Shown here: positions 1-64,000 of the stretch, one piece after another
Numbering within the stretch: the first letter of the stretch is position 1
How the letters are laid out: each line of letters begins with the position of its first letter
Source: a virus
Strand: one strand, 5' to 3'
Length of the DNA stretch: 64,000 nucleotides
Virus record (IMG/VR): IMGVR_UViG_3300009506_000006
Location: 40,171-104,170 of that record
Notes under the pieces: model-generated
Told to the model about the DNA's origin: nothing
Seen by the model: only the letters and a program-made list of their open reading frames with translations
Database searches by the model: none
Translations under genes and position numbers: made by a program

Positions 1-430
1 AAGCGTAAGCCGTTGTGCGCCACTCACTGGGCGAAACCAGGCGTGACCGATATCGATTGACCATGTTCAGCGCGTCGTCTCCGTCTGTTTCGCTGTTAGA
101 GCCATAGTCATCCATACCGTCTTCCAACCCGGACATGGTATTGCCGCTGATGCTCCACGGAGGATATTGCTCGTTCCACAGCTTAACGCCATGTACCTCC
201 GCTATTTTTGGGCTGCCCATAGCGCGATAGCACAATGAATGCAGCGTACCGACATTCTGGGGATCCACGGTTGCTTTGGCTGCTGCCAATTCGTGAGCGG
301 CTGCTTTGGAAAATGACGTCACCACAACCCTGTCGCTTCCAAAGCGTTCCACAGCTGGCGGAACCGCTTTTTCCATCAGATACGTCGTCTTTCCACAGCC
401 TGGCGGCCCGAATATTTTTCGTTCTTCCAT
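1..430 (-). CDS. UvrD/Rep-like superfamily 1 DNA helicase, N-terminal part (runs off left edge; absent from ORF track)
   Basis: Manual translation from ATG at 430: MEERKIFGPPGCGKTTYL (Walker A)...VVVTSFSKAAAHEL (motif Ia)...VGTLHSLCYRA (motif Ib). Confidence 0.9.
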   Translation of the reverse strand, partial: MEERKIFGPPGCGKTTYLMEKAVPPAVERFGSDRVVVTSFSKAAAHELAAAKATVDPQNVGTLHSLCYRAMGSPKIAEVHGVKLWNEQYPPWSISGNTMSGLEDGMDDYGSNSETDGDDALNMVNRYRSRLVSPSEWRTTAYA

Positions 431-670
431 TTTTGCTTTATATAAGGTCTTACAAAATGCTTATTTGCTGATTTTGGGGTCCATAACTACCGCAATATTC
501 AATATCAAAATATATAAAGCAGCTTATAAGTATAAAATAAGCATAAAAAAATTGGACTTAACATATTGATATAATTATTATAAGCATAACAAGTACCATG
601 TTTAGAAAAATTTTTAGAAAAAAATTTTTTTCAGCCCTATATATAAGGGAAAATTTCAAAACATGCTTAT
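431..670. promoter_or_regulatory. Putative replication origin (AT-rich intergenic region with short repeats)
   Basis: Very AT-rich gap between primase and helicase; TAAGCAT motif about 4 times in both orientations, tandem TTTAGAAAAA, palindrome CCCT-ATATATA-AGGG. Confidence 0.45.
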
Positions 671-2379
671 GGGCTAAACAGGTCGTCGCGGAAGATGTTC
701 TGTGGTACCCAAATTACGAGCAGGTTCTTTTGCTTGCCATCCACAGTTGGCTGGATCCTGCTTTGCTTGCATCCTATCTGGACAAGGCGTTTGTTCATGT
801 CCGGGACAGACAGCACGCCGTACTCTTCGGAAACAATCCACTTGATAAGCGATTTGGTGAAAATGTAAATCTCGCCCTTGAACGTAATGGGATCTTTATT
901 CTTGAGCCCGCTTTCAACGATAACTGGCGGGAACTCGTCAAGATAGTCCAGCGTCCAGTTGCGTGTCTGGGTGTGCACCGTGGATTCTTCGCTGACAGCC
1001 CGCGTCTCCATGATAGCGCTTAGCATTCGCGTCACTTCGAACCAGACTTTCTTTTTGATGTCCGGCATAATCACGTCTGATTTTTTCCCGATGTTTGATT
1101 TGAACAGCCGAAATTTCTCCCAATCGTCGAATGTCTTAAACGATGAAACGACAGTGCGTCCGGCAATCGGTTCAAATTGCAAATGATAACTGGGCTCTTC
1201 CTGGTCCCATTTGACGAACTCGACGATTCTGTGCAGGCGCAGGACTTTAGCTATGCTGTCCTTGACAATTACCGGATCGTCGCTGCAGTACGACGTGCCC
1301 TGTAAAATAGCTGCTGTGGATATGCCCTGCTCCGCGTCTTCACGCTCGATGTTTTGCCGTGACTCGACAATTGTCCGGGCATAGTATTGTTTGTTGTCGA
1401 ATTTGAGCGGTGTCTTGTGCTTATTCCGAAACGCGATGAGCAGGTTCAGGATTTCCTGGTCGCTCCATCCGCACATGATGGCAAAGTGCGCCAGGGAATG
1501 GTCATATTCAGACGGAGAGTCCGCCTTGAGGTCATTGCGTTCCATTCTCCATGTATGCGTGAATCTCGGATCGAACGCATCGAACAAGTCATGGAGCCGG
1601 TCAACGTCGATGGCGGGATTGGGGTTGAACACCAGGCTCCCCAGGACTTCATGAATTTTATCCGACGATATCGCTACTTCGATAGTCTTGTTCGGCTCCG
1701 ATTCTGCAGCCGTCAGTTCTTTGGCCACAGTCAACACTTCATCCAGATCCTCCGGGTTGTACGCCTGATCTGTGGCCTTGAGCAACACGACGTCGACTTC
1801 ACAGTCATTCTTGCAGTTCTTGGTGCCCGGGATTCGAAGTATGCGTGCCAAGTCATGCGTACCGTCGATTGTATGCCCGCGCAGGCGTAGCGTCTCCAGC
1901 AGCCGCAACTCGAGATGCGCAGCCCGGCGCCTGTCTTCATCTGACTCGAATATCCACGGCTCCTTGAACAGCCACCAGCAGTGTAATCCGTACCCCGAAT
2001 GCACAATGAGCGTTGGATCCCAGCCTTGTCCAGTAACAATGCCGAGCGCGGTGTTGAGATCCGGCGCGTAGTTCTTGCCCTTGTGGGCTTGATCGTGCTT
2101 GATATCGATATCGGCCCAAAGCCCGACGATCCCGGCGGTTTGATTGGCTTTACAGCGGATATACGCTATCGACTCGCCGTTGTTGCCAACCAGTGTGCGG
2201 GGATCCGGCGACAGCGCCACACCGACGTAGACTTCTTTGGGTTTTTTGAGCGCATAACGGCCGGCTTTGACCGGGTCGGTGAACCAATGGCTGGTTTGGG
2301 TGCGCATGTGGTGAATCAGGATGTATAACTCGTTGGGCTTGTTGCCGAACAACCTGGATAAAAAATTATCTGGAGTCAT
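667..2379 (-). CDS. Archaeo-eukaryotic primase superfamily (RepB-like) primase-polymerase
   Basis: AEP motifs WADID, HSGYGLHCWW, HDLARILRIPGT; helical primase C-terminal region (SPSEYDHSLAHF); no Walker A. Confidence 0.85.
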   Translation of the reverse strand: MTPDNFLSRLFGNKPNELYILIHHMRTQTSHWFTDPVKAGRYALKKPKEVYVGVALSPDPRTLVGNNGESIAYIRCKANQTAGIVGLWADIDIKHDQAHKGKNYAPDLNTALGIVTGQGWDPTLIVHSGYGLHCWWLFKEPWIFESDEDRRRAAHLELRLLETLRLRGHTIDGTHDLARILRIPGTKNCKNDCEVDVVLLKATDQAYNPEDLDEVLTVAKELTAAESEPNKTIEVAISSDKIHEVLGSLVFNPNPAIDVDRLHDLFDAFDPRFTHTWRMERNDLKADSPSEYDHSLAHFAIMCGWSDQEILNLLIAFRNKHKTPLKFDNKQYYARTIVESRQNIEREDAEQGISTAAILQGTSYCSDDPVIVKDSIAKVLRLHRIVEFVKWDQEEPSYHLQFEPIAGRTVVSSFKTFDDWEKFRLFKSNIGKKSDVIMPDIKKKVWFEVTRMLSAIMETRAVSEESTVHTQTRNWTLDYLDEFPPVIVESGLKNKDPITFKGEIYIFTKSLIKWIVSEEYGVLSVPDMNKRLVQIGCKQSRIQPTVDGKQKNLLVIWVPQNIFRDDLFSP

Positions 2380-2689
2380 GTGGTCCTTCTGGTGCAGTAA
2401 ATGAGTTCACGTCAACCCCGTCCACTGAGTCGAAAGACTGAATGATACGAAAATACTGCTTGATTCGATCCATCCTGACACAAAAGATACATGAATCGTT
2501 TTTTAACTTGGGAAATTCCTGCACAAAGGTTTCAGGCTTGTAGATCAGATAGTACTGCAAATCATCTCTTGATCCATAACTTAAATATAAAACTGCGACG
2601 TAAATGCGCATGTGTTTGAATATGAATTTATAAGCAAGATCCGACGTTGGACTCTGAATATAAATCAGCTTGAGAATTGTCATGCGCAT
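2366..2689 (-). CDS. Hypothetical protein
   Basis: ORF overlaps both neighbours in the co-directional operon. Confidence 0.55.
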   Translation of the reverse strand: MRMTILKLIYIQSPTSDLAYKFIFKHMRIYVAVLYLSYGSRDDLQYYLIYKPETFVQEFPKLKNDSCIFCVRMDRIKQYFRIIQSFDSVDGVDVNSFTAPEGPHDSR

Positions 2690-2931
2690 GTATGCTTAAT
2701 TATTTTAAAATATCGCTTGAAGGCATTGCTAAATATATGTTGTGAAGTTGCGTATTTGGCCCCGGGCAGCGGAGAGTCGTCCAGCGTGGATACATCATAA
2801 ACGCATCGACTTTCTTTTGAACTCCAAGAAATTAGTTGAGCGCAGTAAGGATGAAATTGTTTGTAATGGACATTCTCAGCAAGTTCGGGAATTAGTTTTT
2901 TATCGACGTCCTTAATGCAGATGACAATCAT
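2680..2931 (-). CDS. Hypothetical protein
   Basis: Co-directional ORF overlapping the next gene. Confidence 0.55.
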   Translation of the reverse strand: MIVICIKDVDKKLIPELAENVHYKQFHPYCAQLISWSSKESRCVYDVSTLDDSPLPGAKYATSQHIFSNAFKRYFKIIKHTCA

Positions 2932-2968
2932 ACCGATTGTACCTCAAGTTTCTTGCTTTAAGCAAGAA

Positions 2969-3286
2969 TTAATCATAAATAGAAAAGCTGTCTATCGACA
3001 AAGGAGAAACTCCAACGTATGCTGCCGTTGCGCAAGAGAAGCCGGATGGTGCCTGATAACTCTTGAAGCGCTCCGCAATTTCCGAATTTTCGCACATGGC
3101 CCAGCGTGTTTCGGTACGGTGGCATTCTGAACATTCCCGTGATTGCAGGCATTGGTGCTGTGCGTCTGGCATACCGGCCTCGTAATATCCGATTACGTCT
3201 TGGCACATTGTTATCACCCAGTCTTGCCAGCAGTGATACTCACCGCCCAGGCGTTCTCACAAATGACGGCGTAGTGGCTTGCTCAT
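2969..3286 (-). CDS. Cys-rich protein with in-frame TGA at codon 10 (readthrough/selenoprotein candidate or nonsense pseudogene)
   Basis: ATG at 3286 overlaps upstream stop (ATGA); MSKPLRRHL*ERLGGEYHCWQDW continues in frame into ORF 2969..3217. Confidence 0.45.
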
Positions 3287-3681
3287 TGCATGCTCCATCG
3301 TTTCAGAATTGCCTCAGCTTCAGGAGATTGCCGGGTAATTTGAACTCCATTGATCCGCAGCAGCGCGATAAATGCTTGCGTAACCGAGCGCTTGGCCGGT
3401 TTGAAGCTGTCCGCCACGGATTTCCTGTAACCCGAAACAGTGTAGACCAAAGAGCCATCCCAGACATATGGCCGCAGGCTTGCCGGACAAGACTGGTCCA
3501 AGTAGCGATATCTTGGCCACAGATGCATGTCCAATGGAAAACCACAGTTCGCGCAGATAGTGTAGCCATGCAGGGGCAGCCACCGCAGTCTTGCCTCACC
3601 GTTATATGTGCTGAGCAAATATTTAGCTGCGTCGGCGAGGCTTATCTTGCGCCCTCGCTTGAATTTGATCAAATCACTCAT
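3283..3681 (-). CDS. CCHC zinc-finger paralog family A, member 1
   Basis: ICANCGFPLDMH...C and C-terminal AFIALLRINGV. Confidence 0.8.
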   Translation of the reverse strand: MSDLIKFKRGRKISLADAAKYLLSTYNGEARLRWLPLHGYTICANCGFPLDMHLWPRYRYLDQSCPASLRPYVWDGSLVYTVSGYRKSVADSFKPAKRSVTQAFIALLRINGVQITRQSPEAEAILKRWSMQ

Positions 3682-4046
3682 ACTGAAAGACAGCTCTCTT
3701 TAATCTTAGAAAAGACAGCTCCCTTTAATCTTAGATACGCCATGAAGGCCTCGGTCTTGCCGTTAGTATCCCGTTCGAACTTCTTGGTGCGGTAATGATT
3801 GACTCTGGGTCCGCTCCAGCGGTATTGTGATGTACACCGTCGTCCCCAGGCATACCACTCATGCGACACGCTCGATGGGCACCCTACCATGATTCCCCAT
3901 GGAGACAGATGCATGCCGTACGGATACCCGCAGTTTGCGCATATCTCGAATCTGTCGTGGCGTTTGTATTGGGCATCATTGATAAAGCTTTTGTCGATGG
4001 CGATGATTTCAGCAAAAGTTGGCTGCCATTTGATTTTGTCTGCCAT
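3678..4046 (-). CDS. CCHC zinc-finger paralog family A, member 2
   Basis: ICANCGYPYGMH...C and AFMAYLRLKGA. Confidence 0.8.
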   Translation of the reverse strand: MADKIKWQPTFAEIIAIDKSFINDAQYKRHDRFEICANCGYPYGMHLSPWGIMVGCPSSVSHEWYAWGRRCTSQYRWSGPRVNHYRTKKFERDTNGKTEAFMAYLRLKGAVFSKIKESCLSV

Positions 4047-4058
4047 GGTGTTCCTCCT

Positions 4059-4400
4059 TTATTCACAAACCTGAATGCCATGCAATCGCAGCATGGTAAT
4101 GATCCATGTGACTTGATGCTGGTTGTTAAGTTTAGGTTGAAAATAATTGATCTTAGAAAAGCGTCCATCATAGATGCGCATGACTTTACGATATTTTGGA
4201 CAGTGTGAAGCATTGTGTTCGCCCTGATGCCAATGGCAATTCCGGCATATTTGAAGCGCTGAAAATTTGATCGGATATTTTCGATAGCCGCAATCGTAAT
4301 CAAGCAGTATCTGCTGCAGATTGCGCTTGAGGTATTGAGGAACTTGCTTCATTGTCATAGCAACGTTACTCCATGCAGTCGAAACATGGCTATCAGCCAA
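4059..4400 (-). CDS. CCHC zinc-finger paralog family A, member 3
   Basis: ICRNCHWHQGEH...C and WIITMLRLHGI. Confidence 0.8.
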   Translation of the reverse strand: MADSHVSTAWSNVAMTMKQVPQYLKRNLQQILLDYDCGYRKYPIKFSALQICRNCHWHQGEHNASHCPKYRKVMRIYDGRFSKINYFQPKLNNQHQVTWIITMLRLHGIQVCE

Positions 4401-4678
4401 CGTTCTTCGATACTGTCTTCTAACCGGCGGAAATGTGAATCACGCGCGAAGTAAGCACAACCATGTGTGTTGACGATGCAGCGATGCTTTACAATTGAAT
4501 GATATCCGTATGAAAACCCACAATTTGCGCAGATCTCGCACCACTTTCGTTTATAAGCTATTTGCCCGGGATAATAGGATCCAATTAAAGCGTGTGCTAA
4601 AGCGCCTTGGAAGAATTGACGAACTACAGGTCTAATGATTTGTTTTTCCATAAGATACAACCAATCGCGCAAAATCAC
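4355..4678 (-). CDS. CCHC zinc-finger paralog family A, member 4
   Basis: ICANCGFSYGYH...C and WLIAMFRLHGV. Confidence 0.8.
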   Translation of the reverse strand: MILRDWLYLMEKQIIRPVVRQFFQGALAHALIGSYYPGQIAYKRKWCEICANCGFSYGYHSIVKHRCIVNTHGCAYFARDSHFRRLEDSIEERWLIAMFRLHGVTLL

Positions 4679-4899
4679 GCAAACAAATGTATGATTTGTA
4701 TGGCAGTAGATCCGACCAGAATTCCCCAGTAAAATGACTTTCTTTCGAATCTCTTGATCATGGCGATAGCCAGGTCGTCGATATAATACCGGCGTTGGTT
4801 AAATATAATGGTGTCCGGTGTATTCATTCTTAACATCCTATACGAGGTGGATTCATTGTAACTTTCTTGCCACGCAAGCGCAGCATGGAAGCTAACCAT
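4675..4899 (-). CDS. Small protein with C-terminal hydrophobic helix
   Basis: C-terminal FYWGILVGSTAIQIIHLFA; overlaps neighbours. Confidence 0.5.
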   Translation of the reverse strand: MVSFHAALAWQESYNESTSYRMLRMNTPDTIIFNQRRYYIDDLAIAMIKRFERKSFYWGILVGSTAIQIIHLFA

Positions 4900-5099
4900 A
4901 CTTGCTCTTCATCGGTGTCTTGTGGACAAAATCCTTGGCTGCATAAAGGCGTTGAATGAAATCCGTAGCGCTGTCCGCAGTGTTTGCAAATGCATAAATG
5001 ACCATAATAATATGGATGATATACAGTGTTACGATCAATGCCGCGTATAATCTCTTCCAGTATGGCTTTAAGTTTCCGTAAACGATCGTCCGATATCAT
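4830..5099 (-). CDS. CCHC zinc-finger paralog family A, member 5
   Basis: ICKHCGQRYGFH...C and WLASMLRLRGK. Confidence 0.8.
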   Translation of the reverse strand: MISDDRLRKLKAILEEIIRGIDRNTVYHPYYYGHLCICKHCGQRYGFHSTPLCSQGFCPQDTDEEQVWLASMLRLRGKKVTMNPPRIGC

Positions 5100-5218
5100 T
5101 TATCCCCCCCTACCCTGTGCCCCCCCAAATATTTTGTAAACTCCGCTGCCCGGCCGGCCCGGCTAATAGCCTCCCTCCAGTTGTCAGCCTACCCGGGGGT
5201 ATCGAACCGGGAAGCGGG

Positions 5219-5458
5219 TTATTTTTCTACTAATTTAAAGCCATGCAGTCGCAGCAGTGCTTGAAATGCCGTAGTTTTTTCGCGATCATGCTGATTTTTA
5301 ATATCTTCAACGCTATATTGATTACAGCCTTCCCTGTTATGTCGTCCGCTTCGCATGCCGCAGTGGGGACAAATATAGGACCATTTAATAAGATATTCCG
5401 GATTAGTAAGTTTCAACTCTTTGACCTGCAGCAGTTGTTCGTGTAGAGAATGTTTCAT
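5219..5458 (-). CDS. CCHC zinc-finger paralog family A, member 6
   Basis: ICPHCGMRSGRH...C and AFQALLRLHGF. Confidence 0.8.
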   Translation of the reverse strand: MKHSLHEQLLQVKELKLTNPEYLIKWSYICPHCGMRSGRHNREGCNQYSVEDIKNQHDREKTTAFQALLRLHGFKLVEK

Positions 5459-5721
5459 TTCAGTTTGACCCCATGCAGCCGCAACAGCGCCCTAAACGCT
5501 TTGGTTTTTTGGACATCTTCAATAAATGTCGGCTTTTCTTGGTAATAGCAGCGCGCAATGTAACCTTTACCGATGTTGGAATAGTGATCGCCACGCGTCT
5601 TGCCACATAATTTGCAGAGAGCGGAATATTCCAGTCTGTGATCACGCATTCCGTACGGTGGTCTATCAGACATGGCATTTTGAATGTAGTACTGCACGAG
5701 TTCCTTCAGTGAGCGGTCCAT
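5455..5721 (-). CDS. CCHC zinc-finger paralog family A, member 7
   Basis: LCKLCGKTRGDH...C and AFRALLRLHGV. Confidence 0.8.
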   Translation of the reverse strand: MDRSLKELVQYYIQNAMSDRPPYGMRDHRLEYSALCKLCGKTRGDHYSNIGKGYIARCYYQEKPTFIEDVQKTKAFRALLRLHGVKLK

Positions 5722-5995
5722 ATATCAATTCGTTCCAATGAGGATTTCGTTCGGTGTAAACCTCGACTCCGTGGATACGCAGATAAGCAATGGCTACATT
5801 GAGATGTTTTTCAAAATCAATTTCAGGTTTGAATTTTAGTGTCGGATGGCCTCGGGTGCACTGGCCATCACAGTGCGCACCACGCCGCAACCCGCAATGT
5901 GCACACAGCACCAGATAGGCGCTGTTGTACGTCATCCGGCGTATTTTGTTTTCTTCTATAATTTCACCGTACAGCTCACGCAGACTTGCCGCCAT
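5666..5995 (-). CDS. CCHC zinc-finger paralog family A, member 8 (likely start MAASLRE at 5995)
   Basis: LCAHCGLRRGAH...C and AIAYLRIHGV. Confidence 0.8.
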   Translation of the reverse strand: MAASLRELYGEIIEENKIRRMTYNSAYLVLCAHCGLRRGAHCDGQCTRGHPTLKFKPEIDFEKHLNVAIAYLRIHGVEVYTERNPHWNELIYGPLTEGTRAVLHSKCHV

Positions 5996-6479
5996 GCCGA
6001 TAACTCCGTCCTTGGTTGTATTCATGCTTGGCTTTGATTTCAGCCTCAATATCGATGCCCCAACCGCGGGCAGCGTCCAGAGTGCGAATTATAATGTCAG
6101 CCAACTCGGCGCCCAGGCTGTTAGTGTTGTCATGCACATCGTTGCGATGGGCTTCGAGAGCTTCGGAAACCTCGCTGTGTATCAGTGCCAGAACTTCTGG
6201 AATATTGCGTTGGCGGGAGATCTGGATCAGATCCAGGAAAGCAGTGAGAATCTTGAGGATTTTATCGACGTTGAGCGTGATGTATTCATCGTCATGGCTG
6301 CATTCCATGTCTCCACTTGATTGTGGATTTGCTATGCAGTACTGAATCCTGGAGCGGTATTCCATGATTAGTTGATACCACTGTTTCAGATTCATGCCGT
6401 CGATTTTGATCGGAGAATCCCACCAGCCCTTGTCACGGGCTATTTGATGGATGTCGCTGGCTATGTCGTTGATGTCCAT
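5976..6479 (-). CDS. MazG-like nucleotide pyrophosphohydrolase with internal insertion
   Basis: LALIHSEVSEALEAHR...GAELADIIIRTLD...IKAKHEYNQGRSYRHGGK. Confidence 0.85.
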   Translation of the reverse strand: MDINDIASDIHQIARDKGWWDSPIKIDGMNLKQWYQLIMEYRSRIQYCIANPQSSGDMECSHDDEYITLNVDKILKILTAFLDLIQISRQRNIPEVLALIHSEVSEALEAHRNDVHDNTNSLGAELADIIIRTLDAARGWGIDIEAEIKAKHEYNQGRSYRHGGKSA

Positions 6480-7045
6480 TGGTGTCCTTTAAAGTTTGGA
6501 TGTTCATATATGATCCCGCCGTACTTCTTATTGCTATGCCTAATTTGCAAAATGTTTTCAGTTAGAATCAAGTCACCAGTACAACTGCAACGATTATATA
6601 CCATTATGAAGCTTTTCAATGGTCCAGTTGTGTTGCGGACATATCCAGAGCAGATCCCGGAGCCGGGAATTGTATCGAACGGCTCGCCAGTTTCGAGATT
6701 ACCGTAAGTAATGGTAAGGCGGTTGTGCAAAAATTTGTTGACAGCAAGATGACGATGGATACTTGGTGGAGTTTTGACTGAAACATAAATAAGCTCAGGG
6801 ATGTTGGACACGCCGTACAAGTTATACTTGGTTGCACCGTACATGCCATACTTGGTTGGCGCATAATGCAGATTACCGTTTTGATCGATTAAAATGCGCG
6901 ATTTGCATGCCGGGCACCACCGTGCTTGGAGTTGGTGTTGTTCTAGCTCAGACTTAAGATGTGCAGAGCCATGGAATGTTGAATCAGGAGGTGTTTCTAA
7001 CTGATGGAAACCCTTTTCACACAACTTCTTGCGTAGATCACTCAT
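6461..7045 (-). CDS. Hypothetical protein (CxxC motif)
   Basis: 194-aa ORF tightly packed in the operon; WCPACK. Confidence 0.6.
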   Translation of the reverse strand: MSDLRKKLCEKGFHQLETPPDSTFHGSAHLKSELEQHQLQARWCPACKSRILIDQNGNLHYAPTKYGMYGATKYNLYGVSNIPELIYVSVKTPPSIHRHLAVNKFLHNRLTITYGNLETGEPFDTIPGSGICSGYVRNTTGPLKSFIMVYNRCSCTGDLILTENILQIRHSNKKYGGIIYEHPNFKGHQWTSTT

Positions 7046-7227
7046 CGTTTACCCAAACGTTTTCGGCGTTCTAGTTTGGCTGCTTTGCGCTCTTCAAACC
7101 GCCTCTGTTTCTCGATGCGACGCGCTTTGTTTTTCTCCCGGCGTCCCTCCAATGTGTAACGCTGGTGGCTGGGTTTGCGTTTGGAGCGTCCTTTCTTTCT
7201 GCCTCCTCCGCCTGCTTTGCTCGCCAT
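7042..7227 (-). CDS. Small highly basic protein
   Basis: Lys/Arg-rich 61 aa, GGAG RBS, 4-bp overlap with next gene. Confidence 0.55.
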   Translation of the reverse strand: MASKAGGGGRKKGRSKRKPSHQRYTLEGRREKNKARRIEKQRRFEERKAAKLERRKRLGKR

Positions 7228-7398
7228 GACGTGTACCTCCCTTCTTGAATTTGATATTATCGTAAATCATTCCGCATACCAAGCACAGCTGTTTGCCATC
7301 ACACCAGCGTATAGCGCCTATAGCAGGTTTGCCACAGTCGTTACAGATATATGCCTTGCTTGTTGAGCGAGGTTGAGTATCCACCATTCGTATTAAAT

Positions 7399-7425
7399 CG
7401 CCGGACTCCGAGACGGAGCCCGGCG
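7399..7425 (-). terminator. GC-rich hairpin, putative intrinsic terminator
   Basis: CGCCGGGCTCCG-TCT-CGGAGTCCGGCG followed by ATTTAAT, downstream of the SSB-like gene. Confidence 0.5.
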
Positions 7426-7462
7426 TCTTGTGTAGGTTAACTTTCAGTAAGAACTTAGACCA

Positions 7463-8251
7463 TTAAAAAGCCTGGCTCTCCTCACCTTCAGCCATCGGGA
7501 TGTCTCCCAGCGGATCGAACTCTTCACCGTTTTCAATATTCATTTGGTTGGCCATTTCGTGAATGGCGTTGGTCATGGATGGCGCCATGGATTGAGCATA
7601 GGCATCTACTGCGTCAATATCAGGCACGTCTCCGGCGTAGAACATCTGCAGTTCGGTGTTGCGCTTACCCTTTGCCAAAGTGAACCTGGTGATAACATGC
7701 GGATAGCGCTTGTGCAATCTGCCAAGATCTTTGCTAAGATAACGCTTAGCACGCTTCAGGGATGTCGGCGGCACGTTGATGATTGTGGGTACGCCGCCGG
7801 TGTTGGGTAGCACGGTGCACAGCAACCGATACATTTTGCAGCCCTGTGCTTTGGTTTTGTTGCCTTTGGCGTCTTCCGCGGATCCAAACCGGCTCAACGG
7901 ACAATTGGAACATTTCCCGCCGCACTTGCTGGCCGGTTCACCGTATCCATTGATCCCGTCCGGGCTGAAGCAATCCGGGGGTACGCCTTCACCGCTGTAC
8001 GCTTCTCTGTAGTAGCGCCGAATGATGGCGGTGTGGAAGATGATTCCTTGAAATTCATCGACAAATTCTCCGTCCGGGAGTTCGAATTGCAGACCTTCGC
8101 GCGGGATAGTGATGCGATCGAGATCCATAATCCCGAACGTGTCTCCACCCAGATTGTATTGAATGATGTCCTGCACATTACCGTCTTTGTTGACGATATC
8201 GAACTGATCGAACGGTACCACCGCCATGATTTCTGGTTTGCTGTTTTTCAT
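7463..8251 (-). CDS. Putative phage ssDNA-binding/recombination protein with Zn site and acidic tail
   Basis: PPDCFSPDG..G.GEP...C..CP...FGS...CK..RLL; acidic C-terminus EEFDPLGDIPMAEGEESQAF; replication context. Confidence 0.6.
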   Translation of the reverse strand: MKNSKPEIMAVVPFDQFDIVNKDGNVQDIIQYNLGGDTFGIMDLDRITIPREGLQFELPDGEFVDEFQGIIFHTAIIRRYYREAYSGEGVPPDCFSPDGINGYGEPASKCGGKCSNCPLSRFGSAEDAKGNKTKAQGCKMYRLLCTVLPNTGGVPTIINVPPTSLKRAKRYLSKDLGRLHKRYPHVITRFTLAKGKRNTELQMFYAGDVPDIDAVDAYAQSMAPSMTNAIHEMANQMNIENGEEFDPLGDIPMAEGEESQAF

Positions 8252-8335
8252 GTAGCTGCGACTCCTTTTCTTGTGTTTTGGTTTTTGGATTTCAGTTCTC
8301 AGCTCTCATGGTGTAACTCCGGCACCACCTCCTTT

Positions 8336-8710
8336 TTAATTGATACGCATATCAATATCCGGGACAATCGACTCCGGCTTGAAGATAATACGATACCTAT
8401 ATGCATCAGCGACAACCGGATCGATTTGCTCGGCAAAATAAGTCACGTTGTCTGACAACCCGAGAAAATGCTTTTTATAGCTGTCCGGCCCAGTCTTGCA
8501 TGTTACTGACAGCTCCCCATTCGGATCGTTGTTCCCAAGTGAGCATTTCCCTTCAATCACAAGCATGTAGTTACCGGTAATACCGTTGTAAAACACAATC
8601 CGCCGATTGACTTCAAACATATCGGCAGCTTTGGACAGATTGTGGGACGCTATGTCGGCATCGCTGCAGCTGCAAATTGCAATTAGGGCTATAAACATTA
8701 TCTTTTTCAT
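8336..8710 (-). CDS. Conserved phage lipoprotein-like protein
   Basis: Signal peptide with Cys, then SDADIASHNLSKAADMFEVNRRIVFYNGITG...YKKHFLGLSDNVTYF, a family I recognise from phages. Confidence 0.7.
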   Translation of the reverse strand: MKKIMFIALIAICSCSDADIASHNLSKAADMFEVNRRIVFYNGITGNYMLVIEGKCSLGNNDPNGELSVTCKTGPDSYKKHFLGLSDNVTYFAEQIDPVVADAYRYRIIFKPESIVPDIDMRIN

Positions 8711-8926
8711 GCCAAATTTTTCCCTTCACATAAAATTTTTGTTTGAAACAACTGATTTTTTTATTTTCCTTCAGTTGCCGGTAATACATCAACATACTTT
8801 TGACGATCGTATTGACACATCCAGCATTCGATTGGCTGTTTGAACGGCTTGTCTTTTTTGAGTCGGCTGTTATGCGGACAATTTAGCCAAAGACATTCAA
8901 TATCATAGTTGCTTGATGATTTCATG

Positions 8927-9133
8927 TCATTGCAATTGGTCCTTGGTTGGATATGTAAACGGCGCCTTGTCGACCAACCGATCGTTGTCGATCCAGAAAT
9001 ACTTTCCGCATATGATATTGCTGCATTGATACGGTCCATGCTGGGTGCTTTGCTTGTCGCCCCAGCCGGTCTTGACGATTTTGCCTGTACGACATTTTGG
9101 ACAAATCATGACAATTTCCTTTTGACACTCCAT
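8927..9133 (-). CDS. Small zinc-ribbon protein
   Basis: CPKC...CSNIIC. Confidence 0.5.
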   Translation of the reverse strand: MECQKEIVMICPKCRTGKIVKTGWGDKQSTQHGPYQCSNIICGKYFWIDNDRLVDKAPFTYPTKDQLQ

Positions 9134-9300
9134 GGCCCGGCTTCTTCGCTGTCCGGACTCAGAACCGTATAGTAACGGGTTCGATTGTAATATGTGCCAC
9201 CGCCATCCAAGACTTTAGCTATGGCTTCATTTTCATCGACCGCATCGATGAGCACATCCTGAATATGGACTTCTTTGGTACTGACAATAAACTGTGCCAT
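9106..9300 (-). CDS. Hypothetical protein
   Basis: GGGG RBS, co-directional. Confidence 0.6.
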   Translation of the reverse strand: MAQFIVSTKEVHIQDVLIDAVDENEAIAKVLDGGGTYYNRTRYYTVLSPDSEEAGPWSVKRKLS

Positions 9301-9313
9301 TTATTCCCCCTTA

Positions 9314-9892
9314 TTATGATTTTTTGGATTTCATCTGAGTTTTTTCAGTGTATCCAATCACACCTTCAAATTCTTTTGGCAGCGATTCGTCGTTATCAAC
9401 CCATTCCCGGATCAGTGCCGACAAACTCTGGTGGTTGACCTTTTCATTGACATAAATCTCACCATATCCAGCTGCTTTAAGAGCTGCTATCATATCGTCA
9501 TCAGTTACGCCGTCTTCCTTTTTAGCCCAGATTTGTGAATGTGAATATATCGTACGTCCGATGACGTTAGCGTACTTAATTCCGACACTGGCAAATTGTT
9601 CCTGCAGGATTGGGTCAATCACGGCCTTTCGTTTTTTAAGTATTTTTTCTTTGAAACTGATTGCATCCAATTCGGCATCGATTCTTGCGAATTCTCTAAG
9701 CAACTCGCTATCCAGATTTGGCACCGGTATATGGACGCTGGCATCAATTTTGGCTATCTCCTTCGCAAGCTCCGCGTCTATACGGGCAAACTCAGCCAGT
9801 AAATCAGTACTGAGCGGCGGTTGTTCACTATTGGCTTCTTCGGCATCCAGTCGATTGAGTTCATCGATAATATCGTCTATGTTGTCAGACAT
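9314..9892 (-). CDS. Phage protein typical of SSB/helicase clusters (gp33-like) with duplicated N-terminal helix
   Basis: C-terminal IAALKAAGYGEIYVNEKVNHQSLSALIREW; repeat LL(A/R)EFARIDAEL twice. Confidence 0.6.
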   Translation of the reverse strand: MSDNIDDIIDELNRLDAEEANSEQPPLSTDLLAEFARIDAELAKEIAKIDASVHIPVPNLDSELLREFARIDAELDAISFKEKILKKRKAVIDPILQEQFASVGIKYANVIGRTIYSHSQIWAKKEDGVTDDDMIAALKAAGYGEIYVNEKVNHQSLSALIREWVDNDESLPKEFEGVIGYTEKTQMKSKKS

Positions 9893-9894
9893 CG

Positions 9895-10152
9895 CTACTC
9901 CCTGTAAAAATAGTTTCGTTTTAACAACGCAAATTTAATTTCGCATGCCCGATCCTTATTGGACCCTGTCGAAAAGACACTTTGCTTGTTTTCGCAGCAG
10001 CCACGGATGTGTTCCCCACGCAGGTAGCCGCAATTGACGCATGTGTGATTGGAAAGCACATTCCATTGCTTCATCGGTATTTGTTGCAGATAATCCAAGT
10101 TACCGCTCATCTGATATTGGCGATACAGTTGCAGGGCTATGGCTTTGGTCAT
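9895..10152 (-). CDS. CCHC zinc-finger paralog family A, member 9 (start MTKAIAL)
   Basis: TCVNCGYLRGEHIRGCC and degenerate KFALLKRN. Confidence 0.65.
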   Translation of the reverse strand: MTKAIALQLYRQYQMSGNLDYLQQIPMKQWNVLSNHTCVNCGYLRGEHIRGCCENKQSVFSTGSNKDRACEIKFALLKRNYFYRE

Positions 10153-10372
10153 GATTTTGCTCCTGTACCAAAAATTGAACCCATGTTTTAAACGAAAAAA
10201 ATAGCTGAGAATCATCCGGATAAAGGCAATATGCAGGCCCTGTGTCAGGTCCGCAATGTCTTCCGAGTCTTTGATGACAGCGATCGCATATTGGCTGCTG
10301 GTCGTGTGTCCAGTAGCCCTCCCAGTATTTCTGGAGCAGCCAGCTGTGGTATGCTGCGGTAAGTTTGACCAT
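10100..10372 (-). CDS. CCHC zinc-finger paralog family A, member 10 (start MVKLTAA)
   Basis: ICDRCHQRLGRH...YC. Confidence 0.6.
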   Translation of the reverse strand: MVKLTAAYHSWLLQKYWEGYWTHDQQPICDRCHQRLGRHCGPDTGPAYCLYPDDSQLFFSFKTWVQFLVQEQNHDQSHSPATVSPISDER

Positions 10373-10373
10373 G

Positions 10374-11126
10374 TCAAGATTTCTTGAACGCATTGTCTAA
10401 GGTCATGACTTGGCCGTTCTGCAGCCGAACGCTGCGTCCTGCCAAGAATTTAGCATCAGTTGCTTGGCGCAGCTTGACGTGTGCCGCTTCGAGCGCTTCT
10501 TCGAGTGCCTTAATCTTCTCCTTGCAGATTTTCAGGCTGTCTTCTTTGTCAGTCAATTGCTGCTTGTAATGACGTATATCACGCTGCAGCTGTGATTCCC
10601 GACCGCTTTGAGTATATCGGACTTCTTTGAGATCGTCGGAAAGCCTGCGATTTTCGGCACGCAATGCATCGATAGTTTCGATTACGGCATTGCCCAGCTC
10701 TATGGCATTGAAAGTTGTCTGCTGCTCGGAATGGGTGCATGCGCACTCATGTTTGTTGCAATCGATTCGATCGACATTAAGAAGCTCGGCAGCTGTATCT
10801 GCAGTGTCCTGGAGCAGATCTTGCTTGAATTTCGGTCCGCGTTTTTTGTGTTTCAACTCTGTCTTGCCAAGCCATCGATAGACAGCTTTTCTGTTGCCTT
10901 TGGCTTCCGGATTGTCACGTTGGACCCAACCGCGTTTTTTGAGCAACGACAGACGATTTTCAATGGCTTTTTTGTTGTCGTCCTTAAAATGTTCGCAGAG
11001 TTCATTGAACGTGAATACCGGATCTTCGCGTGTTTCCAGATATCTAACCAGAAGATCTGAAGGAAAATTATGTACTGCGCGCATTGTCTTGTTCCTTTCT
11101 TTTAAGAGTTGGGTCCGGTGGAGCAA
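10374..11126 (-). CDS. Winged-helix DNA-binding protein with long coiled coil
   Basis: FTFNELCEHF...IENRLSLLKKRGWVQR...AVYRWLG followed by heptad-rich C-terminal half. Confidence 0.65.
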   Translation of the reverse strand: MLHRTQLLKERNKTMRAVHNFPSDLLVRYLETREDPVFTFNELCEHFKDDNKKAIENRLSLLKKRGWVQRDNPEAKGNRKAVYRWLGKTELKHKKRGPKFKQDLLQDTADTAAELLNVDRIDCNKHECACTHSEQQTTFNAIELGNAVIETIDALRAENRRLSDDLKEVRYTQSGRESQLQRDIRHYKQQLTDKEDSLKICKEKIKALEEALEAAHVKLRQATDAKFLAGRSVRLQNGQVMTLDNAFKKS

Positions 11127-11568
11127 TTACTCATTCAGGCGCCCGGACCCGTCGCACCCATAGGAGGGCAGCCCCGACAACCGCTTTTTACGGACGCGAA
11201 TCGGGAAAGCATGCTCCGCATCGCTCCTAACGGTAATGAATGAGATGATACAGTCTTTGGCGCCTGTATCATCGCTCGCGTCCAACCTCAGCTGTTGGGG
11301 GATAACTACAGCCAAGGATGACATTATTTCAATTTTCAACCAATCGAAACGGGATGGATAATAACCACAAACCAATACGCTGAATAATAATAAAGGAGGC
11401 ACATCCCTATTCCTTGAAGCTTGCTGATGTTTTTGCCAGGGGCCTGTGTCCACGTCAGTTAGGTCCACCATGAAGGTCGCCAATGTCGCCCTGGAACGCA
11501 CCTGCCATCTGGGTACTGGCATCAGTTTACTCCAAAAAACTTCGATTGGTTGAAAATTGAAACAATTA

Positions 11569-12978
11569 TTATTGTATCTCCGACAATACCGATTCAATAA
11601 CTTTGAACCTGCTCTTAAGTGCATACCAGGTCTTGACGTCAACAGTGCCTTTAGCGATCAGATGATAATAGAACACCTTGCGCATTTGCCCTGGCCGATG
11701 TGTACGTGCCAGGCTTTGTAAATATTGTCCCAGGCTAAAGCCCACAGAGAAATAAATGCAATACCTGGCTCGAGTTAAGTCAATGCCCTCGCCACCAGCT
11801 TGGATCTGCGCAACAAGCACATTGTACTTCCCGGCTTTCCAATCTGCCAATTCATTGTATCTCCCGGACACTTCAGCGCATGACCTGCCGATTGATTGGG
11901 CTGCAGTTTTGATGCGTTCAAGCTCATTCACGAAACGTGTGAAGATCACCACCGGCTCATCCAATGGCAAATCCTCGAGTATTTCCGTGCACAACTCAAT
12001 TTTAGAATTATCGATAACCAACTCGCGTCCGTCATCTAGTTTGGCAAACCCGCCAGCAAGCTGTGCCAACCTGAGCAACTTGACCAGGGCATTGTCCACG
12101 CTGATTTCGCCACCGGCTGCACGGGCATCCTGTACTTCCGCAATGAATTCCTGCTCGAGCTCACGGTATAGCGCCATGGTTTGGTCGTCCAGATCGCAAC
12201 GTCGTTCGATGTGCTGTGTTTCCGGCAAGTCCAGCACATCAGCTGCTTTGACACGGTATGCCATGGAATAAAACTTCTGATTAAGCTCTTCGATATTGGT
12301 GAACGCTACGACTTGTTTGTTTTCAAAACCGCCCATTATGCAGTATCGCTTGCGAAACAATTGAAACGATCGCCCGAAGATTGCGTCATTGAGCGCACGA
12401 TACTGAGCATAGACATCGATCAGGGATGACGGCATGGGAGTCCCTGAGAGCGCCAGACGATGTTTAGCTTTCTTGGCTATACGTGCTGCACCCCAACTGG
12501 CACGGCCGCCGGGTGCCTTGATTCTGTGGCATTCGTCAAGTATCAGCAAGTCCCAATCATACTGCATTAACACGCCAAGATCTTTAATGCGGTTTCGAAT
12601 ATGCGTAGGCCCGAGCGGCGGCCGCCAAAACGCATCGTAATTAAATACCGCCGCAATACGCTGATTGCGTACATTCGCCAGCTGCATAGCCTGCTGGAGT
12701 TCCGCGGTCTTGCGCGCTACCGTGCCTTTTGTTGGTGCAAACACATGGAACGGCTGGTGGCTGTGGAGATCGAACTGCTCCGGCCAAACATCGATGACTT
12801 TCTTGGGGCATAGGATCAGCACCTTGCTGGCGTTCCAACCATTAGCCATGTCGATTGCTGATTTTGATTTGCCGCAGCCCATTTCGAACGCCAAGTAGAA
12901 CGCGTACTTGTGAGCCGCCAGTTTCCAGGCCTCGACTTGATGGCTCCAGGGATCAGTCTTGGTTAGAGGATAATGCAT
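11569..12978 (-). CDS. SNF2-family (SF2) helicase
   Basis: FEMGCGKS, LILDECHRIK, LALSGTP, QSLARTHRPGQ. Confidence 0.95.
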   Translation of the reverse strand: MHYPLTKTDPWSHQVEAWKLAAHKYAFYLAFEMGCGKSKSAIDMANGWNASKVLILCPKKVIDVWPEQFDLHSHQPFHVFAPTKGTVARKTAELQQAMQLANVRNQRIAAVFNYDAFWRPPLGPTHIRNRIKDLGVLMQYDWDLLILDECHRIKAPGGRASWGAARIAKKAKHRLALSGTPMPSSLIDVYAQYRALNDAIFGRSFQLFRKRYCIMGGFENKQVVAFTNIEELNQKFYSMAYRVKAADVLDLPETQHIERRCDLDDQTMALYRELEQEFIAEVQDARAAGGEISVDNALVKLLRLAQLAGGFAKLDDGRELVIDNSKIELCTEILEDLPLDEPVVIFTRFVNELERIKTAAQSIGRSCAEVSGRYNELADWKAGKYNVLVAQIQAGGEGIDLTRARYCIYFSVGFSLGQYLQSLARTHRPGQMRKVFYYHLIAKGTVDVKTWYALKSRFKVIESVLSEIQ

Positions 12979-13035
12979 TCATTTTCTCGTAGATAGCAAC
13001 CATACTGTCGAAATATTCGCCAGTTGCTTTGTCCA

Positions 13036-13293
13036 TCATTTTTCCTCAAGTTCATGTTCTACTTGAATAATTAAATCACTCACCATGTCAAAGTTGTTGA
13101 TTTGCTGGTAAGCTTCTATGAACAACTTATCAACTTCCATGTTGTCAGGATCGTAAAGAAGATGTTTTAGATTTTCATTAACTCGAAACGCAATAGCATG
13201 CGTTCGAATTCTTTCAACTGGATCACTGATTTTTTTAAGACATTTTATGAAATCCTGAAGAGTTGCAAAATAGTACTGTTGTTTATCAATCAT
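13036..13293 (-). CDS. Hypothetical protein
   Basis: Packed co-directional ORF. Confidence 0.55.
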   Translation of the reverse strand: MIDKQQYYFATLQDFIKCLKKISDPVERIRTHAIAFRVNENLKHLLYDPDNMEVDKLFIEAYQQINNFDMVSDLIIQVEHELEEK

Positions 13294-13520
13294 ACCCGTT
13301 CCTTTTTAATATCACCGCAGTATTCGCATTGCAGTATATAATCGATAGCGCAAGGCCTTTCAATTGACTTGTCAAACTTCTCATGCTTCCAATGGATATA
13401 GACATTGTATGTCTGAATAGTTATCCATTTATGCGGACATTGCATAACTCGGGCTTGCCCACATTTTGTACAGTACTGGTAGCCCTTCTCAACTTTATCG
13501 TATTTGTGCCTGCAAAACAT
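13290..13520 (-). CDS. Small Cys/His-rich Zn-binding protein
   Basis: CRHKY...CTKCG...CPHKW...CEYCG. Confidence 0.6.
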   Translation of the reverse strand: MFCRHKYDKVEKGYQYCTKCGQARVMQCPHKWITIQTYNVYIHWKHEKFDKSIERPCAIDYILQCEYCGDIKKERV

Positions 13521-13522
13521 GG

Positions 13523-13738
13523 TTACAGCTTTTCAAGTTCGATCGTGATGGCCCTGATATATTTACCGTCTACGTATGCATCAACGGAACAGACGGGCCG
13601 GATGTTGATGATTTCAATGCCAGTTTCTTTGTAGAACTGCTCGATCATGGCATGGATGATATCTTCGAGGTTTTTTTTCTTATTCCTGATTTCTTGCAGT
13701 GTCATTGATGTAATCCAAACTCTTCGCGTTCCTGGCAC
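13523..13738 (-). CDS. Hypothetical protein
   Basis: Packed co-directional ORF. Confidence 0.5.
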   Translation of the reverse strand: MPGTRRVWITSMTLQEIRNKKKNLEDIIHAMIEQFYKETGIEIINIRPVCSVDAYVDGKYIRAITIELEKL

Positions 13739-14430
13739 ATGACTTCGTAAGCTGCTGTCAAAGTCGGATACAGCGTATTTTCCGCATGTTCGCCGGTCCA
13801 GTTCAGTAGCGTATATTGAATCTTGTCACCCTGCTGCGCTTGGTCGTCAAATCGAATGCTGGCGATTGACGCACAGATGATTTTTCTGCCATTGATAAAC
13901 CATACGGATTGCCCAAGACTGTACTTGATGTTTGGTAGTAAAGCGGAAACTGTAGCTTTGTCGTCCAAATTGTGCGTAGCGATAGCCGGAGTACCGAAAA
14001 AGTCAGAAGGATGTTCAGTGCATGGGATGCCGTGTTTTTGACAGGTTTCTTGAATGATCTTGGATTTCGAAGTCGTTGATTTGAGAACAACAGAGGCTGC
14101 TATTTCGAGACAATTCAGACTGATAAAATCAGCATATTCCTGTGTGGCAATAATCCCTGGAAACTGGCGATAGATCTGCTGCACAACCCATACTTGGTTT
14201 TCGAGACTCCAATCACTGATTTGATCAATAATCTTGGCCATGTCTTCGATCTTGGCACTTTCTTCAATCGATGGATACGGACAAAGACGTTCCATGTTGC
14301 GGCAAGACCAGGCGACGAACGCATTCGAACTCAGTGCTTCCGGACTATCTTCGTCAATTCGTCGCGCAATCCAGAGTTGATTCTTAAATTCTAAACTGTC
14401 CATTTTTTCGAATATTTCTTTCGCATCCAT
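13702..14430 (-). CDS. Hypothetical early protein with an internal repeat
   Basis: KMDSLEFKNQLWIARRI resembles QISDWSLENQVWVVQQI; first gene after cro. Confidence 0.7.
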   Translation of the reverse strand: MDAKEIFEKMDSLEFKNQLWIARRIDEDSPEALSSNAFVAWSCRNMERLCPYPSIEESAKIEDMAKIIDQISDWSLENQVWVVQQIYRQFPGIIATQEYADFISLNCLEIAASVVLKSTTSKSKIIQETCQKHGIPCTEHPSDFFGTPAIATHNLDDKATVSALLPNIKYSLGQSVWFINGRKIICASIASIRFDDQAQQGDKIQYTLLNWTGEHAENTLYPTLTAAYEVMCQEREEFGLHQ

Positions 14431-14500
14431 AATTAACTTCCTAACTTAGTAAAATTTATAGGAAAACCAATATCATTGATAAACAAATGTATTTTTTTTG

Positions 14501-14529
14501 TTGACATTCTTACGGACAGTGCGTAAGCT
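14501..14529 (+). promoter_or_regulatory. Sigma70-type promoter antisense to cro, pointing to cI (PRE-like position)
   Basis: TTGACA-17 bp-TAAGCT immediately past the cro stop codon. Confidence 0.6.
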
Positions 14530-14530
14530 T

Positions 14531-14773
14531 TCAAACAAGATCCATTTTTTTGGATTTCTTACTCACACCATTGTAAAACGTCGGATATAAAATGACGATT
14601 TTGCTGACTTCGCCGCCTGACCATTCCTCAATTTTTTCGGCAATAGCTTTGCCGCCAGCAGCGCCGTTAACCAATGAAGTCAAATACACACGCGAACATT
14701 TCAATTGCTCAGCGGCTTTGTGGTGGGTCAGATGTTTATCTTTTAGGTACTGCTTGAGGGTTTTCATTGACAT
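14531..14773 (-). CDS. Cro-like XRE helix-turn-helix regulator
   Basis: LKQYLKDKHLTHHKAAEQLKCSRVYLTSLVNG; divergent from repressor. Confidence 0.85.
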   Translation of the reverse strand: MSMKTLKQYLKDKHLTHHKAAEQLKCSRVYLTSLVNGAAGGKAIAEKIEEWSGGEVSKIVILYPTFYNGVSKKSKKMDLV

Positions 14774-14820
14774 GCACCAAGTCTCCAGAAATGTGTTGAT
14801 TGATTGGATAATCTTGGTCT

Positions 14821-14849
14821 GTCTTACTATGAGTAAGAATCTTTGTCAA
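14821..14849 (-). promoter_or_regulatory. Early lytic promoter with operator palindrome
   Basis: Minus strand TTGACA-17-TAAGAC; TCTTAC-TATGA-GTAAGA at 14822..14838 lies between the boxes. Confidence 0.75.
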
Positions 14850-14906
14850 GTTTTTTTTGACAATTTTCTCACTCAAAGAAATTGACTTTAAGAAAGGACT
14901 TAGGAT

Positions 14907-15326
14907 ATGAATACAACGCAATCGCTAATGGTCCATGATTTTCAAACCGGAAAGGCGCACAGTCGGATTGTGATTAAAAAACTTGGGAACTACCGTCATA
15001 TTCTTGGCAAAAAGATCCGTATCCTGCGCGAAATGGTTGAGATGACTCAAATGGACCTGGCAAACGCTTTGGGCTATACATCGACTGGCATGGTTAGCCA
15101 AATTGAAACTGGCGCTAAAGGTATGGATCCCGAAAAAATTATCAAAGCTGCCAAAATTTTTGGTGTGCACCCGTCTGTATTGATCTCTGATGTCGAGATG
15201 ACCCGGGAGGATGTGGAGATGTTCGTCAATTTGTCTATCATACTTAAATCTAAAGATAAAGCTATTCATTTTAGTGCAATTCGTGAATTACTTAAGTTAA
15301 GCGCTGACAAGACCAAGATAAAATGA
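14907..15326 (+). CDS. CI-like XRE repressor (no S24 peptidase domain)
   Basis: KIRILREMVEMTQMDLANALGYTSTGMVSQIETG...AKIFGV. Confidence 0.9.
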   Translation: MNTTQSLMVHDFQTGKAHSRIVIKKLGNYRHILGKKIRILREMVEMTQMDLANALGYTSTGMVSQIETGAKGMDPEKIIKAAKIFGVHPSVLISDVEMTREDVEMFVNLSIILKSKDKAIHFSAIRELLKLSADKTKIK

Positions 15327-15658
15327 TAATATGCTTTCTTAAATCAATTCTTTGCGGAGAGACTGGGTATGGAGACAAAATTAAATTGGAAGTTGGTTGA
15401 CATTATCCGCAACAAACACAAACACCCTGAACTGTATTATTGGACACAAATTAGACTGCGCATACTAGCCACGCTTTGTCTTGTCGAACGCAATCATGAG
15501 ACTGCTCATGCCAAGAAGACCAACGATCACTCTGTGAGCATGTTGACATCATGGTTTAATTTGTTTTTGGCGTTATCATGGTTACTGTTTGACGCAACTA
15601 ATTTGACGTTATTCTAAATTTTTTTTCTTGCTTTAAGTAAAGACTTGCGTATTTTTTT

Positions 15659-15919
15659 ATGTCTTCACATCTTACCGAAAGTAAGCGCTGGCTGAAGCTT
15701 AAGGACGCTATCAAGTATTCCGCCATCGGTCGTGATCGACTCAAGCAGCTTGCTCGCAACGGTGTGATCATTGGTTTTCATGACACAGACAATGCTAGAC
15801 ACGATTGGATTTTCGACCGGCTTTCTATCGACTCGTACAGGCTTACTCAGTATCACCTGCAGTCCACCATAACGACTCAAATAGCTAATGACATAGCGCT
15901 TGAAGTTTTGAATCGGTAA
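15659..15919 (+). CDS. Excisionase-like protein
   Basis: WLKLKDAIKYSAIGRDRLKQLARNG (MerR-like HTH) directly upstream of integrase. Confidence 0.75.
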   Translation: MSSHLTESKRWLKLKDAIKYSAIGRDRLKQLARNGVIIGFHDTDNARHDWIFDRLSIDSYRLTQYHLQSTITTQIANDIALEVLNR

Positions 15920-15923
15920 TGTT

Positions 15924-16916
15924 ATGGCTGAGACCATGAAACTCTATCGCTATTTCAATGGCTATTGGTATGTGCGCCGACCGGACGGAGCCCGCAAATC
16001 GCTCAAGACTCGTAATGCTGATGAAGCTACTCGCATTTACAAAGCCATGCAACGTGCTGTACTTCAAGGCAAGCTCACTGCCCTGGATTCTGAACGCCGT
16101 GTAACAATCGCGCAGCTGCAACCAGAATTTTTTGACAGCCGTGATGAACTATCCGCTGATACTGTGGCTGCTTACCGCCTGGCATTTAAACAGCTGGCTG
16201 AATTTTTCGGCGGATCCACCCTAATTTCGCGTATAACTGCACGACGTTTATCTGAATTCAAATATCTGTGCCGTGCTCGCGGTGTTACAGATGTTTCAAT
16301 TAACACCTATCTGCGCCATATTCGCAGTATTTTGAACTTTGCTTTTAACTGTGGTTATCTCAAAGACAAGGTATTGGTTCCGATAATTCCAATCGGTGTG
16401 CGTCACCCGCGAATTTTGACTCGGGACGAAATTGATCTGTTGTTATGTCATGCTGCACATTGCCGATCACACATGACACCGATCATTGCTTTTGCATTAT
16501 GGACTGGCTGCCGACGTTATGAAATCTGGTCTCTGTCATGGGAACGCGTGCGTAAAGGCTACTGCACTGTACTTGGCAAGGGACGCCGCGAGCGCACGAT
16601 TCCGTTGCTGCCGGGAGCTGTGGAAGCTATGGGCTCACACAAAGACATTGGCCCGGTATTTTGGCATCCGAACGATATCGACCGATATTCTAAGGAATTT
16701 AAGCGTTTGGCACGTGACTGCGAACTCGAAGGTGTGAGCTTCCACAAATTGCGCCACACCGCAGCCTGCAACATGTTGGCGGCCGGCGTGGAATTGCGTT
16801 ACGTGCAAGAGATGCTGGGACACAGCCAAGTAAACACAACTCAGATCTACGTGCAAGTCGTGCGCGATAAACTCAAAGAACAGCTGACTGAAAAATTTAC
16901 GGAATTTGTGCTTTAA
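15924..16916 (+). CDS. int: Tyrosine recombinase (phage integrase)
   Basis: TGCRRYEI (R), GKGRRER (K), FHKLRHT (HxxR), LGHS...TQIY (H, Y); N-terminal arm-binding region. Confidence 0.95.
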   Translation: MAETMKLYRYFNGYWYVRRPDGARKSLKTRNADEATRIYKAMQRAVLQGKLTALDSERRVTIAQLQPEFFDSRDELSADTVAAYRLAFKQLAEFFGGSTLISRITARRLSEFKYLCRARGVTDVSINTYLRHIRSILNFAFNCGYLKDKVLVPIIPIGVRHPRILTRDEIDLLLCHAAHCRSHMTPIIAFALWTGCRRYEIWSLSWERVRKGYCTVLGKGRRERTIPLLPGAVEAMGSHKDIGPVFWHPNDIDRYSKEFKRLARDCELEGVSFHKLRHTAACNMLAAGVELRYVQEMLGHSQVNTTQIYVQVVRDKLKEQLTEKFTEFVL

Positions 16917-16926
16917 ATATGCAATT

Positions 16927-17004
16927 TGGTGATCCTGGTGGGAATCGAACCCACGTTACCGGGATGAAAGCCCGACCTCCTTTCCAATTTGGATGCACAG
17001 GATC
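16927..17004 (-). tRNA. tRNA-Glu(UUC), atypical D arm
   Basis: GATCCTG/CAGGATC acceptor + A-CCA; anticodon arm TCGGG-CTTTCAT-CCCGG; T arm GTGGG-TTCGATT-CCCAC. Confidence 0.85.
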
Positions 17005-17013
17005 ATAAGACGT

Positions 17014-17097
17014 TGGTGGACGGGGGAGGAATTCGCACCTCCACAGCAAGCGCGGGGGATTTACAGTCCCTTGGGTTCACTCGTACCCAGCCCGTCC
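17014..17097 (-). tRNA. tRNA-Tyr(GUA)-like, non-canonical
   Basis: GGACGGG/CCCGTCC acceptor + A-CCA; anticodon loop CTGTAAA; long variable arm; 8-nt T loop TGCGAATT, C at position 8, D loop lacks GG. Confidence 0.65.
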
Positions 17098-17579
17098 AGT
17101 TGTTTTGAGTCGATCGTTGTCTGTTTCTTTGTACCAGCTGCAGTCGAGAAACTTAAATCACGTTCGTTATTCATTAAGTCAAAGCCGGATGCCATGCATT
17201 TGTAACCGTGCTCTTTGAGTAGATCGATGAGATCATCGTCCAGCTTTTCATTGGGCGGACCGTCATAATAGATATTAAGATCTTTCGTTTTGTCTGCATG
17301 CTGCATATTGGGCAGTGTTCGACCAAATGCTCCTATCTCATAGTCGCAATCACATCCTATTGCCTGCATGTCGCATATTGGACAGCGCTCGACATCACAT
17401 CCGGGATGATGTGGCATGCCGTGCTTGGCACCACAATCGTTGCACCGACCATTCGGCTCGTCGAAGTGATCCGTAGACCGCGGCACCCATTTTGAACGCT
17501 TGTTTTTTCTGGCATGCGTGTATAGACATCCGTCAGCTTTCAGCATGTCTTGTTTACAATACTGACAAATTGCTCCCAT
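17061..17579 (-). CDS. Cys/His-rich Zn-binding hypothetical protein; 3' end overlaps tRNA-Tyr
   Basis: CQYC, CNDCG, HHPGCDVERCPIC...CDC. Confidence 0.7.
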   Translation of the reverse strand: MGAICQYCKQDMLKADGCLYTHARKNKRSKWVPRSTDHFDEPNGRCNDCGAKHGMPHHPGCDVERCPICDMQAIGCDCDYEIGAFGRTLPNMQHADKTKDLNIYYDGPPNEKLDDDLIDLLKEHGYKCMASGFDLMNNERDLSFSTAAGTKKQTTIDSKQLDGLGTSEPKGL

Positions 17580-17610
17580 TGATTCTTACCTTTCATTTAG
17601 ACGATTTCAA

Positions 17611-17850
17611 TTATGCTGCCTTGCTAGACACAAATTTATCAATTGCAAAGCCTTTTTCCTCCAATTCGCAGGCGGTCAGTTCGAATGTCCGGTAGCTTTC
17701 CCCGCAAGTCTGGCAGCGCCGGGTGCGTCGAACCGCTTCGTTGAAGTTTGTGCCGATCATTTTGTGGTATCGCGAATCTGTAACAGTTGAGCTGCTGCTG
17801 CCGCAATGTGGACAGGTCAGTAGACACCGCAGACCGCCTTGGCTGCTCAT
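17611..17850 (-). CDS. NrdR-like zinc-ribbon protein lacking the ATP cone
   Basis: CPHCGSSSSTVTDSR...VRRTRRCQTCGESYRTFE matches the NrdR N-terminus. Confidence 0.8.
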   Translation of the reverse strand: MSSQGGLRCLLTCPHCGSSSSTVTDSRYHKMIGTNFNEAVRRTRRCQTCGESYRTFELTACELEEKGFAIDKFVSSKAA

Positions 17851-17982
17851 GGAGTCTCCCTTTTAGTTAGTTTGGCAAACCTACACGGACGCCCCATTGC
17901 GCCTCGCCTTCGATAACCAATTTAGACGTCGAGCTTATGGTTATCACCCCTCAACCCCCTCAGCTTGCCATTTTGTGCATTG

Positions 17983-18162
17983 CTAATAAATCCATATCCT
18001 TATGATATTATTTAAAAAATCATCCAAATAAAAACATTGGCATTGCGGACAATAATAAATGTCGCCAGTATGCTGCCCAGGTTGTGCTCGTTTTGTGGTT
18101 GTGTTTGATTCTGTTCTATCAACAGGATCACCCATATTATACGAACATTTTTCGCAATCCAT
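17983..18162 (-). CDS. Small zinc-ribbon protein (start MDCEKC)
   Basis: CEKC...CPQC; AAGGT RBS; upstream extension in the ORF track crosses the tRNA-like element. Confidence 0.55.
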   Translation of the reverse strand: MDCEKCSYNMGDPVDRTESNTTTKRAQPGQHTGDIYYCPQCQCFYLDDFLNNIIRIWIY

Positions 18163-18193
18163 ATTTTTTACCTTTGCCACAGGAGCAATTGTT

Positions 18194-18302
18194 TGCGCTC
18201 GGCAGGGATTTGCACCCTGCATGACTCTATTCTTTTGTCCGTGTAGGGGGTTAACCCGACTGTCAGCCACGGCGCTTCGTCTACCTATTCCGCCACGAGC
18301 GC
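18194..18302 (-). ncRNA. tRNA-like RNA with Leu-type D arm and enlarged, branched anticodon domain
   Basis: GCGCTCG/CGAGCGC acceptor, TGGCGGAATAGGTAGACG D arm, GCAGGG-TGCAAAT-CCCTGC T arm; about 57 nt in between; no encoded CCA. Confidence 0.6.
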
Positions 18303-18337
18303 AATTCTCAATTGGCACTTATTTTGCATGACCTACA

Positions 18338-18568
18338 TTTTGGTAAAATCATGGCAAAATTTTTAGCTTTAGATTTGTAACAGTCTGATTTCATTTTAGT
18401 TTTAATTGACGTTCCGCTTAACTCTTAATCAGTAGGTTGATGGTTCGATTCCATCACGGCCCACCAGATTTGCCAATAATTTCAAGACCTATATTACTTG
18501 TTGTCAAAACTGCAACACGCTAAATTTGACTGTTTTTGACGTTGTTTTGGTAAAAAAACGGCAAAGTT
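18338..18568 (+). mobile_element. attP: core = 3' half of tRNA-Lys(CTT) at 18421..18466, flanked by arm-type direct repeats
   Basis: ACTCTTAATCAGTAGGTTGATGGTTCGATTCCATCACGGCCCACCA with no 5' half; repeats TTTTGGTAAAA-N4-GGCAAA at 18338 and 18545. Confidence 0.85.
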
Positions 18569-18573
18569 GATTC

Positions 18574-18927
18574 TTAATCTGTCAATTCATCAATCAAATC
18601 GTTATACATATCCCATGTTTCAAGCGATGTTGGCAATCCTTTTTCTGTGATCAAATTTCCGTGGTAAGCTGCCATGAAAGCGTTAATCCCGTGTTTGCCG
18701 TAATGGTTTGGATTTTGCTCAGCTTGCTGAATGAATGCAATCGGATCATCGGTTTCAAGCAAAATTTCTCCACGAGGACCACAAGGAAGGCCGCTACTAG
18801 GTAATTCATAACAAGGATCACCGATTTTCCACCAGCATGTCTGAAGACCATAAACGAGGCGATTTGACCGCAACGCTAATTCTTTGACTGTTTCTAAACT
18901 GGTAAATTGAGTGAGTCTTAAAACCAA
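18574..18927 (-). CDS. Conserved phage hypothetical protein
   Basis: YGLQTCWW...GLPCGPRGEIL...YGKHGINAFMAAYHGN. Confidence 0.7.
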   Translation of the reverse strand: MVLRLTQFTSLETVKELALRSNRLVYGLQTCWWKIGDPCYELPSSGLPCGPRGEILLETDDPIAFIQQAEQNPNHYGKHGINAFMAAYHGNLITEKGLPTSLETWDMYNDLIDELTD

Positions 18928-18977
18928 TTAAATTTCCTTTCTTTATTGGTTTTTGAACAGGTATTTTGTTTCTCCTG

Positions 18978-19208
18978 TTATGGTTCAACAATTCTGAAGT
19001 GCTGATGAAAAATATGTTTGCTCATGGTAACGCCAGGTGTATCGTAGAATTGATCAGCTGGCATGGATTCACTTCTTGTAACGAAATAATCCCATAGTAA
19101 TCCGAGCGATAGTTCCTTAAAATATGACCGTTTATAGCAATAATACATGCGAGGCTGGTCACATTCTAACTGTACGCTTTCTATTGCGCGAATACAAATG
19201 ACTTTCAT
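18978..19208 (-). CDS. Paralog family B member 1
   Basis: MKVICIR...YY...FHQHFRIVE. Confidence 0.75.
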   Translation of the reverse strand: MKVICIRAIESVQLECDQPRMYYCYKRSYFKELSLGLLWDYFVTRSESMPADQFYDTPGVTMSKHIFHQHFRIVEP

Positions 19209-19477
19209 TTAAGCACCTTGAAAGACCTGTGGAATTCATCGTTTGTGAACCAAAGCGAGTTATCTTCATCATAGATAATGAAATAGAGCATATTGTCATT
19301 ATTTGTACAATCGTATAAACCGTAATATTGCTTCAATAAAGTCGGTTTTAACCATGGTTCTGTCATTGCCATTGCATTGAAGCATATTACCTTGATTGGC
19401 TTGAGTATCGTACCTTGCTTTGCATAATTTCTGATAATTTGATTTTGATATTTTTGTTCAGGACTTAAAATTTTCAT
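19205..19477 (-). CDS. Paralog family B member 2
   Basis: IKVICFN...YY...FHRSFKVLK. Confidence 0.75.
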   Translation of the reverse strand: MKILSPEQKYQNQIIRNYAKQGTILKPIKVICFNAMAMTEPWLKPTLLKQYYGLYDCTNNDNMLYFIIYDEDNSLWFTNDEFHRSFKVLK

Positions 19478-19698
19478 TACTCTACAATTTTGAAATGCTC
19501 TTTGAACAATGTTTCAGAGAGCAGCAGTCCTCTGTTTTGTATGATTTCGGTAAACGTCAATAACTCACTAACTTCGTGATCACATATAAAATACGCGAAT
19601 ACTGCACTGATGTGTTCTAATGTTGTTGCGTAATACATTTTGCAAAGCACGCATTTGAGAGCAGACGAACAGATGGATTTGATGCAGATGACTTTCAT
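19477..19698 (-). CDS. Paralog family B member 3
   Basis: MKVICIK...YY...FKEHFKIVE. Confidence 0.75.
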   Translation of the reverse strand: MKVICIKSICSSALKCVLCKMYYATTLEHISAVFAYFICDHEVSELLTFTEIIQNRGLLLSETLFKEHFKIVE

Positions 19699-19976
19699 TG
19701 AAGTGTTTTAAAATGATACTTAAATTGTTCTTTATGAATCCAAAAACCGTATGTTGGGGATTCAAAGAAAAAATAATAATCTTGTGGAATTTTATCAAAA
19801 TCCATACCATGACAGCATAAAATCCAATATTTTCGCAGTAAAGTGTATGGACTATCAGGCTTAATACAGATCACTTGTACAACTTCTGGTTTGTGCACGA
19901 GTATTGAATGAGAATATAAGTCTGATATTAGTTTTTTATAAATCGGATAGTCCTTGTATGGTTGATTCTCATTCAT
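19695..19976 (-). CDS. Paralog family B member 4
   Basis: VQVICIK...YW...FKYHFKTLQ. Confidence 0.75.
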   Translation of the reverse strand: MNENQPYKDYPIYKKLISDLYSHSILVHKPEVVQVICIKPDSPYTLLRKYWILCCHGMDFDKIPQDYYFFFESPTYGFWIHKEQFKYHFKTLQ

Positions 19977-20664
19977 AATCTGAGCAGTCTTTGATCCATT
20001 GTTCCCAGATATTTTCTTCTTGTGGTATAATCTGAAAGCCCAACTCTTTAATTTTTGTCAGCATTCGTTTAGCTGCATTTGAATTATGGTCGTTGTAATG
20101 GATAACTTCGTATGGCGACATGTCGATCATAAAATCTGTTAAATCTGAAGCAAACTCAACAACTTGGTCAAAACTTTTTCCGGAAAGGTTGACTTCGTAT
20201 TGTTTAACTTTGATGAATTCTTTTGCAGTCTTGATTCTTCCGGCATTGAATAACTCTCTGAGTCGATCAGTGTCCATTTGCCCATTAATATACCGCGACC
20301 TCCCGTAGTCTCGCTCATAGGCAATTGCGGCACCGTAAATTTTTCCGATACCGGCGTATCCTTGATATTCCAGAATGATATTTTTTTGCATGTCGATTAC
20401 GATCAAGCCGTATTCAACTGGCGCCAGATACGGATGGCCGGCATAGACTGGTGTCATATTAAATTCGAACTGCCGATCGTGCTGGTGTTGTTGCCAATCT
20501 TGACGCATATCATACCAGCGTCCCAGGTATTCATTGAGATGCTCCAGATCTTTTTCGATTAACTTGATATTGTTGATAAACCATGGAATTGGATTGGTCC
20601 AGCGTGACATGCGGTGTTCCATCCCATTTTCTTCGCGAATAGTAACGCCGATATTTCCACCCAT
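19969..20664 (-). CDS. Phage hypothetical protein
   Basis: 231-aa ORF with GGAGG RBS. Confidence 0.75.
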   Translation of the reverse strand: MGGNIGVTIREENGMEHRMSRWTNPIPWFINNIKLIEKDLEHLNEYLGRWYDMRQDWQQHQHDRQFEFNMTPVYAGHPYLAPVEYGLIVIDMQKNIILEYQGYAGIGKIYGAAIAYERDYGRSRYINGQMDTDRLRELFNAGRIKTAKEFIKVKQYEVNLSGKSFDQVVEFASDLTDFMIDMSPYEVIHYNDHNSNAAKRMLTKIKELGFQIIPQEENIWEQWIKDCSDYE

Positions 20665-20683
20665 TATTTAACCTCCATTCATT

Positions 20684-20887
20684 TTATTGCGTTGTCTTAG
20701 GTAAAACATATTTTCCGTTTTCTTTTTTGATTACATTTTCTTTGACTAGAAACTCTAAGAACTCGATTATAATGGCTTCATCGCTTGAAGAATCCTTTGG
20801 ATGTCTTTTGCGGAAGTCGTTAACAATGTTGCTAAGAATGAATTTCCAATGCAACGCCCATGCGACATAATCTATTTCTTGTTTTTT
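20684..20887 (-). CDS. Hypothetical protein (likely start MNEKKQE)
   Basis: C-terminal part of ORF 20684..20995; ATGA overlap with the SRAP gene. Confidence 0.5.
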   Translation of the reverse strand, partial: KKQEIDYVAWALHWKFILSNIVNDFRKRHPKDSSSDEAIIIEFLEFLVKENVIKKENGKYVLPKTTQ

Positions 20888-20888
20888 T

Positions 20889-21326
20889 TCATTCATATTT
20901 TCCACCTGTACGCTCATTGAGCTTCTCGACATATTGTTCCCGATTCCAACTGCTCGGCACTTGACTCGGCATTCGTGGATGCACAGCTTGTTCATCCGGA
21001 GTACGCGCCGGCCGGGTCAGAATTTTAAAGCTGCCATCGATGCCAACCAATCCTGCCAACCGGCTGGCACGAAATACATGCTCACGGCCGTCTTTATGCC
21101 TCTCGGTAAATCTGTCGGATTTGATAATGACCGGAGTCCATTTGGATGGCGGCCACTGCTGCGCCAGGGTTTTGCGACCGTCTCGAGATCCGTCCGTGCG
21201 CGCAAAGCCGTTCCATTCATATGATCCTTTACCGTAGGGATCTTGTCCTTCAAAATTACTGGCATGTACTTGGGCTCCGATTGAAACCCAGAAACCTAAT
21301 CCTTCAAGTCTGAGTGATCCACACAT
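20889..21326 (-). CDS. Minimal SRAP (SOS response-associated peptidase/HMCES-like) protein
   Basis: N-terminal MCG, F.ER, ILTRPA...VHPRMP. Confidence 0.75.
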   Translation of the reverse strand: MCGSLRLEGLGFWVSIGAQVHASNFEGQDPYGKGSYEWNGFARTDGSRDGRKTLAQQWPPSKWTPVIIKSDRFTERHKDGREHVFRASRLAGLVGIDGSFKILTRPARTPDEQAVHPRMPSQVPSSWNREQYVEKLNERTGGKYE

Positions 21327-21601
21327 TCTACCACCTCCAAAATTTTAAATCTTTTGTTAAAATCAGGTGCATTAAACCATTGATACTTTTCCGGATTATA
21401 GAGTAGTACAGCATATGGAACGCATTCGTCTCCGCTATCCTCTATACAATAATAAGTATGTATCATACTGAAATTCTGACACGATTTGACGCAGATAACA
21501 CGCATAACTCTGAAGTGTCTGTGGCTTTTTTCGTCCATATCTCTAAAAAGTTTATATATTCGAGTGTTTTTGTAATCATGAGCATCTTGTTCATAGTTCA
21601 T
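21296..21601 (-). CDS. Paralog family B member 5
   Basis: MRVICVK...YY...FNKRFKILE. Confidence 0.7.
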   Translation of the reverse strand: MNYEQDAHDYKNTRIYKLFRDMDEKSHRHFRVMRVICVKSCQNFSMIHTYYCIEDSGDECVPYAVLLYNPEKYQWFNAPDFNKRFKILEVVECVDHSDLKD

Positions 21602-21652
21602 AATTATACCTTAAGAAAGAACAAGGAGCTTCTCTTTTTTGCTAAACAAAAC

Positions 21653-21680
21653 GGGGGAGCCGGATGATTCCAACTCCCCC
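21653..21680 (-). terminator. Intrinsic terminator
   Basis: GGGGGAGTTGGA-ATCA-TCCGGCTCCCCC then GTTTTGTTT. Confidence 0.7.
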
Positions 21681-21682
21681 GA

Positions 21683-21711
21683 GTCTTACTTCAGGCGAGA
21701 TAATTTGTCAA
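21683..21711 (-). promoter_or_regulatory. Promoter with imperfect operator, driving the accessory block
   Basis: TTGACA-17-TAAGAC; TCTTAC-TTCAG-GCGAGA; flank TTTGTCAAGTTTTTTTTGACA identical to the one at the cro promoter. Confidence 0.7.
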
Positions 21712-21727
21712 GTTTTTTTTGACATTA

Positions 21728-22234
21728 TTAAATCTTGTTCATTTGCTTTAGCCCGATCAATGAAAGCTTGTGGACGCTGTTATACAGATCGTCTAAGCTC
21801 ATTAATGTCAACGTTTTGTCCACCGATCCTTGCAGTTGAATATCATTTTCAAACACAAGGAAGTTGTTCGACAATATCAACAATGTCATACCGGCTTGCT
21901 TGTTGAACTCTGCAACTTTAAGTATGATAGCGCTTTGAAGATCCGACATACTGAGTCCGGCTTCCACGGTGCTTCGAATACGTACATACCATGCGTCGAA
22001 TTCAGACAAATATTTTTCACCAGCCCAGATCATGGGTAATTGAGCCGCGGTAACGAAGGCTTTCTGGGCAACACACGGGTTTGCGATCTTAGCTGCAATG
22101 ATGCTGTTCTCCGATGTGGCTCCAACCTGTTCGTAGACGTCACAGGGCTGGCTTGTAACCGGCGCGATCTGTAGCATAGAGCCGCAGCCGACAAGCATAA
22201 ACAAACTCAATAGAGAAACAATAATTTTTTTCAT
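21728..22234 (-). CDS. Lipoprotein
   Basis: MKKIIVSLLSLFMLVGC lipobox. Confidence 0.75.
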   Translation of the reverse strand: MKKIIVSLLSLFMLVGCGSMLQIAPVTSQPCDVYEQVGATSENSIIAAKIANPCVAQKAFVTAAQLPMIWAGEKYLSEFDAWYVRIRSTVEAGLSMSDLQSAIILKVAEFNKQAGMTLLILSNNFLVFENDIQLQGSVDKTLTLMSLDDLYNSVHKLSLIGLKQMNKI

Positions 22235-22267
22235 TTTTTCATTCCTTTCTTCTTTTTCTTTTTGCTT

Positions 22268-22534
22268 TTACTTTTGCAAGCCATGCTGTACCTCCCGTGC
22301 TTTTCTGCGTAGATTTTTGCTTACATTATATTGATTGTCACATACGCGGCATAGATGGCTCAAACCATCGTACCGTGACTTATTTTTATTGAATTCCTTA
22401 ATCGACAACGTGCGTCGGCAGCAGTAACAGAATTTTACCAGCTCCAACCCTGTGATGTCTCTTTCGTCTATCTCTATCGATCGACCAAGCGAGACACCAT
22501 GGCAGCATGATATGTGCGTGCCTGATGACTCCAA
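22268..22534 (-). CDS. Small Zn-finger protein of the type found N-terminal to HNH nucleases
   Basis: CYCCRRTLSIKEFNKNKSRYDGLSHLCRVC. Confidence 0.6.
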   Translation of the reverse strand: MESSGTHISCCHGVSLGRSIEIDERDITGLELVKFCYCCRRTLSIKEFNKNKSRYDGLSHLCRVCDNQYNVSKNLRRKAREVQHGLQK

Positions 22535-23277
22535 CCTTCTTCCTCGGTTTCACCGATGATTAAACGAATAACTCCAATATCGATGGATCCGTCACATTCC
22601 TCATCGCCATATTTGTCGCCGTATGCTTTCCAGCCTGGCAACGTCATGACAGAGCCCCAGCTATTTTGTGCAAACAGGTAATAGTGCACATGACCCCAGA
22701 TTAACAAATCAGCCCACTTGGCACCGGTTTTTTCGTAATGCGCTTTGAGCGCTTTGTTGAGTACTTCCCACATCAGTGATCTTAGCGGGCCTGTCGCGCG
22801 CCCGTGTGGTATGATCGAGCGACTGACTTTGTGTCGACCTTGCATATGAAACCAGCCGTTGATTCTAGTGTTTAACTTGCGCAGGATTGTGACCTGTACA
22901 TTTTCGTTCCATATTTCACGGTGTTTTTCCCGGATCATGGATGCTGCGAATTCTTCGAGCTGCTGTTCTTGGAGGTGCGTGTGGATGCGTGTGCCTGTAA
23001 GCAAAATATATTCACGTACGGCGCCCCACATGACAAGAGATGTTACAGATTTTTCATATTGGCTGACCAGGCGTGAATCGTCGATATCGAGCTTGATGTT
23101 GACCCCTTCGCTGATGTCTCCAAGATGCACGACAACATCTGGACGCTTTCCAAACCAACCAATACAATCAATCCAGGTTTCGAAGATTCTCTTTTGGATG
23201 GGATTTTGAGGATATGGTGTAAGACCAACCGGGCTTCCACAGTGTGTGTCGGAGATCAACGCCCAGGTCTGAGACAT
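22474..23277 (-). CDS. Calcineurin-like metallophosphoesterase (likely start MSQTW)
   Basis: ISDTHCG, HLGD, GRH, WGHVH motifs. Confidence 0.8.
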   Translation of the reverse strand: MSQTWALISDTHCGSPVGLTPYPQNPIQKRIFETWIDCIGWFGKRPDVVVHLGDISEGVNIKLDIDDSRLVSQYEKSVTSLVMWGAVREYILLTGTRIHTHLQEQQLEEFAASMIREKHREIWNENVQVTILRKLNTRINGWFHMQGRHKVSRSIIPHGRATGPLRSLMWEVLNKALKAHYEKTGAKWADLLIWGHVHYYLFAQNSWGSVMTLPGWKAYGDKYGDEECDGSIDIGVIRLIIGETEEEGWSHQARTYHAAMVSRLVDR

Positions 23278-23278
23278 G

Positions 23279-23482
23279 TCATTGTCCCTTTTTGGCCATA
23301 CCGCGCGAGATCGAATATCCGAAAGCGCTGGCCACCATGGCGACAACACCGCCGATTTGTGTTACAGCTCGTGTGACTGAATCGGCCTTTTCCGGCGTCA
23401 ACACATCGGTTGTAGCCAGAATACCGATAATTTGAATGGCGACAGTTACCCAAAATTCAGTAGTACGATATCCGGGGCGCAT
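23279..23482 (-). CDS. Putative holin
   Basis: MRPGYRTTEFW + two TM helices + basic tail. Confidence 0.7.
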   Translation of the reverse strand: MRPGYRTTEFWVTVAIQIIGILATTDVLTPEKADSVTRAVTQIGGVVAMVASAFGYSISRGMAKKGQ

Positions 23483-23484
23483 AG

Positions 23485-23865
23485 CTAATCTTTCCTCATG
23501 TTATTCATGTGTTTGATTAGTTGAATTTGTTCTTGACGCAACGACTTGATTTCTTCAAGAATAGCAGTTGTGCGGGTTTCCTGCTTTTGTGATATTTGGA
23601 CTGTAGTTGATACCTGCGTGAGCTCTTTACCGATGCCTTCCAGCTTGTCGGACATTTTACTCATGTAATGCCAATTAAAAATGACTAATCCGATTAGGAT
23701 GGGTGCAATGACACTGACGAACCATGTGGCATTGCGAGTTGAAACAGAACGACTTTCGTTTTGAGTTTGCCGCTGTGAGAGATCCTTGACCGTGGATTCA
23801 CAATCATCCAACCGCTTCTTGCATATTGGATGATAGTCGCAGTAGTCCTGTTGTGTGTGTTCCAT
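23485..23865 (-). CDS. Single-TM coiled-coil protein (lysis-cassette type)
   Basis: One central TM (WFVSVIAPILIGLVIF) flanked by coiled coils; adjacent to holin. Confidence 0.65.
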   Translation of the reverse strand: MEHTQQDYCDYHPICKKRLDDCESTVKDLSQRQTQNESRSVSTRNATWFVSVIAPILIGLVIFNWHYMSKMSDKLEGIGKELTQVSTTVQISQKQETRTTAILEEIKSLRQEQIQLIKHMNNMRKD

Positions 23866-23927
23866 GCCGATTCAAACCCCTTAACGCTCCCGATTGTGTT
23901 TGATGCAGTCACGCTCCCATGTCCAAT

Positions 23928-23956
23928 ATCTTACTCTCAGTAAGATTGTTTGTCAA
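23928..23956 (-). promoter_or_regulatory. Promoter with perfect operator upstream of the holin cassette
   Basis: TTGACA-17-TAAGAT; TCTTAC-TCTCA-GTAAGA at 23929..23945. Confidence 0.75.
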
Positions 23957-23965
23957 ATTAAAAGC

Positions 23966-25177
23966 TTACTGGCGCAATGCGGTAACTGGATTCGCATATG
24001 TCAGCGGAACTTCACGAAACGCATTCGAATCAATCCAGTTGAGATCAATCGATATGTTGCGGTTGCCTCTGGCTAAATATTCCGGACTGCGTATAAAGCC
24101 AAAATACACATCGCTTGGCCTGATGCCGGCTGTCAAATAATTGCTCCAGTGTTCCAACCCGCCGCTGTCGGGTTCCCGTCCAAGCAAGTAGCGGTACAAT
24201 ATAGTTGGGAAATCTGTAACAAATTTAAATCTGGCGGATCTTTGGGCGGTCAGATCGATGTAATAATTTCCATATTCGTAAGATCTGGCAATGTCACTGC
24301 CTTCATGCCATTCATTCCAAGTTTCTACCAGAACGATATTGCAGTTGCTGATCTTCGACCAGTTGCGTCGATACCATTCTCCGCCTTGTCGATTTACATA
24401 CCCGCGTATTGGTCTTTGCGTTGCCCGATCATCATAACCTGGACTGACAGAACAGACATCATTGATATAATAACCAGGATTTGCAGTATCAAATCGATAA
24501 TTCATATCTGCAGTAAACGGACTATTGTCGTCGGCTATAATCCAGGGACTGATTCCAAATTCATTTTGGAAGCATGTCTTGATATGTTGGATGAACGCAT
24601 CATTTGCAGTCTGCATATGAGCAGGATGATAAAATATGATCAGTGGCTTGCCATCGATAAGCATCCAACACCGACGTGGAACATAGTTAAAAAATTCCTG
24701 GATTTCACGCCAGACGAGGTACCACTCCTTTTCATTGGATAAATCGCGACCTATCATGATCGATGTGTCATAAAACATTCCGACTTTAGGTGTTGGGCCT
24801 GTTCGTTCAATGAGTACCTGGCGTAGTTTAGCCATGCCTACATGAGACCAATCGAAATTATCCCAAGCCTTACCCCACCACACCGGCAGGATGAAATCAA
24901 TATTGGCTAAGACGACCTGATCAAGCATGTCGTTCCACCATTCAGCGGATGCATATGAAAATTGTGGATAATCCAAATAATCCTGTCCGGTCCAGGTCCA
25001 ATAGTGTGTGGTGCAAGCATCGGATCCGTCGCTGTTCCAGATGTGCTCATTCGAATCTTTATACCAGTAGAACAGATATGTCCCAACCGATCTGGTTTCT
25101 ACGGCTGCAGCGTTAGTTAACAGAATGGAACTGATCAGTAGGATTGCTATCAGGCTTACTTTTTTCATGTTCGTCAA
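23966..25177 (-). CDS. Exported GH99-like glycoside hydrolase with C-terminal DUF4214-like domain
   Basis: Signal peptide; YLFYWY, IDFILPVWWG, VETWNEWHEGS; LYRYLLGREPDSGGLEHW...FIRSPEY. Confidence 0.7.
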   Translation of the reverse strand: MTNMKKVSLIAILLISSILLTNAAAVETRSVGTYLFYWYKDSNEHIWNSDGSDACTTHYWTWTGQDYLDYPQFSYASAEWWNDMLDQVVLANIDFILPVWWGKAWDNFDWSHVGMAKLRQVLIERTGPTPKVGMFYDTSIMIGRDLSNEKEWYLVWREIQEFFNYVPRRCWMLIDGKPLIIFYHPAHMQTANDAFIQHIKTCFQNEFGISPWIIADDNSPFTADMNYRFDTANPGYYINDVCSVSPGYDDRATQRPIRGYVNRQGGEWYRRNWSKISNCNIVLVETWNEWHEGSDIARSYEYGNYYIDLTAQRSARFKFVTDFPTILYRYLLGREPDSGGLEHWSNYLTAGIRPSDVYFGFIRSPEYLARGNRNISIDLNWIDSNAFREVPLTYANPVTALRQ

Positions 25178-25340
25178 CCTGCTTTCTTAGATCTTCGATT
25201 TGTTGTTGAAGCTGAACAATTTCGTTTTCTTTCTGTTGCAATTTTAATAGCTGCTCCTGGATGACCTCATTTAGGTAAGCGTAGCGCCCGATAATTTCAA
25301 ACGCTTTTTTGATATCGAATTGTATTTGAGATTGTTCCAT
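25113..25340 (-). CDS. Small coiled-coil protein
   Basis: Heptad-rich 75 aa immediately after the tail tip gene. Confidence 0.6.
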   Translation of the reverse strand: MEQSQIQFDIKKAFEIIGRYAYLNEVIQEQLLKLQQKENEIVQLQQQIEDLRKQVDEHEKSKPDSNPTDQFHSVN

Positions 25341-28300
25341 TACTTAATCCTTTCATTGAGTTCTAGCACTGCTGCCATCAACAGTGACACGGTTGCTCCA
25401 AGATCGCGGCCATACTCGGTTACTGTGCCTTCAGGCATGCTGTCATGATCAAGCTCAGCCCAATTTGAAAGTTCGGTTCCAGGTTTGATAGCGATCTTTG
25501 AGAGCTCGTTTAATGCCGATTCACCGATATAGACTTTGCAACGATCAGTGATTGACTCGCCTGACACGTCTCCCTTAACCCACAAATTAGCTGTTCCGGA
25601 TCCGATATTATTTATAGTAACTGTGCCAGTGCTGTTACTTGATAGAAACATGCGTAAACCGCGCTGATAGCAGTCAAATGTCCAGGTCTCGTAGCTTCCG
25701 GCCCCGGCGAAGCGCATTTCACCACCTTCATTAGTGCCATCCATTGCCTGAAGTTGCAGGATCGCATTGTACAATCGAATATACCCGCCACTGCCATCAA
25801 ATACGAAACGTGCGGAACTGCTGCCAAGACCGATATAAGCGTCTTCTTTCATTCTCAACATTGTAATTCCGCCTGTGTCGGCAAATAGCACAGTATATTC
25901 TGCAGAACCTGTCCACATACTTAATGTAAGATTTGTGCTGGCGATTACTTGGACATAATCCGCATAGTAAGCAGTTTCGCTTATATCATTATATCCAATA
26001 TTAATTGATGATAACCAAGATGACGAATTTGGACCTAGCCTTAAACTGTGGATACCGCCGGATATTGATTTTTTAGAGAACTTGAAATAAACATTTGTAG
26101 GATCATCATTTTTTTCAAATCTGATTTCACTTGGTATAGTACCATCTCGTAAATGCAGGATAGACGGATTTCCGGCAGTGCCTTGCTGCATGGTTAAGTC
26201 ACCGCCTGATTCAATTATAATATCGCCGCCAGATTTGATTGTGATAGCGTTTGCCTTAGCTGTGCTGATCGCGACGCCGTTAGCAACTGTATATGAGAAG
26301 TACTCATTGCTGCCGTCTCCAGCATACAATGTTCCGGCATTGCTCATATAGGTTCGCCAGGCAGAGCCATTATAATATCCAGAATAATCCGAGCCAAGAT
26401 ACAACCCAGCACCGCTTGGCGCAGCCACAGATGCTGGGATGACTTTAGTTTTCAGGTATCCAGTTGCGTCGAGCGCTGTGGATACTCGGCCGTCAGTGAG
26501 TTCAGTGGGACGGCTAGTGAGATTTGTACTCCAATTAGCACCTACTGTAGCCGCATTTTCCACTTTTGATATGTAAATATAGGATACGTACGCTTCTCCA
26601 GATGTCGCAGAGCTTTGCACATAAATTCCGAATGAACCCTGGACGACGTTGTTACCGCCGGTGATGGTAATTGTGGTGGTAACGGTTTTCCAGGTTGAGT
26701 CTCCAGTTGTTAGCTGCCCGGTTCCAGGATATCCAATTGGCGTTCCGTCTTTGTCTTTCGTGTTGAATTGTGCATATAGATAACCACCAGACAGGCTTGA
26801 CCAGACTCGAGCTTCGACATAATATGTTTCACCGGACTTTAGCGGAAAATTTGAACCACGTGCGGGATATCCGCCTGGATAATTTCCAAAGTTAGCTGGC
26901 AATCGCAGAACTTTTTCAGTGCCTTCACCATAGCTGTCAGCAATTGCTGCTCCAGAGCTGGTTGTCCAGTAGCTGCTATTCATAAATCGTGGATCAGCAA
27001 TGAGATTGCTGTCATTGCGTCCGGCATTATCAGACGGTTTGGTATTGCCGCCAACATCCGCAAAGTCACGTGTGCTGCTGGCAAACATTCGATTAGTAGC
27101 ATCGCTCGCCAATTTACCAACTACAATGGAGTTTGCCTGAATTAAACTGGTGACCAGATACCCGCCAGAGATAACCGTAGTCCCAAGTTTGGCGGTTTCA
27201 ACTAGATCCTCATAGGCCAGATCTCCGAACGACGGAATATTAGACAGGTTAGTATCCCAGTCGGCACCTACCGTAGCGTTGTTAGCAGGTTTTGTAGTAC
27301 CTCCAATATCCGCAAAATCACGTGTTGAGTTTGTGAAAATACGATCGGTGACATTTGATGACATCGCTGACACAGTCAACGATCCGGTTTGTATTCTATT
27401 AGCATCCAGGTATCCTGCATTGATTTTACCTGCATCCAAATCACTGATTTTAGCGTTGCCGATGCAGGCATCCAGGATCCAGGCACTTCCGATCATTTGG
27501 TTTGCAATCGCATTCCAAGCTAATTGTCCTATGCCTGAATCATTGACCGCAATGATGAAGTCTTCCCCTGGCGCCCAGCCCGATATGCTCCCGGGATGCG
27601 TAGCTGAGCTAGCAAACGATGCTCCAAGATCTTTCCAGTAAATATATCGATTTCCGCCTGTTGTGTTGCCTGAACTAATTGAGTATGCCGTACCGTTATA
27701 ATAGACTGTGCAGGCGCTCCAGGCCACATTACCGGCAGTTGGGGAGTCGTTGGTTAATGTCAATCCCTGAACAACTGGAATTTTAGTGTTGAACTTACTG
27801 GCCGTAATAGCGAAGTCATCAATATCAGTTTCGCCGATTGCAAAGTTTTCCGCATCGGCATTTGTGCTGCTGGCCGACGACTCACGGGCGAAAATATCCA
27901 CTGTTTTGACTTCAATATAAATTGTGGCCGTGCCGCCGTATGTGCCTTTTTCGGTGTCTGTTAGATTGCGTTCGACCCGCGTGCCGGATGTGCGATACCA
28001 GCTTGACCAACTGCCAGTTTCAATTTTAAACCGATACAGGAAGTGACTGAAATCCAGGGCTGTATCCTGATCCCAGTTAAATACCACACCGCCTATCTTG
28101 GTTTCATAGGTCAGATTTTGTGGATTAGTTGGTACGGCGTTAGTGGCCGTTAGACTAACAACTGTGCTTGGCTGATCCCAAAGATTAACTGTATACACAT
28201 TGAACTTAATCGACGGAATTGGCGTACCGCTGTTGTCCTGGCGGTTCATGGACAATGTATAGTTGTATTTGGCATCGGTTACATAGTCAATTCTCAGCTG

Positions 28301-31300
28301 CGTATCGTCAGTTTTGCAGACTTGAACTTTATAATGCTTAAGCCTGGATCCTGCAGTACCGCCCAATGCAGGTCCGGTCCACTCGATTTCGCAGTCACCT
28401 TGACTGAATGTCGAACCACCGCCTTTGACCTGCAAACTGCTGACAGCTGGTGGAGCTAGTGTGGCTAAACTAATTGTGATATCGCTTTCAGTGTCCCATG
28501 GTGAGAAACTGGATCTGCTGGCAAACGATCGCACTCTAAAATCATATGTGGAACCATTGGCAACTTCGAAATTAAACCTGAACGTATGGTCGTCCATAAC
28601 CGGCAGTGATATCCAGGCACCGCCGCTTTCGCGATATTGAGCTTGGTACCCTTGGATAACGGCATCTGACATACTTCGTAATATACGACCAATTAATCCA
28701 AATCCTGTTGGTGCTGTCAATGTTGGTAACGTGAATGTTACCGTCATGATAACTTGATAGCTATCATCATCACGCCTGCTTACCCAGTGCGCGTCATATC
28801 GATAATCCACAATGACAGGCGTTGGAGGCACGCGATTAATAATCGGCGGCTTCGTAATATTGGTTACAAACTGTGGGATCAGCCCCTGATCCGCACTATG
28901 TACAGCAGACGCTGCATGTACGCATGTGATCTTAGCTGTCAGATCTGGACCGGGTTCAATGCGCGTGACAATGCATTCTATAGATTCCAATGACAGTACG
29001 CCGAACTGCATCAGATCTCCAACAGCTGGCGCCGTAGCGGCCGAAATGTCGGGATTAAATTCGATCCGAGTATTGTCTCCCGGGACGTTAACAACAGAGG
29101 CTGTAATACTGACTCCGTTTGATTTACGGATACGTACGCCATAGCTCGTCCCGCCAGCCATGGTGAACGTGTTGTCTATGCTGGCGGCTGACACATCCCC
29201 ACCGCCGGTTGTCGTGATTTCGGTTATCCTGGCAGCGCCGTAGCCGATGGACAATACATCATGGGACAGTCGAATCAGATCGCCGCGGGTACAGACGATA
29301 TGCTCAACATCGGTGTTAAACGTAAAGACTTCCGGTCTCAGACGTGCACAGGCGATCAGGTAGCGGGCGTCTTTCCAGACATGATCCGAATCAACATATC
29401 CCCAGAAGTCCATAGTCTCGAAGCGTGTGGCCTGGTCTTCACAGATCCACAGCACCGAGCCGTCCATTTCGAGCTCTCCGGCTTCCGCCGGCCATGTTGG
29501 CTGCGTGCCTCCGGTTGTGCCTGCAGTGGTTGCCCGGTAATAATACCCGTCGTCTGGTGTGGCTATGCAGTAATCATTGGTAGCGTATGCTGTAGAGGCT
29601 TGCCAGTAAGTCGTGCCGGATGGTATGATATTGTAATATCCATCGTCACAGACGACCAGTTCGTCTGGCTGGTAATCCTCATCTTCATTTTCGAAGCGAC
29701 ATTTGAGCGCGTGCGGCTGATCCGGAAATAATTTAGATCCGACGAAGCCCCAACTATTGCGTGGTGTGAAGTGTTGAATCGGTACTGTCTGCGCAATATC
29801 TTCGACAACCGTGAACAGGTTGTCTTTAATGCCAGGTGTGGCACGGCCGGTTGCAGCTATATTAGTTAACAGCTCAAACACAGTGAACTGAGAATCTACA
29901 ACAGCATCGAATTTGCGTCCTGCGGTTTCGCAGCGTAGATCCCAGGCTCTAAGTGCTGCGATATCGATTTTGCTGTCAGATAACGCACGATGGTTGCCGG
30001 CGCCGCGTAATACGTCAGCATATGCCCATGCAGGACTGCGTGTTTTAACGACATGCCAATCGCTGCCATCGTGTGCAGGTAACAGGGCTTCAGCAACGCA
30101 GTTGTATTGATCGATAGCTCCCGAGAGTTGATCACTGGCCTTAATGCGCAATGCCACTAGACAACGCCCAGCCAGATTGACAGGATTTGCATATGACAGT
30201 GATCGTAGCGCTGTGATATATGACGAATCCGAGTAGCTGGACGAACTGTGATCGGCTGTCAGCCTGCGCCAGCGAATATCATATTGTCCGTTTGGAACTT
30301 TAATAGAATATCCGAGTCGATGCAGGTTGTCGTATTTGCCGGTAACATTTAGGGTTGGCGTGGTAGCCCTGTTAACTGTTGGCGTCGCTTTGCCGACAAC
30401 TGTAATAGATCCGACACTAAATACACCGGTTGAAACTGAAACGTTGATTACGGCCGTATAGCGTTCTGTTTCATAGCGCAGGCGTCCGTCACCATCATAA
30501 TACGTATTCCATGTTTTATGGCTTGCCTGTCCTGCGTACGTGATAGTACCGGAAGCGCCAGTAGATGCTTGAGTGACGGAATCTCCAACTGCGATAGTTG
30601 TTGTGGGATATCCTGAAAACGTTAAAGTTTGAAATGTATTGTCAATAAAATTAATCCAATTTTCGCTGTCTTTAACGGCATACTGGCATTCAAATTGTAC
30701 GTTTGTGGTTTGCCGTTTATTATTGGCATCTGAATAAAACCACAAACCACCTGGGAACGTAATATCAAAACCAAGTTCATCAGTATTGGCTTGCGTAGTT
30801 CGCAGTTGCCATCCTGCAGCTTGAGTTAGTTCGATAGACAGCTGATCTTCATGAACATTATCCGGATAGATGCTGTAGTAATCGTCATCCGGACCGTCTC
30901 CTAAATAATCGTCGTTCTGGTAAGCTTCGTACTGGACTTCGTCGAATTCATCCAGCGCGGTTTCCCCAATTTTGTGATCAGACAACTCGAGAGGCGCATA
31001 CCCCACATCAAATAAACACCGTAAATACTGATCCGAACCAACAAGTTCGGTGTATGGCATAGCTGCTAGACGTGGAAACACACGCCGTTTACCGAAGATT
31101 TTTAAACACGGTCCCCACGGATCGGCCTGGTTACGTGCACCGGTGATGCTGTATATTTGATTAGTATCGTAATTATTGACTTTAGATGTCTGTGGAGGAA
31201 CTAACGCATTGACTGCCAGCATGCCACCGATTGCTACGCCAAATCCCGCTACGCCTCCCCAGCCAGCCAAGGCACCTTGAGCTCCGAAGACTCCCAAATG

Positions 31301-31624
31301 CGGGACTGCCAGGCTGAGTGCAATGACGGACAGAGTCAGAATGACTCGCATCGGATCTTTCCCGCCGCCGCCACCACCGCCTCCGGGCGCGACACGCACG
31401 GTTACGACGTTACCGCCTTCGGGAATAAATGCCGACCATTGTTCACGCGGAATTAGCAGATCATCAACATAAACATATGTCGTTAGACTGCGTGTAGCCG
31501 ATAGTCCTATACCTGACTCTTCAAGAATTTGCAGGAGGTTGGAGCCCTGTGCAATTTTGCGTTCAATGCGTTGAGTTTTGAACGGATGCGGACAGGCGAA
31601 AAGCTGTATTTTATTTTGGGACAT
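25340..31624 (-). CDS. Tail tip/central fibre protein (lambda gpI-gpJ-like fusion) with FN3, CBM-like inserts and chaperone-like C-terminus
   Basis: N-terminal ubiquitin-like domain ending PGGGGGGGG; YSITGARNQADPWGP; RSPAWAYADVL; FN3-like repeats; position after NlpC gene. Confidence 0.9.
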   Translation of the reverse strand: MSQNKIQLFACPHPFKTQRIERKIAQGSNLLQILEESGIGLSATRSLTTYVYVDDLLIPREQWSAFIPEGGNVVTVRVAPGGGGGGGGKDPMRVILTLSVIALSLAVPHLGVFGAQGALAGWGGVAGFGVAIGGMLAVNALVPPQTSKVNNYDTNQIYSITGARNQADPWGPCLKIFGKRRVFPRLAAMPYTELVGSDQYLRCLFDVGYAPLELSDHKIGETALDEFDEVQYEAYQNDDYLGDGPDDDYYSIYPDNVHEDQLSIELTQAAGWQLRTTQANTDELGFDITFPGGLWFYSDANNKRQTTNVQFECQYAVKDSENWINFIDNTFQTLTFSGYPTTTIAVGDSVTQASTGASGTITYAGQASHKTWNTYYDGDGRLRYETERYTAVINVSVSTGVFSVGSITVVGKATPTVNRATTPTLNVTGKYDNLHRLGYSIKVPNGQYDIRWRRLTADHSSSSYSDSSYITALRSLSYANPVNLAGRCLVALRIKASDQLSGAIDQYNCVAEALLPAHDGSDWHVVKTRSPAWAYADVLRGAGNHRALSDSKIDIAALRAWDLRCETAGRKFDAVVDSQFTVFELLTNIAATGRATPGIKDNLFTVVEDIAQTVPIQHFTPRNSWGFVGSKLFPDQPHALKCRFENEDEDYQPDELVVCDDGYYNIIPSGTTYWQASTAYATNDYCIATPDDGYYYRATTAGTTGGTQPTWPAEAGELEMDGSVLWICEDQATRFETMDFWGYVDSDHVWKDARYLIACARLRPEVFTFNTDVEHIVCTRGDLIRLSHDVLSIGYGAARITEITTTGGGDVSAASIDNTFTMAGGTSYGVRIRKSNGVSITASVVNVPGDNTRIEFNPDISAATAPAVGDLMQFGVLSLESIECIVTRIEPGPDLTAKITCVHAASAVHSADQGLIPQFVTNITKPPIINRVPPTPVIVDYRYDAHWVSRRDDDSYQVIMTVTFTLPTLTAPTGFGLIGRILRSMSDAVIQGYQAQYRESGGAWISLPVMDDHTFRFNFEVANGSTYDFRVRSFASRSSFSPWDTESDITISLATLAPPAVSSLQVKGGGSTFSQGDCEIEWTGPALGGTAGSRLKHYKVQVCKTDDTQLRIDYVTDAKYNYTLSMNRQDNSGTPIPSIKFNVYTVNLWDQPSTVVSLTATNAVPTNPQNLTYETKIGGVVFNWDQDTALDFSHFLYRFKIETGSWSSWYRTSGTRVERNLTDTEKGTYGGTATIYIEVKTVDIFARESSASSTNADAENFAIGETDIDDFAITASKFNTKIPVVQGLTLTNDSPTAGNVAWSACTVYYNGTAYSISSGNTTGGNRYIYWKDLGASFASSATHPGSISGWAPGEDFIIAVNDSGIGQLAWNAIANQMIGSAWILDACIGNAKISDLDAGKINAGYLDANRIQTGSLTVSAMSSNVTDRIFTNSTRDFADIGGTTKPANNATVGADWDTNLSNIPSFGDLAYEDLVETAKLGTTVISGGYLVTSLIQANSIVVGKLASDATNRMFASSTRDFADVGGNTKPSDNAGRNDSNLIADPRFMNSSYWTTSSGAAIADSYGEGTEKVLRLPANFGNYPGGYPARGSNFPLKSGETYYVEARVWSSLSGGYLYAQFNTKDKDGTPIGYPGTGQLTTGDSTWKTVTTTITITGGNNVVQGSFGIYVQSSATSGEAYVSYIYISKVENAATVGANWSTNLTSRPTELTDGRVSTALDATGYLKTKVIPASVAAPSGAGLYLGSDYSGYYNGSAWRTYMSNAGTLYAGDGSNEYFSYTVANGVAISTAKANAITIKSGGDIIIESGGDLTMQQGTAGNPSILHLRDGTIPSEIRFEKNDDPTNVYFKFSKKSISGGIHSLRLGPNSSSWLSSINIGYNDISETAYYADYVQVIASTNLTLSMWTGSAEYTVLFADTGGITMLRMKEDAYIGLGSSSARFVFDGSGGYIRLYNAILQLQAMDGTNEGGEMRFAGAGSYETWTFDCYQRGLRMFLSSNSTGTVTINNIGSGTANLWVKGDVSGESITDRCKVYIGESALNELSKIAIKPGTELSNWAELDHDSMPEGTVTEYGRDLGATVSLLMAAVLELNERIK

Positions 31625-32027
31625 AACGGTAAAATTCCGTAATTCGATTTTTCCAGATTGGTGAGCTCATCCTTTCAATGACAGTGTTTTTATTGCGCTG
31701 TACATGCAGCATGAAATCCTTTGCTATAACGATTCCGGTGTGCTGTGTAACGCCATTTAACCGCATTAGCACTACATCGCCTGGCTGCGGAAGATCTACG
31801 GGATGCCATGCTTGTGCTTCCCGCTGGCATATGTCTGCAATTGTGAATTTGTCATGTGAGGATTCATATTCCTGCTCAAAACTGTCGACTTGAATATTAA
31901 ACCGTTCCTTAAGTACCAGTCGTACAAGACCCCAGCAGTCACAACCATCATGGTTGCGGCCATGTTCAGAAAATGGAATGTTGATATATTCGATAGCCCA
32001 ATTTGGTATGATATCAACATGACTCAT
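31611..32027 (-). CDS. NlpC/P60 tail assembly protein (gpK-like, no JAB domain)
   Basis: GCDCWGLVRLV...HTGIV...MLHV. Confidence 0.9.
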   Translation of the reverse strand: MSHVDIIPNWAIEYINIPFSEHGRNHDGCDCWGLVRLVLKERFNIQVDSFEQEYESSHDKFTIADICQREAQAWHPVDLPQPGDVVLMRLNGVTQHTGIVIAKDFMLHVQRNKNTVIERMSSPIWKNRITEFYRYVPK

Positions 32028-32044
32028 AGTAAGAACTCAAGTCG

Positions 32045-32518
32045 TTAAAAAAGCGCTGGAAAATTTTGAGGAGAATACAAGTCTCCAGGATACGGCTCGT
32101 TAAGAATATTATCAGGCGATATGGTTGCCGTTACTGTCATGGCATCATACTGTGCACTGCGCACCGTAAGATCGACTGGACCATACTCAACGGTATTTGG
32201 CGAATCTGCTAGGATTACTGACAACGCTATAGTTGGTGGTCCTGTGCATGTACGAATAGCATCAACAATTTGACGATCGACATTATCAATTACCAGGCTG
32301 ATCTCGGGAATATTTTCACCAGTGTCTTCCAGCAAAGCAATTTCAAACGGATAACCAGTATACGTATCACCATTGCTTGTGACGTTGCTATAATTATTAA
32401 CTACGCGAATTGGAGACCCCAGATCGTCATGGTCTATTTCTAGTAGGATTAAAAATGTTTGATCTGTTTCCTGTGCGAATATGGCTTGCTTAAGCGTGCT
32501 GCTGACACTGCGGCTCAT
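32045..32518 (-). CDS. Minor tail protein (DUF1833, gpL-like position)
   Basis: LILLEIDH...IRVVNN...YTGYPFEIALLEDT...ISLVIDNV. Confidence 0.85.
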   Translation of the reverse strand: MSRSVSSTLKQAIFAQETDQTFLILLEIDHDDLGSPIRVVNNYSNVTSNGDTYTGYPFEIALLEDTGENIPEISLVIDNVDRQIVDAIRTCTGPPTIALSVILADSPNTVEYGPVDLTVRSAQYDAMTVTATISPDNILNEPYPGDLYSPQNFPALF

Positions 32519-32527
32519 GGCGTTCTC

Positions 32528-32884
32528 CTAACTGGGCAGCATGATGACATCCATGTCAGCGTAATACGACAGTCCGCTGGCGGGTGTGTAGCGTGGCTGT
32601 CCGGTGAACTTGAATGTCTGTGAAGTCTCAAGCCGTGGATGATCTTTTGTAAAAGTCAGGCTCCCGCCTTCCAGCGTGGTGTTGAAGAACTCATCGAATA
32701 CCTCGGTTTGAGATTTGGTCATGTATATGCGCCAATGCATTGGAGTCGGTGCGCTGGTAGCTCGACGCCGTGACTTCGGAGGTCCGACATCCATCTGAGT
32801 GTGGATGCTGTTTGTCGGCAGTTCTTCTTCGAATCCGTCCTGCAGAATGTAATCCGGCAGGCATCCCGGCCATGCGCTAGGCAT
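32528..32884 (-). CDS. Distal tail protein (gpM-like)
   Basis: WPGCLP...MDVGPPKSRRR...FDEFFNTTLEGGSLTF. Confidence 0.85.
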   Translation of the reverse strand: MPSAWPGCLPDYILQDGFEEELPTNSIHTQMDVGPPKSRRRATSAPTPMHWRIYMTKSQTEVFDEFFNTTLEGGSLTFTKDHPRLETSQTFKFTGQPRYTPASGLSYYADMDVIMLPS

Positions 32885-35800
32885 TAGATATTTCTCCCTG
32901 TACGTCTAAGTCCGTAGACATTTTCCATGGATTGCGCCAGCGGTCCGCGCTTGTAGATGTCCTCAGCGATGCTAACCTGTATTTGCCGGCGGCCTCCGGG
33001 TTGTCTCTGTTCCTGGACTTTGACATTATCGTTACCGTAGTTATTAACCACAATATCAACTGGTGCAGCAGCCATAGCGCCGTTGCGCGGTATGACCGTC
33101 TCGCCGTGTTGCAGGATCGCTGGATATTCGTCTGCCGCCAGTCCACCATGCAGCCGTGGCGCTCCAGCAAATACGAATGGAGAGATCATGCGGCTGATGT
33201 AAGACTCCTGCCCGCCGGTATGCATGAGTCGATATGGCGAGGTTGACATAGGCCCGGAATATCCAGTAGTTGTTGTTGGGGTGAATAGACTGACCAACAT
33301 TGGCAGCAGTCCGCTAGCCATTCCAGCACCTGCGCCGCCTTGCATTAGATTTCCGAAGAGAGACTGCATCAAATTCGCAGCCAGAGCTTTGGCAGCCATA
33401 TTTTGGACGACTGACATAAAGTGGTTGCCAAGACTGCTGAGCATATCTTTAGCGTTAGTAATTTCACTTGAAAAGACTTGGCCGAACAGCGATTGGAATC
33501 CGTCTTCGGTTGCTGCCAGAATTTGGTTAAGCGTTTCCATGCCGCGCTGAGCTGCTGTGATTGGTTTGACCATCATCTGTAGACGCCTGGCTTCGATGGC
33601 ATCATATGATTTGGAAGTAGACTTTGCGAGAATTCTTTCCGATTCTAGATCAGCCATTAAACGCTGAAATTTTGTCCAGGCACCAGCGATATCTTTGGTG
33701 GCTTCTATGGTTTCGTCTCTGTCGCGTATAATCAGTTTTTTGCGATGCTCGTAATACGCGTCAGTCATGTCACCGCCTTTTTGATACATGTCTTCCCACT
33801 TGGACACGGCGTATGCTGTGCTTTCATCGTCGAGTTTTTGCATGCGCTTAGCTTTAATTCTGTACGCTTGCGATGCTTTTTGTCCGCCTTTAATGGCTAG
33901 TTCTGTTTCGGTGTTGATCTGAGTAGCCCTGTCTTCGTAGTATTGCGTACTCATAATATTGGTTTCACTGAAGAACTTCTTTTGCAACTCCATGCGTTTA
34001 GCCATGACTTTTTGATCAACTTCGTACATCTCGAGTGCTTCGATATACTCAGCTTCCGGGCGTGCAGATTCACCAAGGCGTTCGATGGTCTCGTACTTTT
34101 TCATGCTGGCTCTGAGCCGTTCATATTTTTCGAGCCGCGGATCGTAGTACTTTGTGTCTGTGTACATGGACTCCATAGCTTTGACTTGCTTTTCGCTGAG
34201 ATATCCAACGTCCTTGAACTCTTTTGAAAGAACGGCTTTTTGTTTCAGTGCGAACATTTGCTGGCGTTCAATGACTTTAGCGGCTTCACCAAAACCTAAA
34301 CGACGCAGTACGTCTGCACCGTGTTTAATGCGTGCGGCTTCTTCGTTGTAGAAAATTTGAGTCAGCTGACCGCGTTCGTCGTAAACCGTTTTGGCTGCAT
34401 CGTAGAACGGCTGCATTTGTTTGCGGGTTTGCTGATAGATCAGCTCTGCACGTACGCCGGCAATTGTGCCAATGCTTTCGCCAAATAGCTCCAAGGCTTC
34501 CGTAATTTCACGCAGATTTTCTTTAAAATCGTATATCAACGCTTCATTCATACGCCCGGAGACTTCATGCGCTGTTTTTAAAGCTGCATTGGAATTTTGA
34601 ATAATACGTTGTGTACGTTCGCGTATTGCCTGCTCACCTCGAATATCGGCTTCACTACCGGGAAGTCCGATGTCGATCGGCATACGGATTGCATCTAAAA
34701 TTTTTTCCGCATTTTGCATCAAGACGTCGCTTCTCTTATCGACAAATACGTCGAGGCCTCCACGTCTAAATCCCCATTTGCCTTTTGCAGGATAATTCCT
34801 TTCGAAGTATTCCGGGAACTCCCTTTCGATTCTTTCCTGGGCTGTTTCTTTACGAATGAAATCAAAAACTGTTTTCAGCTCATCGGATATAGTTGCGCCA
34901 AGACCGCGAAATAAATCTCGGATCCCGGCTTTAAACTTTTCCAGTGAACCGGTGACAGTATCTTCCATGGCGGTATCTAATTCGTAGATTTGTGACTTGA
35001 GTAATTCCATTGCTTCAGCAGAACTAAAACCCTGCTTTTTGAAATCAGCCATTTGTTGTGCTGCTTTGTCAGCATTCATAGCTCCGGAAAAATCTGCCCG
35101 TTCGACTGTCTTCAATAAACTTTTTAATTCAGAACCAGTTGCGCCAAATGACTGCCGTAAATTTATGGCTGCTTTTTCAAGATCGAGAAACGGCCGCATA
35201 ATAGCGCCAATTACCTGCACCAGATTTTGAAACACAAATATCGTCGCTGCGATCCCAGACATGTAGACCGCCATCTTAGCGAAGCGTCCGTTAAACACGC
35301 TCATGCGCTTGTCAGCCTTGCGGGCGCCTTCATCGACTTCTTTGAAGAGCTGATTAGCTTCTCTTCCATAGCGTGACAACGCTTGAGCTCGCACTAATGG
35401 ATCCTTAGAGCCTAGTTCTTGCTTAAATATTTGCATACGTGCCAGAATTTCAGACTGTCTGGCCCATTCTTTAGTGCCGACCTCCAATGCTCCAACCGTA
35501 CGGCGCACACGCGTCATTCCAGCTTCGAGTTTGCCGATAGATGGTAGCGTGTCAGCACGAATGATTTTGGTCATTTCGTTTAGACCCATATCGGCAGTTT
35601 CACGTATAGCATCCCTGATATCAGTCCAATCTCTAGTAACGGATTGTAAGACACGATCGTATTCTTTTGTTCCTTGAGCTGAGAATACCTTACCTTGCAA
35701 ACTTTTAATTGTATTTAGGTCATCTATTTGTGGGCCGTAGAACGGAGAAGCTGTACCAAGAGGACGCAAATTTGAATATAATTTATTTTGAAGAACCGAC

Positions 35801-36333
35801 ATCTCTGTCAATGCGTCATTTGTTTCAGCAGTTGAAAAGGCAACATCGGACATGGTTTGTGCAAATTGCTGTTGTGTGCGTGTCCAGCCAGTTCTGAATG
35901 CCGTTGCAGCTGCTGTTGCCTTCTGCATTCCGGCCGCTGTTTGCTGTGCCGTGCCGGTGACTCCAACTGCTGCGCCCATGAGTCCTGTAGCTCCCGGGGC
36001 ACGTACCGCTGATACGGCAGCAAGCTTTTGTTTGGACGCGATCAGTTTGTTAACCACAGCAATTTCTTGCATGGTTTGCGTAATGGCTTGTTTCTGGGTC
36101 TGGACCTGCTGCTTGGTGGCGGCCTCGGTACCGGTAATGGACTTGAGGATTTGCTGATTCATGGTGGCGCGCTTGCTCATTTCGTCAGATGCGCCCTGCA
36201 TGGCAGACTTTTTGATTTTTTCCATAGCCTGCATTTTTTGCATAGCCCGCTCAGCCGCGTTTTCGATTTGCTTCAAATCCCGGGTTGCCTGCTCTTTACC
36301 TTGAAGCTCGACCTTGATATAGATGTCAGCCAT
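32884..36333 (-). CDS. Tail tape measure protein
   Basis: 1149 aa, helical Ala/Gln-rich, C-terminal HTGG...DEYPAILQHGETVIP; canonical position. Confidence 0.9.
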   Translation of the reverse strand: MADIYIKVELQGKEQATRDLKQIENAAERAMQKMQAMEKIKKSAMQGASDEMSKRATMNQQILKSITGTEAATKQQVQTQKQAITQTMQEIAVVNKLIASKQKLAAVSAVRAPGATGLMGAAVGVTGTAQQTAAGMQKATAAATAFRTGWTRTQQQFAQTMSDVAFSTAETNDALTEMSVLQNKLYSNLRPLGTASPFYGPQIDDLNTIKSLQGKVFSAQGTKEYDRVLQSVTRDWTDIRDAIRETADMGLNEMTKIIRADTLPSIGKLEAGMTRVRRTVGALEVGTKEWARQSEILARMQIFKQELGSKDPLVRAQALSRYGREANQLFKEVDEGARKADKRMSVFNGRFAKMAVYMSGIAATIFVFQNLVQVIGAIMRPFLDLEKAAINLRQSFGATGSELKSLLKTVERADFSGAMNADKAAQQMADFKKQGFSSAEAMELLKSQIYELDTAMEDTVTGSLEKFKAGIRDLFRGLGATISDELKTVFDFIRKETAQERIEREFPEYFERNYPAKGKWGFRRGGLDVFVDKRSDVLMQNAEKILDAIRMPIDIGLPGSEADIRGEQAIRERTQRIIQNSNAALKTAHEVSGRMNEALIYDFKENLREITEALELFGESIGTIAGVRAELIYQQTRKQMQPFYDAAKTVYDERGQLTQIFYNEEAARIKHGADVLRRLGFGEAAKVIERQQMFALKQKAVLSKEFKDVGYLSEKQVKAMESMYTDTKYYDPRLEKYERLRASMKKYETIERLGESARPEAEYIEALEMYEVDQKVMAKRMELQKKFFSETNIMSTQYYEDRATQINTETELAIKGGQKASQAYRIKAKRMQKLDDESTAYAVSKWEDMYQKGGDMTDAYYEHRKKLIIRDRDETIEATKDIAGAWTKFQRLMADLESERILAKSTSKSYDAIEARRLQMMVKPITAAQRGMETLNQILAATEDGFQSLFGQVFSSEITNAKDMLSSLGNHFMSVVQNMAAKALAANLMQSLFGNLMQGGAGAGMASGLLPMLVSLFTPTTTTGYSGPMSTSPYRLMHTGGQESYISRMISPFVFAGAPRLHGGLAADEYPAILQHGETVIPRNGAMAAAPVDIVVNNYGNDNVKVQEQRQPGGRRQIQVSIAEDIYKRGPLAQSMENVYGLRRTGRNI

Positions 36334-36686
36334 TATTTGGGAGCCTTGCCTTGGTTGGCAATTTGATTTTGTGCGTCAGAGGTTTTCATCTTTTCGTGGG
36401 CATGCTGTAGATACGCCTGGTCTAGTATCTGCATGCGGCGTAAGAATACCTGCCTTTCTTCGTAGTCGTTCATTTCAAGTATCTGCATATAGGCTACAAT
36501 ATCAGCAATTCTTAGCGCACATGGTCCCCAGCCGTTGGATTGCCGACTGGCATGCAGTTGCCCGAAGGCTTTGAAATCCTGTCGCAGATCGTCATAAATT
36601 TCCGGCTTCTTGTCGAGCGCTGTGATATGACCGCCATCCGCCTCGATCTGCAGGTACCAGTCGACTTTTTCGCCATGATCCAGCAT
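36333..36686 (-). CDS. Tail assembly chaperone, frameshift (gpT-like) segment
   Basis: In the -1 frame of the upstream chaperone; directly precedes tape measure. Confidence 0.85.
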   Translation of the reverse strand: MLDHGEKVDWYLQIEADGGHITALDKKPEIYDDLRQDFKAFGQLHASRQSNGWGPCALRIADIVAYMQILEMNDYEERQVFLRRMQILDQAYLQHAHEKMKTSDAQNQIANQGKAPK

Positions 36687-36703
36687 CCAGCGCAGGACTT
36701 CGG

Positions 36704-37123
36704 TTAGTTTTTTTCCGTGTCCTCTTCAGGTGTGGTTTCATCTTCCACAACCGCAAAATTGGACGGATCCCCGGCTTCCTGCATGACTTCTAGAAACAAC
36801 TTGCGGTACTTGGTTAATGCAGTGATCTTGTTTTCCAGTGTGGCTTCGATAGGTTGACCCAGATCGTCGAGTACGCCTTCCCAATCAATCAAGATTGACT
36901 CGGCCACAATCTTAACTAGCAGCTGCTGCTGCAGATCCTCTTTTTTACGATACCGTTCTAGCTGCCTGGAATACCGGCGCTGGACTTTTTCGTGGTTCGG
37001 ATTGCCAATCTCGGCAATATAAAACACCACGTCGTTATCATACTGGTTTGTGCCCACAATGATTGGCACGCCTTTGACCGCTTTGTTCTCATCGGATTTG
37101 AACAGACTTTCCAGTGTGTTCAT
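36704..37123 (-). CDS. Tail assembly chaperone (gpG-like)
   Basis: VAESILIDWEGV; ends in slippery G-AAA-AAA-AC-TAA. Confidence 0.85.
   Translation of the reverse strand: MNTLESLFKSDENKAVKGVPIIVGTNQYDNDVVFYIAEIGNPNHEKVQRRYSRQLERYRKKEDLQQQLLVKIVAESILIDWEGVLDDLGQPIEATLENKITALTKYRKLFLEVMQEAGDPSNFAVVEDETTPEEDTEKN
36707..36715 (-). other. -1 programmed ribosomal frameshift site (A AAA AAC)
   Basis: -1 frame reads K-L-T-E-V-L-R-W-M-L-D-H directly into ORF 36333..36686. Confidence 0.85.
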
Positions 37124-37135
37124 ACGACTTCCTTT

Positions 37136-37348
37136 CTATGATTCGTTTTTTAACTTGCTCAACACCATATTCAAGACCCGCGGGTTATCGCATCCATTAT
37201 CCAAGTCTTCTCGAAAATATATGCAACGATTCTGGTTACTTTCGGGTTTTTGACATTGACGACAATCCACATGTTCGGCCCAACAGCTGCCGGTGCATTT
37301 CACCATTCCTTTGAAGGTGGCGATATGGTCTTTCATCTCATAGGTCAC
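37136..37348 (-). CDS. Small Cys-rich protein
   Basis: CTGSC...CRQC...C...C; GGAAGG RBS. Confidence 0.5.
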   Translation of the reverse strand: MTYEMKDHIATFKGMVKCTGSCWAEHVDCRQCQKPESNQNRCIYFREDLDNGCDNPRVLNMVLSKLKNES

Positions 37349-37476
37349 CTTCCACTATGGGATGACAGATTGTGAGAGCCGGGTGCAAGAACCGTCAGGC
37401 GACGGGGTGGCACCTGCCGGGGAGAAGCACCCGGCTCCCATAAACCAGGCAGCAGACTATCACTGCCCAGCGGCCG

Positions 37477-37692
37477 TCATATGGCTGTTTCATCATTTCT
37501 GGTGCTATACCATGTAATGTATGGCCTATTTGGATATGACGGATACAAAGGCACATAGTACGGCGTTACTGGATTGATCGCAATTTCCGACTGATCAGAC
37601 CATTCTTTTCCGCACTGTTTGCAATAGACCTTGCCACACAATGAACAATACTGCACATCTGTATGCAGGCAGTTGTGGTTGCAGTTGTGCAT
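37477..37692 (-). CDS. Small Cys-rich protein
   Basis: CNHNC...CSLCGKVYCKQCG. Confidence 0.55.
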   Translation of the reverse strand: MHNCNHNCLHTDVQYCSLCGKVYCKQCGKEWSDQSEIAINPVTPYYVPLYPSYPNRPYITWYSTRNDETAI

Positions 37693-37695
37693 AGA

Positions 37696-38883
37696 TTACT
37701 CCGCAGCGAATTTGTCAATTTGAATCATGCATGCATACGTGGCATGCCGCAGGGCACGCCATGTGAAGTTTTGCATGACATCGGTATTGATACCGGTTGC
37801 GTTGATGTTATTGCTTTCGAACTTGAACCGGTGGAATGTGAATATGTACGTATTACCAGCGATCACACCACCTTCAGATACCCGGAAACTGATCGAAGAC
37901 TCCGTACCGGCTGCAAACTTGGTGTACAGATCTTTGTTGGATAAATACAGGTTCATAGACCCGGTTACTTCCAACGCGCCTGCACCGAGATCAGCATTAC
38001 CAAGTACACCAATAGCTTTGAGTCCGCGGATATTGTTATTCAGGGTGAAATCCATACCCTGGATGTATACTCCGGACATCAGACTGCCACCTTCGCGTAC
38101 CTGGGCTACGTTAGACACGGAGTTCATGACGTCATTGTTTGTAGCAGTATTGACGGATCCTGAACTCATGGCGCCAGTAGCTACGCTGGTGTCTTTTCCG
38201 ATAAATGTCATGTTGCCGGTCAGGATGCTATTGGCTTGTACATTGAACGTCATCTGGTTGACTTTCATGCCGGTAAACTGAAAATACAGCGCTGGGCTTA
38301 AGTCACCGTGATAACGTTCAATCGAGAAAGACCGCTCGGTCGTTCCATTTCGCATCATGCAGGCATTGATTGTAGCGGTGTTATCAGCTGTCGTTACGCT
38401 GACAGCCGGTGCCGGAGACACCGTGATGTTCTGTGCGGAGGTTTTGGTGGTGATTAGATAATACCCATCATTCAGCGAGTTGGTTGAATTTGCTACTTTA
38501 ATCCACTGGCCAACTGAGAGTGCTGTGAATGGAGAAGTTTCGGATGATGTGATTGTACTGGCGCTGTTGTTGAAGATCAAATCGGCAGTAGCAATACTGA
38601 TTGAAGACCCCCATGTGGAGAACAGCGCTGCTTGCAGAAAATCATCGAAAGCTGCGTATGACAGCTCGAAGTCAAGACCGCCGCCGCACTCAGCTCCAGT
38701 CTGAACTAAGTCAGATACCATGCGGTCGGAACGAATTTCGTTTGATTGGATGTACTCAATGCCATAGTTTAGAGACTCGGCAGTCAACCGAATCTCCGTC
38801 ATATCGGCAGTCGACGGGGTCGTCCCCCAAGTAGCTTCTTCGATATATCGAAGTTGTGTTCTGTTGGCATCAGCTGTGGCCAT
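37696..38883 (-). CDS. Major tail tube protein
   Basis: YIEEATWGTTP...SNEIRSDRMV...GGLDFELSY...FTGMKVN; position before chaperones. Confidence 0.9.
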   Translation of the reverse strand: MATADANRTQLRYIEEATWGTTPSTADMTEIRLTAESLNYGIEYIQSNEIRSDRMVSDLVQTGAECGGGLDFELSYAAFDDFLQAALFSTWGSSISIATADLIFNNSASTITSSETSPFTALSVGQWIKVANSTNSLNDGYYLITTKTSAQNITVSPAPAVSVTTADNTATINACMMRNGTTERSFSIERYHGDLSPALYFQFTGMKVNQMTFNVQANSILTGNMTFIGKDTSVATGAMSSGSVNTATNNDVMNSVSNVAQVREGGSLMSGVYIQGMDFTLNNNIRGLKAIGVLGNADLGAGALEVTGSMNLYLSNKDLYTKFAAGTESSISFRVSEGGVIAGNTYIFTFHRFKFESNNINATGINTDVMQNFTWRALRHATYACMIQIDKFAAE

Positions 38884-38956
38884 GGCTTGTTATCTCCTTT
38901 CCGGCAGTATGACTGCCGGAAATCAGCCCTTGTCATGCTGCAGACATGACAAAGAC

Positions 38957-39009
38957 AAAAAAACGGCAAATGCGTTGGTTAGGACATTGTGCCCGCACGC
39001 ACTGCCGTT
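38957..39009 (-). terminator. Long-stem terminator ending the modification cluster
   Basis: AACGGCA-GTGCGT...ACGCAT-TTGCCGTT followed by a T run. Confidence 0.65.
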
Positions 39010-39043
39010 AGCTGTTGATTAAGTTGTCAGGCCGGTGTGAAGA

Positions 39044-40816
39044 TTAGCTGCTTTGAGATGCAACGACTGGCCGAGTCGGCTGCAATCCCAACCTGCTCAT
39101 GTTCTGAAACACGTTAGCTGCCAGATTCTGTGCGAATTGTTTGTCCGCACATTGCTGCAAGGCTTGTTGCAGACCCGTTAATGCAATAACGCCCTTCTCG
39201 AGCTGAGTCATGGCCAGATAGTACGCGCACTCACACATAAACTCGGGTCTGAAGTTAAATGTGAAATACCCGTAGCCTTCTTTTTTCTGAGCCATTTCCG
39301 TATATCTCTGGACGAATTTGGATGCTCCCTCCACGGCGAGTGTATGGTCCTTAGTCGACCGACCCAGATCGAATGCCGCATACATCAGATCCAGACTGGT
39401 GGGTTCCAGGACCGAGCCGCGATCCAGCCATTCTCTGGCTTTGTCCAGCTTGTTAACTTTCATGTAACGCTTAATCAGCGTGTAATATACAGAACGCTGA
39501 AATTCGTTTTCAGGGATTATGTCGCGATGCTTTGCGTAGATTTCGGCATACTCCAGACATTTGTCTTCATCGTTAAGCCATCCATGATATTGGCTTAGAT
39601 AAAACATCGCTTCGTAATCGTTTGGATTATCTTCCAATCGTTTATTGAGCAGACCCACCGAGCGCTTAAATTTCTTTTTACGCTCTTCAGGACTAACGTC
39701 GTATCCGTAATGATTGAGTACTAGTTCGACCAGATGCCTGCGTTCACCTTCAACGATTGCTTTGTTATGCACGATGTTAATATAGTGCACGCAGCCTTTG
39801 CGGAATAACCGTGTAGGCGTAAGCGTCGCCATCATTTTTCCGCCTTGGTAATCTCGCAACGCCGGACATATTCCGTTAGCCGTGGTCTCTTTCAGAAACT
39901 TACGGATTTCGTTTGGTGCAGCTCCATCGAGAACCAACTCTTCGTCTGCATCGATCTGAAACAGCCAATTACCAGTACAATATTCCATGCATTTATTACG
40001 TGCCTTGGAAAAATTGATCTGTGGTCCGAACTCAGTTTCCACGAAATATTCTTTTAAGTTGTCCGGTTGATAAACCCTGGCGCCGAAGTTGCGACAGATT
40101 TCCATGCTGTTATCGGTTGAACCTGTGTCAAGCACCACCAATTCATCAGCTAATGGCACAATCGACTGCAAACAGCGCGGCAAATTCTTAGCTTCATTAC
40201 GCACGATCATCATGAAGCTGATTTTCACGCCTTTGTGATTGGATTTTTTAACCAGCTTAGCTTCTTTATCGAACAGATCTTTGATCTGGTGCAGATGATA
40301 CATGTACAAACCGGGCATGATATAAAGCTCATAGCCCGCACTGACTAAGCGTTTGTGATAGTCGTTATCGACTCCCATAAATACGTTTTCTGTAAAGCCA
40401 TTAACTTTTTCCCAAGCCTCTTTATGCGTTAGAATAAAGAAGCCTGACATTGGCTTGTCTGACTGCGGCTTAATTAACTGTGAACCGTACTGCCGATATA
40501 ACTCATTGGAATATTTAATATGACCGCGGATGTCATCATGAGCACTTTGCGGTGTGAATTTCTGATCATCGCACCAAGTTCGATTCGTTACGCCTGAGAT
40601 CCAGCCGGCTTTGTGCCCGACTTGCTCGATGGCGTCCAGGCACATCTCGTACCACTGTGGACGCAGCAGCAAGATATCCGAATCCAGAAACAGCACCCAG
40701 TCGTCGACTTTGGCCATGGCCTGATTGTACGCCTTGCCGATATTGCCGGGCTCGTACGGAACGATCACATCAATTTTGTGGTCTCTGGCTTTATGCGAAT
40801 CAATTTTCCAGGCCAT
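39044..40816 (-). CDS. Two-domain GT-A/GT2 glycosyltransferase with C-terminal TPR-like region (likely start MAWK)
   Basis: FLDSDI; MIVRNEAKNLPRCL...VLDTGSTD...FSKARN...QIDADE; HYGY; helical TPR-like tail. Confidence 0.9.
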   Translation of the reverse strand: MAWKIDSHKARDHKIDVIVPYEPGNIGKAYNQAMAKVDDWVLFLDSDILLLRPQWYEMCLDAIEQVGHKAGWISGVTNRTWCDDQKFTPQSAHDDIRGHIKYSNELYRQYGSQLIKPQSDKPMSGFFILTHKEAWEKVNGFTENVFMGVDNDYHKRLVSAGYELYIMPGLYMYHLHQIKDLFDKEAKLVKKSNHKGVKISFMMIVRNEAKNLPRCLQSIVPLADELVVLDTGSTDNSMEICRNFGARVYQPDNLKEYFVETEFGPQINFSKARNKCMEYCTGNWLFQIDADEELVLDGAAPNEIRKFLKETTANGICPALRDYQGGKMMATLTPTRLFRKGCVHYINIVHNKAIVEGERRHLVELVLNHYGYDVSPEERKKKFKRSVGLLNKRLEDNPNDYEAMFYLSQYHGWLNDEDKCLEYAEIYAKHRDIIPENEFQRSVYYTLIKRYMKVNKLDKAREWLDRGSVLEPTSLDLMYAAFDLGRSTKDHTLAVEGASKFVQRYTEMAQKKEGYGYFTFNFRPEFMCECAYYLAMTQLEKGVIALTGLQQALQQCADKQFAQNLAANVFQNMSRLGLQPTRPVVASQSS

Positions 40817-40848
40817 GTAATACCTTTCTTCAATTGTTTGATATAAAT

Positions 40849-40877
40849 TTCTTACTTTAGGTAAGATATTACACAAA
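40849..40877 (-). promoter_or_regulatory. Operator palindrome and probable promoter upstream of the GT2-TPR gene
   Basis: Perfect TCTTAC-TTTAG-GTAAGA at 40850..40866; weak -35 (TTGTGT). Confidence 0.65.
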
Positions 40878-40900
40878 AATATGCAATGAATCAAGACATT

Positions 40901-41068
40901 TTACGTAGCGATGATTTCTGCACGCGTTTTAGCGATCAGCATTTCTGTGGCTTGTTTCAGTCCGACTTGGTCAACCAGTATATCAAACAGCCGCCGGTTC
41001 TCATCCAGTAGCTGTTGATAGGCTACATTGATACCATTCGGACCGAGCTCTTTACAGTAGTCTCGCAT
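40901..41068 (-). CDS. 55-aa hypothetical protein (below ORF track cut-off)
   Basis: Manual translation MRDYCKELGPNG...RAEIIAT*. Confidence 0.45.
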   Translation of the reverse strand: MRDYCKELGPNGINVAYQQLLDENRRLFDILVDQVGLKQATEMLIAKTRAEIIAT

Positions 41069-41071
41069 GGC

Positions 41072-41704
41072 TTAAGACCTCATAATAAAAAATCCGTTGC
41101 CACGGTGGTATTCTTTCCAGTTGTCCTTGAACCCGGGGATGTGATAATGCATCTCAATGTTGTAATACCCGCTATCTTCGAATCGCTTCAACCACCAGCC
41201 CTCTGACTCGGCAATGATGTGCGTGACGTCCTGGTGATACTGCGCAATGCGGTACTTGCCCTGATCTCCGAACGGGACGATAAACATAGCCTGCTGTGCT
41301 TTGTTGCTGAGTTGTCTAAGCACGTCGCATAGAGACTGATATGGAATATGCTCCAGAGTGTCCTTGGCGAACACTATACTAGCTGGTGGACAGTATTCAA
41401 TGTTTTCAAATAAAAATGGCTTGGCATCTGATGGTGCTTTGGAAAGAGCATAACGCGATATATCGATTCCCCAGGCATCGACTGAAAGACAGCGCAGCGC
41501 ACGTACCAGGAAACCCTTAGCGCATCCGAAATCAATGACTGATTTGCCGGGGAACATAGCTTTGAGCTGGCGAGCCATTGGCATGGTGCGCTGCGGCATC
41601 CAACGATAGTTTTCGTACAGACTGACTCCGGCTTTAATACCATGCTCGAAATACGTCTGATCAAATCTGCTTCTGTAATTTTTCAGATCGTTATGCAAAT
41701 TCAT
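41072..41704 (-). CDS. Class I SAM-dependent methyltransferase
   Basis: VIDFGCAKGFLV, GIDIS, KDTLEHIP. Confidence 0.9.
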   Translation of the reverse strand: MNLHNDLKNYRSRFDQTYFEHGIKAGVSLYENYRWMPQRTMPMARQLKAMFPGKSVIDFGCAKGFLVRALRCLSVDAWGIDISRYALSKAPSDAKPFLFENIEYCPPASIVFAKDTLEHIPYQSLCDVLRQLSNKAQQAMFIVPFGDQGKYRIAQYHQDVTHIIAESEGWWLKRFEDSGYYNIEMHYHIPGFKDNWKEYHRGNGFFIMRS

Positions 41705-42653
41705 TGAATTCAGTTTCCATCAGTAAGTCTTCCAGCAGATCCTGTTGCTTGGAATACTTGCAGTAACTGCAATTATATTGCAGAGCTGTTGGACGAAGAT
41801 TACTATAGTATTGAAATATCTCGCTGCTGTGACACAGGCGCGCCTGCGTATTAATTTGCTTATTGTTTTCTACCGCCAACTCCGCACTTGGACAGGGATA
41901 TACCCAACCATCGGTGTATAGCGCAGGCTTAATTAGATGAATATAGCAGTTGTTATTGCGGCGTGTCAGTGTGGTATTAAAATCTGATAGGAATAAATTT
42001 GTTGAGTTAACTTGCTGCAGTTTGCGCTTGATGTGCGCCATCTGACGTTTAATTAACTTAGTGTCCATGATGCAGTCGGGTGCTACACGGCAAGTAATTT
42101 GATGTTCATCAGCAAACTGCGCGATTTTTTCAATATTGTCATCCGACAGATCATTCCAGATATAACAAAAGCTGGCTCGGCTGCGATTTTGCACAGCTTG
42201 CACAGCAGATCGTAGATCTTTGGCAGGTCTGTAGTCCAATGTGTTCAAGGATATTCTTACCCAGCTAATGTCATCGAGAAATTCTGCAATGTGGCTGATT
42301 GCGAGCCCGTTAGTGATAAGCCCGATTTTCATTTCGAGCTTGTCAATGAAATAATCTAAACATTTAGCAATATGCGGATACAGAGTTGGTTCTCCGCCTC
42401 CGGTGAGTTCTATGGCACGCACACCTATGTCATGGAACTGTTTCACACCTTCCATATAAACGCTAGGACTGATATCCGTAACTAGATCGCTGCGGTTTTT
42501 GAAACAACAGTGTAAGCAGTTTAGTTGACAGCGATGTGTAGGCATGGTGTGCACCATAATCGGAGACACGCAGCCAGATTGCAGATCTTTGAGCTTATCC
42601 AGATGTTTGAGCAGCTTGGCTGTGTTGGATGTAATGGAATAAGACTGGTTCAT
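41691..42653 (-). CDS. Radical SAM enzyme with SPASM/twitch-like C-terminus
   Basis: CQLNCLHC, TGGGEPTL, ITNG, C...DGWVYPC...CSYC. Confidence 0.9.
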   Translation of the reverse strand: MNQSYSITSNTAKLLKHLDKLKDLQSGCVSPIMVHTMPTHRCQLNCLHCCFKNRSDLVTDISPSVYMEGVKQFHDIGVRAIELTGGGEPTLYPHIAKCLDYFIDKLEMKIGLITNGLAISHIAEFLDDISWVRISLNTLDYRPAKDLRSAVQAVQNRSRASFCYIWNDLSDDNIEKIAQFADEHQITCRVAPDCIMDTKLIKRQMAHIKRKLQQVNSTNLFLSDFNTTLTRRNNNCYIHLIKPALYTDGWVYPCPSAELAVENNKQINTQARLCHSSEIFQYYSNLRPTALQYNCSYCKYSKQQDLLEDLLMETEFNEFA

Positions 42654-43225
42654 GAATAGTATCTTTCAATAGCTTTGCGCTCTGCTCTAAGTAGTTTATT
42701 GCGGAGCGGCTGGGTTAAACCAGTATCGATATCACGTTCCGTGTCATTGACCAAGACTTCTGGGGCCATGACATCGTATCCCCAAATTCGCAGTAATTTG
42801 TTTAACTGCGGTGTCAGGTTTTCTTGACGCAAAATATAGTCACAATGTGGTGCGTAATTATCGTATAATTCAGTCACATATCCAGGCCACTTTTTAATGA
42901 CATTTTTAATAAATCCTTGGAATGTATCTGACACGCATAGCACATCTAATGGAAAATCATTACGCCAGCTGGTTTTAATACGATAACGATAGTGCGATCG
43001 ATACCATTCAATTGGATGTCTGATCGTGCAGAATGTCTCACATTGTTTAAGAATATCTGGCTCGACTTCAAACGGCCGGCAATGAGTTTGTCTTTGCCAT
43101 GAGTCTATTACTATTCCGACTTCTTCTGATTTTACTGGCAATCGTTTACGAATTACGTAACGAACATATGAGCCGCCGGTTTTTGGAATGTGAAAGAACA
43201 GTTTATTATCGAATTTAAGCGCCAT
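42650..43225 (-). CDS. Sulfotransferase (family 2-like)
   Basis: FFHIPKTGGSY (5'-PSB loop), IRHPIEWYRSHY (3'-PB). Confidence 0.85.
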   Translation of the reverse strand: MALKFDNKLFFHIPKTGGSYVRYVIRKRLPVKSEEVGIVIDSWQRQTHCRPFEVEPDILKQCETFCTIRHPIEWYRSHYRYRIKTSWRNDFPLDVLCVSDTFQGFIKNVIKKWPGYVTELYDNYAPHCDYILRQENLTPQLNKLLRIWGYDVMAPEVLVNDTERDIDTGLTQPLRNKLLRAERKAIERYYS

Positions 43226-43754
43226 AATATTCTGACAAGAATTTAATCAGCCGGCTGTTGTATGTATTTGCAATTGCCACACCGCGTTTAATGGACATGC
43301 TGGGCCGCATGCGCTGCAGGCTTTTAGCGACTTCATATGGATTGCGAAATATTGATATGATATGCAAATTTTGGAGATGCGGCAGGTACAACCGGATAGT
43401 TAGTGTAGTACGCGGTTCTTTCCAACCCCAGATAGGTTCTCGGGTATTTCTGGCGATAGTGTCAATGATTTCCTGCTTAAACTTTGGATACTGTTGCAGG
43501 ATTTTTTCCTCGGCGGGTGGTTGGAATATATTGCCGCCAGCTGCAAACAGGATCCTTTCATTTAGATCTTTAAACTCCAGATTTTCGTAATAACCCAGAG
43601 GATTGGCGATATCACCGGCAAGCAGATGTTCGCCGATATGCACACCAGCTCGCTGCAAACCCAGTCCAACCAAAGACGTCGCGCTTCGGGGCATACCAAG
43701 CACAACGATAGATTTGACAACGGTTGGTATGTTCTGTGCATCTTCCCCTGGCAC
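43215..43754 (-). CDS. Sulfotransferase (family 3-like)
   Basis: VLGMPRSATSL, WGWKEPR, FRNPYEVAKSL. Confidence 0.85.
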   Translation of the reverse strand: MPGEDAQNIPTVVKSIVVLGMPRSATSLVGLGLQRAGVHIGEHLLAGDIANPLGYYENLEFKDLNERILFAAGGNIFQPPAEEKILQQYPKFKQEIIDTIARNTREPIWGWKEPRTTLTIRLYLPHLQNLHIISIFRNPYEVAKSLQRMRPSMSIKRGVAIANTYNSRLIKFLSEYYGA

Positions 43755-43796
43755 CCTGCGTCCCCTTCTTGTTTGTTGTAAAACTACAAACTTGAA

Positions 43797-44117
43797 TCAA
43801 TCATCGTACAACCCGTCCATGTAATTATGGATTTTCTTGATCATATATTCCACCAAACCAAGACAGAACAGTGTTGAGTTTTCGCCGAACCAGTAGTCAA
43901 ATATATAATTGAATGCCTCATCCTCATTTTCCGGTTCGGCTTCCACAGTGTAAACCATGACGAGATTTTTGACTTTACCTGCATCATAATGATGTATCAA
44001 TAGATCAACTGCGTCATGTACGACTTCGCTGGGCTTCGGTCTCAATTGAATGACGTTGTTCGACTTCTGCTCTGGTTCCTCGCAGCCATTGGACGAATTC
44101 ACGGTATTCTCTGTCAT
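43797..44117 (-). CDS. Acidic hypothetical protein
   Basis: GGAG RBS, co-directional. Confidence 0.6.
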   Translation of the reverse strand: MTENTVNSSNGCEEPEQKSNNVIQLRPKPSEVVHDAVDLLIHHYDAGKVKNLVMVYTVEAEPENEDEAFNYIFDYWFGENSTLFCLGLVEYMIKKIHNYMDGLYDD

Positions 44118-44152
44118 AGTTTGTCTCCGTCATACTGCCTGAACGATCTGGA

Positions 44153-44728
44153 TTATTCTTGGCCATTGCTCTTTTTTAGTACCTCGAGTGGATCGATAAG
44201 TTCGAATTGAATTGGATCCTGTTCCGATGTATCATTCAAACTTCCGTCTTTGCTGGCTTTTTTGTTGCCTTTTTTATTTGACATAACTTCAATCCAACTA
44301 CCGCCTACTTTTTTTTGCAGCTTTTGCAAATCTAAAAGCTTTTTATGCAGTTCTCGATCATATGGCAACTTGAATGCACGTGGCTCCATCTTTCCGGAAT
44401 ACGTATAACGTTTAAATAAATTAAAAACATTGCGTGCCTGCTGTTGATTATCTGGTTTAATATCGCACCAGAAATAAAACGCACCTGGATTTTGGTTGTC
44501 TGGTTCGCTGATTGTCAAAGATATGATACGACTTTTCTCCGGGATCGCTTGCTCTGCCGGCCATCCTTTTAAGTCAGGCAGTGAATAGAAAAATGAAATT
44601 GAAAACCATAGTGCTATGGCTATACCGACACATTTATAAACAATGCGTCCTTTAGAATAAATGACTGACCAGCATAGAAAAAACATTACTAGCAGATAGA
44701 CAAACATGATTGCAGCGGTTGATATCAT
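44153..44728 (-). CDS. Membrane protein (two N-terminal TMs), third gene of the MotA/MotB-like module
   Basis: Two hydrophobic helices then a soluble domain; ATGA overlap with the upstream gene. Confidence 0.7.
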   Translation of the reverse strand: MISTAAIMFVYLLVMFFLCWSVIYSKGRIVYKCVGIAIALWFSISFFYSLPDLKGWPAEQAIPEKSRIISLTISEPDNQNPGAFYFWCDIKPDNQQQARNVFNLFKRYTYSGKMEPRAFKLPYDRELHKKLLDLQKLQKKVGGSWIEVMSNKKGNKKASKDGSLNDTSEQDPIQFELIDPLEVLKKSNGQE

Positions 44729-45318
44729 GGGCTTGCAGTTTCCTTGATTATCACCAATGGTTTAAAAGTCGGATCAAACATCATAATATCACCATTGGCG
44801 TTCATGGTGAACCGTGTTGCTGTTTCTTCTTGCCACTGTGAAGTTAATGTAATGTCTTTGTAGAAAACTGTCGAAAACGACGGATTGATTTTATCGATCG
44901 TTGCGATAACATGAGTGGGCTCTTTTTCGCGTTTGGTATATGCGTGCACATTTAGAGTCCATTCCCCGGGAATAAATCCTCTGATCGTGGTTAATTCCTG
45001 GTTGCGGGGACATTTTACAACCAAACCGTCCGGCATGATGATAGTATCATTGATATATCCAAGATCGTCTCTGTCGATGTGCGCAAAATTTTTTTCTAGA
45101 CGACGAAACCATACAACTCCTCCAAGCGGATCTTCGAGCCAAGTGTCGATATCGTCTGTATTGTCATTTGGCCAAGTTACCGTAATGATATACTCAGCCT
45201 TGTTTTTCATGTTTGCTTTTTGAGTTTGCGGCCGGATTAACATGAAAGATATGCAAAACAAAATTGTTATGCCAAGCAACATGTTAAATAAGAGATCTAG
45301 AAATCCTGTATTCCGCAT
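44725..45318 (-). CDS. MotB/ExbD-like single-TM protein
   Basis: TGFLDLLFNMLLGITILF: Asp in TM helix; soluble domain without OmpA motif. Confidence 0.65.
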   Translation of the reverse strand: MRNTGFLDLLFNMLLGITILFCISFMLIRPQTQKANMKNKAEYIITVTWPNDNTDDIDTWLEDPLGGVVWFRRLEKNFAHIDRDDLGYINDTIIMPDGLVVKCPRNQELTTIRGFIPGEWTLNVHAYTKREKEPTHVIATIDKINPSFSTVFYKDITLTSQWQEETATRFTMNANGDIMMFDPTFKPLVIIKETASP

Positions 45319-45767
45319 GACAGCCCCATCTCCAGGTTATAAATTTGAAGCTTGAGCATGAATGAACAGATAAGTCCAGCTGCTGTTGTGTATAGTGCTG
45401 TTCCCATACCATGCGCCATATTTGCAATTGCCGCCTGCATACTATTAATGTTTGCAGCATCGATCTTGCAGAATACGGTGTCCAATGTGAACAAGAAACC
45501 AAACACGGTCCCGATCATACCAAGAGTCACGAACTTTTCAGCAAACCATTTGGCTGTATTGAGTTGACTTGCAGCAGTTGTTTTAATTTGATATGTTAAG
45601 ATACCGAGCTGTATAGAGAATATGATAAACAAGGTGAGGATCACGAAGCTGAGCTTTGTTAGATCTGCCTGGTTGACTTTTTCGAATAGGCTGTAATAGT
45701 ACATCAAAAAAAGTCCGACACCTATCATGCACATACAGAGCCACCATTTCAGAAAATATCTTTTCAT
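45297..45767 (-). CDS. MotA/TolQ/ExbB proton channel family protein
   Basis: Four hydrophobic helices; TLGMIGTVFG and MGTALYTTAAGL. Confidence 0.85.
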   Translation of the reverse strand: MKRYFLKWWLCMCMIGVGLFLMYYYSLFEKVNQADLTKLSFVILTLFIIFSIQLGILTYQIKTTAASQLNTAKWFAEKFVTLGMIGTVFGFLFTLDTVFCKIDAANINSMQAAIANMAHGMGTALYTTAAGLICSFMLKLQIYNLEMGLSCGIQDF

Positions 45768-46465
45768 GGTTCACCTTCATACGGGACAATGCCAATCTCA
45801 ATAGCACGTTGCATATTGATCCACTCAGTTTTGCGTTCCCATACTTCCCATTGCTCCTTGTCTTTAAGATTGGTTCTGTCCATCAGGATGTTGAAATACT
45901 GATCACGCAACAAATCAAACAACGCAGTCTGGCTTCTGAACTCAGAGCTTGATCCTTGAAGAGACGAACTTGCTTCGTGTATCATAAATACCGTGTTTGC
46001 AACCGCTGTGCGATTATCGAACGCTAGGAACACAGGAACCGCGGCACTGGCAATAAGACCGTTGGCGATAGCATGAAATTTAAAACCGTCCTTTTGGGCT
46101 TGTTGAATCAAACCGTACAACGCGAAGCCGACAAAGGCACTGCCTCCATACGAGTTGATAAACACTTCTGCTTCCGTAATGCCTTTAAGTTTTAAAATCG
46201 AAATATCGTTCCAGAAATCTTTATCTTCGAAGTCTAAATTATCGTAGATTTTCATGAACGCTTTGTCATTTGCAATGAATGTCATGCTCGAGAGCTTTGC
46301 TTCAAGCGGATCTTTTTTGCATTCGCATTGCTCCGATGTCGCATCTTTGTCGGAAGTTTCAGTTTCGTAAACTGTGAATAAGCCTCGATTCGCAGCATCA
46401 GCATGACCGTCGTGAACAGTCATCAAACATATAACGATCGATAATGCCAACAATGTCGTTTTCAT
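45764..46465 (-). CDS. ClpP-like peptidase with signal peptide
   Basis: FINSYGG, GLIASAA (Ser), FMIHEAS (His); N-terminal MKTTLLALSIVICL...HADA. Confidence 0.8.
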   Translation of the reverse strand: MKTTLLALSIVICLMTVHDGHADAANRGLFTVYETETSDKDATSEQCECKKDPLEAKLSSMTFIANDKAFMKIYDNLDFEDKDFWNDISILKLKGITEAEVFINSYGGSAFVGFALYGLIQQAQKDGFKFHAIANGLIASAAVPVFLAFDNRTAVANTVFMIHEASSSLQGSSSEFRSQTALFDLLRDQYFNILMDRTNLKDKEQWEVWERKTEWINMQRAIEIGIVPYEGEP

Positions 46466-46484
46466 TCAACTTCCTTTCATATGA

Positions 46485-46883
46485 TTACTCGATTTCATCA
46501 CGTTGAAATTCCACACTTACATTGTGCACACGCCACCCGCTATGTTCCCCAAGATCTGTTACACTCGGATCGCGGCAGACAAGTCCGTTGAAGCTAGCGC
46601 TTCTGAATATGGCGGATGCCGTGTCAATATACCCGCGTGCCGTGCGCGTACCGGTGTTGACCGGCACATAGATATTGATAGAAATCAGACCGATATAACG
46701 GCGTAAATTGGTCGAACCGCCGAGCGATATTTTGCGTGAGAGACCAGATACCACCTGCAGTTCAACCCAGGCGCTATCGGCTGGTGGATCGAAATCAACG
46801 TTGGCATATTTGATAGCTGTCGTGGATCCCCAATTGGTGGCGAACCGTTGTTCAATATATTTGGCTTCGTTTGAATAGCTCAT
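46485..46883 (-). CDS. Tail terminator protein
   Basis: IKYANVDFDPP...WVEL...GLISINIYVPVNTGT. Confidence 0.85.
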   Translation of the reverse strand: MSYSNEAKYIEQRFATNWGSTTAIKYANVDFDPPADSAWVELQVVSGLSRKISLGGSTNLRRYIGLISINIYVPVNTGTRTARGYIDTASAIFRSASFNGLVCRDPSVTDLGEHSGWRVHNVSVEFQRDEIE

Positions 46884-47368
46884 AGCATTTCAGTCACTGC
46901 AGCAGCCGCTGCCAGACGCAAGATCTCCGGCAAGCGTTGTTTGATTTCTAGGTATGTAAGACCGTAGACATGATATGCCGGTGTCACCGGCCAACCGATG
47001 TATTCCACATCAATTGCATGCTCGATGGCGTTGGACACAATAATTGACTGCACATGTTGCGCAGTCTTAATGATTGACATGGCCATCATGGCTTGTTGAC
47101 GGAGCAGGTGCTTGACGGCTTCGTCTTGGATGCAAATATTTTGTAATTCTTGATTGACGCGTGTTGGTGGTGAGCTGTTCTCAAAGTTTATGCCGATACG
47201 ATGGCTGAGAACATATGATCCAGTGCAGATAGGTGATTTTTTGACTATGCTTTCATAGACTTCCGTTGCAGCGGTTTTGACAATAGCTTCAGCAGTTTGC
47301 GTTATTTCTTTTTTGGCTTGTTCGAACTGTATGCTTAACTGTTGTAAGGTTGTTGCAGCCATGTCCAA
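46880..47368 (-). CDS. HK97 gp10-like neck/tail completion protein
   Basis: VYESIVKKSPICTG...IVSNAIEHAIDVEY. Confidence 0.75.
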   Translation of the reverse strand: MDMAATTLQQLSIQFEQAKKEITQTAEAIVKTAATEVYESIVKKSPICTGSYVLSHRIGINFENSSPPTRVNQELQNICIQDEAVKHLLRQQAMMAMSIIKTAQHVQSIIVSNAIEHAIDVEYIGWPVTPAYHVYGLTYLEIKQRLPEILRLAAAAAVTEML

Positions 47369-47592
47369 GGCGCCTTGTCTATTTCACATCGACCGCTGTC
47401 CAAAAAATCTTTGACGTATTGCGGCAGTTTGTAATCTTCCCGCCAGCATTCTTTTAGATAACGCTTGAAATCTTTTTGGATGACCGGATACATGAATCCA
47501 TAGTGTTCACCGGCAATGTAGAAGAACTCCAGTGTGCTTTTACCGGTAATGTACGTTAGTTTGTACAACCGATCCAGATCATCCATTAACAC
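47335..47592 (-). CDS. Hypothetical protein
   Basis: Packed co-directional ORF. Confidence 0.5.
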   Translation of the reverse strand: MLMDDLDRLYKLTYITGKSTLEFFYIAGEHYGFMYPVIQKDFKRYLKECWREDYKLPQYVKDFLDSGRCEIDKAPWTWLQQPYNS

Positions 47593-47938
47593 TTATGTCC
47601 GCTTTGACCTGACATCCAAGAATTTTGGACACAAGATTAAGCAGTTTGCGCGCTACCCACATGCGCAGTTTAAATTCCCGGGTCAATCGAATACATACGT
47701 CAACTGTTAAGTTTGCGTTCAATTTTCGTAGCTTGTAGTCGATTTGTTTCATAACGTTTTTGTATCAGCTTTGGTAGACTGTAGCCTAAATTTCGCATCT
47801 TCAGCGCGATCTCAGCTGTTTCATGCAGCAGCTGCAGACGTCGTGCCGGACTCGCGACCAGCACTTTCAGCTCGATTTCTTTGTATCGATCTGCAAGTTG
47901 CATGGCGCGTGCCCGCGGGCTGATATCGATCACAGTCA

Positions 47939-48307
47939 CTACGGCAACCTGATTTGAATTATATACATTGCAGCTGCCGGATCTTTGCTGAAATTCATTA
48001 CCTGCCAATTTACCGAGCCGATAACGACAACATCGTTAAGTTTTGGTACAACCGCCAAGTCCAGTGCTGGGACCAGCAGTTTCTGATCGGTTGGCTGAAT
48101 TACGACATTGTCGATTTCCTGGGACTGATACCGGACCAGCAAACCTGCAACACTATAGCTTGTATAGGATTCGCTAACCGCGCCGGTTGTAGTATTGTAT
48201 GTTGCTGATCCGGAAGATTTGCTGCGATATGTAACCGTGGTCAACATATCGTCCAAAATATCGAAAGCTGCCTGCACGGCTGTTTGTACTGTCGTGCCGA
48301 TACCCAT
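47939..48307 (-). CDS. Head closure (head-tail joining) protein
   Basis: YNTTTG...IDNVVIQPTDQKLLV...PKLNDVV. Confidence 0.85.
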   Translation of the reverse strand: MGIGTTVQTAVQAAFDILDDMLTTVTYRSKSSGSATYNTTTGAVSESYTSYSVAGLLVRYQSQEIDNVVIQPTDQKLLVPALDLAVVPKLNDVVVIGSVNWQVMNFSKDPAAAMYIIQIRLP

Positions 48308-48882
48308 TAAGAATAGTCTCCATATAAATCACGATAGATAGCTGAATCAGTTGCACTAAGCCCGCCACCGCCTGCACCGATTCGCTTGAGTGTGCGCGCA
48401 GCGCTGGTGGCTTTAACAGCATAGTAATTAATTATTGCCCACACGGATGCCGGAATGGTTTCCGTACGATCATGTTTGTCAAATTCGATTTCAATGACAT
48501 CAGCTTTGAGCCGATGTATACCGGCGCTGTCAGGATCATCGGTACGATCGGACAGGATCAGGTATCCGGCAAATTCCGCCGTACCGTTCTTAAGCCAGAT
48601 TGGTATGCTGTCCTGTGAAAATAAATAACCATCTCGATCAGTTACGCCGATTCTTGGAAATCGTAGCGCTTGGCTTTCGGAGGTTTTAACGCCTGTCCAA
48701 TCAACACGTTCATCAAACAGGCGTGTGGCCCAGACGATTGCAGCATTCTTTGTCGCCGGCAGAGCATTGGTGATTGAGCTGGAGACGTTGACTTTGCTGT
48801 CCCAGTATGTATTGAATTCTGCCAGTGTGCAGTACGCATTGGCGTCAGATGCACCGGCAGTTGCAATTAATGTAATGGCCAT
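48307..48882 (-). CDS. Head-tail adaptor protein
   Basis: ANAYCTLAEF...ATRLFD...QALRFPR...IPIWLKNGTAEFA. Confidence 0.85.
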   Translation of the reverse strand: MAITLIATAGASDANAYCTLAEFNTYWDSKVNVSSSITNALPATKNAAIVWATRLFDERVDWTGVKTSESQALRFPRIGVTDRDGYLFSQDSIPIWLKNGTAEFAGYLILSDRTDDPDSAGIHRLKADVIEIEFDKHDRTETIPASVWAIINYYAVKATSAARTLKRIGAGGGGLSATDSAIYRDLYGDYS

Positions 48883-48893
48883 AATTCAGTACC

Positions 48894-49202
48894 TCAAACG
48901 TCTTGGACTGTTAACCTAACGATGAACTCTCCATAACTTCCTTCAGCAGTTGTGACATGGCATATAATAAAATATGTTATGCCATCCGTACCGCCTTGGA
49001 CATACGGCCGTATCGTGCTTCCAGAATATGTACACTTGACCGCATCAAGCAATGTTTCAGTCACAGTCGTTCCATTTTCATCTTTAGCCACGAAAGCAAC
49101 AGCTGATATGGTTTCAGTCGATAACCAACTCGAGATGTCAATATCGATAAACCATTTTTCCCATGAGCCTTTATTTTGTGACAGCGTAAAAGTCTCGCTC
49201 AT
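48894..49202 (-). CDS. Small structural adaptor-like protein
   Basis: IDISSWLSTETIS...YVQGGTDGITY...VTTAEG. Confidence 0.7.
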   Translation of the reverse strand: MSETFTLSQNKGSWEKWFIDIDISSWLSTETISAVAFVAKDENGTTVTETLLDAVKCTYSGSTIRPYVQGGTDGITYFIICHVTTAEGSYGEFIVRLTVQDV

Positions 49203-49555
49203 ATGCGGACCTCGTAATCAGATCGCGTCAAAAGCGTGCGTCCGGTTGAGAACACCCACAATCGATAGCGATTTGTCATGCAACAATTAATGTATTCGCG
49301 CAATTTAATGCCGTCAGATCCTTGGCGTATAATTCCACGTCCGAACCGTTTCACGAACCTCTCGCCATTGGCATGATCGATCAGCACGTCGTGCCGAGGC
49401 AGGATGTTGATCGACGGGACAAATGAAAAGCGAACAATCGCATCCGCATTCACAGATTTCCATGTGTTTTCTTTGCCGTCTTCGTCATACTGTTTTATGA
49501 CGACGCCGTCTGCAGTCTCGAGCTCCCATGCATAGACTGTGTTAGGCTTCAACAT
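49199..49555 (-). CDS. Hypothetical protein (likely start MLKPN)
   Basis: YAWELETADG..IKQYD. Confidence 0.65.
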   Translation of the reverse strand: MLKPNTVYAWELETADGVVIKQYDEDGKENTWKSVNADAIVRFSFVPSINILPRHDVLIDHANGERFVKRFGRGIIRQGSDGIKLREYINCCMTNRYRLWVFSTGRTLLTRSDYEVRI

Positions 49556-50735
49556 ACCAGAAATCTCCGAACGTTTTGATAGTCTTATCAGCGAAATATT
49601 CGTCGACTGCTTGCTTGACGCCAGGCCATGAATAGTCATGGCCGATAATTAATTGCTTCGTGATAGGTCCCCACATTTGCAAGTCCGCCTTGCAGCCTTC
49701 GTAACTATGGTCACCATCTATGAAGACCATATCGATTTCGCTGTTCGCAAAAATTTTAAACGCATCTTGGCTGTCCATCTCAAGCAACCGCAGATTATTG
49801 AACATGCCGACATTATCGAGAAACGCCTGCTTGATTTTATCCGGATGCTTGGCTTCGATATGTGCAGCCTGACGTTCGTCAAGCGACCCCATGAAATGAT
49901 CGACAGCATACACAGTGCCTTGCCTGCATCCAGACAGCAGCGCGTGCGTGGAGCGGCCTTTCCAGACACCGATTTCGACGATTATCTTCATCTGCTTGGC
50001 TTTTTTGTACAGCCAATCTAATTCCGGTCCGGTCATCCAGCCCGGAATATCATTGCAATAATGCGTGTCACGCGCAATTTCATTCAAATGCGTTGACAAA
50101 CTGACAATATGACTGCCGACATGCCCAAGCTCGATTGTCGGATCTGCCCATATTTCTATGCCAGCCAAATTACAACGATGACAAAAACTCAAGTCTTCAC
50201 CGAGTTGCTCGTGATTAGGCATGGTCCAGTGATTAAACGGATATCCGTATTGCTCTACCATGCTTAAACTCAATACTTGACTGATCAAATCTTTGCGCAG
50301 CAGCATGTATCCGGTAGCCAGGCCTGCCACTTGGAACGGATGATCTGGAATATCATGTGACTTGATACCGGCAAAGGCATTATGCGCCATATTGTCAGAC
50401 AGATCTTCCGAGAATACCAATGGCCGGTATTGGGTATCTGATCTGGCATAGTAAATCCCACCGGCTACAGGCTTGTCCAGTGCGATCAATTTCATGATGC
50501 CGTTTTCTGGCGATACGATATCGGCATCGATAAACATCAGATAATCACACTGTTGTTCTTTGGCCTGCTGTATAATGTAATTTCGCTGGCTTGACAGCAG
50601 CGCCCCGCGCCGATAGAACGTATTGACCTGGTACCCATTTTCAGCCATGTGGATGCATGCTGTTGATAGCGATGTCACGAACTGGCTGTCGACCTGACTG
50701 TAATGTGGAATACCCACCAAGAGCTTCTTGTTCAT
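49542..50735 (-). CDS. GT-A glycosyltransferase fused to class I methyltransferase
   Basis: FIDADI, ATGYMLL, GEDLSFC; VEIGVWKGRST, FIDGDHSYE. Confidence 0.9.
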   Translation of the reverse strand: MNKKLLVGIPHYSQVDSQFVTSLSTACIHMAENGYQVNTFYRRGALLSSQRNYIIQQAKEQQCDYLMFIDADIVSPENGIMKLIALDKPVAGGIYYARSDTQYRPLVFSEDLSDNMAHNAFAGIKSHDIPDHPFQVAGLATGYMLLRKDLISQVLSLSMVEQYGYPFNHWTMPNHEQLGEDLSFCHRCNLAGIEIWADPTIELGHVGSHIVSLSTHLNEIARDTHYCNDIPGWMTGPELDWLYKKAKQMKIIVEIGVWKGRSTHALLSGCRQGTVYAVDHFMGSLDERQAAHIEAKHPDKIKQAFLDNVGMFNNLRLLEMDSQDAFKIFANSEIDMVFIDGDHSYEGCKADLQMWGPITKQLIIGHDYSWPGVKQAVDEYFADKTIKTFGDFWYVEA

Positions 50736-50743
50736 ACGTTCCA

Positions 50744-50772
50744 TTCTTACCGAGAGTAAGAATTTTGTCAAT
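50744..50772 (-). promoter_or_regulatory. Promoter with perfect operator upstream of the GT-methyltransferase gene
   Basis: TTGACA-16-TAAGAA; TCTTAC-CGAGA-GTAAGA at 50745..50761. Confidence 0.7.
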
Positions 50773-50781
50773 AATTATTGA

Positions 50782-51273
50782 TCAAGTTTCGTCATAACTG
50801 AAGGTCAATGTCTCGGCTGACAATGTTCCCGGGTTAGCCGTGCTGGCTACACCCATCTGCAAGCGCAGGAAGTCGCCTTTATACCCGGTCCCGGTATATG
50901 GTCCGGCGTTGTAGGTAGCCAGATTAATAGAACTTCCAGCCGTAGCTCCAAACACATCAGCGCCGGATATATCCGCATCTGTCTGAGTCTGGAAACTTGT
51001 GTGAGTATCGTAATCAACGGATACGCCAGTACCGAATCCACTGGATCCGTCTGTATACGCCGCCAAATTTTGGATATCCACACTGGGGGCGGAGTTAAAG
51101 TAAAACCGAAGCTGCTTGGTATAACTCCAGTCCTCGCCTCCTGCAGGGATCTGCAGCCGGTTGCTGGTGTCCACCGTGGTTTCATTGGCTGACTTGAAGC
51201 GCACGGTACCGGAGGTCTTGTCGACTCCGGTGTTAGTGTCTGTGACTTCATGAATCTGTACATCTGCGGCCAT
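50782..51273 (-). CDS. Probable virion structural protein
   Basis: Ala/Thr/Gly/Ser-rich beta-type sequence within the structural operon. Confidence 0.65.
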   Translation of the reverse strand: MAADVQIHEVTDTNTGVDKTSGTVRFKSANETTVDTSNRLQIPAGGEDWSYTKQLRFYFNSAPSVDIQNLAAYTDGSSGFGTGVSVDYDTHTSFQTQTDADISGADVFGATAGSSINLATYNAGPYTGTGYKGDFLRLQMGVASTANPGTLSAETLTFSYDET

Positions 51274-51384
51274 GAGTATAATCTCCCACTTAATTTGGAT
51301 GAATCACGGCAGCGCAGCATTGCAATCTAACCGCATTCAATTTGAATTATATGACGACAGCAAACTGTGCATGCCTGCTGTCAT

Positions 51385-53544
51385 TTAAGTTGACGTTGCC
51401 GTCAAGCCAGGTCGTGTTATTGTTGCCGTAAAACCAGGCAATTCTATAGCTGCTGTGGCACTTGGCCTGCTAATGGACGCTGTCAGACTTTCTTTGGCTT
51501 TTGTCCATGCCAGGCTTAAGACAGTAATTGCGTCAAGCAAGGTCGTAATTCTGGATGTGACCTGTGCCGTAATAGCATCGAGTCCAATGAATTTGCTGAG
51601 TGTGCCGTACGCTATGGCATCCAATGCCGTGGTCTTAATTCGGCCATTATAAAGGCTAGCATCGATTGCCACGGTCTTGGTTAGACCTGTTTTATTAAGC
51701 AGGCTGTCTATGCCTGTTACAACTGTCATGGCTTTTCTCAGCGCAGCGTCGATCATGGTGTTGATGGTGTTAACCACATACAGGTGCGCATCCAACTGCA
51801 TGGTGTTGATGATTTGAGACTGCTGCAGCATGGCATCGAATGCCAAATCTTTGGTGACCTGCCCGATTAACAGCGCTTCGATCAGAGCCGAAATTGTTTT
51901 CGAGCCTGTATCAGACAGGATTGCGTCCAGAGAAGCCGTGATGGTTAGGCTTTTGTTGAGCAGCGCGTTCAGATCAACTGTGGCAATGACATTATTGGCG
52001 TTTAGCAGCGTATCGAGACTGACTGTGCGTGCATTCATTTTAAATAACACCGCATCGATGTCGGATGTCACGGTTAATCCAACTGCATGTAGCAGTGCGT
52101 CGATGTTGGACTCCGCAGTTAACCCGAGTTTATTCAACAGCGCGTCTAAGCTGGCGGTTGTTGCCATGCCGGCTTTGTTCAGCAGCGCGTCTATACTGGA
52201 CTCTACGGTTAGACCGCTATTTTGCAGGATCGCATCGATTGCAGCAGTTTTGGTTAAGCCTAGTTTGTTAAGCAGTGCGTCGATTGAGCTTTGCACGTAA
52301 CCGGCTGCCACTTCGTATAGCACGGCATCAAGGCTGTTGGTGATAGTCATACCGGCTTGATTGAGCAGTGCGTCGATTGACAGGCTGGTGGTAATGCCGA
52401 CTTTGTTTAGCAGTGCATCGATGCTGTTGGTAATCGTCGTGCCGGACTTGTTTAACAGTGCGTCCACATCGGTTGTAGTTGTGATCAGCTGCTTGAGCAG
52501 CGCGTCCAGAGACAGTGTGATCGGGATCGAGCCTTGCAGGTAAGCATCGAATGACAGTGTCGATGTAAGTGTCTTCTTGAGCAGTGCATTCAGGTCAACT
52601 GTCTGAGTATATGCAGCTGCTGATATCAGTATTGCATCTAAATCGACAGTTTTGGTTGACCCGACTTTATTAAGCAGCGCGTCCAGATCTGGTGTTTTGC
52701 TGTAAAGTTTGGACAGGATCGCATCGGCATCTGGCGTTTTGAGATTGCCGGCTTTGTTAAGCAACCCATCGATATAAGACGTCTTGAGATTGCCAGTCTT
52801 ATTAAGCAGCGCATCGATATCCGGTGTCTTGAGGCTGCCGACTTTGTTAAGCAGCGCATCCAGATCCGGTGTCTTGCTGTAAGTCTTAGACAGGATTGCA
52901 TCGGCATCTGTCGTCTTCAGATTGCCAGTCTTGTTGAGCAGCCCGTCGACATCTGGTGTTTTTAGGTTGCCGGTTTTGTTAAGCAGCCCGTCAATCTTCG
53001 GTGTTAGCGTGTATGTTGTAGCCTGAGTAGCCGTGAAAACTTGCGGGTATGTGTTGGCGCCGTAGGTCGCAGATGGCGGTGCCAGGACTGTAGCGGCATA
53101 GATCCGAAAGTAGTATGTTGTAGCTTGTGTGACATTCGCCGAGACCGGCACGATAGCGAAGTCTTCTTCATTGACATCGTTTTTGCCAAACTGTGTTGCG
53201 TATGTACCGCTTTCACGATACACACCGCCGTCCAAGGCAGCATCTGCGACTTTAGCGCCGGCTACTGTATTGCCTTCCGTGGCTTGTCCATTGGCATAAT
53301 TAAAATGCGCTGACGGTCCCAATGAGAACCAGTCGGATTGGTTTAGTGAATACTCCAGATACCAGACCGCAGCTGTGCTGTTGGCTCCACCGGTTTCGAC
53401 CAGCTCAACACGCAGCCTGATAATACTGGTGTTGTCTGCCAATATTGGCTTGGCGTTTTCGCCGGTCAGCGGAGTCGTGGGCTCAACAGCGTCGTTAGCG
53501 TACCAGCGCCAATCGCCTTGTACGGGTATGTAAGATGATGGCAT
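51385..53544 (-). CDS. Repeat protein with about 34 tandem 14-16 aa units (x-T-x-x-(L/I)-D-A-L-L-N-K), probable fibre/decoration
   Basis: Counted units from PKIDGLLNK to TLLDAITV; about 175-aa N-terminal domain. Confidence 0.75.
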   Translation of the reverse strand: MPSSYIPVQGDWRWYANDAVEPTTPLTGENAKPILADNTSIIRLRVELVETGGANSTAAVWYLEYSLNQSDWFSLGPSAHFNYANGQATEGNTVAGAKVADAALDGGVYRESGTYATQFGKNDVNEEDFAIVPVSANVTQATTYYFRIYAATVLAPPSATYGANTYPQVFTATQATTYTLTPKIDGLLNKTGNLKTPDVDGLLNKTGNLKTTDADAILSKTYSKTPDLDALLNKVGSLKTPDIDALLNKTGNLKTSYIDGLLNKAGNLKTPDADAILSKLYSKTPDLDALLNKVGSTKTVDLDAILISAAAYTQTVDLNALLKKTLTSTLSFDAYLQGSIPITLSLDALLKQLITTTTDVDALLNKSGTTITNSIDALLNKVGITTSLSIDALLNQAGMTITNSLDAVLYEVAAGYVQSSIDALLNKLGLTKTAAIDAILQNSGLTVESSIDALLNKAGMATTASLDALLNKLGLTAESNIDALLHAVGLTVTSDIDAVLFKMNARTVSLDTLLNANNVIATVDLNALLNKSLTITASLDAILSDTGSKTISALIEALLIGQVTKDLAFDAMLQQSQIINTMQLDAHLYVVNTINTMIDAALRKAMTVVTGIDSLLNKTGLTKTVAIDASLYNGRIKTTALDAIAYGTLSKFIGLDAITAQVTSRITTLLDAITVLSLAWTKAKESLTASISRPSATAAIELPGFTATITRPGLTATST

Positions 53545-53808
53545 TTAGATATCTTCGTAATGAAAACCGCAGCCATCCGGCTGCTCATCTTCCGGCATGG
53601 GCCATAACGCGCATGCCAACGGCCGTTGTGAATAGATTGCGCAGCGGTATGCTACGACGTTGTCAATGGTTTCATAGACCAGATGCTTGCAGTTCGATCT
53701 TTGGCAACATTGTCCGCAACGGTGACAAGATCCTGTGCGCCGTTTGCTGTCGACATACCGGACACTAATGTTAAACACGCCGTCGTATTCGCATATGAGC
53801 TGTTTCAT
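53545..53808 (-). CDS. CxxCxxCC (YkgJ-like) metal-binding protein
   Basis: CHRCGQCC...CKHL...CAIY..RP.AC..WP. Confidence 0.75.
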   Translation of the reverse strand: MKQLICEYDGVFNISVRYVDSKRRTGSCHRCGQCCQRSNCKHLVYETIDNVVAYRCAIYSQRPLACALWPMPEDEQPDGCGFHYEDI

Positions 53809-54137
53809 GAATCGCTTTCTTCAAGCATGATAATGATGTCGGCAGCCAGGTAGTTGATTGCTCCCAACAACTCGCGGATTGCAGCTGGATTATTCATTCT
53901 GGCCGACTCTTTGATTTTTTTGGAGGCCTGCCCGCGGGTAAATCCATGCCCGAATATACGTACGTACTCGCAGATATCCTGTTGTTCAAACGGCTGGTCT
54001 TCCACGAATACATGCCGTTCTTTGCCTTTACCGTTAGCAGCTTGGTCGAGCGCCATGTCAAGGACTTTTTTCAGTGATGCATATGGATCCTGATTGAAGT
54101 CCGGATTAAAGTCCGGTAGAGCACTTGGAATGATCAT
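53805..54137 (-). CDS. Conserved phage hypothetical protein
   Basis: QAANGKGKERH...GQASKK...ELLGAINYLAA. Confidence 0.7.
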   Translation of the reverse strand: MIIPSALPDFNPDFNQDPYASLKKVLDMALDQAANGKGKERHVFVEDQPFEQQDICEYVRIFGHGFTRGQASKKIKESARMNNPAAIRELLGAINYLAADIIIMLEESDS

Positions 54138-54163
54138 GATAAGCTTTCTATGTAAGTAAGATA

Positions 54164-54901
54164 TTATTCAATTACGTCAACTAGTCCCCAAACTCTGGCT
54201 TGATCCGCATCGAACCAAGTTGTTTTGGTTTCCAGTGCTTCCCACTGGTCTTTCGACAATTTGGAATTTTGTACCAATTTGCCGATATAGCGGTCGCGTA
54301 GCAGTCCCATCAGCTCGTTCTGCGACCGGATATCCGAGGCGGTTTCACGTCCCGGCCATTTCCACAGAGCAGCTTCGTGCACCATGAAAATCGTTCCGGG
54401 TGCGGCCAGGCGATTGTTGCATACAGCAAATACCGGAACTGCTGCGCTGGCGATAATGCCGGACGCATGGGCCGTGACACGAAATCCCTTACGCTGTGCA
54501 CGTTCTATTTCGTCGGCTAATGCCAACCCTGAAAACGCATCGCCTCCAGATGAATTGATAAATAAATTGATATCCCGAATGTCAGTCATGTGATACAGAT
54601 AGCATAAATCGTTCCATAGACGCGTTACGTCAGCAACCGACAACCCGGAAAAAATCTTGACAAAGGCTTGATCCTTGGCGATGAAAGACAGTTGAGACAA
54701 AGACCCTTCCGGATTGGGAACCTCCATTGATTTGTTGATTTTTTGACTTCCGCTATCAGTGGAACTGACTTCAACATTGGCAGGTTCGCTGGCTTGGACC
54801 TTGACGATGACTTCTTGCGGTTGACGTTTTTGAATCGGAACAGTTGCCGCACATCCCACAAATAGACACAATGCACCGATAAAGATAATGAGTTGTTTCA
54901 T
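54164..54901 (-). CDS. ClpP-like peptidase, predicted lipoprotein
   Basis: LCLFVGC lipobox; FINSSGG, GIIASAA, FMVHEA, WGLVD. Confidence 0.85.
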   Translation of the reverse strand: MKQLIIFIGALCLFVGCAATVPIQKRQPQEVIVKVQASEPANVEVSSTDSGSQKINKSMEVPNPEGSLSQLSFIAKDQAFVKIFSGLSVADVTRLWNDLCYLYHMTDIRDINLFINSSGGDAFSGLALADEIERAQRKGFRVTAHASGIIASAAVPVFAVCNNRLAAPGTIFMVHEAALWKWPGRETASDIRSQNELMGLLRDRYIGKLVQNSKLSKDQWEALETKTTWFDADQARVWGLVDVIE

Positions 54902-54927
54902 GACGCCTTGCCTTTCATAGTTTGATG

Positions 54928-57900
54928 TTATTTTATAGTTACTCCGTTAAATAGTACACCCGAGCTTGCTGAGTCCCACCACTCGCATGCTCCAGTATCG
55001 ATAGTGTGCCATGGTTCTTTACCGTAATAATCGGTTTGCCCCGAGATTCCGGTTGGGGTTCCAGCGTCAACGCTTGGATCGGTGGATGAATCGGAGCAGT
55101 AGTTCGAGTCAAGAGAAGGATTGGCGGATGCCTCGTCTGATACTATAATTTCAGCGGCACTTTCTCCGTTCCACGCGCTTATGGAAGTATAGTCCACAGA
55201 ATTTGATGTCCATTTGGGGCTGGCCATTCCATAATACAAATTGTGGTTGAACGTATTCGCCCCTCCGTCGCCAGCATCAGCATCCACAAAGACGTAGTAA
55301 TCCATCTTGTCGCCCCAGATGATATTATTTATGATGGTATTACTATCGGTCCCCGCGTCTGCGACCCTGATGCCATAGTCATCGTATCCAACACGTCTAT
55401 CAACTGTATAGATGATTGTATTATTTGCAATTATATTCGATGCATCCCGCAAATGAATTCCTGATACAGACGGGTTTTTAATTATATTTCCGTATACATT
55501 AAAATTCTGCGAATTAATGGTCAAACCATATCCATTGCCGACATGATCTACTACAGCACCTGGATTTTCAACATAATTCCTTGCAACCTCTCCTGACGTG
55601 GCATAAATCACAGATATTCCGCCTTCGCCGGAATTCACGACGCTGTTATCGGTTATATTTACCGTCCCGCCTTCTGTTTCTGATGCAGTCACAACTATTC
55701 CAAGATCACCGTAGCCTCCACTGCAAATATTTATTGTGTTATTTGTTACGGACACTGTCGGTGCTACGGTATTGGGACTAAGATCAAGATCGATGCAATC
55801 AGTACTATATGCAGGACAACTGCTGCCTTCCGTTGATATAGTGTTATTATTAACAGATATGGAAGTTATATTGCCTACTGACCATCCTTTAATAACGTAA
55901 TTGTTTCCCCAATCTCCAACAAAAGTATTGTTGTCTATTACTGCTGTGCCAGAATAGACAATAGCCATATTTCCATTATTGGTGAATGTGCTGTTCTTTA
56001 ATTGATGCCCAGTTCCATAAAACATTACTCCGTTATTTGTGTTTCCGGAAAATTCACACCCATCTATCACTACGTTTTCATGGGCAGCGTTCGAAAGGGA
56101 GACGGCGTAGTTTGTAGAATTCTTTATTGCACAGTCATTTAGTTCAAAATCATTTACCGGATCGACTGAAGCCGCGAACACCAGTGCCTGAGTGTTTGTC
56201 TTATTATTCGCATCGAACTCAATACCTTCGATATGCCAATAATCGCAACTGTTGAACGTAATAAAAGTTGTTCGGTCTGTGCTTAGTTTCAGAATGGGAC
56301 GTGCGCCAGATCCATATGTAGTAACAGTAATGGGATTTAGTGCTGTCCCGTCTTTATCCACATAAGCGTCGTAATCTTCAGTGAAGGTATCTCCCTTGTT
56401 GACATGAAGTTTATCCCCAGCACTTAATGCGTCAAATGCGTTGTGGAAATTGTTCCAGGCATATCCGGCACCTTCTCCGCAGAGCTGTCCTGTGCCGTCA
56501 CCATTGCTAGCGCAATATCGGAGATAATAAAGTGCCTGCCATTCGCAAGCACCAATATCAATAGTGTTTACAATCGGATTTTCATAGTAATCTGTCTGTC
56601 CACTGATTCCCGTTGGAGTGCCAGCATCAACACCGGGATCGGTGGGGGAGTCTGGGCAATAACCGGAAAGGGATGGATTGCTTAGAAATGAGTTGGTGGT
56701 ATCTTGGCTGCTTGCAGATTGCCACTCTGACAAATCGTCTATGTCAGTAGTCGCGCCCCAGGTCCAGTTATCGTCTCCATCTCCTCCGTAATAACCATTG
56801 GCATTGATGTTTCCTGCAGATGGCTGATGATTTGCGGAAGCTGCCGAAACGTATTGAGCATCTAAATCGCTGTCGTCTAAATAGACGATATTGTTTTTCG
56901 CAACCGTACTTGAACTTCCGTAAGATTCAAATTTAATTCCAACTTCGTATATGTTGATTAGAAGATTATTATATATCGACACCGCTCCAACATAGTAAGT
57001 TCCATTTTGTCCATATAAATCAAAGCCATTCGGTGCGCCATCCACTACGTTATTATGGAAGACGTTACCACTCATAATATCGCGGCCATTATCTAAATCA
57101 TAACAATACAGAACAAACCCTGCTTTCCGTGACGAAGCGGCTGCTTCAATCACGCTGGCTTTGTTTCTTCTCCAGATTCCATTTGTCCCACCAACTATCC
57201 AGAATCCACTTTTGCGAGCGTTAATAACCGTGTTGTCTTCTACAACCACTCCGGTTTGTGCAGCATCCAGGTCCGTAACGATCCCCGTATCACCACAATT
57301 TCCCGTAATGTTCACAGTGTTATTTTTGACGGTAAAACTTGTTGACGGCGTCTGCGAGACATTAAAAGATACTTCAATACCGTCGCAGTTCCCGTTAGGG
57401 CTTGACAGGTCGTTATCATCTAAGACAATTCCATTCCCGTATACCTGCGTCAGGTGGATGCCGTACCCACTGCAATCATAGCATGAATCATCTTGCGGAT
57501 CAGTTGTTGTCGCACTTCCGGTTATTGGGTCCGTAATTGTTTCAGCGTTATCGAATTCACCAGATTGACTTTTTAGATATAACGTCCCCGATGTTCCGTT
57601 ATCTACCTGCGCTACTATCGTAGCACTTGCTCCGGAAGAACTTCCGGTTACGGTTTGACCAACCGTAAAGTTTCCATTAGGTTCTTCCGCTTGCAATTCA
57701 AAAGCTAAAGACGAATACCAGCCCCATCCCGTAATTGTGTTTCCAATGACTGTGGTATTCGGGACGTTGCCACTTAATACAATGCCTTTGCCGCAATCCG
57801 TGGCAATATTGTTGCTGACTGTGGCACTGCTTGCCATATTTTGAAGACGCGCACCCTGCAAGCAATTCGTGAACTGGTTATCGTCTATCAGGTTTGTGCC

Positions 57901-58401
57901 GCCCCCTGTGGCTGTAATTGCCAGAGCGTAGGCATACCCGACATAGAAATTCTGAAACGTACAACTCTGGACCGTAACATTGCTGGTCGTTCCAGTTATA
58001 ATCAGGCCCTGTCCATTTCCGCCGGTTATACCCGATCCATCAAACGTGACATTATCCCAAATCGTGGTGGTTCTGTTTGTAACTTGAGCCGTATAATTAA
58101 TGCTTCCAACTCCACTGATCTGCCCATTTTGCCATTTTTGATTATTAGCCTGGACGGTCAAGATAGAATCGGCATCAAGTTCTACTCCAGAATAGGTACA
58201 ATCACATAGATCAAAAACATTATCTGCCCCGAGTGTTGAGGATACTGCTTCTAAATCGGTCGCTCCAGTCCACGAACCTTCGTAAGAGCATGACGTGCTG
58301 TTATACTCAACGTTGCTTGCGCCGTCGCGGATATAGTATGTCGCTCCCCACCCATTAGCGGCAAATAGCAGGATACCTAATATGTAGATATATTTTCTCA
58401 A
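54928..58401 (-). CDS. Exported right-handed beta-helix protein, two tandem modules
   Basis: Signal peptide; many PbH1-like (I/V)xNN repeats; each half ends in NP.L...DAGTPTGISGQTDYY...IDxGACEW. Confidence 0.8.
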   Translation of the reverse strand: MRKYIYILGILLFAANGWGATYYIRDGASNVEYNSTSCSYEGSWTGATDLEAVSSTLGADNVFDLCDCTYSGVELDADSILTVQANNQKWQNGQISGVGSINYTAQVTNRTTTIWDNVTFDGSGITGGNGQGLIITGTTSNVTVQSCTFQNFYVGYAYALAITATGGGTNLIDDNQFTNCLQGARLQNMASSATVSNNIATDCGKGIVLSGNVPNTTVIGNTITGWGWYSSLAFELQAEEPNGNFTVGQTVTGSSSGASATIVAQVDNGTSGTLYLKSQSGEFDNAETITDPITGSATTTDPQDDSCYDCSGYGIHLTQVYGNGIVLDDNDLSSPNGNCDGIEVSFNVSQTPSTSFTVKNNTVNITGNCGDTGIVTDLDAAQTGVVVEDNTVINARKSGFWIVGGTNGIWRRNKASVIEAAASSRKAGFVLYCYDLDNGRDIMSGNVFHNNVVDGAPNGFDLYGQNGTYYVGAVSIYNNLLINIYEVGIKFESYGSSSTVAKNNIVYLDDSDLDAQYVSAASANHQPSAGNINANGYYGGDGDDNWTWGATTDIDDLSEWQSASSQDTTNSFLSNPSLSGYCPDSPTDPGVDAGTPTGISGQTDYYENPIVNTIDIGACEWQALYYLRYCASNGDGTGQLCGEGAGYAWNNFHNAFDALSAGDKLHVNKGDTFTEDYDAYVDKDGTALNPITVTTYGSGARPILKLSTDRTTFITFNSCDYWHIEGIEFDANNKTNTQALVFAASVDPVNDFELNDCAIKNSTNYAVSLSNAAHENVVIDGCEFSGNTNNGVMFYGTGHQLKNSTFTNNGNMAIVYSGTAVIDNNTFVGDWGNNYVIKGWSVGNITSISVNNNTISTEGSSCPAYSTDCIDLDLSPNTVAPTVSVTNNTINICSGGYGDLGIVVTASETEGGTVNITDNSVVNSGEGGISVIYATSGEVARNYVENPGAVVDHVGNGYGLTINSQNFNVYGNIIKNPSVSGIHLRDASNIIANNTIIYTVDRRVGYDDYGIRVADAGTDSNTIINNIIWGDKMDYYVFVDADAGDGGANTFNHNLYYGMASPKWTSNSVDYTSISAWNGESAAEIIVSDEASANPSLDSNYCSDSSTDPSVDAGTPTGISGQTDYYGKEPWHTIDTGACEWWDSASSGVLFNGVTIK

Positions 58402-58460
58402 TTACTCGTAACTCCTGTTCGATATATACCGGTCATGGTTGCAGGAATTGGAGGTTCACC
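58385..58460. repeat. 76-bp direct repeat, copy 1
   Basis: One mismatch versus 60112..60187. Confidence 0.95.
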
Positions 58461-60128
58461 GTCTCCTGGGTTTCCTTCAATGACTCCTTCTATCGCAGCA
58501 TTGAGCAAGTCTATATCTGCGCCCAAGTCCTCGCTATCCGTTCCAGCGTTCAGATAGGGACTACCACTGTCTAAATGGTAATCACCACTGCCATCCGCCT
58601 GATAATTCACAAATTGAATTGCAGCGACATTTTCTGGTGTTGTAACTCCTTGTGATGGATAACCCGATGCAGGCCATCCAACAGCGGCATTTTTTGTGCA
58701 TGACCAACCAGAATCCTGGCCACCGGGATAGGCAGCGTTCAGTGAAGCAGTCCCAGCAACCGAACCGTCTGCTTTGATCCCGTACGTACCCATATCTACG
58801 GTAATGTTATTAATAAAATCAAAACCATCAGCGCTGCTCTCATAAAGATACACCAAACGATTGCCGACATCATTGATGACCGTATTATGGTTTACGATTG
58901 TATCATTCACAGTCAGATTTTGTAAAAATATTCCGTTGCCGAGTGAGGTATTAATCATAAAAAGATTGTCGTGAAAATTAACACGTTCCATCGCTACCGA
59001 CGTATACGCGCCGGCCTTTGGTGTTATGTTAATTCCAAAACTCACATTAAGAATCTTGTTATATCGTATTGTCCAATCAGCAGATTCGGCCCAGTTATTG
59101 TTTCCTCCTTGATTTTCGCTTTTAAGGCGTATCGCATTATCCTGCACGTCAGCCCAGCAATTCTGGATGACGTTTCCTTCCACCAAGACCCTCTTGGCCA
59201 TTTTGCTTTCAATGACATTTACGCAATTCCAGTGCGCTCCATCCCACGACAGACGCTTGAATAAATAATTTTTTGTTATCGTAATATCAGATGGAATCAA
59301 GTCTGAGGCTTGGTTATCGGCTCCACCAAAAAAGATATTCATGCCACAAGCCTCAATAAAATTATTATAGATCAAAATCGGTCCGGATGTATTATATGCC
59401 CACACGCCCTGATTATCCACATCCGCTTTGATATTATCTATATAGCAGTTTATAACCGCTCCATAGGACACATCGAAACCCAAAGCTCGGGTTGTATAAT
59501 ACTCCTCATCAAGAGCGTGAAAATAGCATCTATCTATTGTTATATAGGTAGATTGGTTCGAAGAAGTTGTATTATTAAAACCCATCCACACCAGACTTGA
59601 ATGGGATGAACTTCCTGGGGGCATAAAAGCGATACCTACTAATCGGTAGTGGTGTGAATTTAGGGCAGAAGTCATGCATTTATACCCAGAGCTTCCGGAA
59701 GTTGGTTTTATGGTTGGCATATTAGACACATCGGAAGGGGAAACCCGTACTCCTTCTCCCGGCAAACTCGCAAGAGCGCTCGATATTATGTAGATCCATC
59801 CTGAACCAGAACTTTTGTTTGGCAGAACATAGCCATTGTCAGATGCTGGCGCTGTATAGCTCGATCCGGCTGTCAGAATTATAACATCATTTAATTCCGA
59901 ATTTGTCAGAGCATATAAAAAACTGCACCCCGTTCTATTGCCTTCTCCGGTGCCAGGCACACTACTACTTGACGTATTAGAGGCTGTCCAGGTGTTTCCA
60001 GTGGGCAATGAATATGTTGTATTCACTTCCAATTGCGGAAGTGTTGCAGAAGTCGCTGTTGCAGCACTGGATATACTTGGAAAGACTAATACAATTATAA
60101 AAAGTAATGTATAGATATATTTTCTCAA
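58398..60128 (-). CDS. Exported right-handed beta-helix (pectin-lyase fold) protein
   Basis: Signal peptide; ITIDRCYFH, ILIYNNFIE, ITITKNYL; GDYHLDSGSPYLNAG...GAD; tail PATMTGIYRTGVTSN. Confidence 0.8.
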   Translation of the reverse strand: MRKYIYTLLFIIVLVFPSISSAATATSATLPQLEVNTTYSLPTGNTWTASNTSSSSVPGTGEGNRTGCSFLYALTNSELNDVIILTAGSSYTAPASDNGYVLPNKSSGSGWIYIISSALASLPGEGVRVSPSDVSNMPTIKPTSGSSGYKCMTSALNSHHYRLVGIAFMPPGSSSHSSLVWMGFNNTTSSNQSTYITIDRCYFHALDEEYYTTRALGFDVSYGAVINCYIDNIKADVDNQGVWAYNTSGPILIYNNFIEACGMNIFFGGADNQASDLIPSDITITKNYLFKRLSWDGAHWNCVNVIESKMAKRVLVEGNVIQNCWADVQDNAIRLKSENQGGNNNWAESADWTIRYNKILNVSFGINITPKAGAYTSVAMERVNFHDNLFMINTSLGNGIFLQNLTVNDTIVNHNTVINDVGNRLVYLYESSADGFDFINNITVDMGTYGIKADGSVAGTASLNAAYPGGQDSGWSCTKNAAVGWPASGYPSQGVTTPENVAAIQFVNYQADGSGDYHLDSGSPYLNAGTDSEDLGADIDLLNAAIEGVIEGNPGDGEPPIPATMTGIYRTGVTSN

Positions 60129-60187
60129 TTACTCGTAACTCCTGTTCGATATATACCGGTCATGGTTGCAGGAGTTGGAGGTTCACC
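60112..60187. repeat. 76-bp direct repeat, copy 2
   Basis: One mismatch versus 58385..58460. Confidence 0.95.
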
Positions 60188-61921
60188 ACTTGTATATTCG
60201 TATGCTCCGATATCTGGATTGGAACCCACGAGTAATATTGTGTCGTAATCATTGAACGAGGCATAGAGGGTCACTGCCGCACCGTTGGACCACGCGCTGA
60301 GGGAAGTATCTAATGACAGGGTTCCGGCCGGTTCGGTGCCGTAGCTTATTCCGGTGATCTTCGCTGTTTCTATTCCACTATTTGTTATCACCGCAATTTT
60401 GTCACCGACCCCATAAGAGGTGCCGAACTTAGAGTTCCACTCAGTCGCCCAATATGAATACCAGAAAAATCGAGCATCAGCTACCGCAATGCTCGATCCG
60501 GATGATGCACTCGTCGCGGTCGTTAGCCATCTTCCGGCATTTATCAAACAAGAGGAAGATTGTAGCGTAAAATCTGGAGCATCGGGGTCAGTATCAGGAT
60601 CTACAAATTTAGGATCGAGTCCCGAACATCCAGTTGAATTGTGAATGTTCTGGCTCCATGCTGATGGATAACTACTTTCTACTGATGCCACCGTGACCAT
60701 TTCATTCGCATTTATAATTGCTCCGCCGTCCTGCCATCCACTACTATACCCCATAAAGAAATTATTTTTAAACTCGCTCTCTCCGAGACTATCGGGATAA
60801 TGCAATGTAACCTCTCCAGCATCCCAATCGTCTCCATAGTGTTGTGAGTTTTTGGCCCATACGTTATTATAAAATTTGTGGTAAATAGTTATATTGTTAT
60901 TCCAAAAATGTAGGCCTGCTTGGTCATTGTACCAAAATATGTTATTATACCACCTGTTGGATTCTCCTGTGTATTGATCACAGCCATAAGATCCGTTATC
61001 ACTTCCCCCATAAAAATCCTGTGAGCAGTGATGGCCGACATTGTAGCGAATAACATCATGAGACGATCCATAAATTAATATTGGAGATTTTTGATGGTTT
61101 ACCGGACCCTGGTTCATTCCAGTACCGATATTTCGTTCAACCAGAGTTTCATCGGCTTCTATGCTACTCAGATAGCCAATGCCATAACTCACATTATTGG
61201 CTATCACCTCATTATTAATTCCCGCGCTGCCACTCCCATATATACTGATATTGTCGTGACAGCCTTTTGATAAAGTGTTATTTGATATGCGCGAATATCT
61301 GCCAAACACTGATATGCCATAGCCAGTGTATCCATCTACGTCGCAGATCCCAACACCTTCCACTTCGTTGTCGTGAACATATGAATAGTCCCCAAAGATG
61401 CAGATGGCAGATTGTACCCATGTAAATGACCAACTATCATTTACACCAATAACCGCACAGTTTTTTATCTCTATATAATCTCCATTGCCATTGGCGTAAA
61501 TTCCATAACCAGTTTTGTTTGTACCAGTAGGTCTAAGTTCAATTCCGTCTATTACCCAATATGCGTTCTGGATATTAAATACTCCATCATATGTCCCGCC
61601 AGTACTCATGGTCCTAAATATAGGAGGGCCATAGGTTTCGGTTTGCCATGCTTGGATCGTTATTCTATTGACGGCGGTTCCGCTTGCAGCCGAAGTAAAT
61701 TTATCAGTAGTATCGGTATATACCCCACCCCTTACATGCAGCGTTTCCCCTGCACTGAGAAGCGAATCCACATAACCGAGCGTCAGACACGGATTCGCAG
61801 AATTTTGGCAATCGTTTTCAGTATCCGTGCCGATCGGAGACATGTATATGTCATTCTGCGCGAAAACGCGTAGTGACAATAGTAGAAAAATTAGAAAGAT
61901 AAAAATTATGATTTTTTTCAT
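60125..61921 (-). CDS. Exported right-handed beta-helix protein (DUF1565-like N-terminus)
   Basis: Signal peptide; IYMSPIGTD..DC...NPCLT...GETLHVRGG; tail PATMTGIYRTGVTSN. Confidence 0.8.
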   Translation of the reverse strand: MKKIIIFIFLIFLLLSLRVFAQNDIYMSPIGTDTENDCQNSANPCLTLGYVDSLLSAGETLHVRGGVYTDTTDKFTSAASGTAVNRITIQAWQTETYGPPIFRTMSTGGTYDGVFNIQNAYWVIDGIELRPTGTNKTGYGIYANGNGDYIEIKNCAVIGVNDSWSFTWVQSAICIFGDYSYVHDNEVEGVGICDVDGYTGYGISVFGRYSRISNNTLSKGCHDNISIYGSGSAGINNEVIANNVSYGIGYLSSIEADETLVERNIGTGMNQGPVNHQKSPILIYGSSHDVIRYNVGHHCSQDFYGGSDNGSYGCDQYTGESNRWYNNIFWYNDQAGLHFWNNNITIYHKFYNNVWAKNSQHYGDDWDAGEVTLHYPDSLGESEFKNNFFMGYSSGWQDGGAIINANEMVTVASVESSYPSAWSQNIHNSTGCSGLDPKFVDPDTDPDAPDFTLQSSSCLINAGRWLTTATSASSGSSIAVADARFFWYSYWATEWNSKFGTSYGVGDKIAVITNSGIETAKITGISYGTEPAGTLSLDTSLSAWSNGAAVTLYASFNDYDTILLVGSNPDIGAYEYTSGEPPTPATMTGIYRTGVTSN

Positions 61922-62541
61922 TGCAAGGTATACAAGGTAAATTGAGCATCACGATCTTGGTCTACACCACCGTAAAATGCGTCGTACGCTGTGGTAGCAT
62001 AGCAAGTCGTGGTTAGCGTTGAGTTCCAAAGCAATTCGGCTGGGCTTGCAAATGCCGTTACTAAATGGATGAAATAATTTCCGCTTGGGTCCGGATATTC
62101 GTGTCCCGTTGTATTATCCCAAGTAAAGACTTTTTCTGTGCAAGGACTTCCGTTGCTTACATCTATATCATTGCTATTTCCTCCATATTTAGTCCCTGTC
62201 GCGTTAATATCGGACCATATTTCTATGTGAGTAGTTATCGTTGATTCGTAGTAGCTTGCGAGCCAATAAGTAATTTTACAAATTTGTATGGCACTTGCGT
62301 TGTTTATTGCCTGTCCCTTTGGTAATGCACCGCCTCGTTCTCCGCTTGATCCACAACCCGACGCATCGATGAGTAGGGTACAGGTTAGCTCTGGTTCTCC
62401 GCCAGGGGGAGGACCTGTTATCAGAATAAACGCAGCAGCGTTCGGGGTTAATGCTGGCAGCTTGTCGGGTGGAGGACTGTAGCCAAGCGCAAACCCGGTT
62501 ATCGCACAGACAAAATAGAATATTAAGATTTTCTTTAGCAT
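61918..62541 (-). CDS. Exported hypothetical protein
   Basis: MLKKILIFYFVCAITGFA signal; Pro-rich linker; Cys pairs. Confidence 0.7.
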   Translation of the reverse strand: MLKKILIFYFVCAITGFALGYSPPPDKLPALTPNAAAFILITGPPPGGEPELTCTLLIDASGCGSSGERGGALPKGQAINNASAIQICKITYWLASYYESTITTHIEIWSDINATGTKYGGNSNDIDVSNGSPCTEKVFTWDNTTGHEYPDPSGNYFIHLVTAFASPAELLWNSTLTTTCYATTAYDAFYGGVDQDRDAQFTLYTLQ

Positions 62542-62930
62542 TACGGCACCTCAATCGTAATGACGGTCGGTTTGGTAGGTCGGATATACATAACCGATGG
62601 CAAGGTGTCAGCTGGAGGGCTATACGGTGTGCCATCTCGCGTCCACAGCAAACGATTTGATCTTTCGCTTTCACCGTAACTGTTATAGGCGGTCATTTCA
62701 AAAGAGTATTCAACGCCCTGCGCAAAGTACTGCTCTGCCATTGCCATTGTTCTTTCCGTTCCGACGTTTATCGTCTTGTTGTAAACCGTTGTCGGCTGAT
62801 TTGTCTGCCAGAAGTATAGCGTGAAACCGGCTACGTTTTGGCCATCGTGGTCCCAAGTAAAGGTTACGTCCGCTGCCTGCGCCGTAAATGTGCAAGCGAT
62901 GATTGCCAATGTAATAAGTAGTTTTTTCAT
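62541..62930 (-). CDS. Exported fibronectin type III-like protein
   Basis: Signal peptide; VTFTWD...GFTLY...YSFEMTAYNSYGESERSN. Confidence 0.8.
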   Translation of the reverse strand: MKKLLITLAIIACTFTAQAADVTFTWDHDGQNVAGFTLYFWQTNQPTTVYNKTINVGTERTMAMAEQYFAQGVEYSFEMTAYNSYGESERSNRLLWTRDGTPYSPPADTLPSVMYIRPTKPTVITIEVP

Positions 62931-62932
62931 GT

Positions 62933-64000
62933 TTAATCATCCTCATCCATGTCGTCAATCTTATACATAATTTTGATGCCTGTGACTTCTACATCGTTGG
63001 TGTCTGTATCTGTATCAGCATTCCTGTTTACGTAGACAAGCAAAGTATCACCGCCTGCTCCGCTAAGTGCTTCATCGATTGTGATTTCTGTGTAATATGT
63101 ATCATATTGCGACTCTGATGCTCCGAAGGTAGTAGTCGCTGAGTCGGCAGTTGTCCATGTATTGTCTACTTGATCCCCATTCCCACGGGCTTGAAGCTTG
63201 GCCTGGAAAATAACGGTTTGCGTATTCGTTCCAGCTGTTGTTGCAATCCAATGGACACCTACCTTCATTGCACTAGCTGTCCCGCCTTCCCAGTTTTCGG
63301 GCATCGGGATGGCGATTTCCATCGTTCCATCAGTAGCTCCGTCACATGTGCATGCGTAGAGATTGGGTCCGCTATTGATTTGATGTGCTGCCGGATCTTC
63401 GCAATTCGTGCCGTCTGCAATCAAAGCACCGGCTGAAACGGCAATTGACCTCCAAGATTTTTGGGTTGCAAGCACACTATCTATGGCAGTCGTCAGCAGC
63501 GTTGGGTTATAGTTGGTGTCGTCCGCATAAAGAATATATCCGGCAGTGTTTGTATTCATATACAAATCATCGCCAGATATTCTAAAATCATTGTTTAGGG
63601 TTAGTATATTTTCTCCGTTGTTTACTTGGAGTATGGAAGTAGTATCGTCCGCAGAATCTGAAATACTTAAGGTTGCGCCGTTATGAAGCGCAAGATCGAT
63701 TGCCAAGCTTGCGCTGCCAAGATGGATATCATTCAAATCTCCAAGAGCCGTCATTGTCATGTATGCTTGATAAGTCGGCGTGTCTGCAGATCTGAGGTAG
63801 AATGTTAACGTACCTTCATCACTATCGTTATTCCCAATAAGATAAGCTCCGATATCGTTTCCTTGATCACTGTCTTTGAAGTTAACTGTCGGTGTTGCTC
63901 CGATAATATCAATATCCATCGTAAAATCCGGAGACGTCCCGAAGACCAATGCTCCCGTTCCAGTTTCTCCGGTAACAGCGGAAGCCAGATTAGCGCTGGA
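62933..64000 (-). CDS. Fibre-like virion protein, C-terminal part (starts beyond right edge)
   Basis: Frame open to 64000: SSANLASAVTGETGTGALVFGTSP, a motif common in phage fibre-like proteins. Confidence 0.7.
   Translation of the reverse strand, partial: SSANLASAVTGETGTGALVFGTSPDFTMDIDIIGATPTVNFKDSDQGNDIGAYLIGNNDSDEGTLTFYLRSADTPTYQAYMTMTALGDLNDIHLGSASLAIDLALHNGATLSISDSADDTTSILQVNNGENILTLNNDFRISGDDLYMNTNTAGYILYADDTNYNPTLLTTAIDSVLATQKSWRSIAVSAGALIADGTNCEDPAAHQINSGPNLYACTCDGATDGTMEIAIPMPENWEGGTASAMKVGVHWIATTAGTNTQTVIFQAKLQARGNGDQVDNTWTTADSATTTFGASESQYDTYYTEITIDEALSGAGGDTLLVYVNRNADTDTDTNDVEVTGIKIMYKIDDMDEDD

Follow-up and report, generated by a model that had tools for sequence, protein, structure and literature searches.

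Results

Gene array and family members

The window, a stretch of 64,000 nt (positions 40,171 to 104,170 of IMG/VR record IMGVR_UViG_3300009506_000006) from the 107,865-bp (~108-kb) genome of an uncultured marine-sediment phage, carries at positions 3283-5995 eight small genes of a single family on the minus strand (Z1 to Z8), all of which (8/8) were found as ORFs at the coordinates of the original prediction. The array had been described as neighbouring replication genes, and indeed it lies inside the replication module between the genes for MazG and a primase-polymerase (PrimPol), with UvrD-like and SNF2 helicase genes and a Gam-like gene nearby. The features of the locus are:

5666-5995, minus strand: Z1, full member of 109 aa (CAHCGLRRGAHCDGQC ... 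AYLRIHGVEVY plus a 29-aa tail; profile E 6e-28), whose first 20 nt lie within the end of MazG
5455-5721, minus strand: Z2, full member of 88 aa with exactly three Cys and one ligand His (P0014); with the long start it shares 56 nt with the Z1 tail, and one gene caller chose a 64-aa form
5219-5458, minus strand: Z3, minimal member of 79 aa (C30, C33, H40, C45; R70, G73), whose start shares an ATGA overlap with the Z2 stop
4830-5099, minus strand: Z4, full member of 89 aa (CKHCGQRYGFHSTPLC ... MLRLRGKKV), with a 119-nt gap and a G-rich RBS upstream
4355-4678, minus strand: Z5, full member of 107 aa with a GTG start and an alternative ATG at 4651 (P0001)
4059-4352, minus strand: Z6, full member of 97 aa, or 113 aa with TTG at 4400 (4059-4400), in which H replaces G after the second Cys (P0002)
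3678-4046, minus strand: Z7, full member of 122 aa with a strong AAGGAGG RBS
3283-3681, minus strand: Z8, full member of 132 aa with three Cys, in which the loop from His to Cys spans 11 residues; its start shares an ATGA overlap with the Z7 stop
9895-10152, minus strand: X1, knuckle-only relative called as an 85-aa gene (CVNCGYLRGEHIRGCC; degenerate tail FALLKRNYF), directly upstream of the DUF7307/Gam-like gene
10100-10372, minus strand: X2, possible 90-aa gene or decayed copy (ICDRCHQRLGRHC ... KTWVQFLVQEQ), missed by the gene callers and overlapping X1 by 53 nt
3686-3735, minus strand: 25-nt tandem duplication (96% identity) that copies the DNA for LRLKGAVF of Z7; the second repeat unit, translated in another frame, provides the C-terminal extension of Z7
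4675-4899, minus strand: 74-aa ORF between Z4 and Z5, free of Cys and not called by the gene callers

The array is laid out compactly and its genes are translationally coupled. The family is larger than the eight copies first noted, which stand, as the genome holds 11 full members of 79-132 aa and the two knuckle-only, remnant-like relatives X1 and X2. The other three full members map to genome positions 20955-22338, outside the window and 22 kb from the array, and the full copies (n=11) are grouped in three clusters. All 11 have intact frames with 4/4 ligands present and score E 1e-21 to 1e-34 in a profile search of the phage's own genome. X1 (E 3e-5, 14 bits) and X2 (E 0.004, 16 bits) match in the knuckle only; their tails keep the hydrophobic pattern and have lost the R and the G. 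A search of all six frames of the 107,865 bp with the pattern C-x2-C-[GHNR]-x5-H-x3-14-C matched 13 ORFs, all on the coding strand, compared with 0-1 in each of 20 shuffled genomes. The genes are real and the family is conserved. The 74-aa ORF was considered as a decayed member and rejected on a family HMM score of -0.6. A search of positions 2300-6600 with Rfam gave nothing, and a scan for promoters and terminators remained at chance level.

Conserved residues and the metal site

All eight array genes encode a knuckle of the form C-x2-C-(G)-x5-H-x4-13-C(P) and a C-terminal element A/F-x-A-x-L-R-L-x-G-(V/I)-x-(L/V), past whose Gly the tail continues as a hydrophobic-x-hydrophobic strand. The Cys2-His-Cys site and the tail of the originally proposed motif are thereby confirmed; its His-to-Cys loop is to be corrected from 3-12 to 4-13 residues. 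In the alignment of Z1 to Z8 the C, C, H, C, R and G columns are invariant at a mean column identity of 28%, and the same six are invariant or nearly so across 22-25 sequences that include other phages. Across 25 aligned sequences, drawn from no fewer than five contigs, the four ligands never vary; in each of these sequences six residues separate the second Cys from the His and 4-13 separate the His from the last Cys. Between the G and the H of the knuckle there is often a basic or aromatic residue. Besides the four ligands, the R and the G there is no invariant residue, and pairs of paralogues are 20-37% identical with BLASTP E values from 1e-8 to about 1, in keeping with the earlier remark that the copies have little else in common.

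The bound metal is predicted to be zinc, and almost certainly so because three members have exactly three Cys plus the one invariant His. A nuclease of the HNH or His-Me finger type, which would call for a conserved catalytic His and an Asn/His metal ligand besides the structural Cys pairs, was rejected, as only C, C, H, C, R and G are invariant and no HNH model of Pfam matches; in the three-Cys members the single His is required as a zinc ligand.

Predicted structure

AlphaFold (AF2) models of Z3 (pLDDT 79.5, pTM 0.72) and Z7 (pLDDT 82, with 72-82 among five models; pTM 0.73) both show a compact zinc-knuckle domain, modelled with the highest confidence at the knuckle and the C-terminal helix, which agrees with the conserved scaffold that had been expected. 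From the N-terminus onwards, the predicted elements are a helix, the knuckle [ILV]-C-x2-C-G-x5-H-x4-13-C-P, an insert, the C-terminal helix ending in L-R-L-x-G and a short beta-strand. The insert comprises 13-50 residues and varies among paralogues; it is a helix in the minimal member Z3 and a four-stranded sheet, which follows the fourth ligand and precedes the C-terminal helix, in Z7.

The original prediction also saw in the LRLHG helix the docking site for a common partner. The models do not support this: in both, LRLxG forms the last turn of the C-terminal helix, the one modelled best (pLDDT 90-95), and is followed by the Gly and a conserved beta-strand, and helix and strand look more like an element of the scaffold than like a free peptide for docking. 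From model confidence, secondary structure and helical periodicity only, we infer that this helix is buried, and a helical-wheel estimate derived from the alignment would place the invariant Arg on the border of the hydrophobic arc or beyond it.

Four fold libraries were searched with the models and gave no significant match (Foldseek E<=1e-3 or Z>=8); the best scores were Z 3.8 and 2.2, Foldseek E >= 0.49 and Atlas TM <= 0.56, and such a missing match is not proof of a new fold. Among the weak rows for the 79-aa model was sigma-70 region 1.1 (Foldseek TM 0.44, E 5; VIA Z 3.5; Atlas TM 0.49-0.56), with scores that are all below meaningful thresholds for 79 residues; moreover, region 1.1 is acidic and helical, whereas the Z family is basic and predicted to bind metal.

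Distribution of the family

The family had not been recognized as a named one, and it has no significant match in Pfam, PHROGs, NCBIfam, PADLOC, the PDB sequences or the four fold libraries. A profile search of 1.84 billion protein representatives, the route to relatives proposed with the original prediction, gave 24 matches, about 11 of which are full-length relatives, all on short phage-like metagenome contigs; the family is therefore very rare. The same profile finds proteins of other phages with two to three tandem knuckles (P0016, P0020, P0023 and P0024; E 1e-5 to 3e-4). Word-indexed protein searches with profiles of 11 and 22 sequences returned almost nothing beyond the phage's own proteins, a search of viral and metagenome contigs for the Z7 subgroup found no relative, and the array DNA has no match in cultured phages. 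Nor does any family member occur in 22 loci around distant relatives of PrimPol and MazG (28-46% identity); a pattern match in this survey (L027:577-837) is a different small phage protein, phrog_419. Two rows for Microviridae VP4 in a tblastn search with the best-scoring member (E 0.4-0.9) were dismissed as chance, with the Cys ligands unaligned. Scores in a protein language-model atlas (<=0.85) were at chance level, anti-defence and host-takeover families gave no match, and none of the RNA runs checked for the phage is listed as containing it. Taken together, the Z family is a phage-restricted family of small proteins with a single Cys2-His-Cys metal site and no earlier name.

Age, selection and variation

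In a relative whose PrimPol and MazG are 60% and 57% identical to those of our phage, the members are one-to-one orthologues in preserved order. Array content nonetheless differs, as the relative L013 has two members upstream of MazG and lacks Z1. Orthologues were assigned to Z1 (P0017, by the tree), Z2 (L013:1659-1952, 41% identity), Z3 (P0011 and L013:1949-2158, 48-50%), Z7 (P0010, 55%, and P0018) and Z8 (L012:370-732, 39%; tree support 100/98). In the tree the phage's own paralogues interleave with sequences of other phages, as foreseen for an old and diversified expansion, and the supported pairs are Z1-P0017, Z8-L012 and Z3-P0011. Orthologues are 39-55% identical, their synonymous sites are saturated and no Cys/His ligand has changed. 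Since orthologues in order, saturated synonymous sites and invariant Cys/His come together, the sequence comparisons indicate that the expansion is old and under purifying selection. The inserts differ among paralogues and are kept among orthologues, the Z7 group for instance conserving GCPSS, EW-AWG and INYYR.

Because dS is saturated between the sole available orthologues, rates were compared by dN alone. Orthologue dN is 0.40-0.83 versus 0.34-0.36 for MazG or PrimPol, a difference too modest to bear out the earlier idea of anti-defence or degradation effectors; the array content that varies among relatives and the estimated position of the Arg off the hydrophobic face leave some room for it. 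Contigs from three other studies are >99% identical to the phage and show six differences in 13 kb, which leaves no power for pN/pS; the parts of the array that these near-identical contigs cover have zero changes and no presence/absence variation.

Comparison with known zinc proteins

The nearest familiar motif is the retroviral-type knuckle zf-CCHC (PF00098; zf-CCHC_2 to _6). Like the Z-family knuckle it is a short Cys2-His-Cys site in which Gly follows the second Cys, another Gly is close to the His and the last Cys frequently precedes a Pro; phage proteins related to the Z family carry their module in tandem copies. The two differ in spacing (C-x2-C-x6-H-x4-13-C in the Z family, C-x2-C-x4-H-x4-C in zf-CCHC) and in context, the Z-family knuckle being part of a larger alpha/beta domain whose C-terminal helix-Gly-strand is conserved. 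The eight window proteins gave no zf-CCHC row at E<=10 and no knuckle model of Pfam reaches E=0.1; with the relatives the best zf-CCHC values are only 0.28-0.51. Also comparable are phrog_10623, a PHROGs family of unknown function, and P0016, P0020 and P0024, which have the knuckle C-x2-C-G-x5-H-x5-7-C-P in common with the Z family and are likewise encoded in early, DNA-metabolism regions of phage contigs. Unlike the Z family, however, they have two to three knuckles per protein and neither an N-terminal helix nor an LRLxG tail, and it is P0016, P0020 and P0024 that match phrog_10623, whereas the window proteins are absent from its matches at E<=1 in one search and at E<=0.1 in another.

Lar-like restriction alleviation proteins (PF14354 / phrog_6422) and other small zinc-ribbon accessory proteins of phages resemble the Z family in being small, phage-encoded, zinc-binding (predicted here), non-enzymatic and early-region proteins, but Lar is a C4 zinc ribbon and the Z-family ligands are CCHC. 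Identity with Lar was rejected, since phrog_6422 was matched by 1/9 members at a non-significant E of 0.09 and Pfam gave no match; language-model neighbours including Lar scored 0.80, which is chance level. The best PDB sequence-profile match (E 0.14) was the zinc ribbon of bL32, which has the same local pattern C-x2-C-G-x5-H. Yet bL32 uses four Cys ligands (C-x2-C...C-x2-C), and in the Z family the His must be a ligand because three members have just three Cys. A ubiquitin-like tail (LRLRGG), extended, C-terminal, ending in Gly(-Gly) and borne on a beta-grasp fold, was rejected as well, because the motif is internal, has a single Gly and is predicted to end a helix, with a conserved strand after it; the fold searches gave no beta-grasp match.

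Discussion

Most small early phage genes lack an assigned function, and families with many diverged copies are a promising source of new host-interaction or DNA-handling activities. The Z family offers a clear metal site, two confident models that match no known fold, one-to-one orthologues and a knuckle that recurs in other phages, and is a well-defined candidate for naming as a domain of unknown function. For now it is best described as an uncharacterised family rather than as proof of a new mechanism.

But why would one phage keep so many diverged copies of a single small domain? We lean, tentatively, towards the reading that the Z proteins are small non-enzymatic binders made with the replication genes, each modulating a different host or host-defence macromolecule, with protein targets slightly ahead of nucleic acid as the ligand. 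The knuckle and the helix-Gly-strand would form the constant scaffold, the insert and the N-terminal segment would provide a binding surface with its own target in each paralogue, and the modules, stabilised by zinc, would act on host proteins through their paralogue-specific inserts; the invariant Arg and Gly would then serve the fold or the metal site and not a common docking partner. That no residue beyond the four ligands, the R and the G is invariant argues for a non-enzymatic role, and inserts that are paralogue-specific yet conserved among orthologues, an array content that varies among relatives and the rarity of the family all suggest accessory, diversified binders. Against this stand orthologues that change only slightly faster than the replication enzymes and the lack of presence/absence variation among near-identical copies, a pattern unusual for arms-race genes. 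The neighbourhood and the multi-knuckle relatives by RecT/YqaJ suit a nucleic-acid ligand equally.

Nearly as likely, in our view, is that the Z proteins are instead nucleic-acid or nucleoprotein binders of the replication/recombination module. Their extended CCHC knuckle would contact ssDNA or RNA, with paralogues specific for different structures or sequences and serving, for instance, to regulate replication, recombination or gene expression. Retroviral-type knuckles contact single-stranded DNA or RNA, and the CxxCG...G.H....CP character of the site is that of zinc knuckles, although no zinc-knuckle model of Pfam matches. Two to three tandem knuckles, as in the relatives, are typical of nucleic-acid binders, and the gene context points the same way: one tandem relative lies near RecT/YqaJ, P0022 directly follows a UvrD-like helicase gene, the array itself is placed between MazG and PrimPol, and X1/X2 precede the Gam-like gene. 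Less telling is the basic character of 10/13 own members (pI 8.3-9.9), as pI and aromatic content are like those of the phage's other small ORFs (median pI 9.0 vs 8.4, p about 0.1) and Y1 and P0013 are acidic (pI 5.5 and 4.8). Moreover, it is hard to see why 11-13 distinct binders with different inserts would be needed.

We regard as improbable a role as adaptors, in which the LRLxG helix docks on one partner (a protease, a ligase-like enzyme or a phage hub protein) and the variable parts recruit host or defence targets for inactivation or degradation. The R and the G of the tail are the sole invariant residues that are not ligands, the Arg would sit, by the alignment-based wheel, at the margin of the hydrophobic arc or off it, the DNA for LRLHG is conserved enough to register as direct repeats, and the motif recalls, as a lead only, the LRLRGG tail of ubiquitin. 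However, the motif is internal and helical and is followed by the conserved strand within a compact domain (pLDDT 90-95 and pTM 0.72-0.73, as above), it has one Gly and no Gly-Gly terminus, and on the short contigs of the relatives no candidate partner gene co-occurs with the family. About as doubtful, or slightly more so, is the modular form of the idea, a set of substrate receptors on a constant zinc-knuckle scaffold, whose Arg/Gly helix end, reminiscent of the LRLRG tail of ubiquitin, would dock on a common host or phage machine and whose eleven different inserts would capture eleven host or defence proteins; if true, bacterial viruses would have an equivalent of the adaptor gene families found in large eukaryotic viruses. 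Finally, that the copies are selfish or decaying duplicated ORFs, currently without function, seems to us very improbable. The uncalled X2 with its degenerate tail, the out-of-frame 25-nt duplication that altered the C-terminus of Z7 and the 56-nt overlap of the Z1 tail with Z2 would fit decay, but no full member among the 11 has lost its reading frame or any of the four ligands, orthologues are still 39-55% identical although their synonymous sites are saturated, and the genes are compactly arranged and translationally coupled.

The zinc-knuckle array and its genomic setting

The eight small genes Z1-Z8 (window 3283-5995, minus strand, numbered along transcription) were all found where the original prediction had placed them. 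When they are aligned, no more than six columns are invariant (C, C, H, C, R and G) and mean column identity is 28%; BLASTP E-values between paralogue pairs range from 1e-8 to about 1. The pattern C-x2-C-[GHNR]-x5-H-x3-14-C matches 13 times in the six frames of the phage genome, always on the minus strand and in an ORF of the Z, Y or X groups, whereas each of 20 shuffled genomes contains 0 or 1 match. The zinc-knuckle array is therefore real, far beyond chance, and bigger than first seen. Since Z2, Z3 and Z8 have exactly three cysteines, the invariant histidine must serve as fourth ligand if the site is tetrahedral, and the earlier description of the motif as CCHC is apt. A profile of Z1-Z8 located four further places in the genome and a regular-expression scan one more:

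Genome 20955-22338 (L009:6956-8339), minus strand: Y1-Y3, three full members forming another tandem cluster, 22 kb beyond the window
Window 9895-10152, minus strand: X1, knuckle kept, tail degenerate
Window 10100-10372, minus strand: X2, knuckle kept, tail degenerate

The tails of X1 and X2 retain the hydrophobic pattern and have lost R and G. Y1-Y3 are closer to each other (E 1e-12 to 1e-14) and share an extra conserved cysteine (CPxxLDxxGC); the stretch between Y3 and Y2 contains two small ORFs (68 and 69 aa) that overlap each other. Just downstream of this cluster a 119-aa protein (L009:6250-6609, genome about 20249-20608) carries an RF-1 domain (Pfam E 2.5e-18) with a GGQ motif, which makes it a phage-encoded ribosome rescue factor of the ArfB/peptidyl-tRNA-hydrolase-like kind, and a DUF1937/nucleoside 2-deoxyribosyltransferase-like protein (L009:9892-10236, E 1.5e-19) is encoded nearby.

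The phage record is rated complete by CheckV (107,865 bp) and carries nearly all genes on the minus strand; judging by public sequencing runs it occurs in marine sediment, and three further studies yielded contigs more than 99% identical to it. The Z array lies inside the replication module, which reads, in minus-strand order:

Window 11569-12978, minus strand: SNF2 helicase
Minus strand: 250-aa coiled-coil protein, followed by X2 and X1
Window 9314-9892, minus strand: DUF7307/Gam-like protein
Minus strand: Phage_VG64 protein, then phrog_23155, then a 194-aa protein
Window 5976-6479, minus strand: MazG-type pyrophosphatase, directly before Z1-Z8
Minus strand: three small ORFs after Z8
Window 667-2379, minus strand: primase-polymerase (PrimPol)
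Minus strand: UvrD-like helicase and RNase T-like exonuclease

A 68-aa ORF (window 8927-9133) has a C4 zinc-ribbon pattern (CPKC...C...C) unrelated to the Z family, and a 64-aa gene called in the Logan assembly (about 9106-9300) is nearly co-located with it. The Cys-rich 82-aa ORF downstream of Z8 (window 2969-3217) has an orthologue, 48-50% identical, at the same position in a related phage (L012:985-1263) and is therefore a conserved gene.

The array itself is densely packed: Z2/Z3 and Z7/Z8 overlap by ATGA, and a number of ribosome-binding sites can be recognised. Z1 has a long C-terminal tail, and the 56 nt at window 5666-5721 encode both part of this tail and, in a different frame, the N-terminal helix of Z2; one gene caller has Z2 start at an internal Met instead (64 aa). 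In Z7 a 25-nt tandem duplication (96% identical, window 3686-3735) repeats the DNA encoding LRLKGAVF, and, 25 not being divisible by 3, the repeat is translated as SKIKESCLS. This duplication, which makes the C-terminal extension of Z7 and the ATGA overlap with Z8, is absent from the Z7 orthologue P0010.

Relatives and predicted structure

The original prediction recognised no named family here, and the searches agree. Neither Pfam nor PHROGs gave a significant match for its members, nor did NCBIfam or PADLOC for 25 sequences, the searched cultured phage genomes, or all PDB chain sequences (best, bL32m, E 0.14). Searched exhaustively with HMMER, 1.84 billion cluster representatives gave only 24 matches at E<=1e-3, made up of nine from the phage itself, about eleven full-length relatives with the tail, located on short metagenome contigs, and four longer multi-knuckle proteins from small-ORF regions of phage-like contigs. 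Proteins of this kind (L022:6001-6729, L023:4310-5026, P0016 and P0023) repeat the knuckle, C-x2-C-G-x5-H-x5-7-C-P, two or three times in tandem and lack the tail. At the knuckle the relatives P0016, P0020 and P0024 match phrog_10623, a family without assigned function; the genes for RecT and YqaJ begin a further 1.5 kb downstream of P0020. The multi-knuckle relatives together with the phrog_10623 match show the knuckle to be a wider, uncharacterised phage module; the complete domain is confined to a few dozen sequences. Another relative, P0022, is a single-copy member preceded by the C-terminal part of a UvrD-like helicase and followed by a 227-aa protein (L021:1269-1949) with no Pfam match.

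AlphaFold2 models built with the family alignment (Z3, pLDDT 79.5, pTM 0.72; Z7, pLDDT 82.0, pTM 0.73, with five models spanning 72-82) place N-terminal helices before the knuckle, which is followed by a short helix in Z3 and four strands in Z7. Both contain a long terminal helix (residues 59-71 and 97-107, respectively) that finishes in L-R-L-x-G and has the highest model confidence (90-95). A short strand follows this helix in the Z3 model, and the aligned sequences show a conserved hydrophobic-x-hydrophobic pattern behind the Gly. In a helical-wheel projection one face is shared by the conserved A, F, L, L and L, and the invariant Arg would lie at the edge of this face. The LRLHG helix probably belongs to the scaffold, as a helix-Gly-strand element. 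The original prediction had assigned to it the binding of a common partner of diversified host-targeting effectors or adaptors, a model we regard as improbable.

No meaningful match to the models was obtained with Foldseek against PDB, BFVD and AFDB clusters (E at least 0.49), with VIA-align against 48,161 chains (Z 3.8 and 2.2) or in the Atlas (TM <= 0.56); sigma-70 region 1.1 turns up repeatedly among the low-scoring matches of the 79-residue model, below any useful threshold. The Z family is an unnamed one with an unmatched predicted fold; its metal site varies a familiar type, and its members form a paralogue array. It is well defined and testable.

Age and selection

Two contigs from one JGI metagenome, L012 and L013, come from a relative of the phage (PrimPol 60% and MazG 57% identical). 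On L012 the counterparts of Z7 (55%) and Z8 (39%) keep their order and are followed by orthologues of two small ORFs of the window and of PrimPol. On L013, which has no Z1, Z2-like (41%) and Z3-like (50%) genes follow MazG, upstream of which stand two members, one Y-like, that the window phage lacks there. In a maximum-likelihood tree the phage's own paralogues are mixed in among foreign sequences (with good support for Z1-P0017, 97/90, for Z8-L012, 100/98, for Z3-P0011, 94/93, and for P0013 with the Y group, 95/88), and the label 'own' requires nine changes. This interleaving shows that the duplications predate the split of these phages, with some later gain, loss or movement, and bears out the proposal of an old, diversified expansion.

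Between orthologues dN is 0.40 for Z7, 0.49 for Z3, 0.65 for Z8 and 0.83 for Z2, as compared to 0.36 for MazG and 0.34 for PrimPol, and synonymous sites are saturated, which indicates purifying selection on the Z genes. Their rates run from close to those of the replication enzymes up to roughly double, a pace unlike the runaway divergence that marks typical arms-race genes. It is very unlikely that the copies are non-functional. Across 13 kb, near-identical phage copies from other studies differ in six places, too few for a population test and all of them away from the array where it is covered; the array is stable among these copies. None of the RNA runs contains the phage.

Possible function

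What, then, might the Z proteins do? An enzymatic role is unlikely because only R and G are invariant besides the four ligands. Binding of nucleic acid or nucleoprotein would fit the resemblance of the motif to a zinc knuckle, the relatives with tandem knuckles and a DNA-metabolism neighbourhood in three independent contexts. Most members are also basic, but we give this no weight since their pI does not differ significantly from that of the phage's other small ORFs. We consider such binding somewhat less likely than the reading we tentatively prefer, in which the Z proteins would be protein-directed modulators, diversified binders that may act on host or defence factors. Such binders are favoured by the age of the multi-copy expansion, by inserts that are paralogue-specific yet kept between orthologues, and by an array content that differs between relatives within a narrowly distributed family.

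Follow-up and report, generated by a model that had tools for sequence, protein, structure and literature searches.

A cassette of genes for glycosyl-, sulfo- and methyl-transferring enzymes lies within the tail module of an uncultured, tailed, 108-kb phage from marine sediment, and the question it raises is whether those enzymes form one pathway and which molecule they modify. A sequence-only reading of the window, the whole 64,000-nucleotide stretch that was analysed, had proposed a sulfated, methylated and radical-SAM-tailored glycan on virion proteins or on the host surface.

Gene order between tail terminator and tail tube

All five enzyme genes of that proposal, encoding two unrelated sulfotransferases (ST_a and ST_b), a radical-SAM enzyme (rSAM), a methyltransferase (MT) and a glycosyltransferase (GT) of GT2-GT2-TPR architecture, are present on the minus strand at the coordinates first given for them. 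The features of this interval and of a second glyco-locus are as follows.

46485..46883, minus strand: tail terminator (phrog_179, E 8.7e-26), the upstream limit of the insertion site
43797-46465: five additional genes in the gap, for a 106-aa protein, a 2-TM protein, an ExbD-like, a MotA/ExbB-like and an exported ClpP-like protein
43797..44117, minus strand: the 106-aa protein, acidic, 42 nt upstream of ST_a
43215..43754, minus strand: ST_a, 179 aa, compact Sulfotransfer_3 type
42650..43225, minus strand: ST_b, 191 aa, compact Sulfotransfer_2 type
41691..42653, minus strand: radical-SAM enzyme, 320 aa (PF04055, E 6e-14)
41072..41704, minus strand: class-I SAM methyltransferase, 210 aa (Methyltransf_23, E 1.8e-7; phrog_27380, E 2.6e-31)
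40900..41067, minus strand: 55-codon ORF between MT and GT, read from the sequence
40850..40895, minus strand: promoter-like site TTGATT-17-TAATAT with a perfect TCTTAC-N5-GTAAGA palindrome
39044..40816, minus strand: GT2-like + GT2 + TPR glycosyltransferase, 590 aa, the conserved core of the cassette
37696..38883, minus strand: major tail tube protein (PF18906, E 2e-53; phrog_290, E 1e-79)
49542..50744 (also given as 49542-50771), minus strand: GT-A-like domain fused to Methyltransf_24 (GT-MT), the second glyco-locus
50745..50761, minus strand: second TCTTAC-N5-GTAAGA palindrome, directly upstream of the GT-MT gene
50782..53544, minus strand: two candidate acceptors, of 719 and 163 aa, just upstream of GT-MT

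The placement of the cassette between terminator and tube held in part: it does sit between both, but not directly beside the terminator, as the five additional genes intervene. Terminator homologues of related contigs carry PF13554. The 106-aa protein has no match in Pfam, PHROG or NCBIfam and no homologue at any of the related loci compared, and its membership of the cassette is uncertain. A homologue of the 55-codon ORF is likewise absent from all those loci, and it is uncertain that this is a real gene with a role. The overlaps between neighboring genes that had been described are present (11 nt for ST_a/ST_b, 4 nt for ST_b/rSAM and 14 nt for rSAM/MT), suggesting that these four genes are translationally coupled. 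For the GT, the domain order read from the ORF at 39044-40894 stands, but the true start is the ATG at 40816, which yields the 590-aa protein of the record.

Enzyme families and conserved motifs

The Pfam profile Glycos_transf_2 matches the GT across two stretches (E 1.3e-19), followed by TPR_14 (E 4e-4), and both halves match PHROG glycosyltransferases. Matches in the PDB include GmaR (E 7e-17), SunS (E 2e-14) and 7msk (E 2e-11), and the SunS family model TIGR04195 gives E 9e-18 at 64 bits, far under its 350-bit equivalog cut-off. The nearest characterized relatives of the TPR-linked GT domain by sequence are GmaR, SunS and ThuS, which glycosylate proteins or peptides. The DxD motif is invariant in both GT domains in the family alignment, and relatives of the GT have an added GT-D domain. 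The predicted promoter and operator of this gene lie 33 nt upstream of its start, with promoter and palindrome overlapping. Five matches to the palindrome occur in the window versus 0.08 expected, and the putative GT operator is common to early-region sites. An operator-bearing promoter of its own would be unusual for a purely morphogenetic gene.

Both sulfotransferases keep their family motifs. ST_a matches Pfam Sulfotransfer_3 (E 1e-6, 29.6 bits versus a cut-off of 27), and in its family alignment G20, R23, K112, P114 and R115 are kept, as are the near-invariant R137, P139 and S145. The top solved structures for its AF2 model (pLDDT 93.4) are the tyrosylprotein sulfotransferases TPST1/2 (Z 9.5), which lead P-loop kinases by only ~1.5 Z. 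Homologues of ST_a adjoin the GT in six contigs (L003, L007, L033, L035, L040, L019), and a relative in L023 is next to DNA polymerase and Mom-like genes, which indicates that the family is not bound to one class of acceptor. ST_b itself has no Pfam match; it has 1154 representative relatives, and among 59 relatives 29 match Sulfotransfer_2 (PF03567) and three carry a fused APS kinase. All family-invariant residues (H12, G18, H48, R69, P71, S77) are retained in ST_b, along with 5'-PSB-like and 3'-PB-like motifs and the invariant His. Its profile matches heparan sulfate 6-O-sulfotransferase (E 0.004), and an Atlas comparison gives TM 0.8 to Sulfotransfer_2 proteins.

The third enzyme had been called radical SAM/SPASM-like. 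The radical-SAM assignment holds (PF04055, CX3CX2C), but the C-terminal CX12GX4C motif and three further Cys make five cysteines, short of the seven of a full SPASM domain and therefore twitch- or partial-SPASM-like. It belongs to a large viral family, some members of which do carry SPASM, and some of its structural neighbors are fused to cytidylyltransferase or to GT1. Its best matches among solved structures, YydG (E 2e-5) and 5v1q (E 6e-5), are both peptide maturases. Synechococcus phage SynMITS9220M01 has an orthologue (32% identity, E 2e-57) and Pelagibacter phage HTVC008M a relative, each in a sugar cluster, and the methyltransferases that follow them are 37–38% identical to MT. In both of these cultured myophages the rSAM-MT orthologues adjoin GTs and heptose or UDP-sugar enzymes.

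The further enzyme reported at 49542, a GT-methyltransferase fusion, was borne out by a Methyltransf_24 match (E 2.6e-19; also phrog_1574 and phrog_34859) and a GT-like N-terminal half whose GT2 match is weak. Relatives of GT-MT occur near GT-N homologues in L014, L015 and L017. The palindrome preceding this gene sits within a promoter-like TTGACA-17-AAGAAT. Of its two upstream neighbors, the 719-aa protein has ~35 repeats about 15 aa in length, and in the 163-aa protein the overall S+T fraction (0.245) is the highest of the genome; the C-terminal tails of both are the most Ser/Thr-rich in the genome, and no family match was found for either.

Recurrence of the cassette in related phages

The gene-neighborhood survey that had been suggested revealed 13 more contigs in which a homologous GT gene directly precedes a PF18906 tube gene, with the terminator at its other flank in each of the nine that show that flank. 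Identity is 33–43% for the core GT across the related group and 36–53% for the tubes that follow it. R5C and Pan1, both cultured relatives, lack the cassette, and their terminator abuts the tube. Terminator and tube also abut in L013, whose GT genes are ~10 kb away, so adjacency of GT and tube is not obligatory.

Sulfotransferases occur at the GT-tube site in ~8 contig types. The accessory genes there differ by contig and are not mutually orthologous, but are nearly always of glycan-tailoring types: rSAM(-SPASM), MT and GT4 in L002 and L008; MT and a hexapeptide acyltransferase in L004; ST_a in L003, L007 and L035; a different sulfotransferase and GT4, with an N6/N4 DNA methylase, in L006; and ST_a, MT, a Sulfotransfer_1-type enzyme and a TOD1-like GT in L033/L032. 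In addition, an unrelated contig (L019/L020) has all four of GT2-TPR, GT-N, ST_a and ST_b, each encoded by its own gene. As the arrangement is seen again in many independent contigs, chance clustering does not account for the cassette, and its synteny and the four-family co-occurrence agree with the earlier view of one pathway, in that the genes make up a single module for building and tailoring a glycan and not a set of unrelated morons.

Candidate acceptors, rival readings and known systems

We lean towards reading the cassette as a cytoplasmic kit that glycosylates the phage's own virion proteins, with the tail tube, on its synteny with the GT, as the favored acceptor. Of the two acceptors first offered, protein is favored over host surface by the kinship to GmaR, SunS and ThuS, by the solubility of all cassette enzymes, which have no TM-like segment, and by a search of the phage genes in which no GtrA, initiating phosphoglycosyltransferase (Bac_transf) or Wzx flippase was found. 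The same search found no NDP-sugar epimerase, nucleotidyltransferase or APS kinase. The tubes of GT-linked phages have a Ser/Thr content of 0.19–0.21, which we count as the same as the 0.22 of the GT-less R5C and Pan1, and they showed no tail or motif that sets them apart. Also weighing against this reading are the GT's own predicted promoter, the order of genes in L013, the other settings of the ST_a family and the low SunS-family score.

From these data we infer a series of steps, including which protein is modified, with which sugar, where sulfate and methyl groups are placed and what radical-SAM chemistry takes part. The TPR-linked GT2 domain would recognize a folded phage protein, most likely the major tail tube protein encoded just downstream, and attach to it an initial sugar taken from UDP-sugar of the host. 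The N-terminal GT-A domain would lengthen the glycan; relatives of the enzyme have a third, GT-D domain. Enzymes of the upstream operon would then tailor it, the two sulfotransferases adding sulfate from PAPS and the rSAM-MT pair performing a radical-mediated sugar modification and a methylation, with PAPS and SAM, like the UDP-sugar, presumably supplied by the host. The GT-MT fusion probably serves head-proximal proteins, for which the 719-aa repeat fiber and its 163-aa neighbor are candidates. If this is correct, the virion would gain an acidic glycan coat that varies between strains. The earlier remark that no sulfated virion glycan is described for a tailed phage agrees with our literature search, which found no such paper.

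Alternatively, the enzymes may remodel the host envelope, altering a surface glycan (the LPS O-chain, a capsule or EPS) in infected or lysogenic cells and so blocking superinfection or changing adsorption, as proposed for marine myophage GT islands, for which host O-antigen modification was offered as a guess (PMC7029224). We consider this unlikely. GT/rSAM cassettes in the host-recognition clusters of pelagimyophages and cyanomyophages have been read in this way (PMC7029224), the rSAM-MT orthologues adjoin ADP-heptose and UDP-sugar dehydrogenase genes typical of LPS pathways, and the GT has its own predicted regulated promoter. Against it, besides the missing membrane functions, the solubility and the protein- or peptide-modifying relatives of the TPR-GT, is the long-term retention of the GT beside the tube gene in 13 contigs; the operator, moreover, would suggest co-repression with lytic genes, not expression in a lysogen. 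That the terminator-tube junction is a permissive hot spot for unrelated morons with different targets, with no common pathway, we regard as distinctly improbable. The unrelated ExbB/ExbD-like and exported ClpP-like module of the gap, the DNA methylase of L006 and the non-orthologous accessory enzymes fit such a site; the mutual gene overlaps, the conserved core GT, the glycan-tailoring character of nearly all accessory genes and the reunion of four GT/ST families in L019/L020 do not.

Very little probability attaches to a glycocin- or RiPP-like pathway, or another non-virion protein or peptide target, in which a small phage- or host-encoded peptide, such as the product of the 55-codon ORF, would be modified by an S/O-glycosyltransferase of the SunS type and by a radical-SAM maturase. 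SunS and ThuS are among the top GT matches, peptide maturases are the best solved rSAM matches, and a small ORF does sit between MT and GT. However, neither that ORF nor the 106-aa protein has a homologue in any related cassette, the rSAM core begins at residue 38 with no leader-peptide recognition domain, the cassette has no exporter or disulfide-forming genes, the rSAM-MT orthologues are in sugar rather than peptide clusters, and the structural neighbors of rSAM include the cytidylyltransferase and GT1 fusions. Decoration of modified phage bases against restriction is the reading we doubt most strongly. Base modification by glycosyl- and sulfo-transferases has been predicted computationally in phages (Iyer et al. 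2013, as related in PMC10829341), and the L023 relative of ST_a and the L006 methylase are compatible with it. In contrast, a thymidylate-synthase-like hydroxymethylase was sought in the phage and not found, the GT falls in the TPR-linked protein-GT group, and the cassette belongs to the tail module and not to a replication region. A search of the phage for Tet/JBP also gave no match, but it missed its control as well and so carries no weight either way.

Glycosylation of virion proteins, the reading we prefer, can be compared with several known systems. The 5'-PSB and 3'-PB motifs of PAPS-dependent sulfotransferases (Sulfotransfer_2 carbohydrate enzymes and Sulfotransfer_3/TPST) also occur here, ST_b sharing their invariant His and having APS-kinase fusions in its family and ST_a sharing their fold. 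However, ST_a and ST_b are unusually compact compared with the ~250–300 aa of known enzymes, and their families are largely viral and uncharacterized. The cassettes of SynMITS9220M01 (gp210-212) and HTVC008M have the orthologous rSAM-MT pair (32% and 38% identity) ahead of glycosyltransferase or sugar enzymes, in a hypervariable region near tail genes, within T4-like host-recognition clusters (PMC7029224). Unlike this phage, those phages are myoviruses with their own nucleotide-sugar genes, and a SunS-like TPR-GT and sulfotransferases were not seen in the stretches examined.

GmaR, the Listeria flagellin O-GlcNAc transferase, and the glycocin S/O-glycosyltransferases SunS and ThuS are, like the GT here, soluble enzymes with a GT-A domain bearing DxD followed by a helical/TPR domain, and similarity is significant across ~200–280 residues. 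Identity is only 25–29%, the GT here has an extra N-terminal GT-A domain, and, unlike in their settings, glycocin precursor, exporter and flagellin genes are absent nearby. The precedent for virion glycosylation is in actinobacteriophages (Freeman et al. 2023, PMID 37329881, as related in PMC13313380 and PMC12691614). According to those accounts, Che8, Corndog and Myrna have soluble phage-encoded GTs, often with methyltransferases, among or beside structural genes, as here, and the reported targets of these GTs are subunits of the capsid and the tail tube, whereas the present phage is known from its genes alone. It is also of a different lineage, from marine sediment, with a PF18906 tube in a Nanhaivirus-like tail module, and its GT is of the GmaR/SunS-like GT2-GT2-TPR type and keeps a constant place between the terminator and tube genes, to which the cassette adds two sulfotransferases and a radical-SAM enzyme.

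Gene order and recurrence at the terminator-tube site

The virus record is a single contig of 107,865 bp (G+C 46%) that is rated 100% complete, and the phage sequence, which may originate from marine sediment, was detected in marine-sediment runs and partly also in soil and sludge runs, from four studies altogether. Every gene of the region is encoded on the minus strand, and the consecutive ST_a, ST_b, rSAM and MT genes of the cassette overlap one another by 4-14 nt. A blastn search with 37500-45000 against 50,697 phage records gave no match.

Genes of the tail region in order of transcription, with the separate fusion gene last
Before the tail terminator, minus: neck genes Ad1, Hc1 and Neck1, first in transcription order
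46485-46883, minus: tail terminator (phrog_179, E 9e-26)
46465-43797, minus: exported ClpP-like protein, MotA/ExbB-like protein, ExbD-like protein, 2-TM protein and a 106-aa protein without assignment
43215-43754, minus: sulfotransferase ST_a
42650-43225, minus: sulfotransferase ST_b
41691-42653, minus: radical-SAM enzyme (rSAM)
41072-41704, minus: methyltransferase (MT)
Between MT and the GT promoter-like site, minus: 55-codon ORF
39044-40816, minus: GT2-GT2-TPR glycosyltransferase (GT)
37696-38883, minus: tail tube (PF18906, E 2e-53)
After the tail tube, minus: tail chaperones, tape measure and J-like protein
49542-50744, minus: glycosyltransferase-Methyltransf_24 fusion (GT-MT)

The same terminator-tube gap holds a membrane module unrelated to the cassette (44153-46465, minus strand), composed of a signal-peptide ClpP-like protein, a MotA/ExbB-like protein with 3-4 TM segments (PF01618 E 6e-7, weak ZorA matches), a protein that has one TM segment and an ExbD-like N terminus, and a 2-TM protein; this module was not found in any related contig examined. 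Two ClpP-fold paralogues are present on the minus strand, at 54164-54901 (PF00574 E 2.5e-17) and 45764-46465 (PF00574 E 1.7e-14), both with a hydrophobic N-terminal stretch that is unusual in a prohead protease; KD-19 flags a TM-like segment in the former only, and the signal peptide of the latter was read by eye. Beta-helix proteins (1157, 576 and 598 aa) form a large insertion at 54928-61921 (minus strand), with head genes on one side and neck genes on the other; the first protein matches PF13229 and two of the three share a short terminal motif.

The gene-neighbourhood survey that had been proposed with the sequence-only reading showed that the arrangement recurs. The closest GT relatives (33-43% identity) were traced to contigs, and in 13 further contigs one or more GT genes immediately precede a PF18906 tube gene, with the terminator on the other side of the GT in all nine contigs where that flank is visible. 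In Dinoroseobacter phage R5C and Pseudanabaena phage Pan1 the cassette is absent and a terminator-like gene abuts the tube gene, with a gap of 19 nt. The genes between terminator and GT vary by contig, and nearly all are of glycan-tailoring types.

Genes at the terminator-GT position in related uncultured contigs
L002, L008: rSAM, methyltransferase and GT4-like genes (SPASM match in L008)
L004: methyltransferase and hexapeptide acyltransferase
L003, L007, L035: ST_a homologues
L006: a different, 231-aa sulfotransferase, GT4-like gene and DNA methylase
L033/L032 (overlapping contigs): ST_a, methyltransferase, Sulfotransfer_1-type enzyme and TOD1-like GT

These accessory enzymes are analogous, not orthologous, to those of the window, and therefore the site has repeatedly recruited sulfotransferases, methyltransferases and radical-SAM enzymes. 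L019/L020 combines, as four separate genes, homologues of GT2-TPR, ST_a, ST_b and the N-terminal GT domain. In L013 terminator and tube form an uninterrupted junction, ~10 kb away from the GT genes. Several independent lines of evidence argue that the cassette is one system.

The palindrome TCTTAC-N5-GTAAGA is present in five copies in the window (14822, 15670, 23929, 40850 and 50745; four perfect), versus 0.08 expected. The copies at 40850 (perfect) and 50745 are directly upstream of the GT and GT-MT genes and overlap promoter-like hexamers. Based on these two positions, a common regulator seems to act on the GT genes and on early-region promoters. A generic scan for promoters and terminators gave results that were not above shuffled expectation.

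Enzymes of the cassette

The enzyme identities proposed in the sequence-only reading were borne out by domain matches, kept motifs, the AF2 fold of ST_a and an Atlas superposition of ST_b, and its concern that catalytic residues might be lacking was not realized, as DxD is invariant in both GT domains and the motifs of both sulfotransferases are kept. The GT is composed of two GT-A domains, each with its DxD, and a TPR tail. Its catalytic domain matches PF00535 (E 1.3e-19), GmaR (E 7e-17) and SunS (E 2e-14), and D289-x-D291-E292 is unchanged in 13 relatives. The TPR-linked GT domain is closest to GmaR, which is a flagellin O-GlcNAc transferase, SunS and a ThuS-like enzyme. The relationship to SunS is distant only, as a score of 64.3 bits against family TIGR04195 (cut-off 350) rules out the GT as a SunS orthologue or equivalog. 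The TPR part matches TPR_14 at E 4e-4, under the cut-off of that family; the alignment to 7msk reaches residue 505, and designed TPR proteins match residues 407-542. No significant match was obtained in a PDB sequence search with the first GT domain. The whole genome has exactly three GT2-like domains. In many GT relatives a third, N-terminal domain has the GT-D fold, which is known from serine-rich-repeat adhesin glycosylation.

The two sulfotransferases have no kinship to one another, and both of their families are largely viral. ST_a clears the Sulfotransfer_3 cut-off, and its AF2 model (pLDDT 93.4) has a compact sulfotransferase fold whose best solved matches are the tyrosylprotein sulfotransferases TPST1/2 (Z 9.5, rmsd 3.8 Å over 143 residues), followed at Z 7-8 by Stf0, OLS-ST, Stf1 and P-loop kinases (the kinases at ~8). 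A PDB sequence search with the ST_a profile gave no significant match. The 5'-phosphosulfate-binding loop G-M-x-R-S-x-T-S and the 3'-phosphate-binding R137-x-P139...S145 are kept. ST_b itself has no Pfam match and no tblastn match among cultured phages. A word-indexed homologue search found one relative of ST_b, and an exhaustive representative search was required to reveal a family of >1,100 representative clusters. Sulfotransfer_2 is matched by 29 of the 59 relatives scanned, and fusion to APS kinase occurs in three; as APS kinase makes PAPS, these fusions provide indirect support for PAPS as the putative donor of ST_b. All family-invariant residues are kept in ST_b (H-I-P-K-T-G-G loop, H48, R69-x-P71...S77), and superposition of its Atlas model on Sulfotransfer_2 proteins gives a TM of 0.8.

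Members of the ST_a family were also seen in other settings. In L024, a 572-kb JGI contig that is very large and possibly from a megaphage, an ST_a homologue is within a cluster of ~10 genes (5159-12500) that includes GT2, GT1-like, polysaccharide deacetylase, methyltransferase and NDP-sugar epimerase genes. In L023, a 216-aa family member (10001-10651) is encoded immediately behind a split gene for DNA polymerase III alpha, with a Mom-like gene nearby. After the ST_a, GT1-like and GT-N genes of L040 (3289-8165) come genes for a protein with a ConA-like lectin domain (Laminin_G_3 E 7e-22) and for a 1261-aa protein; this module adjoins likely receptor-binding proteins and not the tube. Compact ST_a-family members of other phages may have different acceptors.

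For the enzyme that had been called radical SAM/SPASM-like, the radical-SAM core was confirmed (PF04055 E 6e-14, with a C-x3-C-x2-C motif), but a full SPASM domain was not: there is no PF13186 match in Pfam, and the C-terminal part has five Cys, comprising CX12GX4C and three further Cys. As there are only those three, a single auxiliary cluster (twitch-like) is more likely, and rSAM is more likely to be twitch- or partial-SPASM-like. Viral clusters related to rSAM carry SPASM; no close rSAM relatives were found in the viral-contig scan. The single-sequence AF2 model of rSAM (pLDDT 43) was left out of the analysis.

rSAM and MT are a conserved pair. Synechococcus phage SynMITS9220M01 has an rSAM orthologue (32% identity, E 2e-57) overlapping a methyltransferase (38%) and then a glycosyltransferase, all within an ADP-heptose gene cluster, and in Pelagibacter phage HTVC008M the pair is ahead of a carbamoyltransferase and a UDP-glucose dehydrogenase-family gene. 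Because of these neighbourhoods, and because the structural neighbours of rSAM include cytidylyltransferase and GT1 fusions, we assigned rSAM to sugar and not peptide chemistry.

Acceptor and alternative explanations

A cytoplasmic protein is the favoured acceptor. KD-19 detected no TM-like segments in the six enzymes, and the whole 107,865-bp genome has no match to GtrA, an integral-membrane GT, an initiating phosphoglycosyltransferase or Wzx. Since no NDP-sugar epimerase, nucleotidyltransferase or APS kinase was found in the phage genome, UDP-sugar, PAPS and SAM must be supplied by the host. The tube protein is the sole partner conserved beside the GT and is therefore, from synteny only, the best acceptor candidate. 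In Ser/Thr content, the tubes of GT-linked phages do not exceed those of R5C and Pan1, and the three GT-specific Ser/Thr columns that differ in tube proteins are confounded by phylogeny and give no convincing signal.

The Ser/Thr-richest tails among all ORFs are those of a 719-aa repeat protein and a 163-aa protein, and as both are immediately upstream of GT-MT they are candidate acceptors for that locus. The 719-aa protein (51385-53544, minus strand) has a globular N-terminal part of ~180 aa, followed by ~35 degenerate repeats of ~15 aa (consensus ~D-A-L-L-N-K-x-G-x-x-K-T) and a Thr-rich end; it has no family match, and is possibly a head or neck fibre as well as a candidate glycan acceptor. 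The searched stretches of related loci, which reached up to 10 kb to either side of the GT, contain no homologue of it, and the 719-aa protein therefore cannot be the partner that is conserved with the main GT.

For comparable islands in marine myophages, modification of the host envelope has been put forward as a guess (PMC7029224); for this cassette it is less likely, as the membrane machinery is missing and the GT resembles protein GTs. Gtr-type O-antigen conversion is unlikely, as its membrane components are absent. The terminator-tube gap could also be a pure insertion hot spot, in keeping with the unrelated ExbBD/ClpP module in the same gap and the DNA methylase of L006; however, the cassette genes overlap and the enzyme families recur together, which makes mere accumulation quite improbable.

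A glycocin/RiPP pathway is very unlikely: there is no conserved precursor (the small ORFs of the cassette are not conserved in related loci), rSAM has no room for a leader-recognition domain ahead of residue 38, and there is no exporter in the cassette. Hypermodification of DNA is also very unlikely, as no thymidylate-synthase-like hydroxymethylase was found in the phage.

Of the sequence-only reading, the observation stands and the interpretation, a sulfated and methylated glycan on virion proteins or on the host surface, is supported in part; we infer all of the chemistry as well as the acceptor. Tentatively, the tail tube and possibly further proteins of the particle could carry a sulfated, methylated glycan added via the GmaR/SunS-like enzyme, which would make this the first sulfated phage virion. 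In a variant of this reading, ST_a would sulfate a virion protein directly, given that the nearest solved relatives of its model are tyrosylprotein sulfotransferases. Our literature search found no paper on phage sulfotransferases in structural modules or on a sulfated virion.

Comparison with known virion glycosylation

To our knowledge, virion glycosylation has been demonstrated in only a few actinobacteriophages, in which antibody recognition is altered. The cassette resembles those systems (Freeman et al. 2023, as cited in PMC13313380 and PMC12691614) in having soluble GT and MT genes within or beside the virion structural operon. In contrast to the actinobacteriophage systems, it belongs to another phage lineage and uses another GT family, its site at the tube gene is fixed and hypervariable, and it adds sulfotransferases and the rSAM-MT pair. 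These comparisons suggest that the phage's cassette is a second virion-glycosylation system, unrelated to that of actinobacteriophages, which is anchored at the tail-tube gene, has hypervariable tailoring enzymes and includes sulfation and radical-SAM chemistry.

The rSAM-MT pair is common to the 'host-recognition' islands of cyanomyophages and pelagimyophages. If our reading is true, many 'LPS-like AMG' islands of marine phages are virion-glycosylation kits and not modifiers of host O-antigen, and a new interpretation is needed for the glycosyltransferase 'auxiliary metabolic genes' that abound in marine phages. In addition, surface glycan coats would be a general, diversifying trait among environmental phages, which could influence adsorption, particle charge and stability, and aggregation on sediment or mucus, and could help to evade recognition by host or grazers. 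Glycoengineering would then also gain new enzymes, namely the compact sulfotransferases of viruses and the rSAM-MT pair.

Follow-up and report, generated by a model that had tools for sequence, protein, structure and literature searches.

Genes of the cluster and their products

The window analysed here is a stretch of 64,000 nucleotides of viral DNA (IMG/VR record IMGVR_UViG_3300009506_000006, positions 40,171 to 104,170), and the source phage is a marine-sediment phage. Four minus-strand ORFs, designated A, B, C and D, follow one another within the window, with adjacent ORFs overlapping by 4, 22 and 4 nt. This confirms the arrangement of four overlapping genes given in the initial annotation. 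A good RBS is present upstream of A, with a tail-terminator gene ending 19 nt before it, and the A–D cluster is located within the late structural operon of the phage. Promoter and terminator scans of the locus gave signal no better than that of shuffled sequence. No match among the GenBank phages was obtained with the 2.3-kb stretch as a DNA query or with B as a protein query, and none of B, C and D could be assigned to a PHROGs family. A scan of viral contigs with a single sequence likewise gave no homologs, and the viral-contig homologs described below were obtained with an alignment-based scan.

The first ORF of the cluster, A (45764..46465, minus strand), is predicted to encode a Sec-exported ClpP-fold serine peptidase of 233 aa. 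It matched the Pfam family CLP_protease (PF00574) with 54.5 bits against a cut-off of 20.2 (E 1.7e-14) and aligned to solved ClpP chains with E values down to 8e-10. Ser140 and His163 are in register with the catalytic residues of ClpP, with Thr213 found where ClpP has Asp, and due to this absence of the third triad residue the activity of A is an assumption. Residues 1–22 form a Sec-type signal peptide with a predicted cleavage site after Ala22. Export signals are present in every close homolog of A, though the N-terminal sequence diverges, in agreement with the earlier claim of an exported ClpP-like protein. The genome holds only one other PF00574 copy, namely A2 (54164..54901, minus strand), a lipoprotein-type paralog of 245 aa with a lipobox Cys17, which was identified from PHROG and NCBIfam ClpP-like matches and lies 8 kb upstream in this phage.

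Phage head-maturation proteases are the best family matches of A, and were translation to begin at an internal Met (residue 61), the product would be about as long as prohead proteases usually are. Together with the position of the cluster in a structural operon, this could suggest a wrongly annotated start, in which case A would be a prohead protease of the ClpP type that lies by chance beside an unrelated membrane cassette. However, A scored 73.6 bits against the NCBIfam ClpP-related head-maturation model NF045542, below its cut-off of 120, and A2 was likewise under the NCBIfam head-maturation cut-off. All A homologs retain the hydrophobic extension at the N-terminus despite sequence divergence, and B-C-D lies directly downstream in every readable context of an A homolog. 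The head module of the phage (portal, scaffold and capsid) is of the scaffold type and located about 13 kb or more from A; with such a separate scaffold and capsid module, the phage does not require A or A2 for prohead proteolysis. The export signal, the sub-cut-off score, the distant head module and the B-C-D linkage largely refute a prohead role for A, and a chance association of this kind is considered highly improbable.

A has in common with the ClpP-related head-maturation proteases, and with SppA and NfeD, a ClpP fold in which Ser and His are in register. A differs from the former in lying outside the head module, in its cleavable signal peptide and in the absent third triad residue. SppA and NfeD act outside the cytoplasm without an ATPase, as is predicted for A, but A has no SPFH/stomatin partner and is coupled instead to a MotA/ExbB-type trio. 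A may be described as a putative ClpP-fold Ser/His peptidase which was probably recruited away from capsid maturation and would be exported to the periplasm.

B (45297..45767, minus strand, 156 aa) is a minimal 4-TM channel subunit of the MotA/ExbB/TolQ superfamily. It contains four hydrophobic helices, the last two of which matched Pfam MotA_ExbB (PF01618) with 29.6 bits against a cut-off of 22.9. Two motifs of the family, G-x2-G-T-V-x-G and A-L-Y-T-T-x2-G-L, show little or no variation among 32 homologs, in which G83, G86, T87, G90, A124, T128 and G131 are invariant. When a profile of the B family was searched against the PDB, chains of MotA, PomA, TolQ, ExbB and ZorA were matched over the last two TM helices with E values of 0.002–0.5, the best sequence matches being MotA and PomA. 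The best named matches of B in PADLOC and NCBIfam were ZorA core models.

C (44725..45318, minus strand, 197 aa) is a single-pass protein, the N-terminal TM helix of which holds Asp8 within the sequence F-L-D-L-L. Asp8 is invariant in the alignment of C homologs, and 137 of the 138 cluster representatives have it; residue conservation was scored over 150 representatives. The Pfam match and motifs of B and the conserved Asp8 of C support the claim of the initial annotation that the locus encodes a MotA/ExbB-like module with an Asp-bearing partner. The AF2 model of C (pLDDT 86) showed an all-beta sandwich in the predicted periplasmic part, carrying the invariant acidic residues D56, D58, D84, D85 and E108. 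Foldseek matched this model to crystal and NMR structures of TerD and to DUF2135 models, and the language-model features of C matched DUF2135 clusters at 0.91. The similarity to TerD and DUF2135 is one of fold, as C had no Pfam match at E<=1, including ExbD/TolR (PF02472), OmpA, DUF2135 (PF09906) and TerD (PF02342). The absence of an OmpA domain from C, also claimed previously, was borne out by both the Pfam and the fold searches. A search of PDB sequences with the C profile gave nothing meaningful, and no informative additional Pfam domain was found in the longer C homologs (eight, plus two of 243–257 aa). The C family comprises about 1,500 clusters at 50% identity. Its conserved acidic motifs, D-x-D and D-R-D-D-x-G, resemble the Ca-binding motifs of TerD, a similarity that is only a lead, and the beta-sandwich probably binds Ca. 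In contrast to the TerD/DUF2135 systems, C joins the domain to a stator-type TM helix, and the genes of the Ter operon are absent. No paper on DUF2135 was found in a literature search.

D (44153..44728, minus strand, 191 aa) was defined by homolog alignment and an AF2 model (pLDDT 77). It consists of a two-helix TM hairpin, a small periplasmic alpha/beta domain (with GWP and PRxYKLPY), a disordered Gly/Lys-rich linker and a C-terminal motif, F-x2-(L/I)-(P/N)-P-x2-L-x-K, that is conserved among the homologs. Fold searches with Foldseek and VIA returned generic helical hairpins or uncharacterised homologs only and no known fold, and no Pfam match was detected, TonB and TolA included.

Distribution of the trio and its likeness to known motors

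The conserved unit in phages and bacteria is the B-C-D trio, D included. Of 87 viral or metagenomic loci, about 77 preserve the order B-C-D, as do 75 of 80 bacterial loci, and the recurrence of one gene order in about 150 independent loci is far beyond chance. At one locus (L017), a gene of 288 aa with no PDB match is inserted between C and D. It had been proposed that the novelty of the cluster rests on its linkage to the peptidase; since the trio itself is widespread in bacteria and phages, the linkage is not the sole novelty. A literature search on phage MotA, TolQ and ExbB found no description of the trio, and it is mentioned neither in PMC12204202, on periplasmic force transducers, nor in PMC10460002, on AP-16-3. 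The trio is a small and apparently undescribed relative of the proton-driven flagellar-stator, Ton and Tol motors.

In about 25 Gammaproteobacteria the trio has as neighbours genes for an L,D-transpeptidase and an exported DUF302 protein, together with vWA-FHA genes. The phage settings differ, with a late structural operon in the window and replication genes around the trio in rhizobiophages and marine phages. As the genomic setting varies among phages, the timing of expression is not conserved.

The similarity of the trio to ExbB-ExbD-TonB and TolQ-TolR-TolA extends to its layout, as these are also encoded by three consecutive genes. ExbB and TolQ have the G-x2-G-T-V-x-G and A-L-x-T-T-x2-G-L helices common to B, ExbD and TolR are single-pass partners with a conserved membrane Asp near the N-terminus as in C, and TonB and TolA are membrane-anchored with an extended linker into the periplasm as in D. 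The gene order and the build of D suggest that D occupies the place that TolA and TonB hold in tolQRA and exbBD-tonB. It could therefore be argued that the trio replaces or hijacks host TolQRA or ExbBD-TonB, keeping the outer membrane intact or energising an outer-membrane process during infection, with the protease a mere neighbour. The parallel in part list and gene order with tolQ-tolR-tolA, the layout of D (anchor, linker and C-terminal motif) and the chromosomal presence of the trio in many diderm bacteria are all consistent with such a role.

There are, however, differences in each of the three proteins. Compared with ExbB and TolQ, B is a four-helix protein almost devoid of a cytoplasmic domain, and the periplasmic domain of C is a TerD/DUF2135-like beta-sandwich, a different fold from that of ExbD and TolR. 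Neither C nor D matched Pfam ExbD, TolR, TolA or TonB. D is anchored by a hairpin of two helices and lacks a TonB_C or TolA_C domain, and its helices, as read from the sequence, contain no His and hence no SHLS-type motif. In addition, the trio is phage-carried and has hydrolases attached, and the repeated recruitment of hydrolases is left unexplained by a Tol/Ton substitute, which is considered unlikely.

The MotAB/PomAB stators resemble the trio in the 4-TM topology of MotA, which is like that of B, and in possessing an Asp-bearing partner. Compared with these stators, B is without the cytoplasmic rotor-interaction domain, C is without the OmpA-like domain and there is no flagellar context.

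In ZorAB, as in the trio, a MotA/ExbB-type core is found apart from flagella and in a setting of phage–host conflict. Some exclusion devices are known to consist of exported proteases or lipoproteins, and the trio with its exported protease could represent a Zorya-like defence or superinfection exclusion system, an envelope sensor or motor barring competing phages by, for example, destroying receptors or entry factors. The ZorA matches of B are in line with this, as is the presence of NERD and patatin genes beside one bacterial copy. On the other hand, B does not have the long ZorA-type cytoplasmic tail, C does not have the peptidoglycan-binding domain of ZorB, and ZorC and ZorD are absent. 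A PADLOC scan of five proteins gave no match for A, C, D or the next gene. The trio is found in strictly lytic large phages and, outside defence islands, in many chromosomes in ordinary settings, and the lysozyme fusions described below fit poorly with exclusion. A role of this type appears improbable, to about the same degree as a Tol/Ton substitute.

Hydrolases linked to the trio

An exported or membrane-anchored ClpP-like gene adjoins B-C-D in seven distinct loci. Such genes touch the trio in the window, L004-6, L030, L038, L106 and L012. Where close A homologs had readable surroundings (L179–L181), all three read ClpP-MotA_ExbB-C-D with A directly upstream. The linkage of the ClpP-like gene to the module, for which a survey of co-occurrence had been proposed, therefore recurs. 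A gene of 132 aa lies upstream of the A homolog in L180 and has no similarity to the tail terminator of the window phage.

The ClpP linkage is real and is confined to one lineage, that of Desulfobacterales-type phages. Since the loci with an exported ClpP all fall within one clade of the C tree, the linkage may represent a single event preserved by synteny. The initial annotation had described the module as translationally coupled to the protease, but about 75% of the phage loci and 79 of the 80 bacterial loci have B-C-D without a protease, making it an accessory. With most B-C-D loci having no protease or lysozyme nearby, a hydrolase cannot be essential to the trio.

Unrelated hydrolases were also found in association with the trio. 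In 16-3-like rhizobiophages, an exported trypsin-like peptidase occupies the slot upstream of B. Its gene, which encodes a signal peptide, overlaps the start of B by 4 nt in TM3_3_14B and X2_25 and is the first in the same chain of overlapping genes in phage 16-3. In L050 an exported protein encoded upstream is tentatively placed here, as its likeness to trypsin is weak, being seen with an in-house HMM, and PDB sequences gave no match. In three phage loci (L058, L059 and L081), D and a GH24 lysozyme form one fused protein, and a lysozyme-like gene follows the ClpP-like gene in L012. The genome of the window phage had no match to the endolysin families PF00959, PF01464 and PF01510, the three families covered by the search. 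The presence of a different exported protease or lysozyme in the same slot of other phages suggests that the motor probably works with envelope-cutting enzymes. It should also be noted that an ordinary cytoplasmic ClpP adjoins B in some phages; due to its location, such a ClpP cannot meet a periplasmic partner, which counts against a joint function of hydrolase and motor.

A possible role in the host envelope

The four genes appear to represent two joined things, the conserved B-C-D trio and the exported peptidase A, with A probably co-translated with the trio in the lineage of the window phage. B and C would form an ion-driven complex of the 5:2 type in the host inner membrane, with D, anchored by its hairpin and carrying a flexible linker, as the likely output arm. 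The hydrolase slot would be swapped among phages, holding the ClpP-like A, the trypsin-like peptidase upstream of B or the GH24 lysozyme on D. It is proposed as the likeliest function, with about even odds, that the PMF-dependent trio positions, activates or feeds periplasmic hydrolases that attack the host envelope. The targets could be peptidoglycan or the proteins tethering peptidoglycan to the outer membrane, and in the window phage the machine would be expressed from the late operon. The proposal is based on homology, architecture, conservation, synteny and export signals, from which we infer stoichiometry, ion use, protease coupling and envelope target. The D-lysozyme fusions and the lysozyme neighbour favour envelope degradation over an unfoldase, exclusion or PMF dissipation. 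The L,D-transpeptidase and DUF302 neighbours of the bacterial copies are also consistent with the proposal.

A more specific form of coupling would be PMF-powered extracytoplasmic proteolysis, in which a B5C2 complex acting via D mechanically pulls on or unfolds envelope proteins, for instance outer-membrane tethers or receptors, and feeds them to an exported ClpP-type ring. This is regarded as somewhat less likely even than the Tol/Ton and exclusion alternatives. If true, it would represent an ATP-free periplasmic counterpart of the AAA+ unfoldases that serve cytoplasmic ClpP, with hydrolases swapped on a common motor chassis, and a mechanical coupling of the protease would answer how regulated proteolysis obtains power outside the cytoplasm.

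To our knowledge, only a handful of MotA/ExbB-type motors are known, namely the flagellar stators, Ton, Tol, gliding/T9SS, SiiAB and Zorya, and the discovery of each has opened a new area of envelope biology. The trio has partner domains unlike those of the known motors and is spread over many hundreds of lineages of phages and bacteria. The three unrelated periplasmic hydrolases found on it offer the first concrete handle on its function, and suggest that phages may draw on the host proton gradient to break down the envelope, for exclusion or to control lysis. With regard to the two ClpP-like genes of the window phage, both have counterparts beside the trio in its relative L030, where a homolog of A2 (71% identical) is followed by an A-like gene and then by B-C-D.

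Gene cluster and the exported peptidase

Four overlapping genes between window positions 44153 and 46465 had been reported in the initial annotation, and this observation was borne out by the minus-strand ORFs, their overlaps and profile matches. The genes are A (45764–46465), encoding an exported ClpP-fold peptidase, B (45297–45767), a four-helix MotA/ExbB-family protein, C (44725–45318), a single-pass partner, and D (44153–44728), a two-helix hairpin protein, with successive overlaps A/B, B/C and C/D of 4, 22 and 4 nt. The start of A, preceded by a good ribosome-binding site, lies 19 nt past the tail-terminator gene (46485–46883, PHROG 179). Located 3′ of the four genes are a 106-aa orphan gene and a cassette for glycosylation, sulfation and methylation, beyond which lie the tail-tube gene, chaperones and tape measure, in that order. 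As promoter and terminator scans gave no signal over shuffled background, the four genes appear to be members of the late operon. The source IMG/VR record is 107,865 bp in length and was judged complete. The stretch is present in marine-sediment metagenomes, and over half of the words sampled from it recur in runs from a second study.

Against Pfam CLP_protease, A scored 54.5 bits, and it also matched ClpP-type head proteases of phages. Alignment with solved ClpP chains placed Ser140 and His163 in register, with Thr213 at the Asp position. Residues 1–22 are predicted from sequence to be a typical Sec signal, and hydrophobic export signals, divergent in sequence, were present in all seven of the only close homologs found. 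The whole genome contains just one other ClpP-like gene, the paralog A2 (54164–54901, minus strand), which bears a lipoprotein signal (lipobox Cys17). A role for A as prohead protease was rejected on account of the export signals, of head genes that are located elsewhere and are of scaffold type, and of scores for both A and A2 under the NCBIfam head-maturation cut-off. The genes for the large terminase, the portal, the scaffold and the major head protein are located outside the window (contig C1, 1707–7424; locus L177), and a head module of scaffold type normally has no need of a protease. It should also be noted that the phage may be without a prohead protease altogether, since both ClpP-like proteins carry export signals and the head module is of this type.

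The B-C-D trio

The core unit is the trio B-C-D rather than all four genes. Its order is retained in about 77 of 87 loci (80 from IMG/VR and 7 metagenomic) and in 75 of 80 bacterial loci from species-representative genomes, and the MotA/ExbB-family subunit, the Asp-bearing partner and the third anchored periplasmic protein are strictly co-inherited. For C, 543 matches were found in clusters built at 90% identity, and its representatives at 50% identity number 1,507. A literature search found no description of the trio. Desulfobacterales MAGs carry the closest bacterial copies (53–56% identity), and this suggests the order as the host lineage of the phage. The trio also occurs in cultured Rhizobium and Sinorhizobium phages, in several of which it is interrupted by homing endonuclease genes. 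At one viral locus (L043:6630–7409), C and D are separated by an inserted gene whose CxxxCxxC motif resembles, by eye, that of radical-SAM proteins.

Protein B is above the Pfam MotA_ExbB threshold and has four hydrophobic helices with the cytoplasmic loop nearly absent; B of the bacterial loci is longer, with a cytoplasmic insert. The helices carry the family motifs G-x2-G-T-V-x-G and A-L-Y-T-T-x2-G-L, fully or almost fully conserved across 32 homologs. Because the matches of the B-family profile to structures of MotA, PomA, TolQ, ExbB and ZorA were weak and all in one region, B is assigned from its sequence as a divergent superfamily member outside every named branch.

No match to C was found in Pfam, PHROG, NCBIfam or PADLOC. 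Asp8 lies in its TM helix and is conserved in 137 of 138 representatives (clusters at 50% identity). The AF2 model (pLDDT 86) consists of a single helix followed by an all-beta sandwich, which matched TerD structures (probability 1.0, TM 0.45–0.53); its best structural matches were DUF2135 models, one with an identical helix-plus-sandwich layout (E 2e-9), and language-model features concur. The residues W49, D56, D58, D84, D85, G87 and E108 are essentially invariant, suggesting a putative metal-binding or active site. The public gene call of C begins at Met26, giving 172 aa without the TM helix and Asp8; the family alignment favours the 197-aa form.

The hairpin of D has a positively charged connecting loop, so that both termini are predicted to be outside. 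It is followed by a small alpha/beta domain with GWP and PRxYKLPY motifs, by a Gly/Lys-rich linker that is disordered and varies in length, and by a C-terminal motif that is conserved. Fold searches with D matched no known fold. In three loci (L058:735–1622, L059:2982–3869 and L081:2768–3661) the gene 3′ of C encodes a homolog of D (profile E 2e-15) that carries a GH24 lysozyme (6e-42 against solved lysozymes) at its C-terminus, and one ESM Atlas cluster holds 86 such viral fusion proteins. These fusions confirm the predicted periplasmic location of the D C-terminus.

Hydrolases at the trio and their possible role

A sensitive ClpP profile was applied to genes around the trio. Besides the window, exported or membrane-anchored ClpP-like genes adjoin it in L004–6, L030, L038, L106 (a contig from a Desulfobacterales MAG) and L012. 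Two copies are present in L030, an A2-like lipoprotein gene (71% identical to A2) and then an A-like gene. In L012 the ClpP-like gene is 3′ of D, in the order B, small ORF, C, D, TM-anchored ClpP-like gene and GH24-like lysozyme gene (5257–8231), such that trio and protease adjoin a likely endolysin. In the reverse search from A homologs, all three retrievable contexts contained ClpP, MotA_ExbB, C-like and D-like genes, in that order. A tree of C placed all loci with exported or anchored ClpP within one well-supported clade that also holds the Desulfobacterales copies, so a single ClpP recruitment, held through about 50% protein divergence with several losses, may have occurred. No ClpP-like gene was found near the trio at the 79 bacterial loci other than L106 or at about three quarters of phage loci. 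The earlier proposal of a machine coupled to an exported ClpP stands in part, for the module and the linkage; the protease is accessory to the trio and absent from most of its loci. Less clear are ClpP genes of the ordinary cytoplasmic kind, found immediately upstream of B in one clade and, in a second, 2 kb downstream; such a protein would be unable to meet a periplasmic partner, and its position may be coincidence.

In the 16-3-like rhizobiophages, whose B, C and D homology was established by profiles, the exact slot of A is taken by a trypsin-like peptidase whose signal peptide is evident. In TM3_3_14B and X2_25 the gene of this peptidase and the start of B share 4 nt, and in 16-3 it is first in the same chain of overlapping genes. 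Both enzymes are serine peptidases; they are non-homologous, and the loci of the trypsin-like one are on a separate branch of the C tree. This peptidase and the D-lysozyme fusions give independent support for a hydrolase partner of the trio: across different phages, exported hydrolases of three unrelated folds are joined to this chassis. The genes flanking the trio in about 25 Gammaproteobacteria encode a YkuD L,D-transpeptidase, an exported DUF302 protein and a 509-aa vWA-FHA protein (L115:4091–4720, L103:4758–5243, L129:7271–8800 and some 20 similar loci).

It is proposed that B and C would form a 5:2-type ion-driven complex with D and/or the C sandwich as its output arm, and that this complex would position, activate or feed an envelope-directed hydrolase. 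To judge from the lysozyme fusions, the neighbouring L,D-transpeptidase genes and the predicted late expression in this phage, the likely target is peptidoglycan or outer-membrane tethers and the likely role egress or envelope remodelling. Possible alternatives are that the complex acts in superinfection exclusion or has a Tol/Ton-like role. Matches to Phage_lysozyme, SLT and Amidase_2, the three endolysin families tried, were absent from the whole genome.

In the relatives L030 (75–7132) and L038 (83–7091), compared with window positions 44153–54901, ClpP-B-C-D is joined, neck genes being absent from the junction, by a block of genes homologous to those for the 719-aa repeat protein, the 163-aa protein, the half glycosyltransferase and the 146-aa and 102-aa proteins. 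These exported or glycosylation-linked genes may belong to one larger functional block. A GDP-mannose 4,6-dehydratase gene lies directly 3′ of D in 21 related marine viral loci (e.g., L045:2674–3726), in parallel with the glycan-modifying cassette downstream of D in the window. One 527-kb viral contig has, a few genes away from its trio, a gene for an actin-like protein of the Volactin family (L023:8655–9662; Pfam 1.7e-66).
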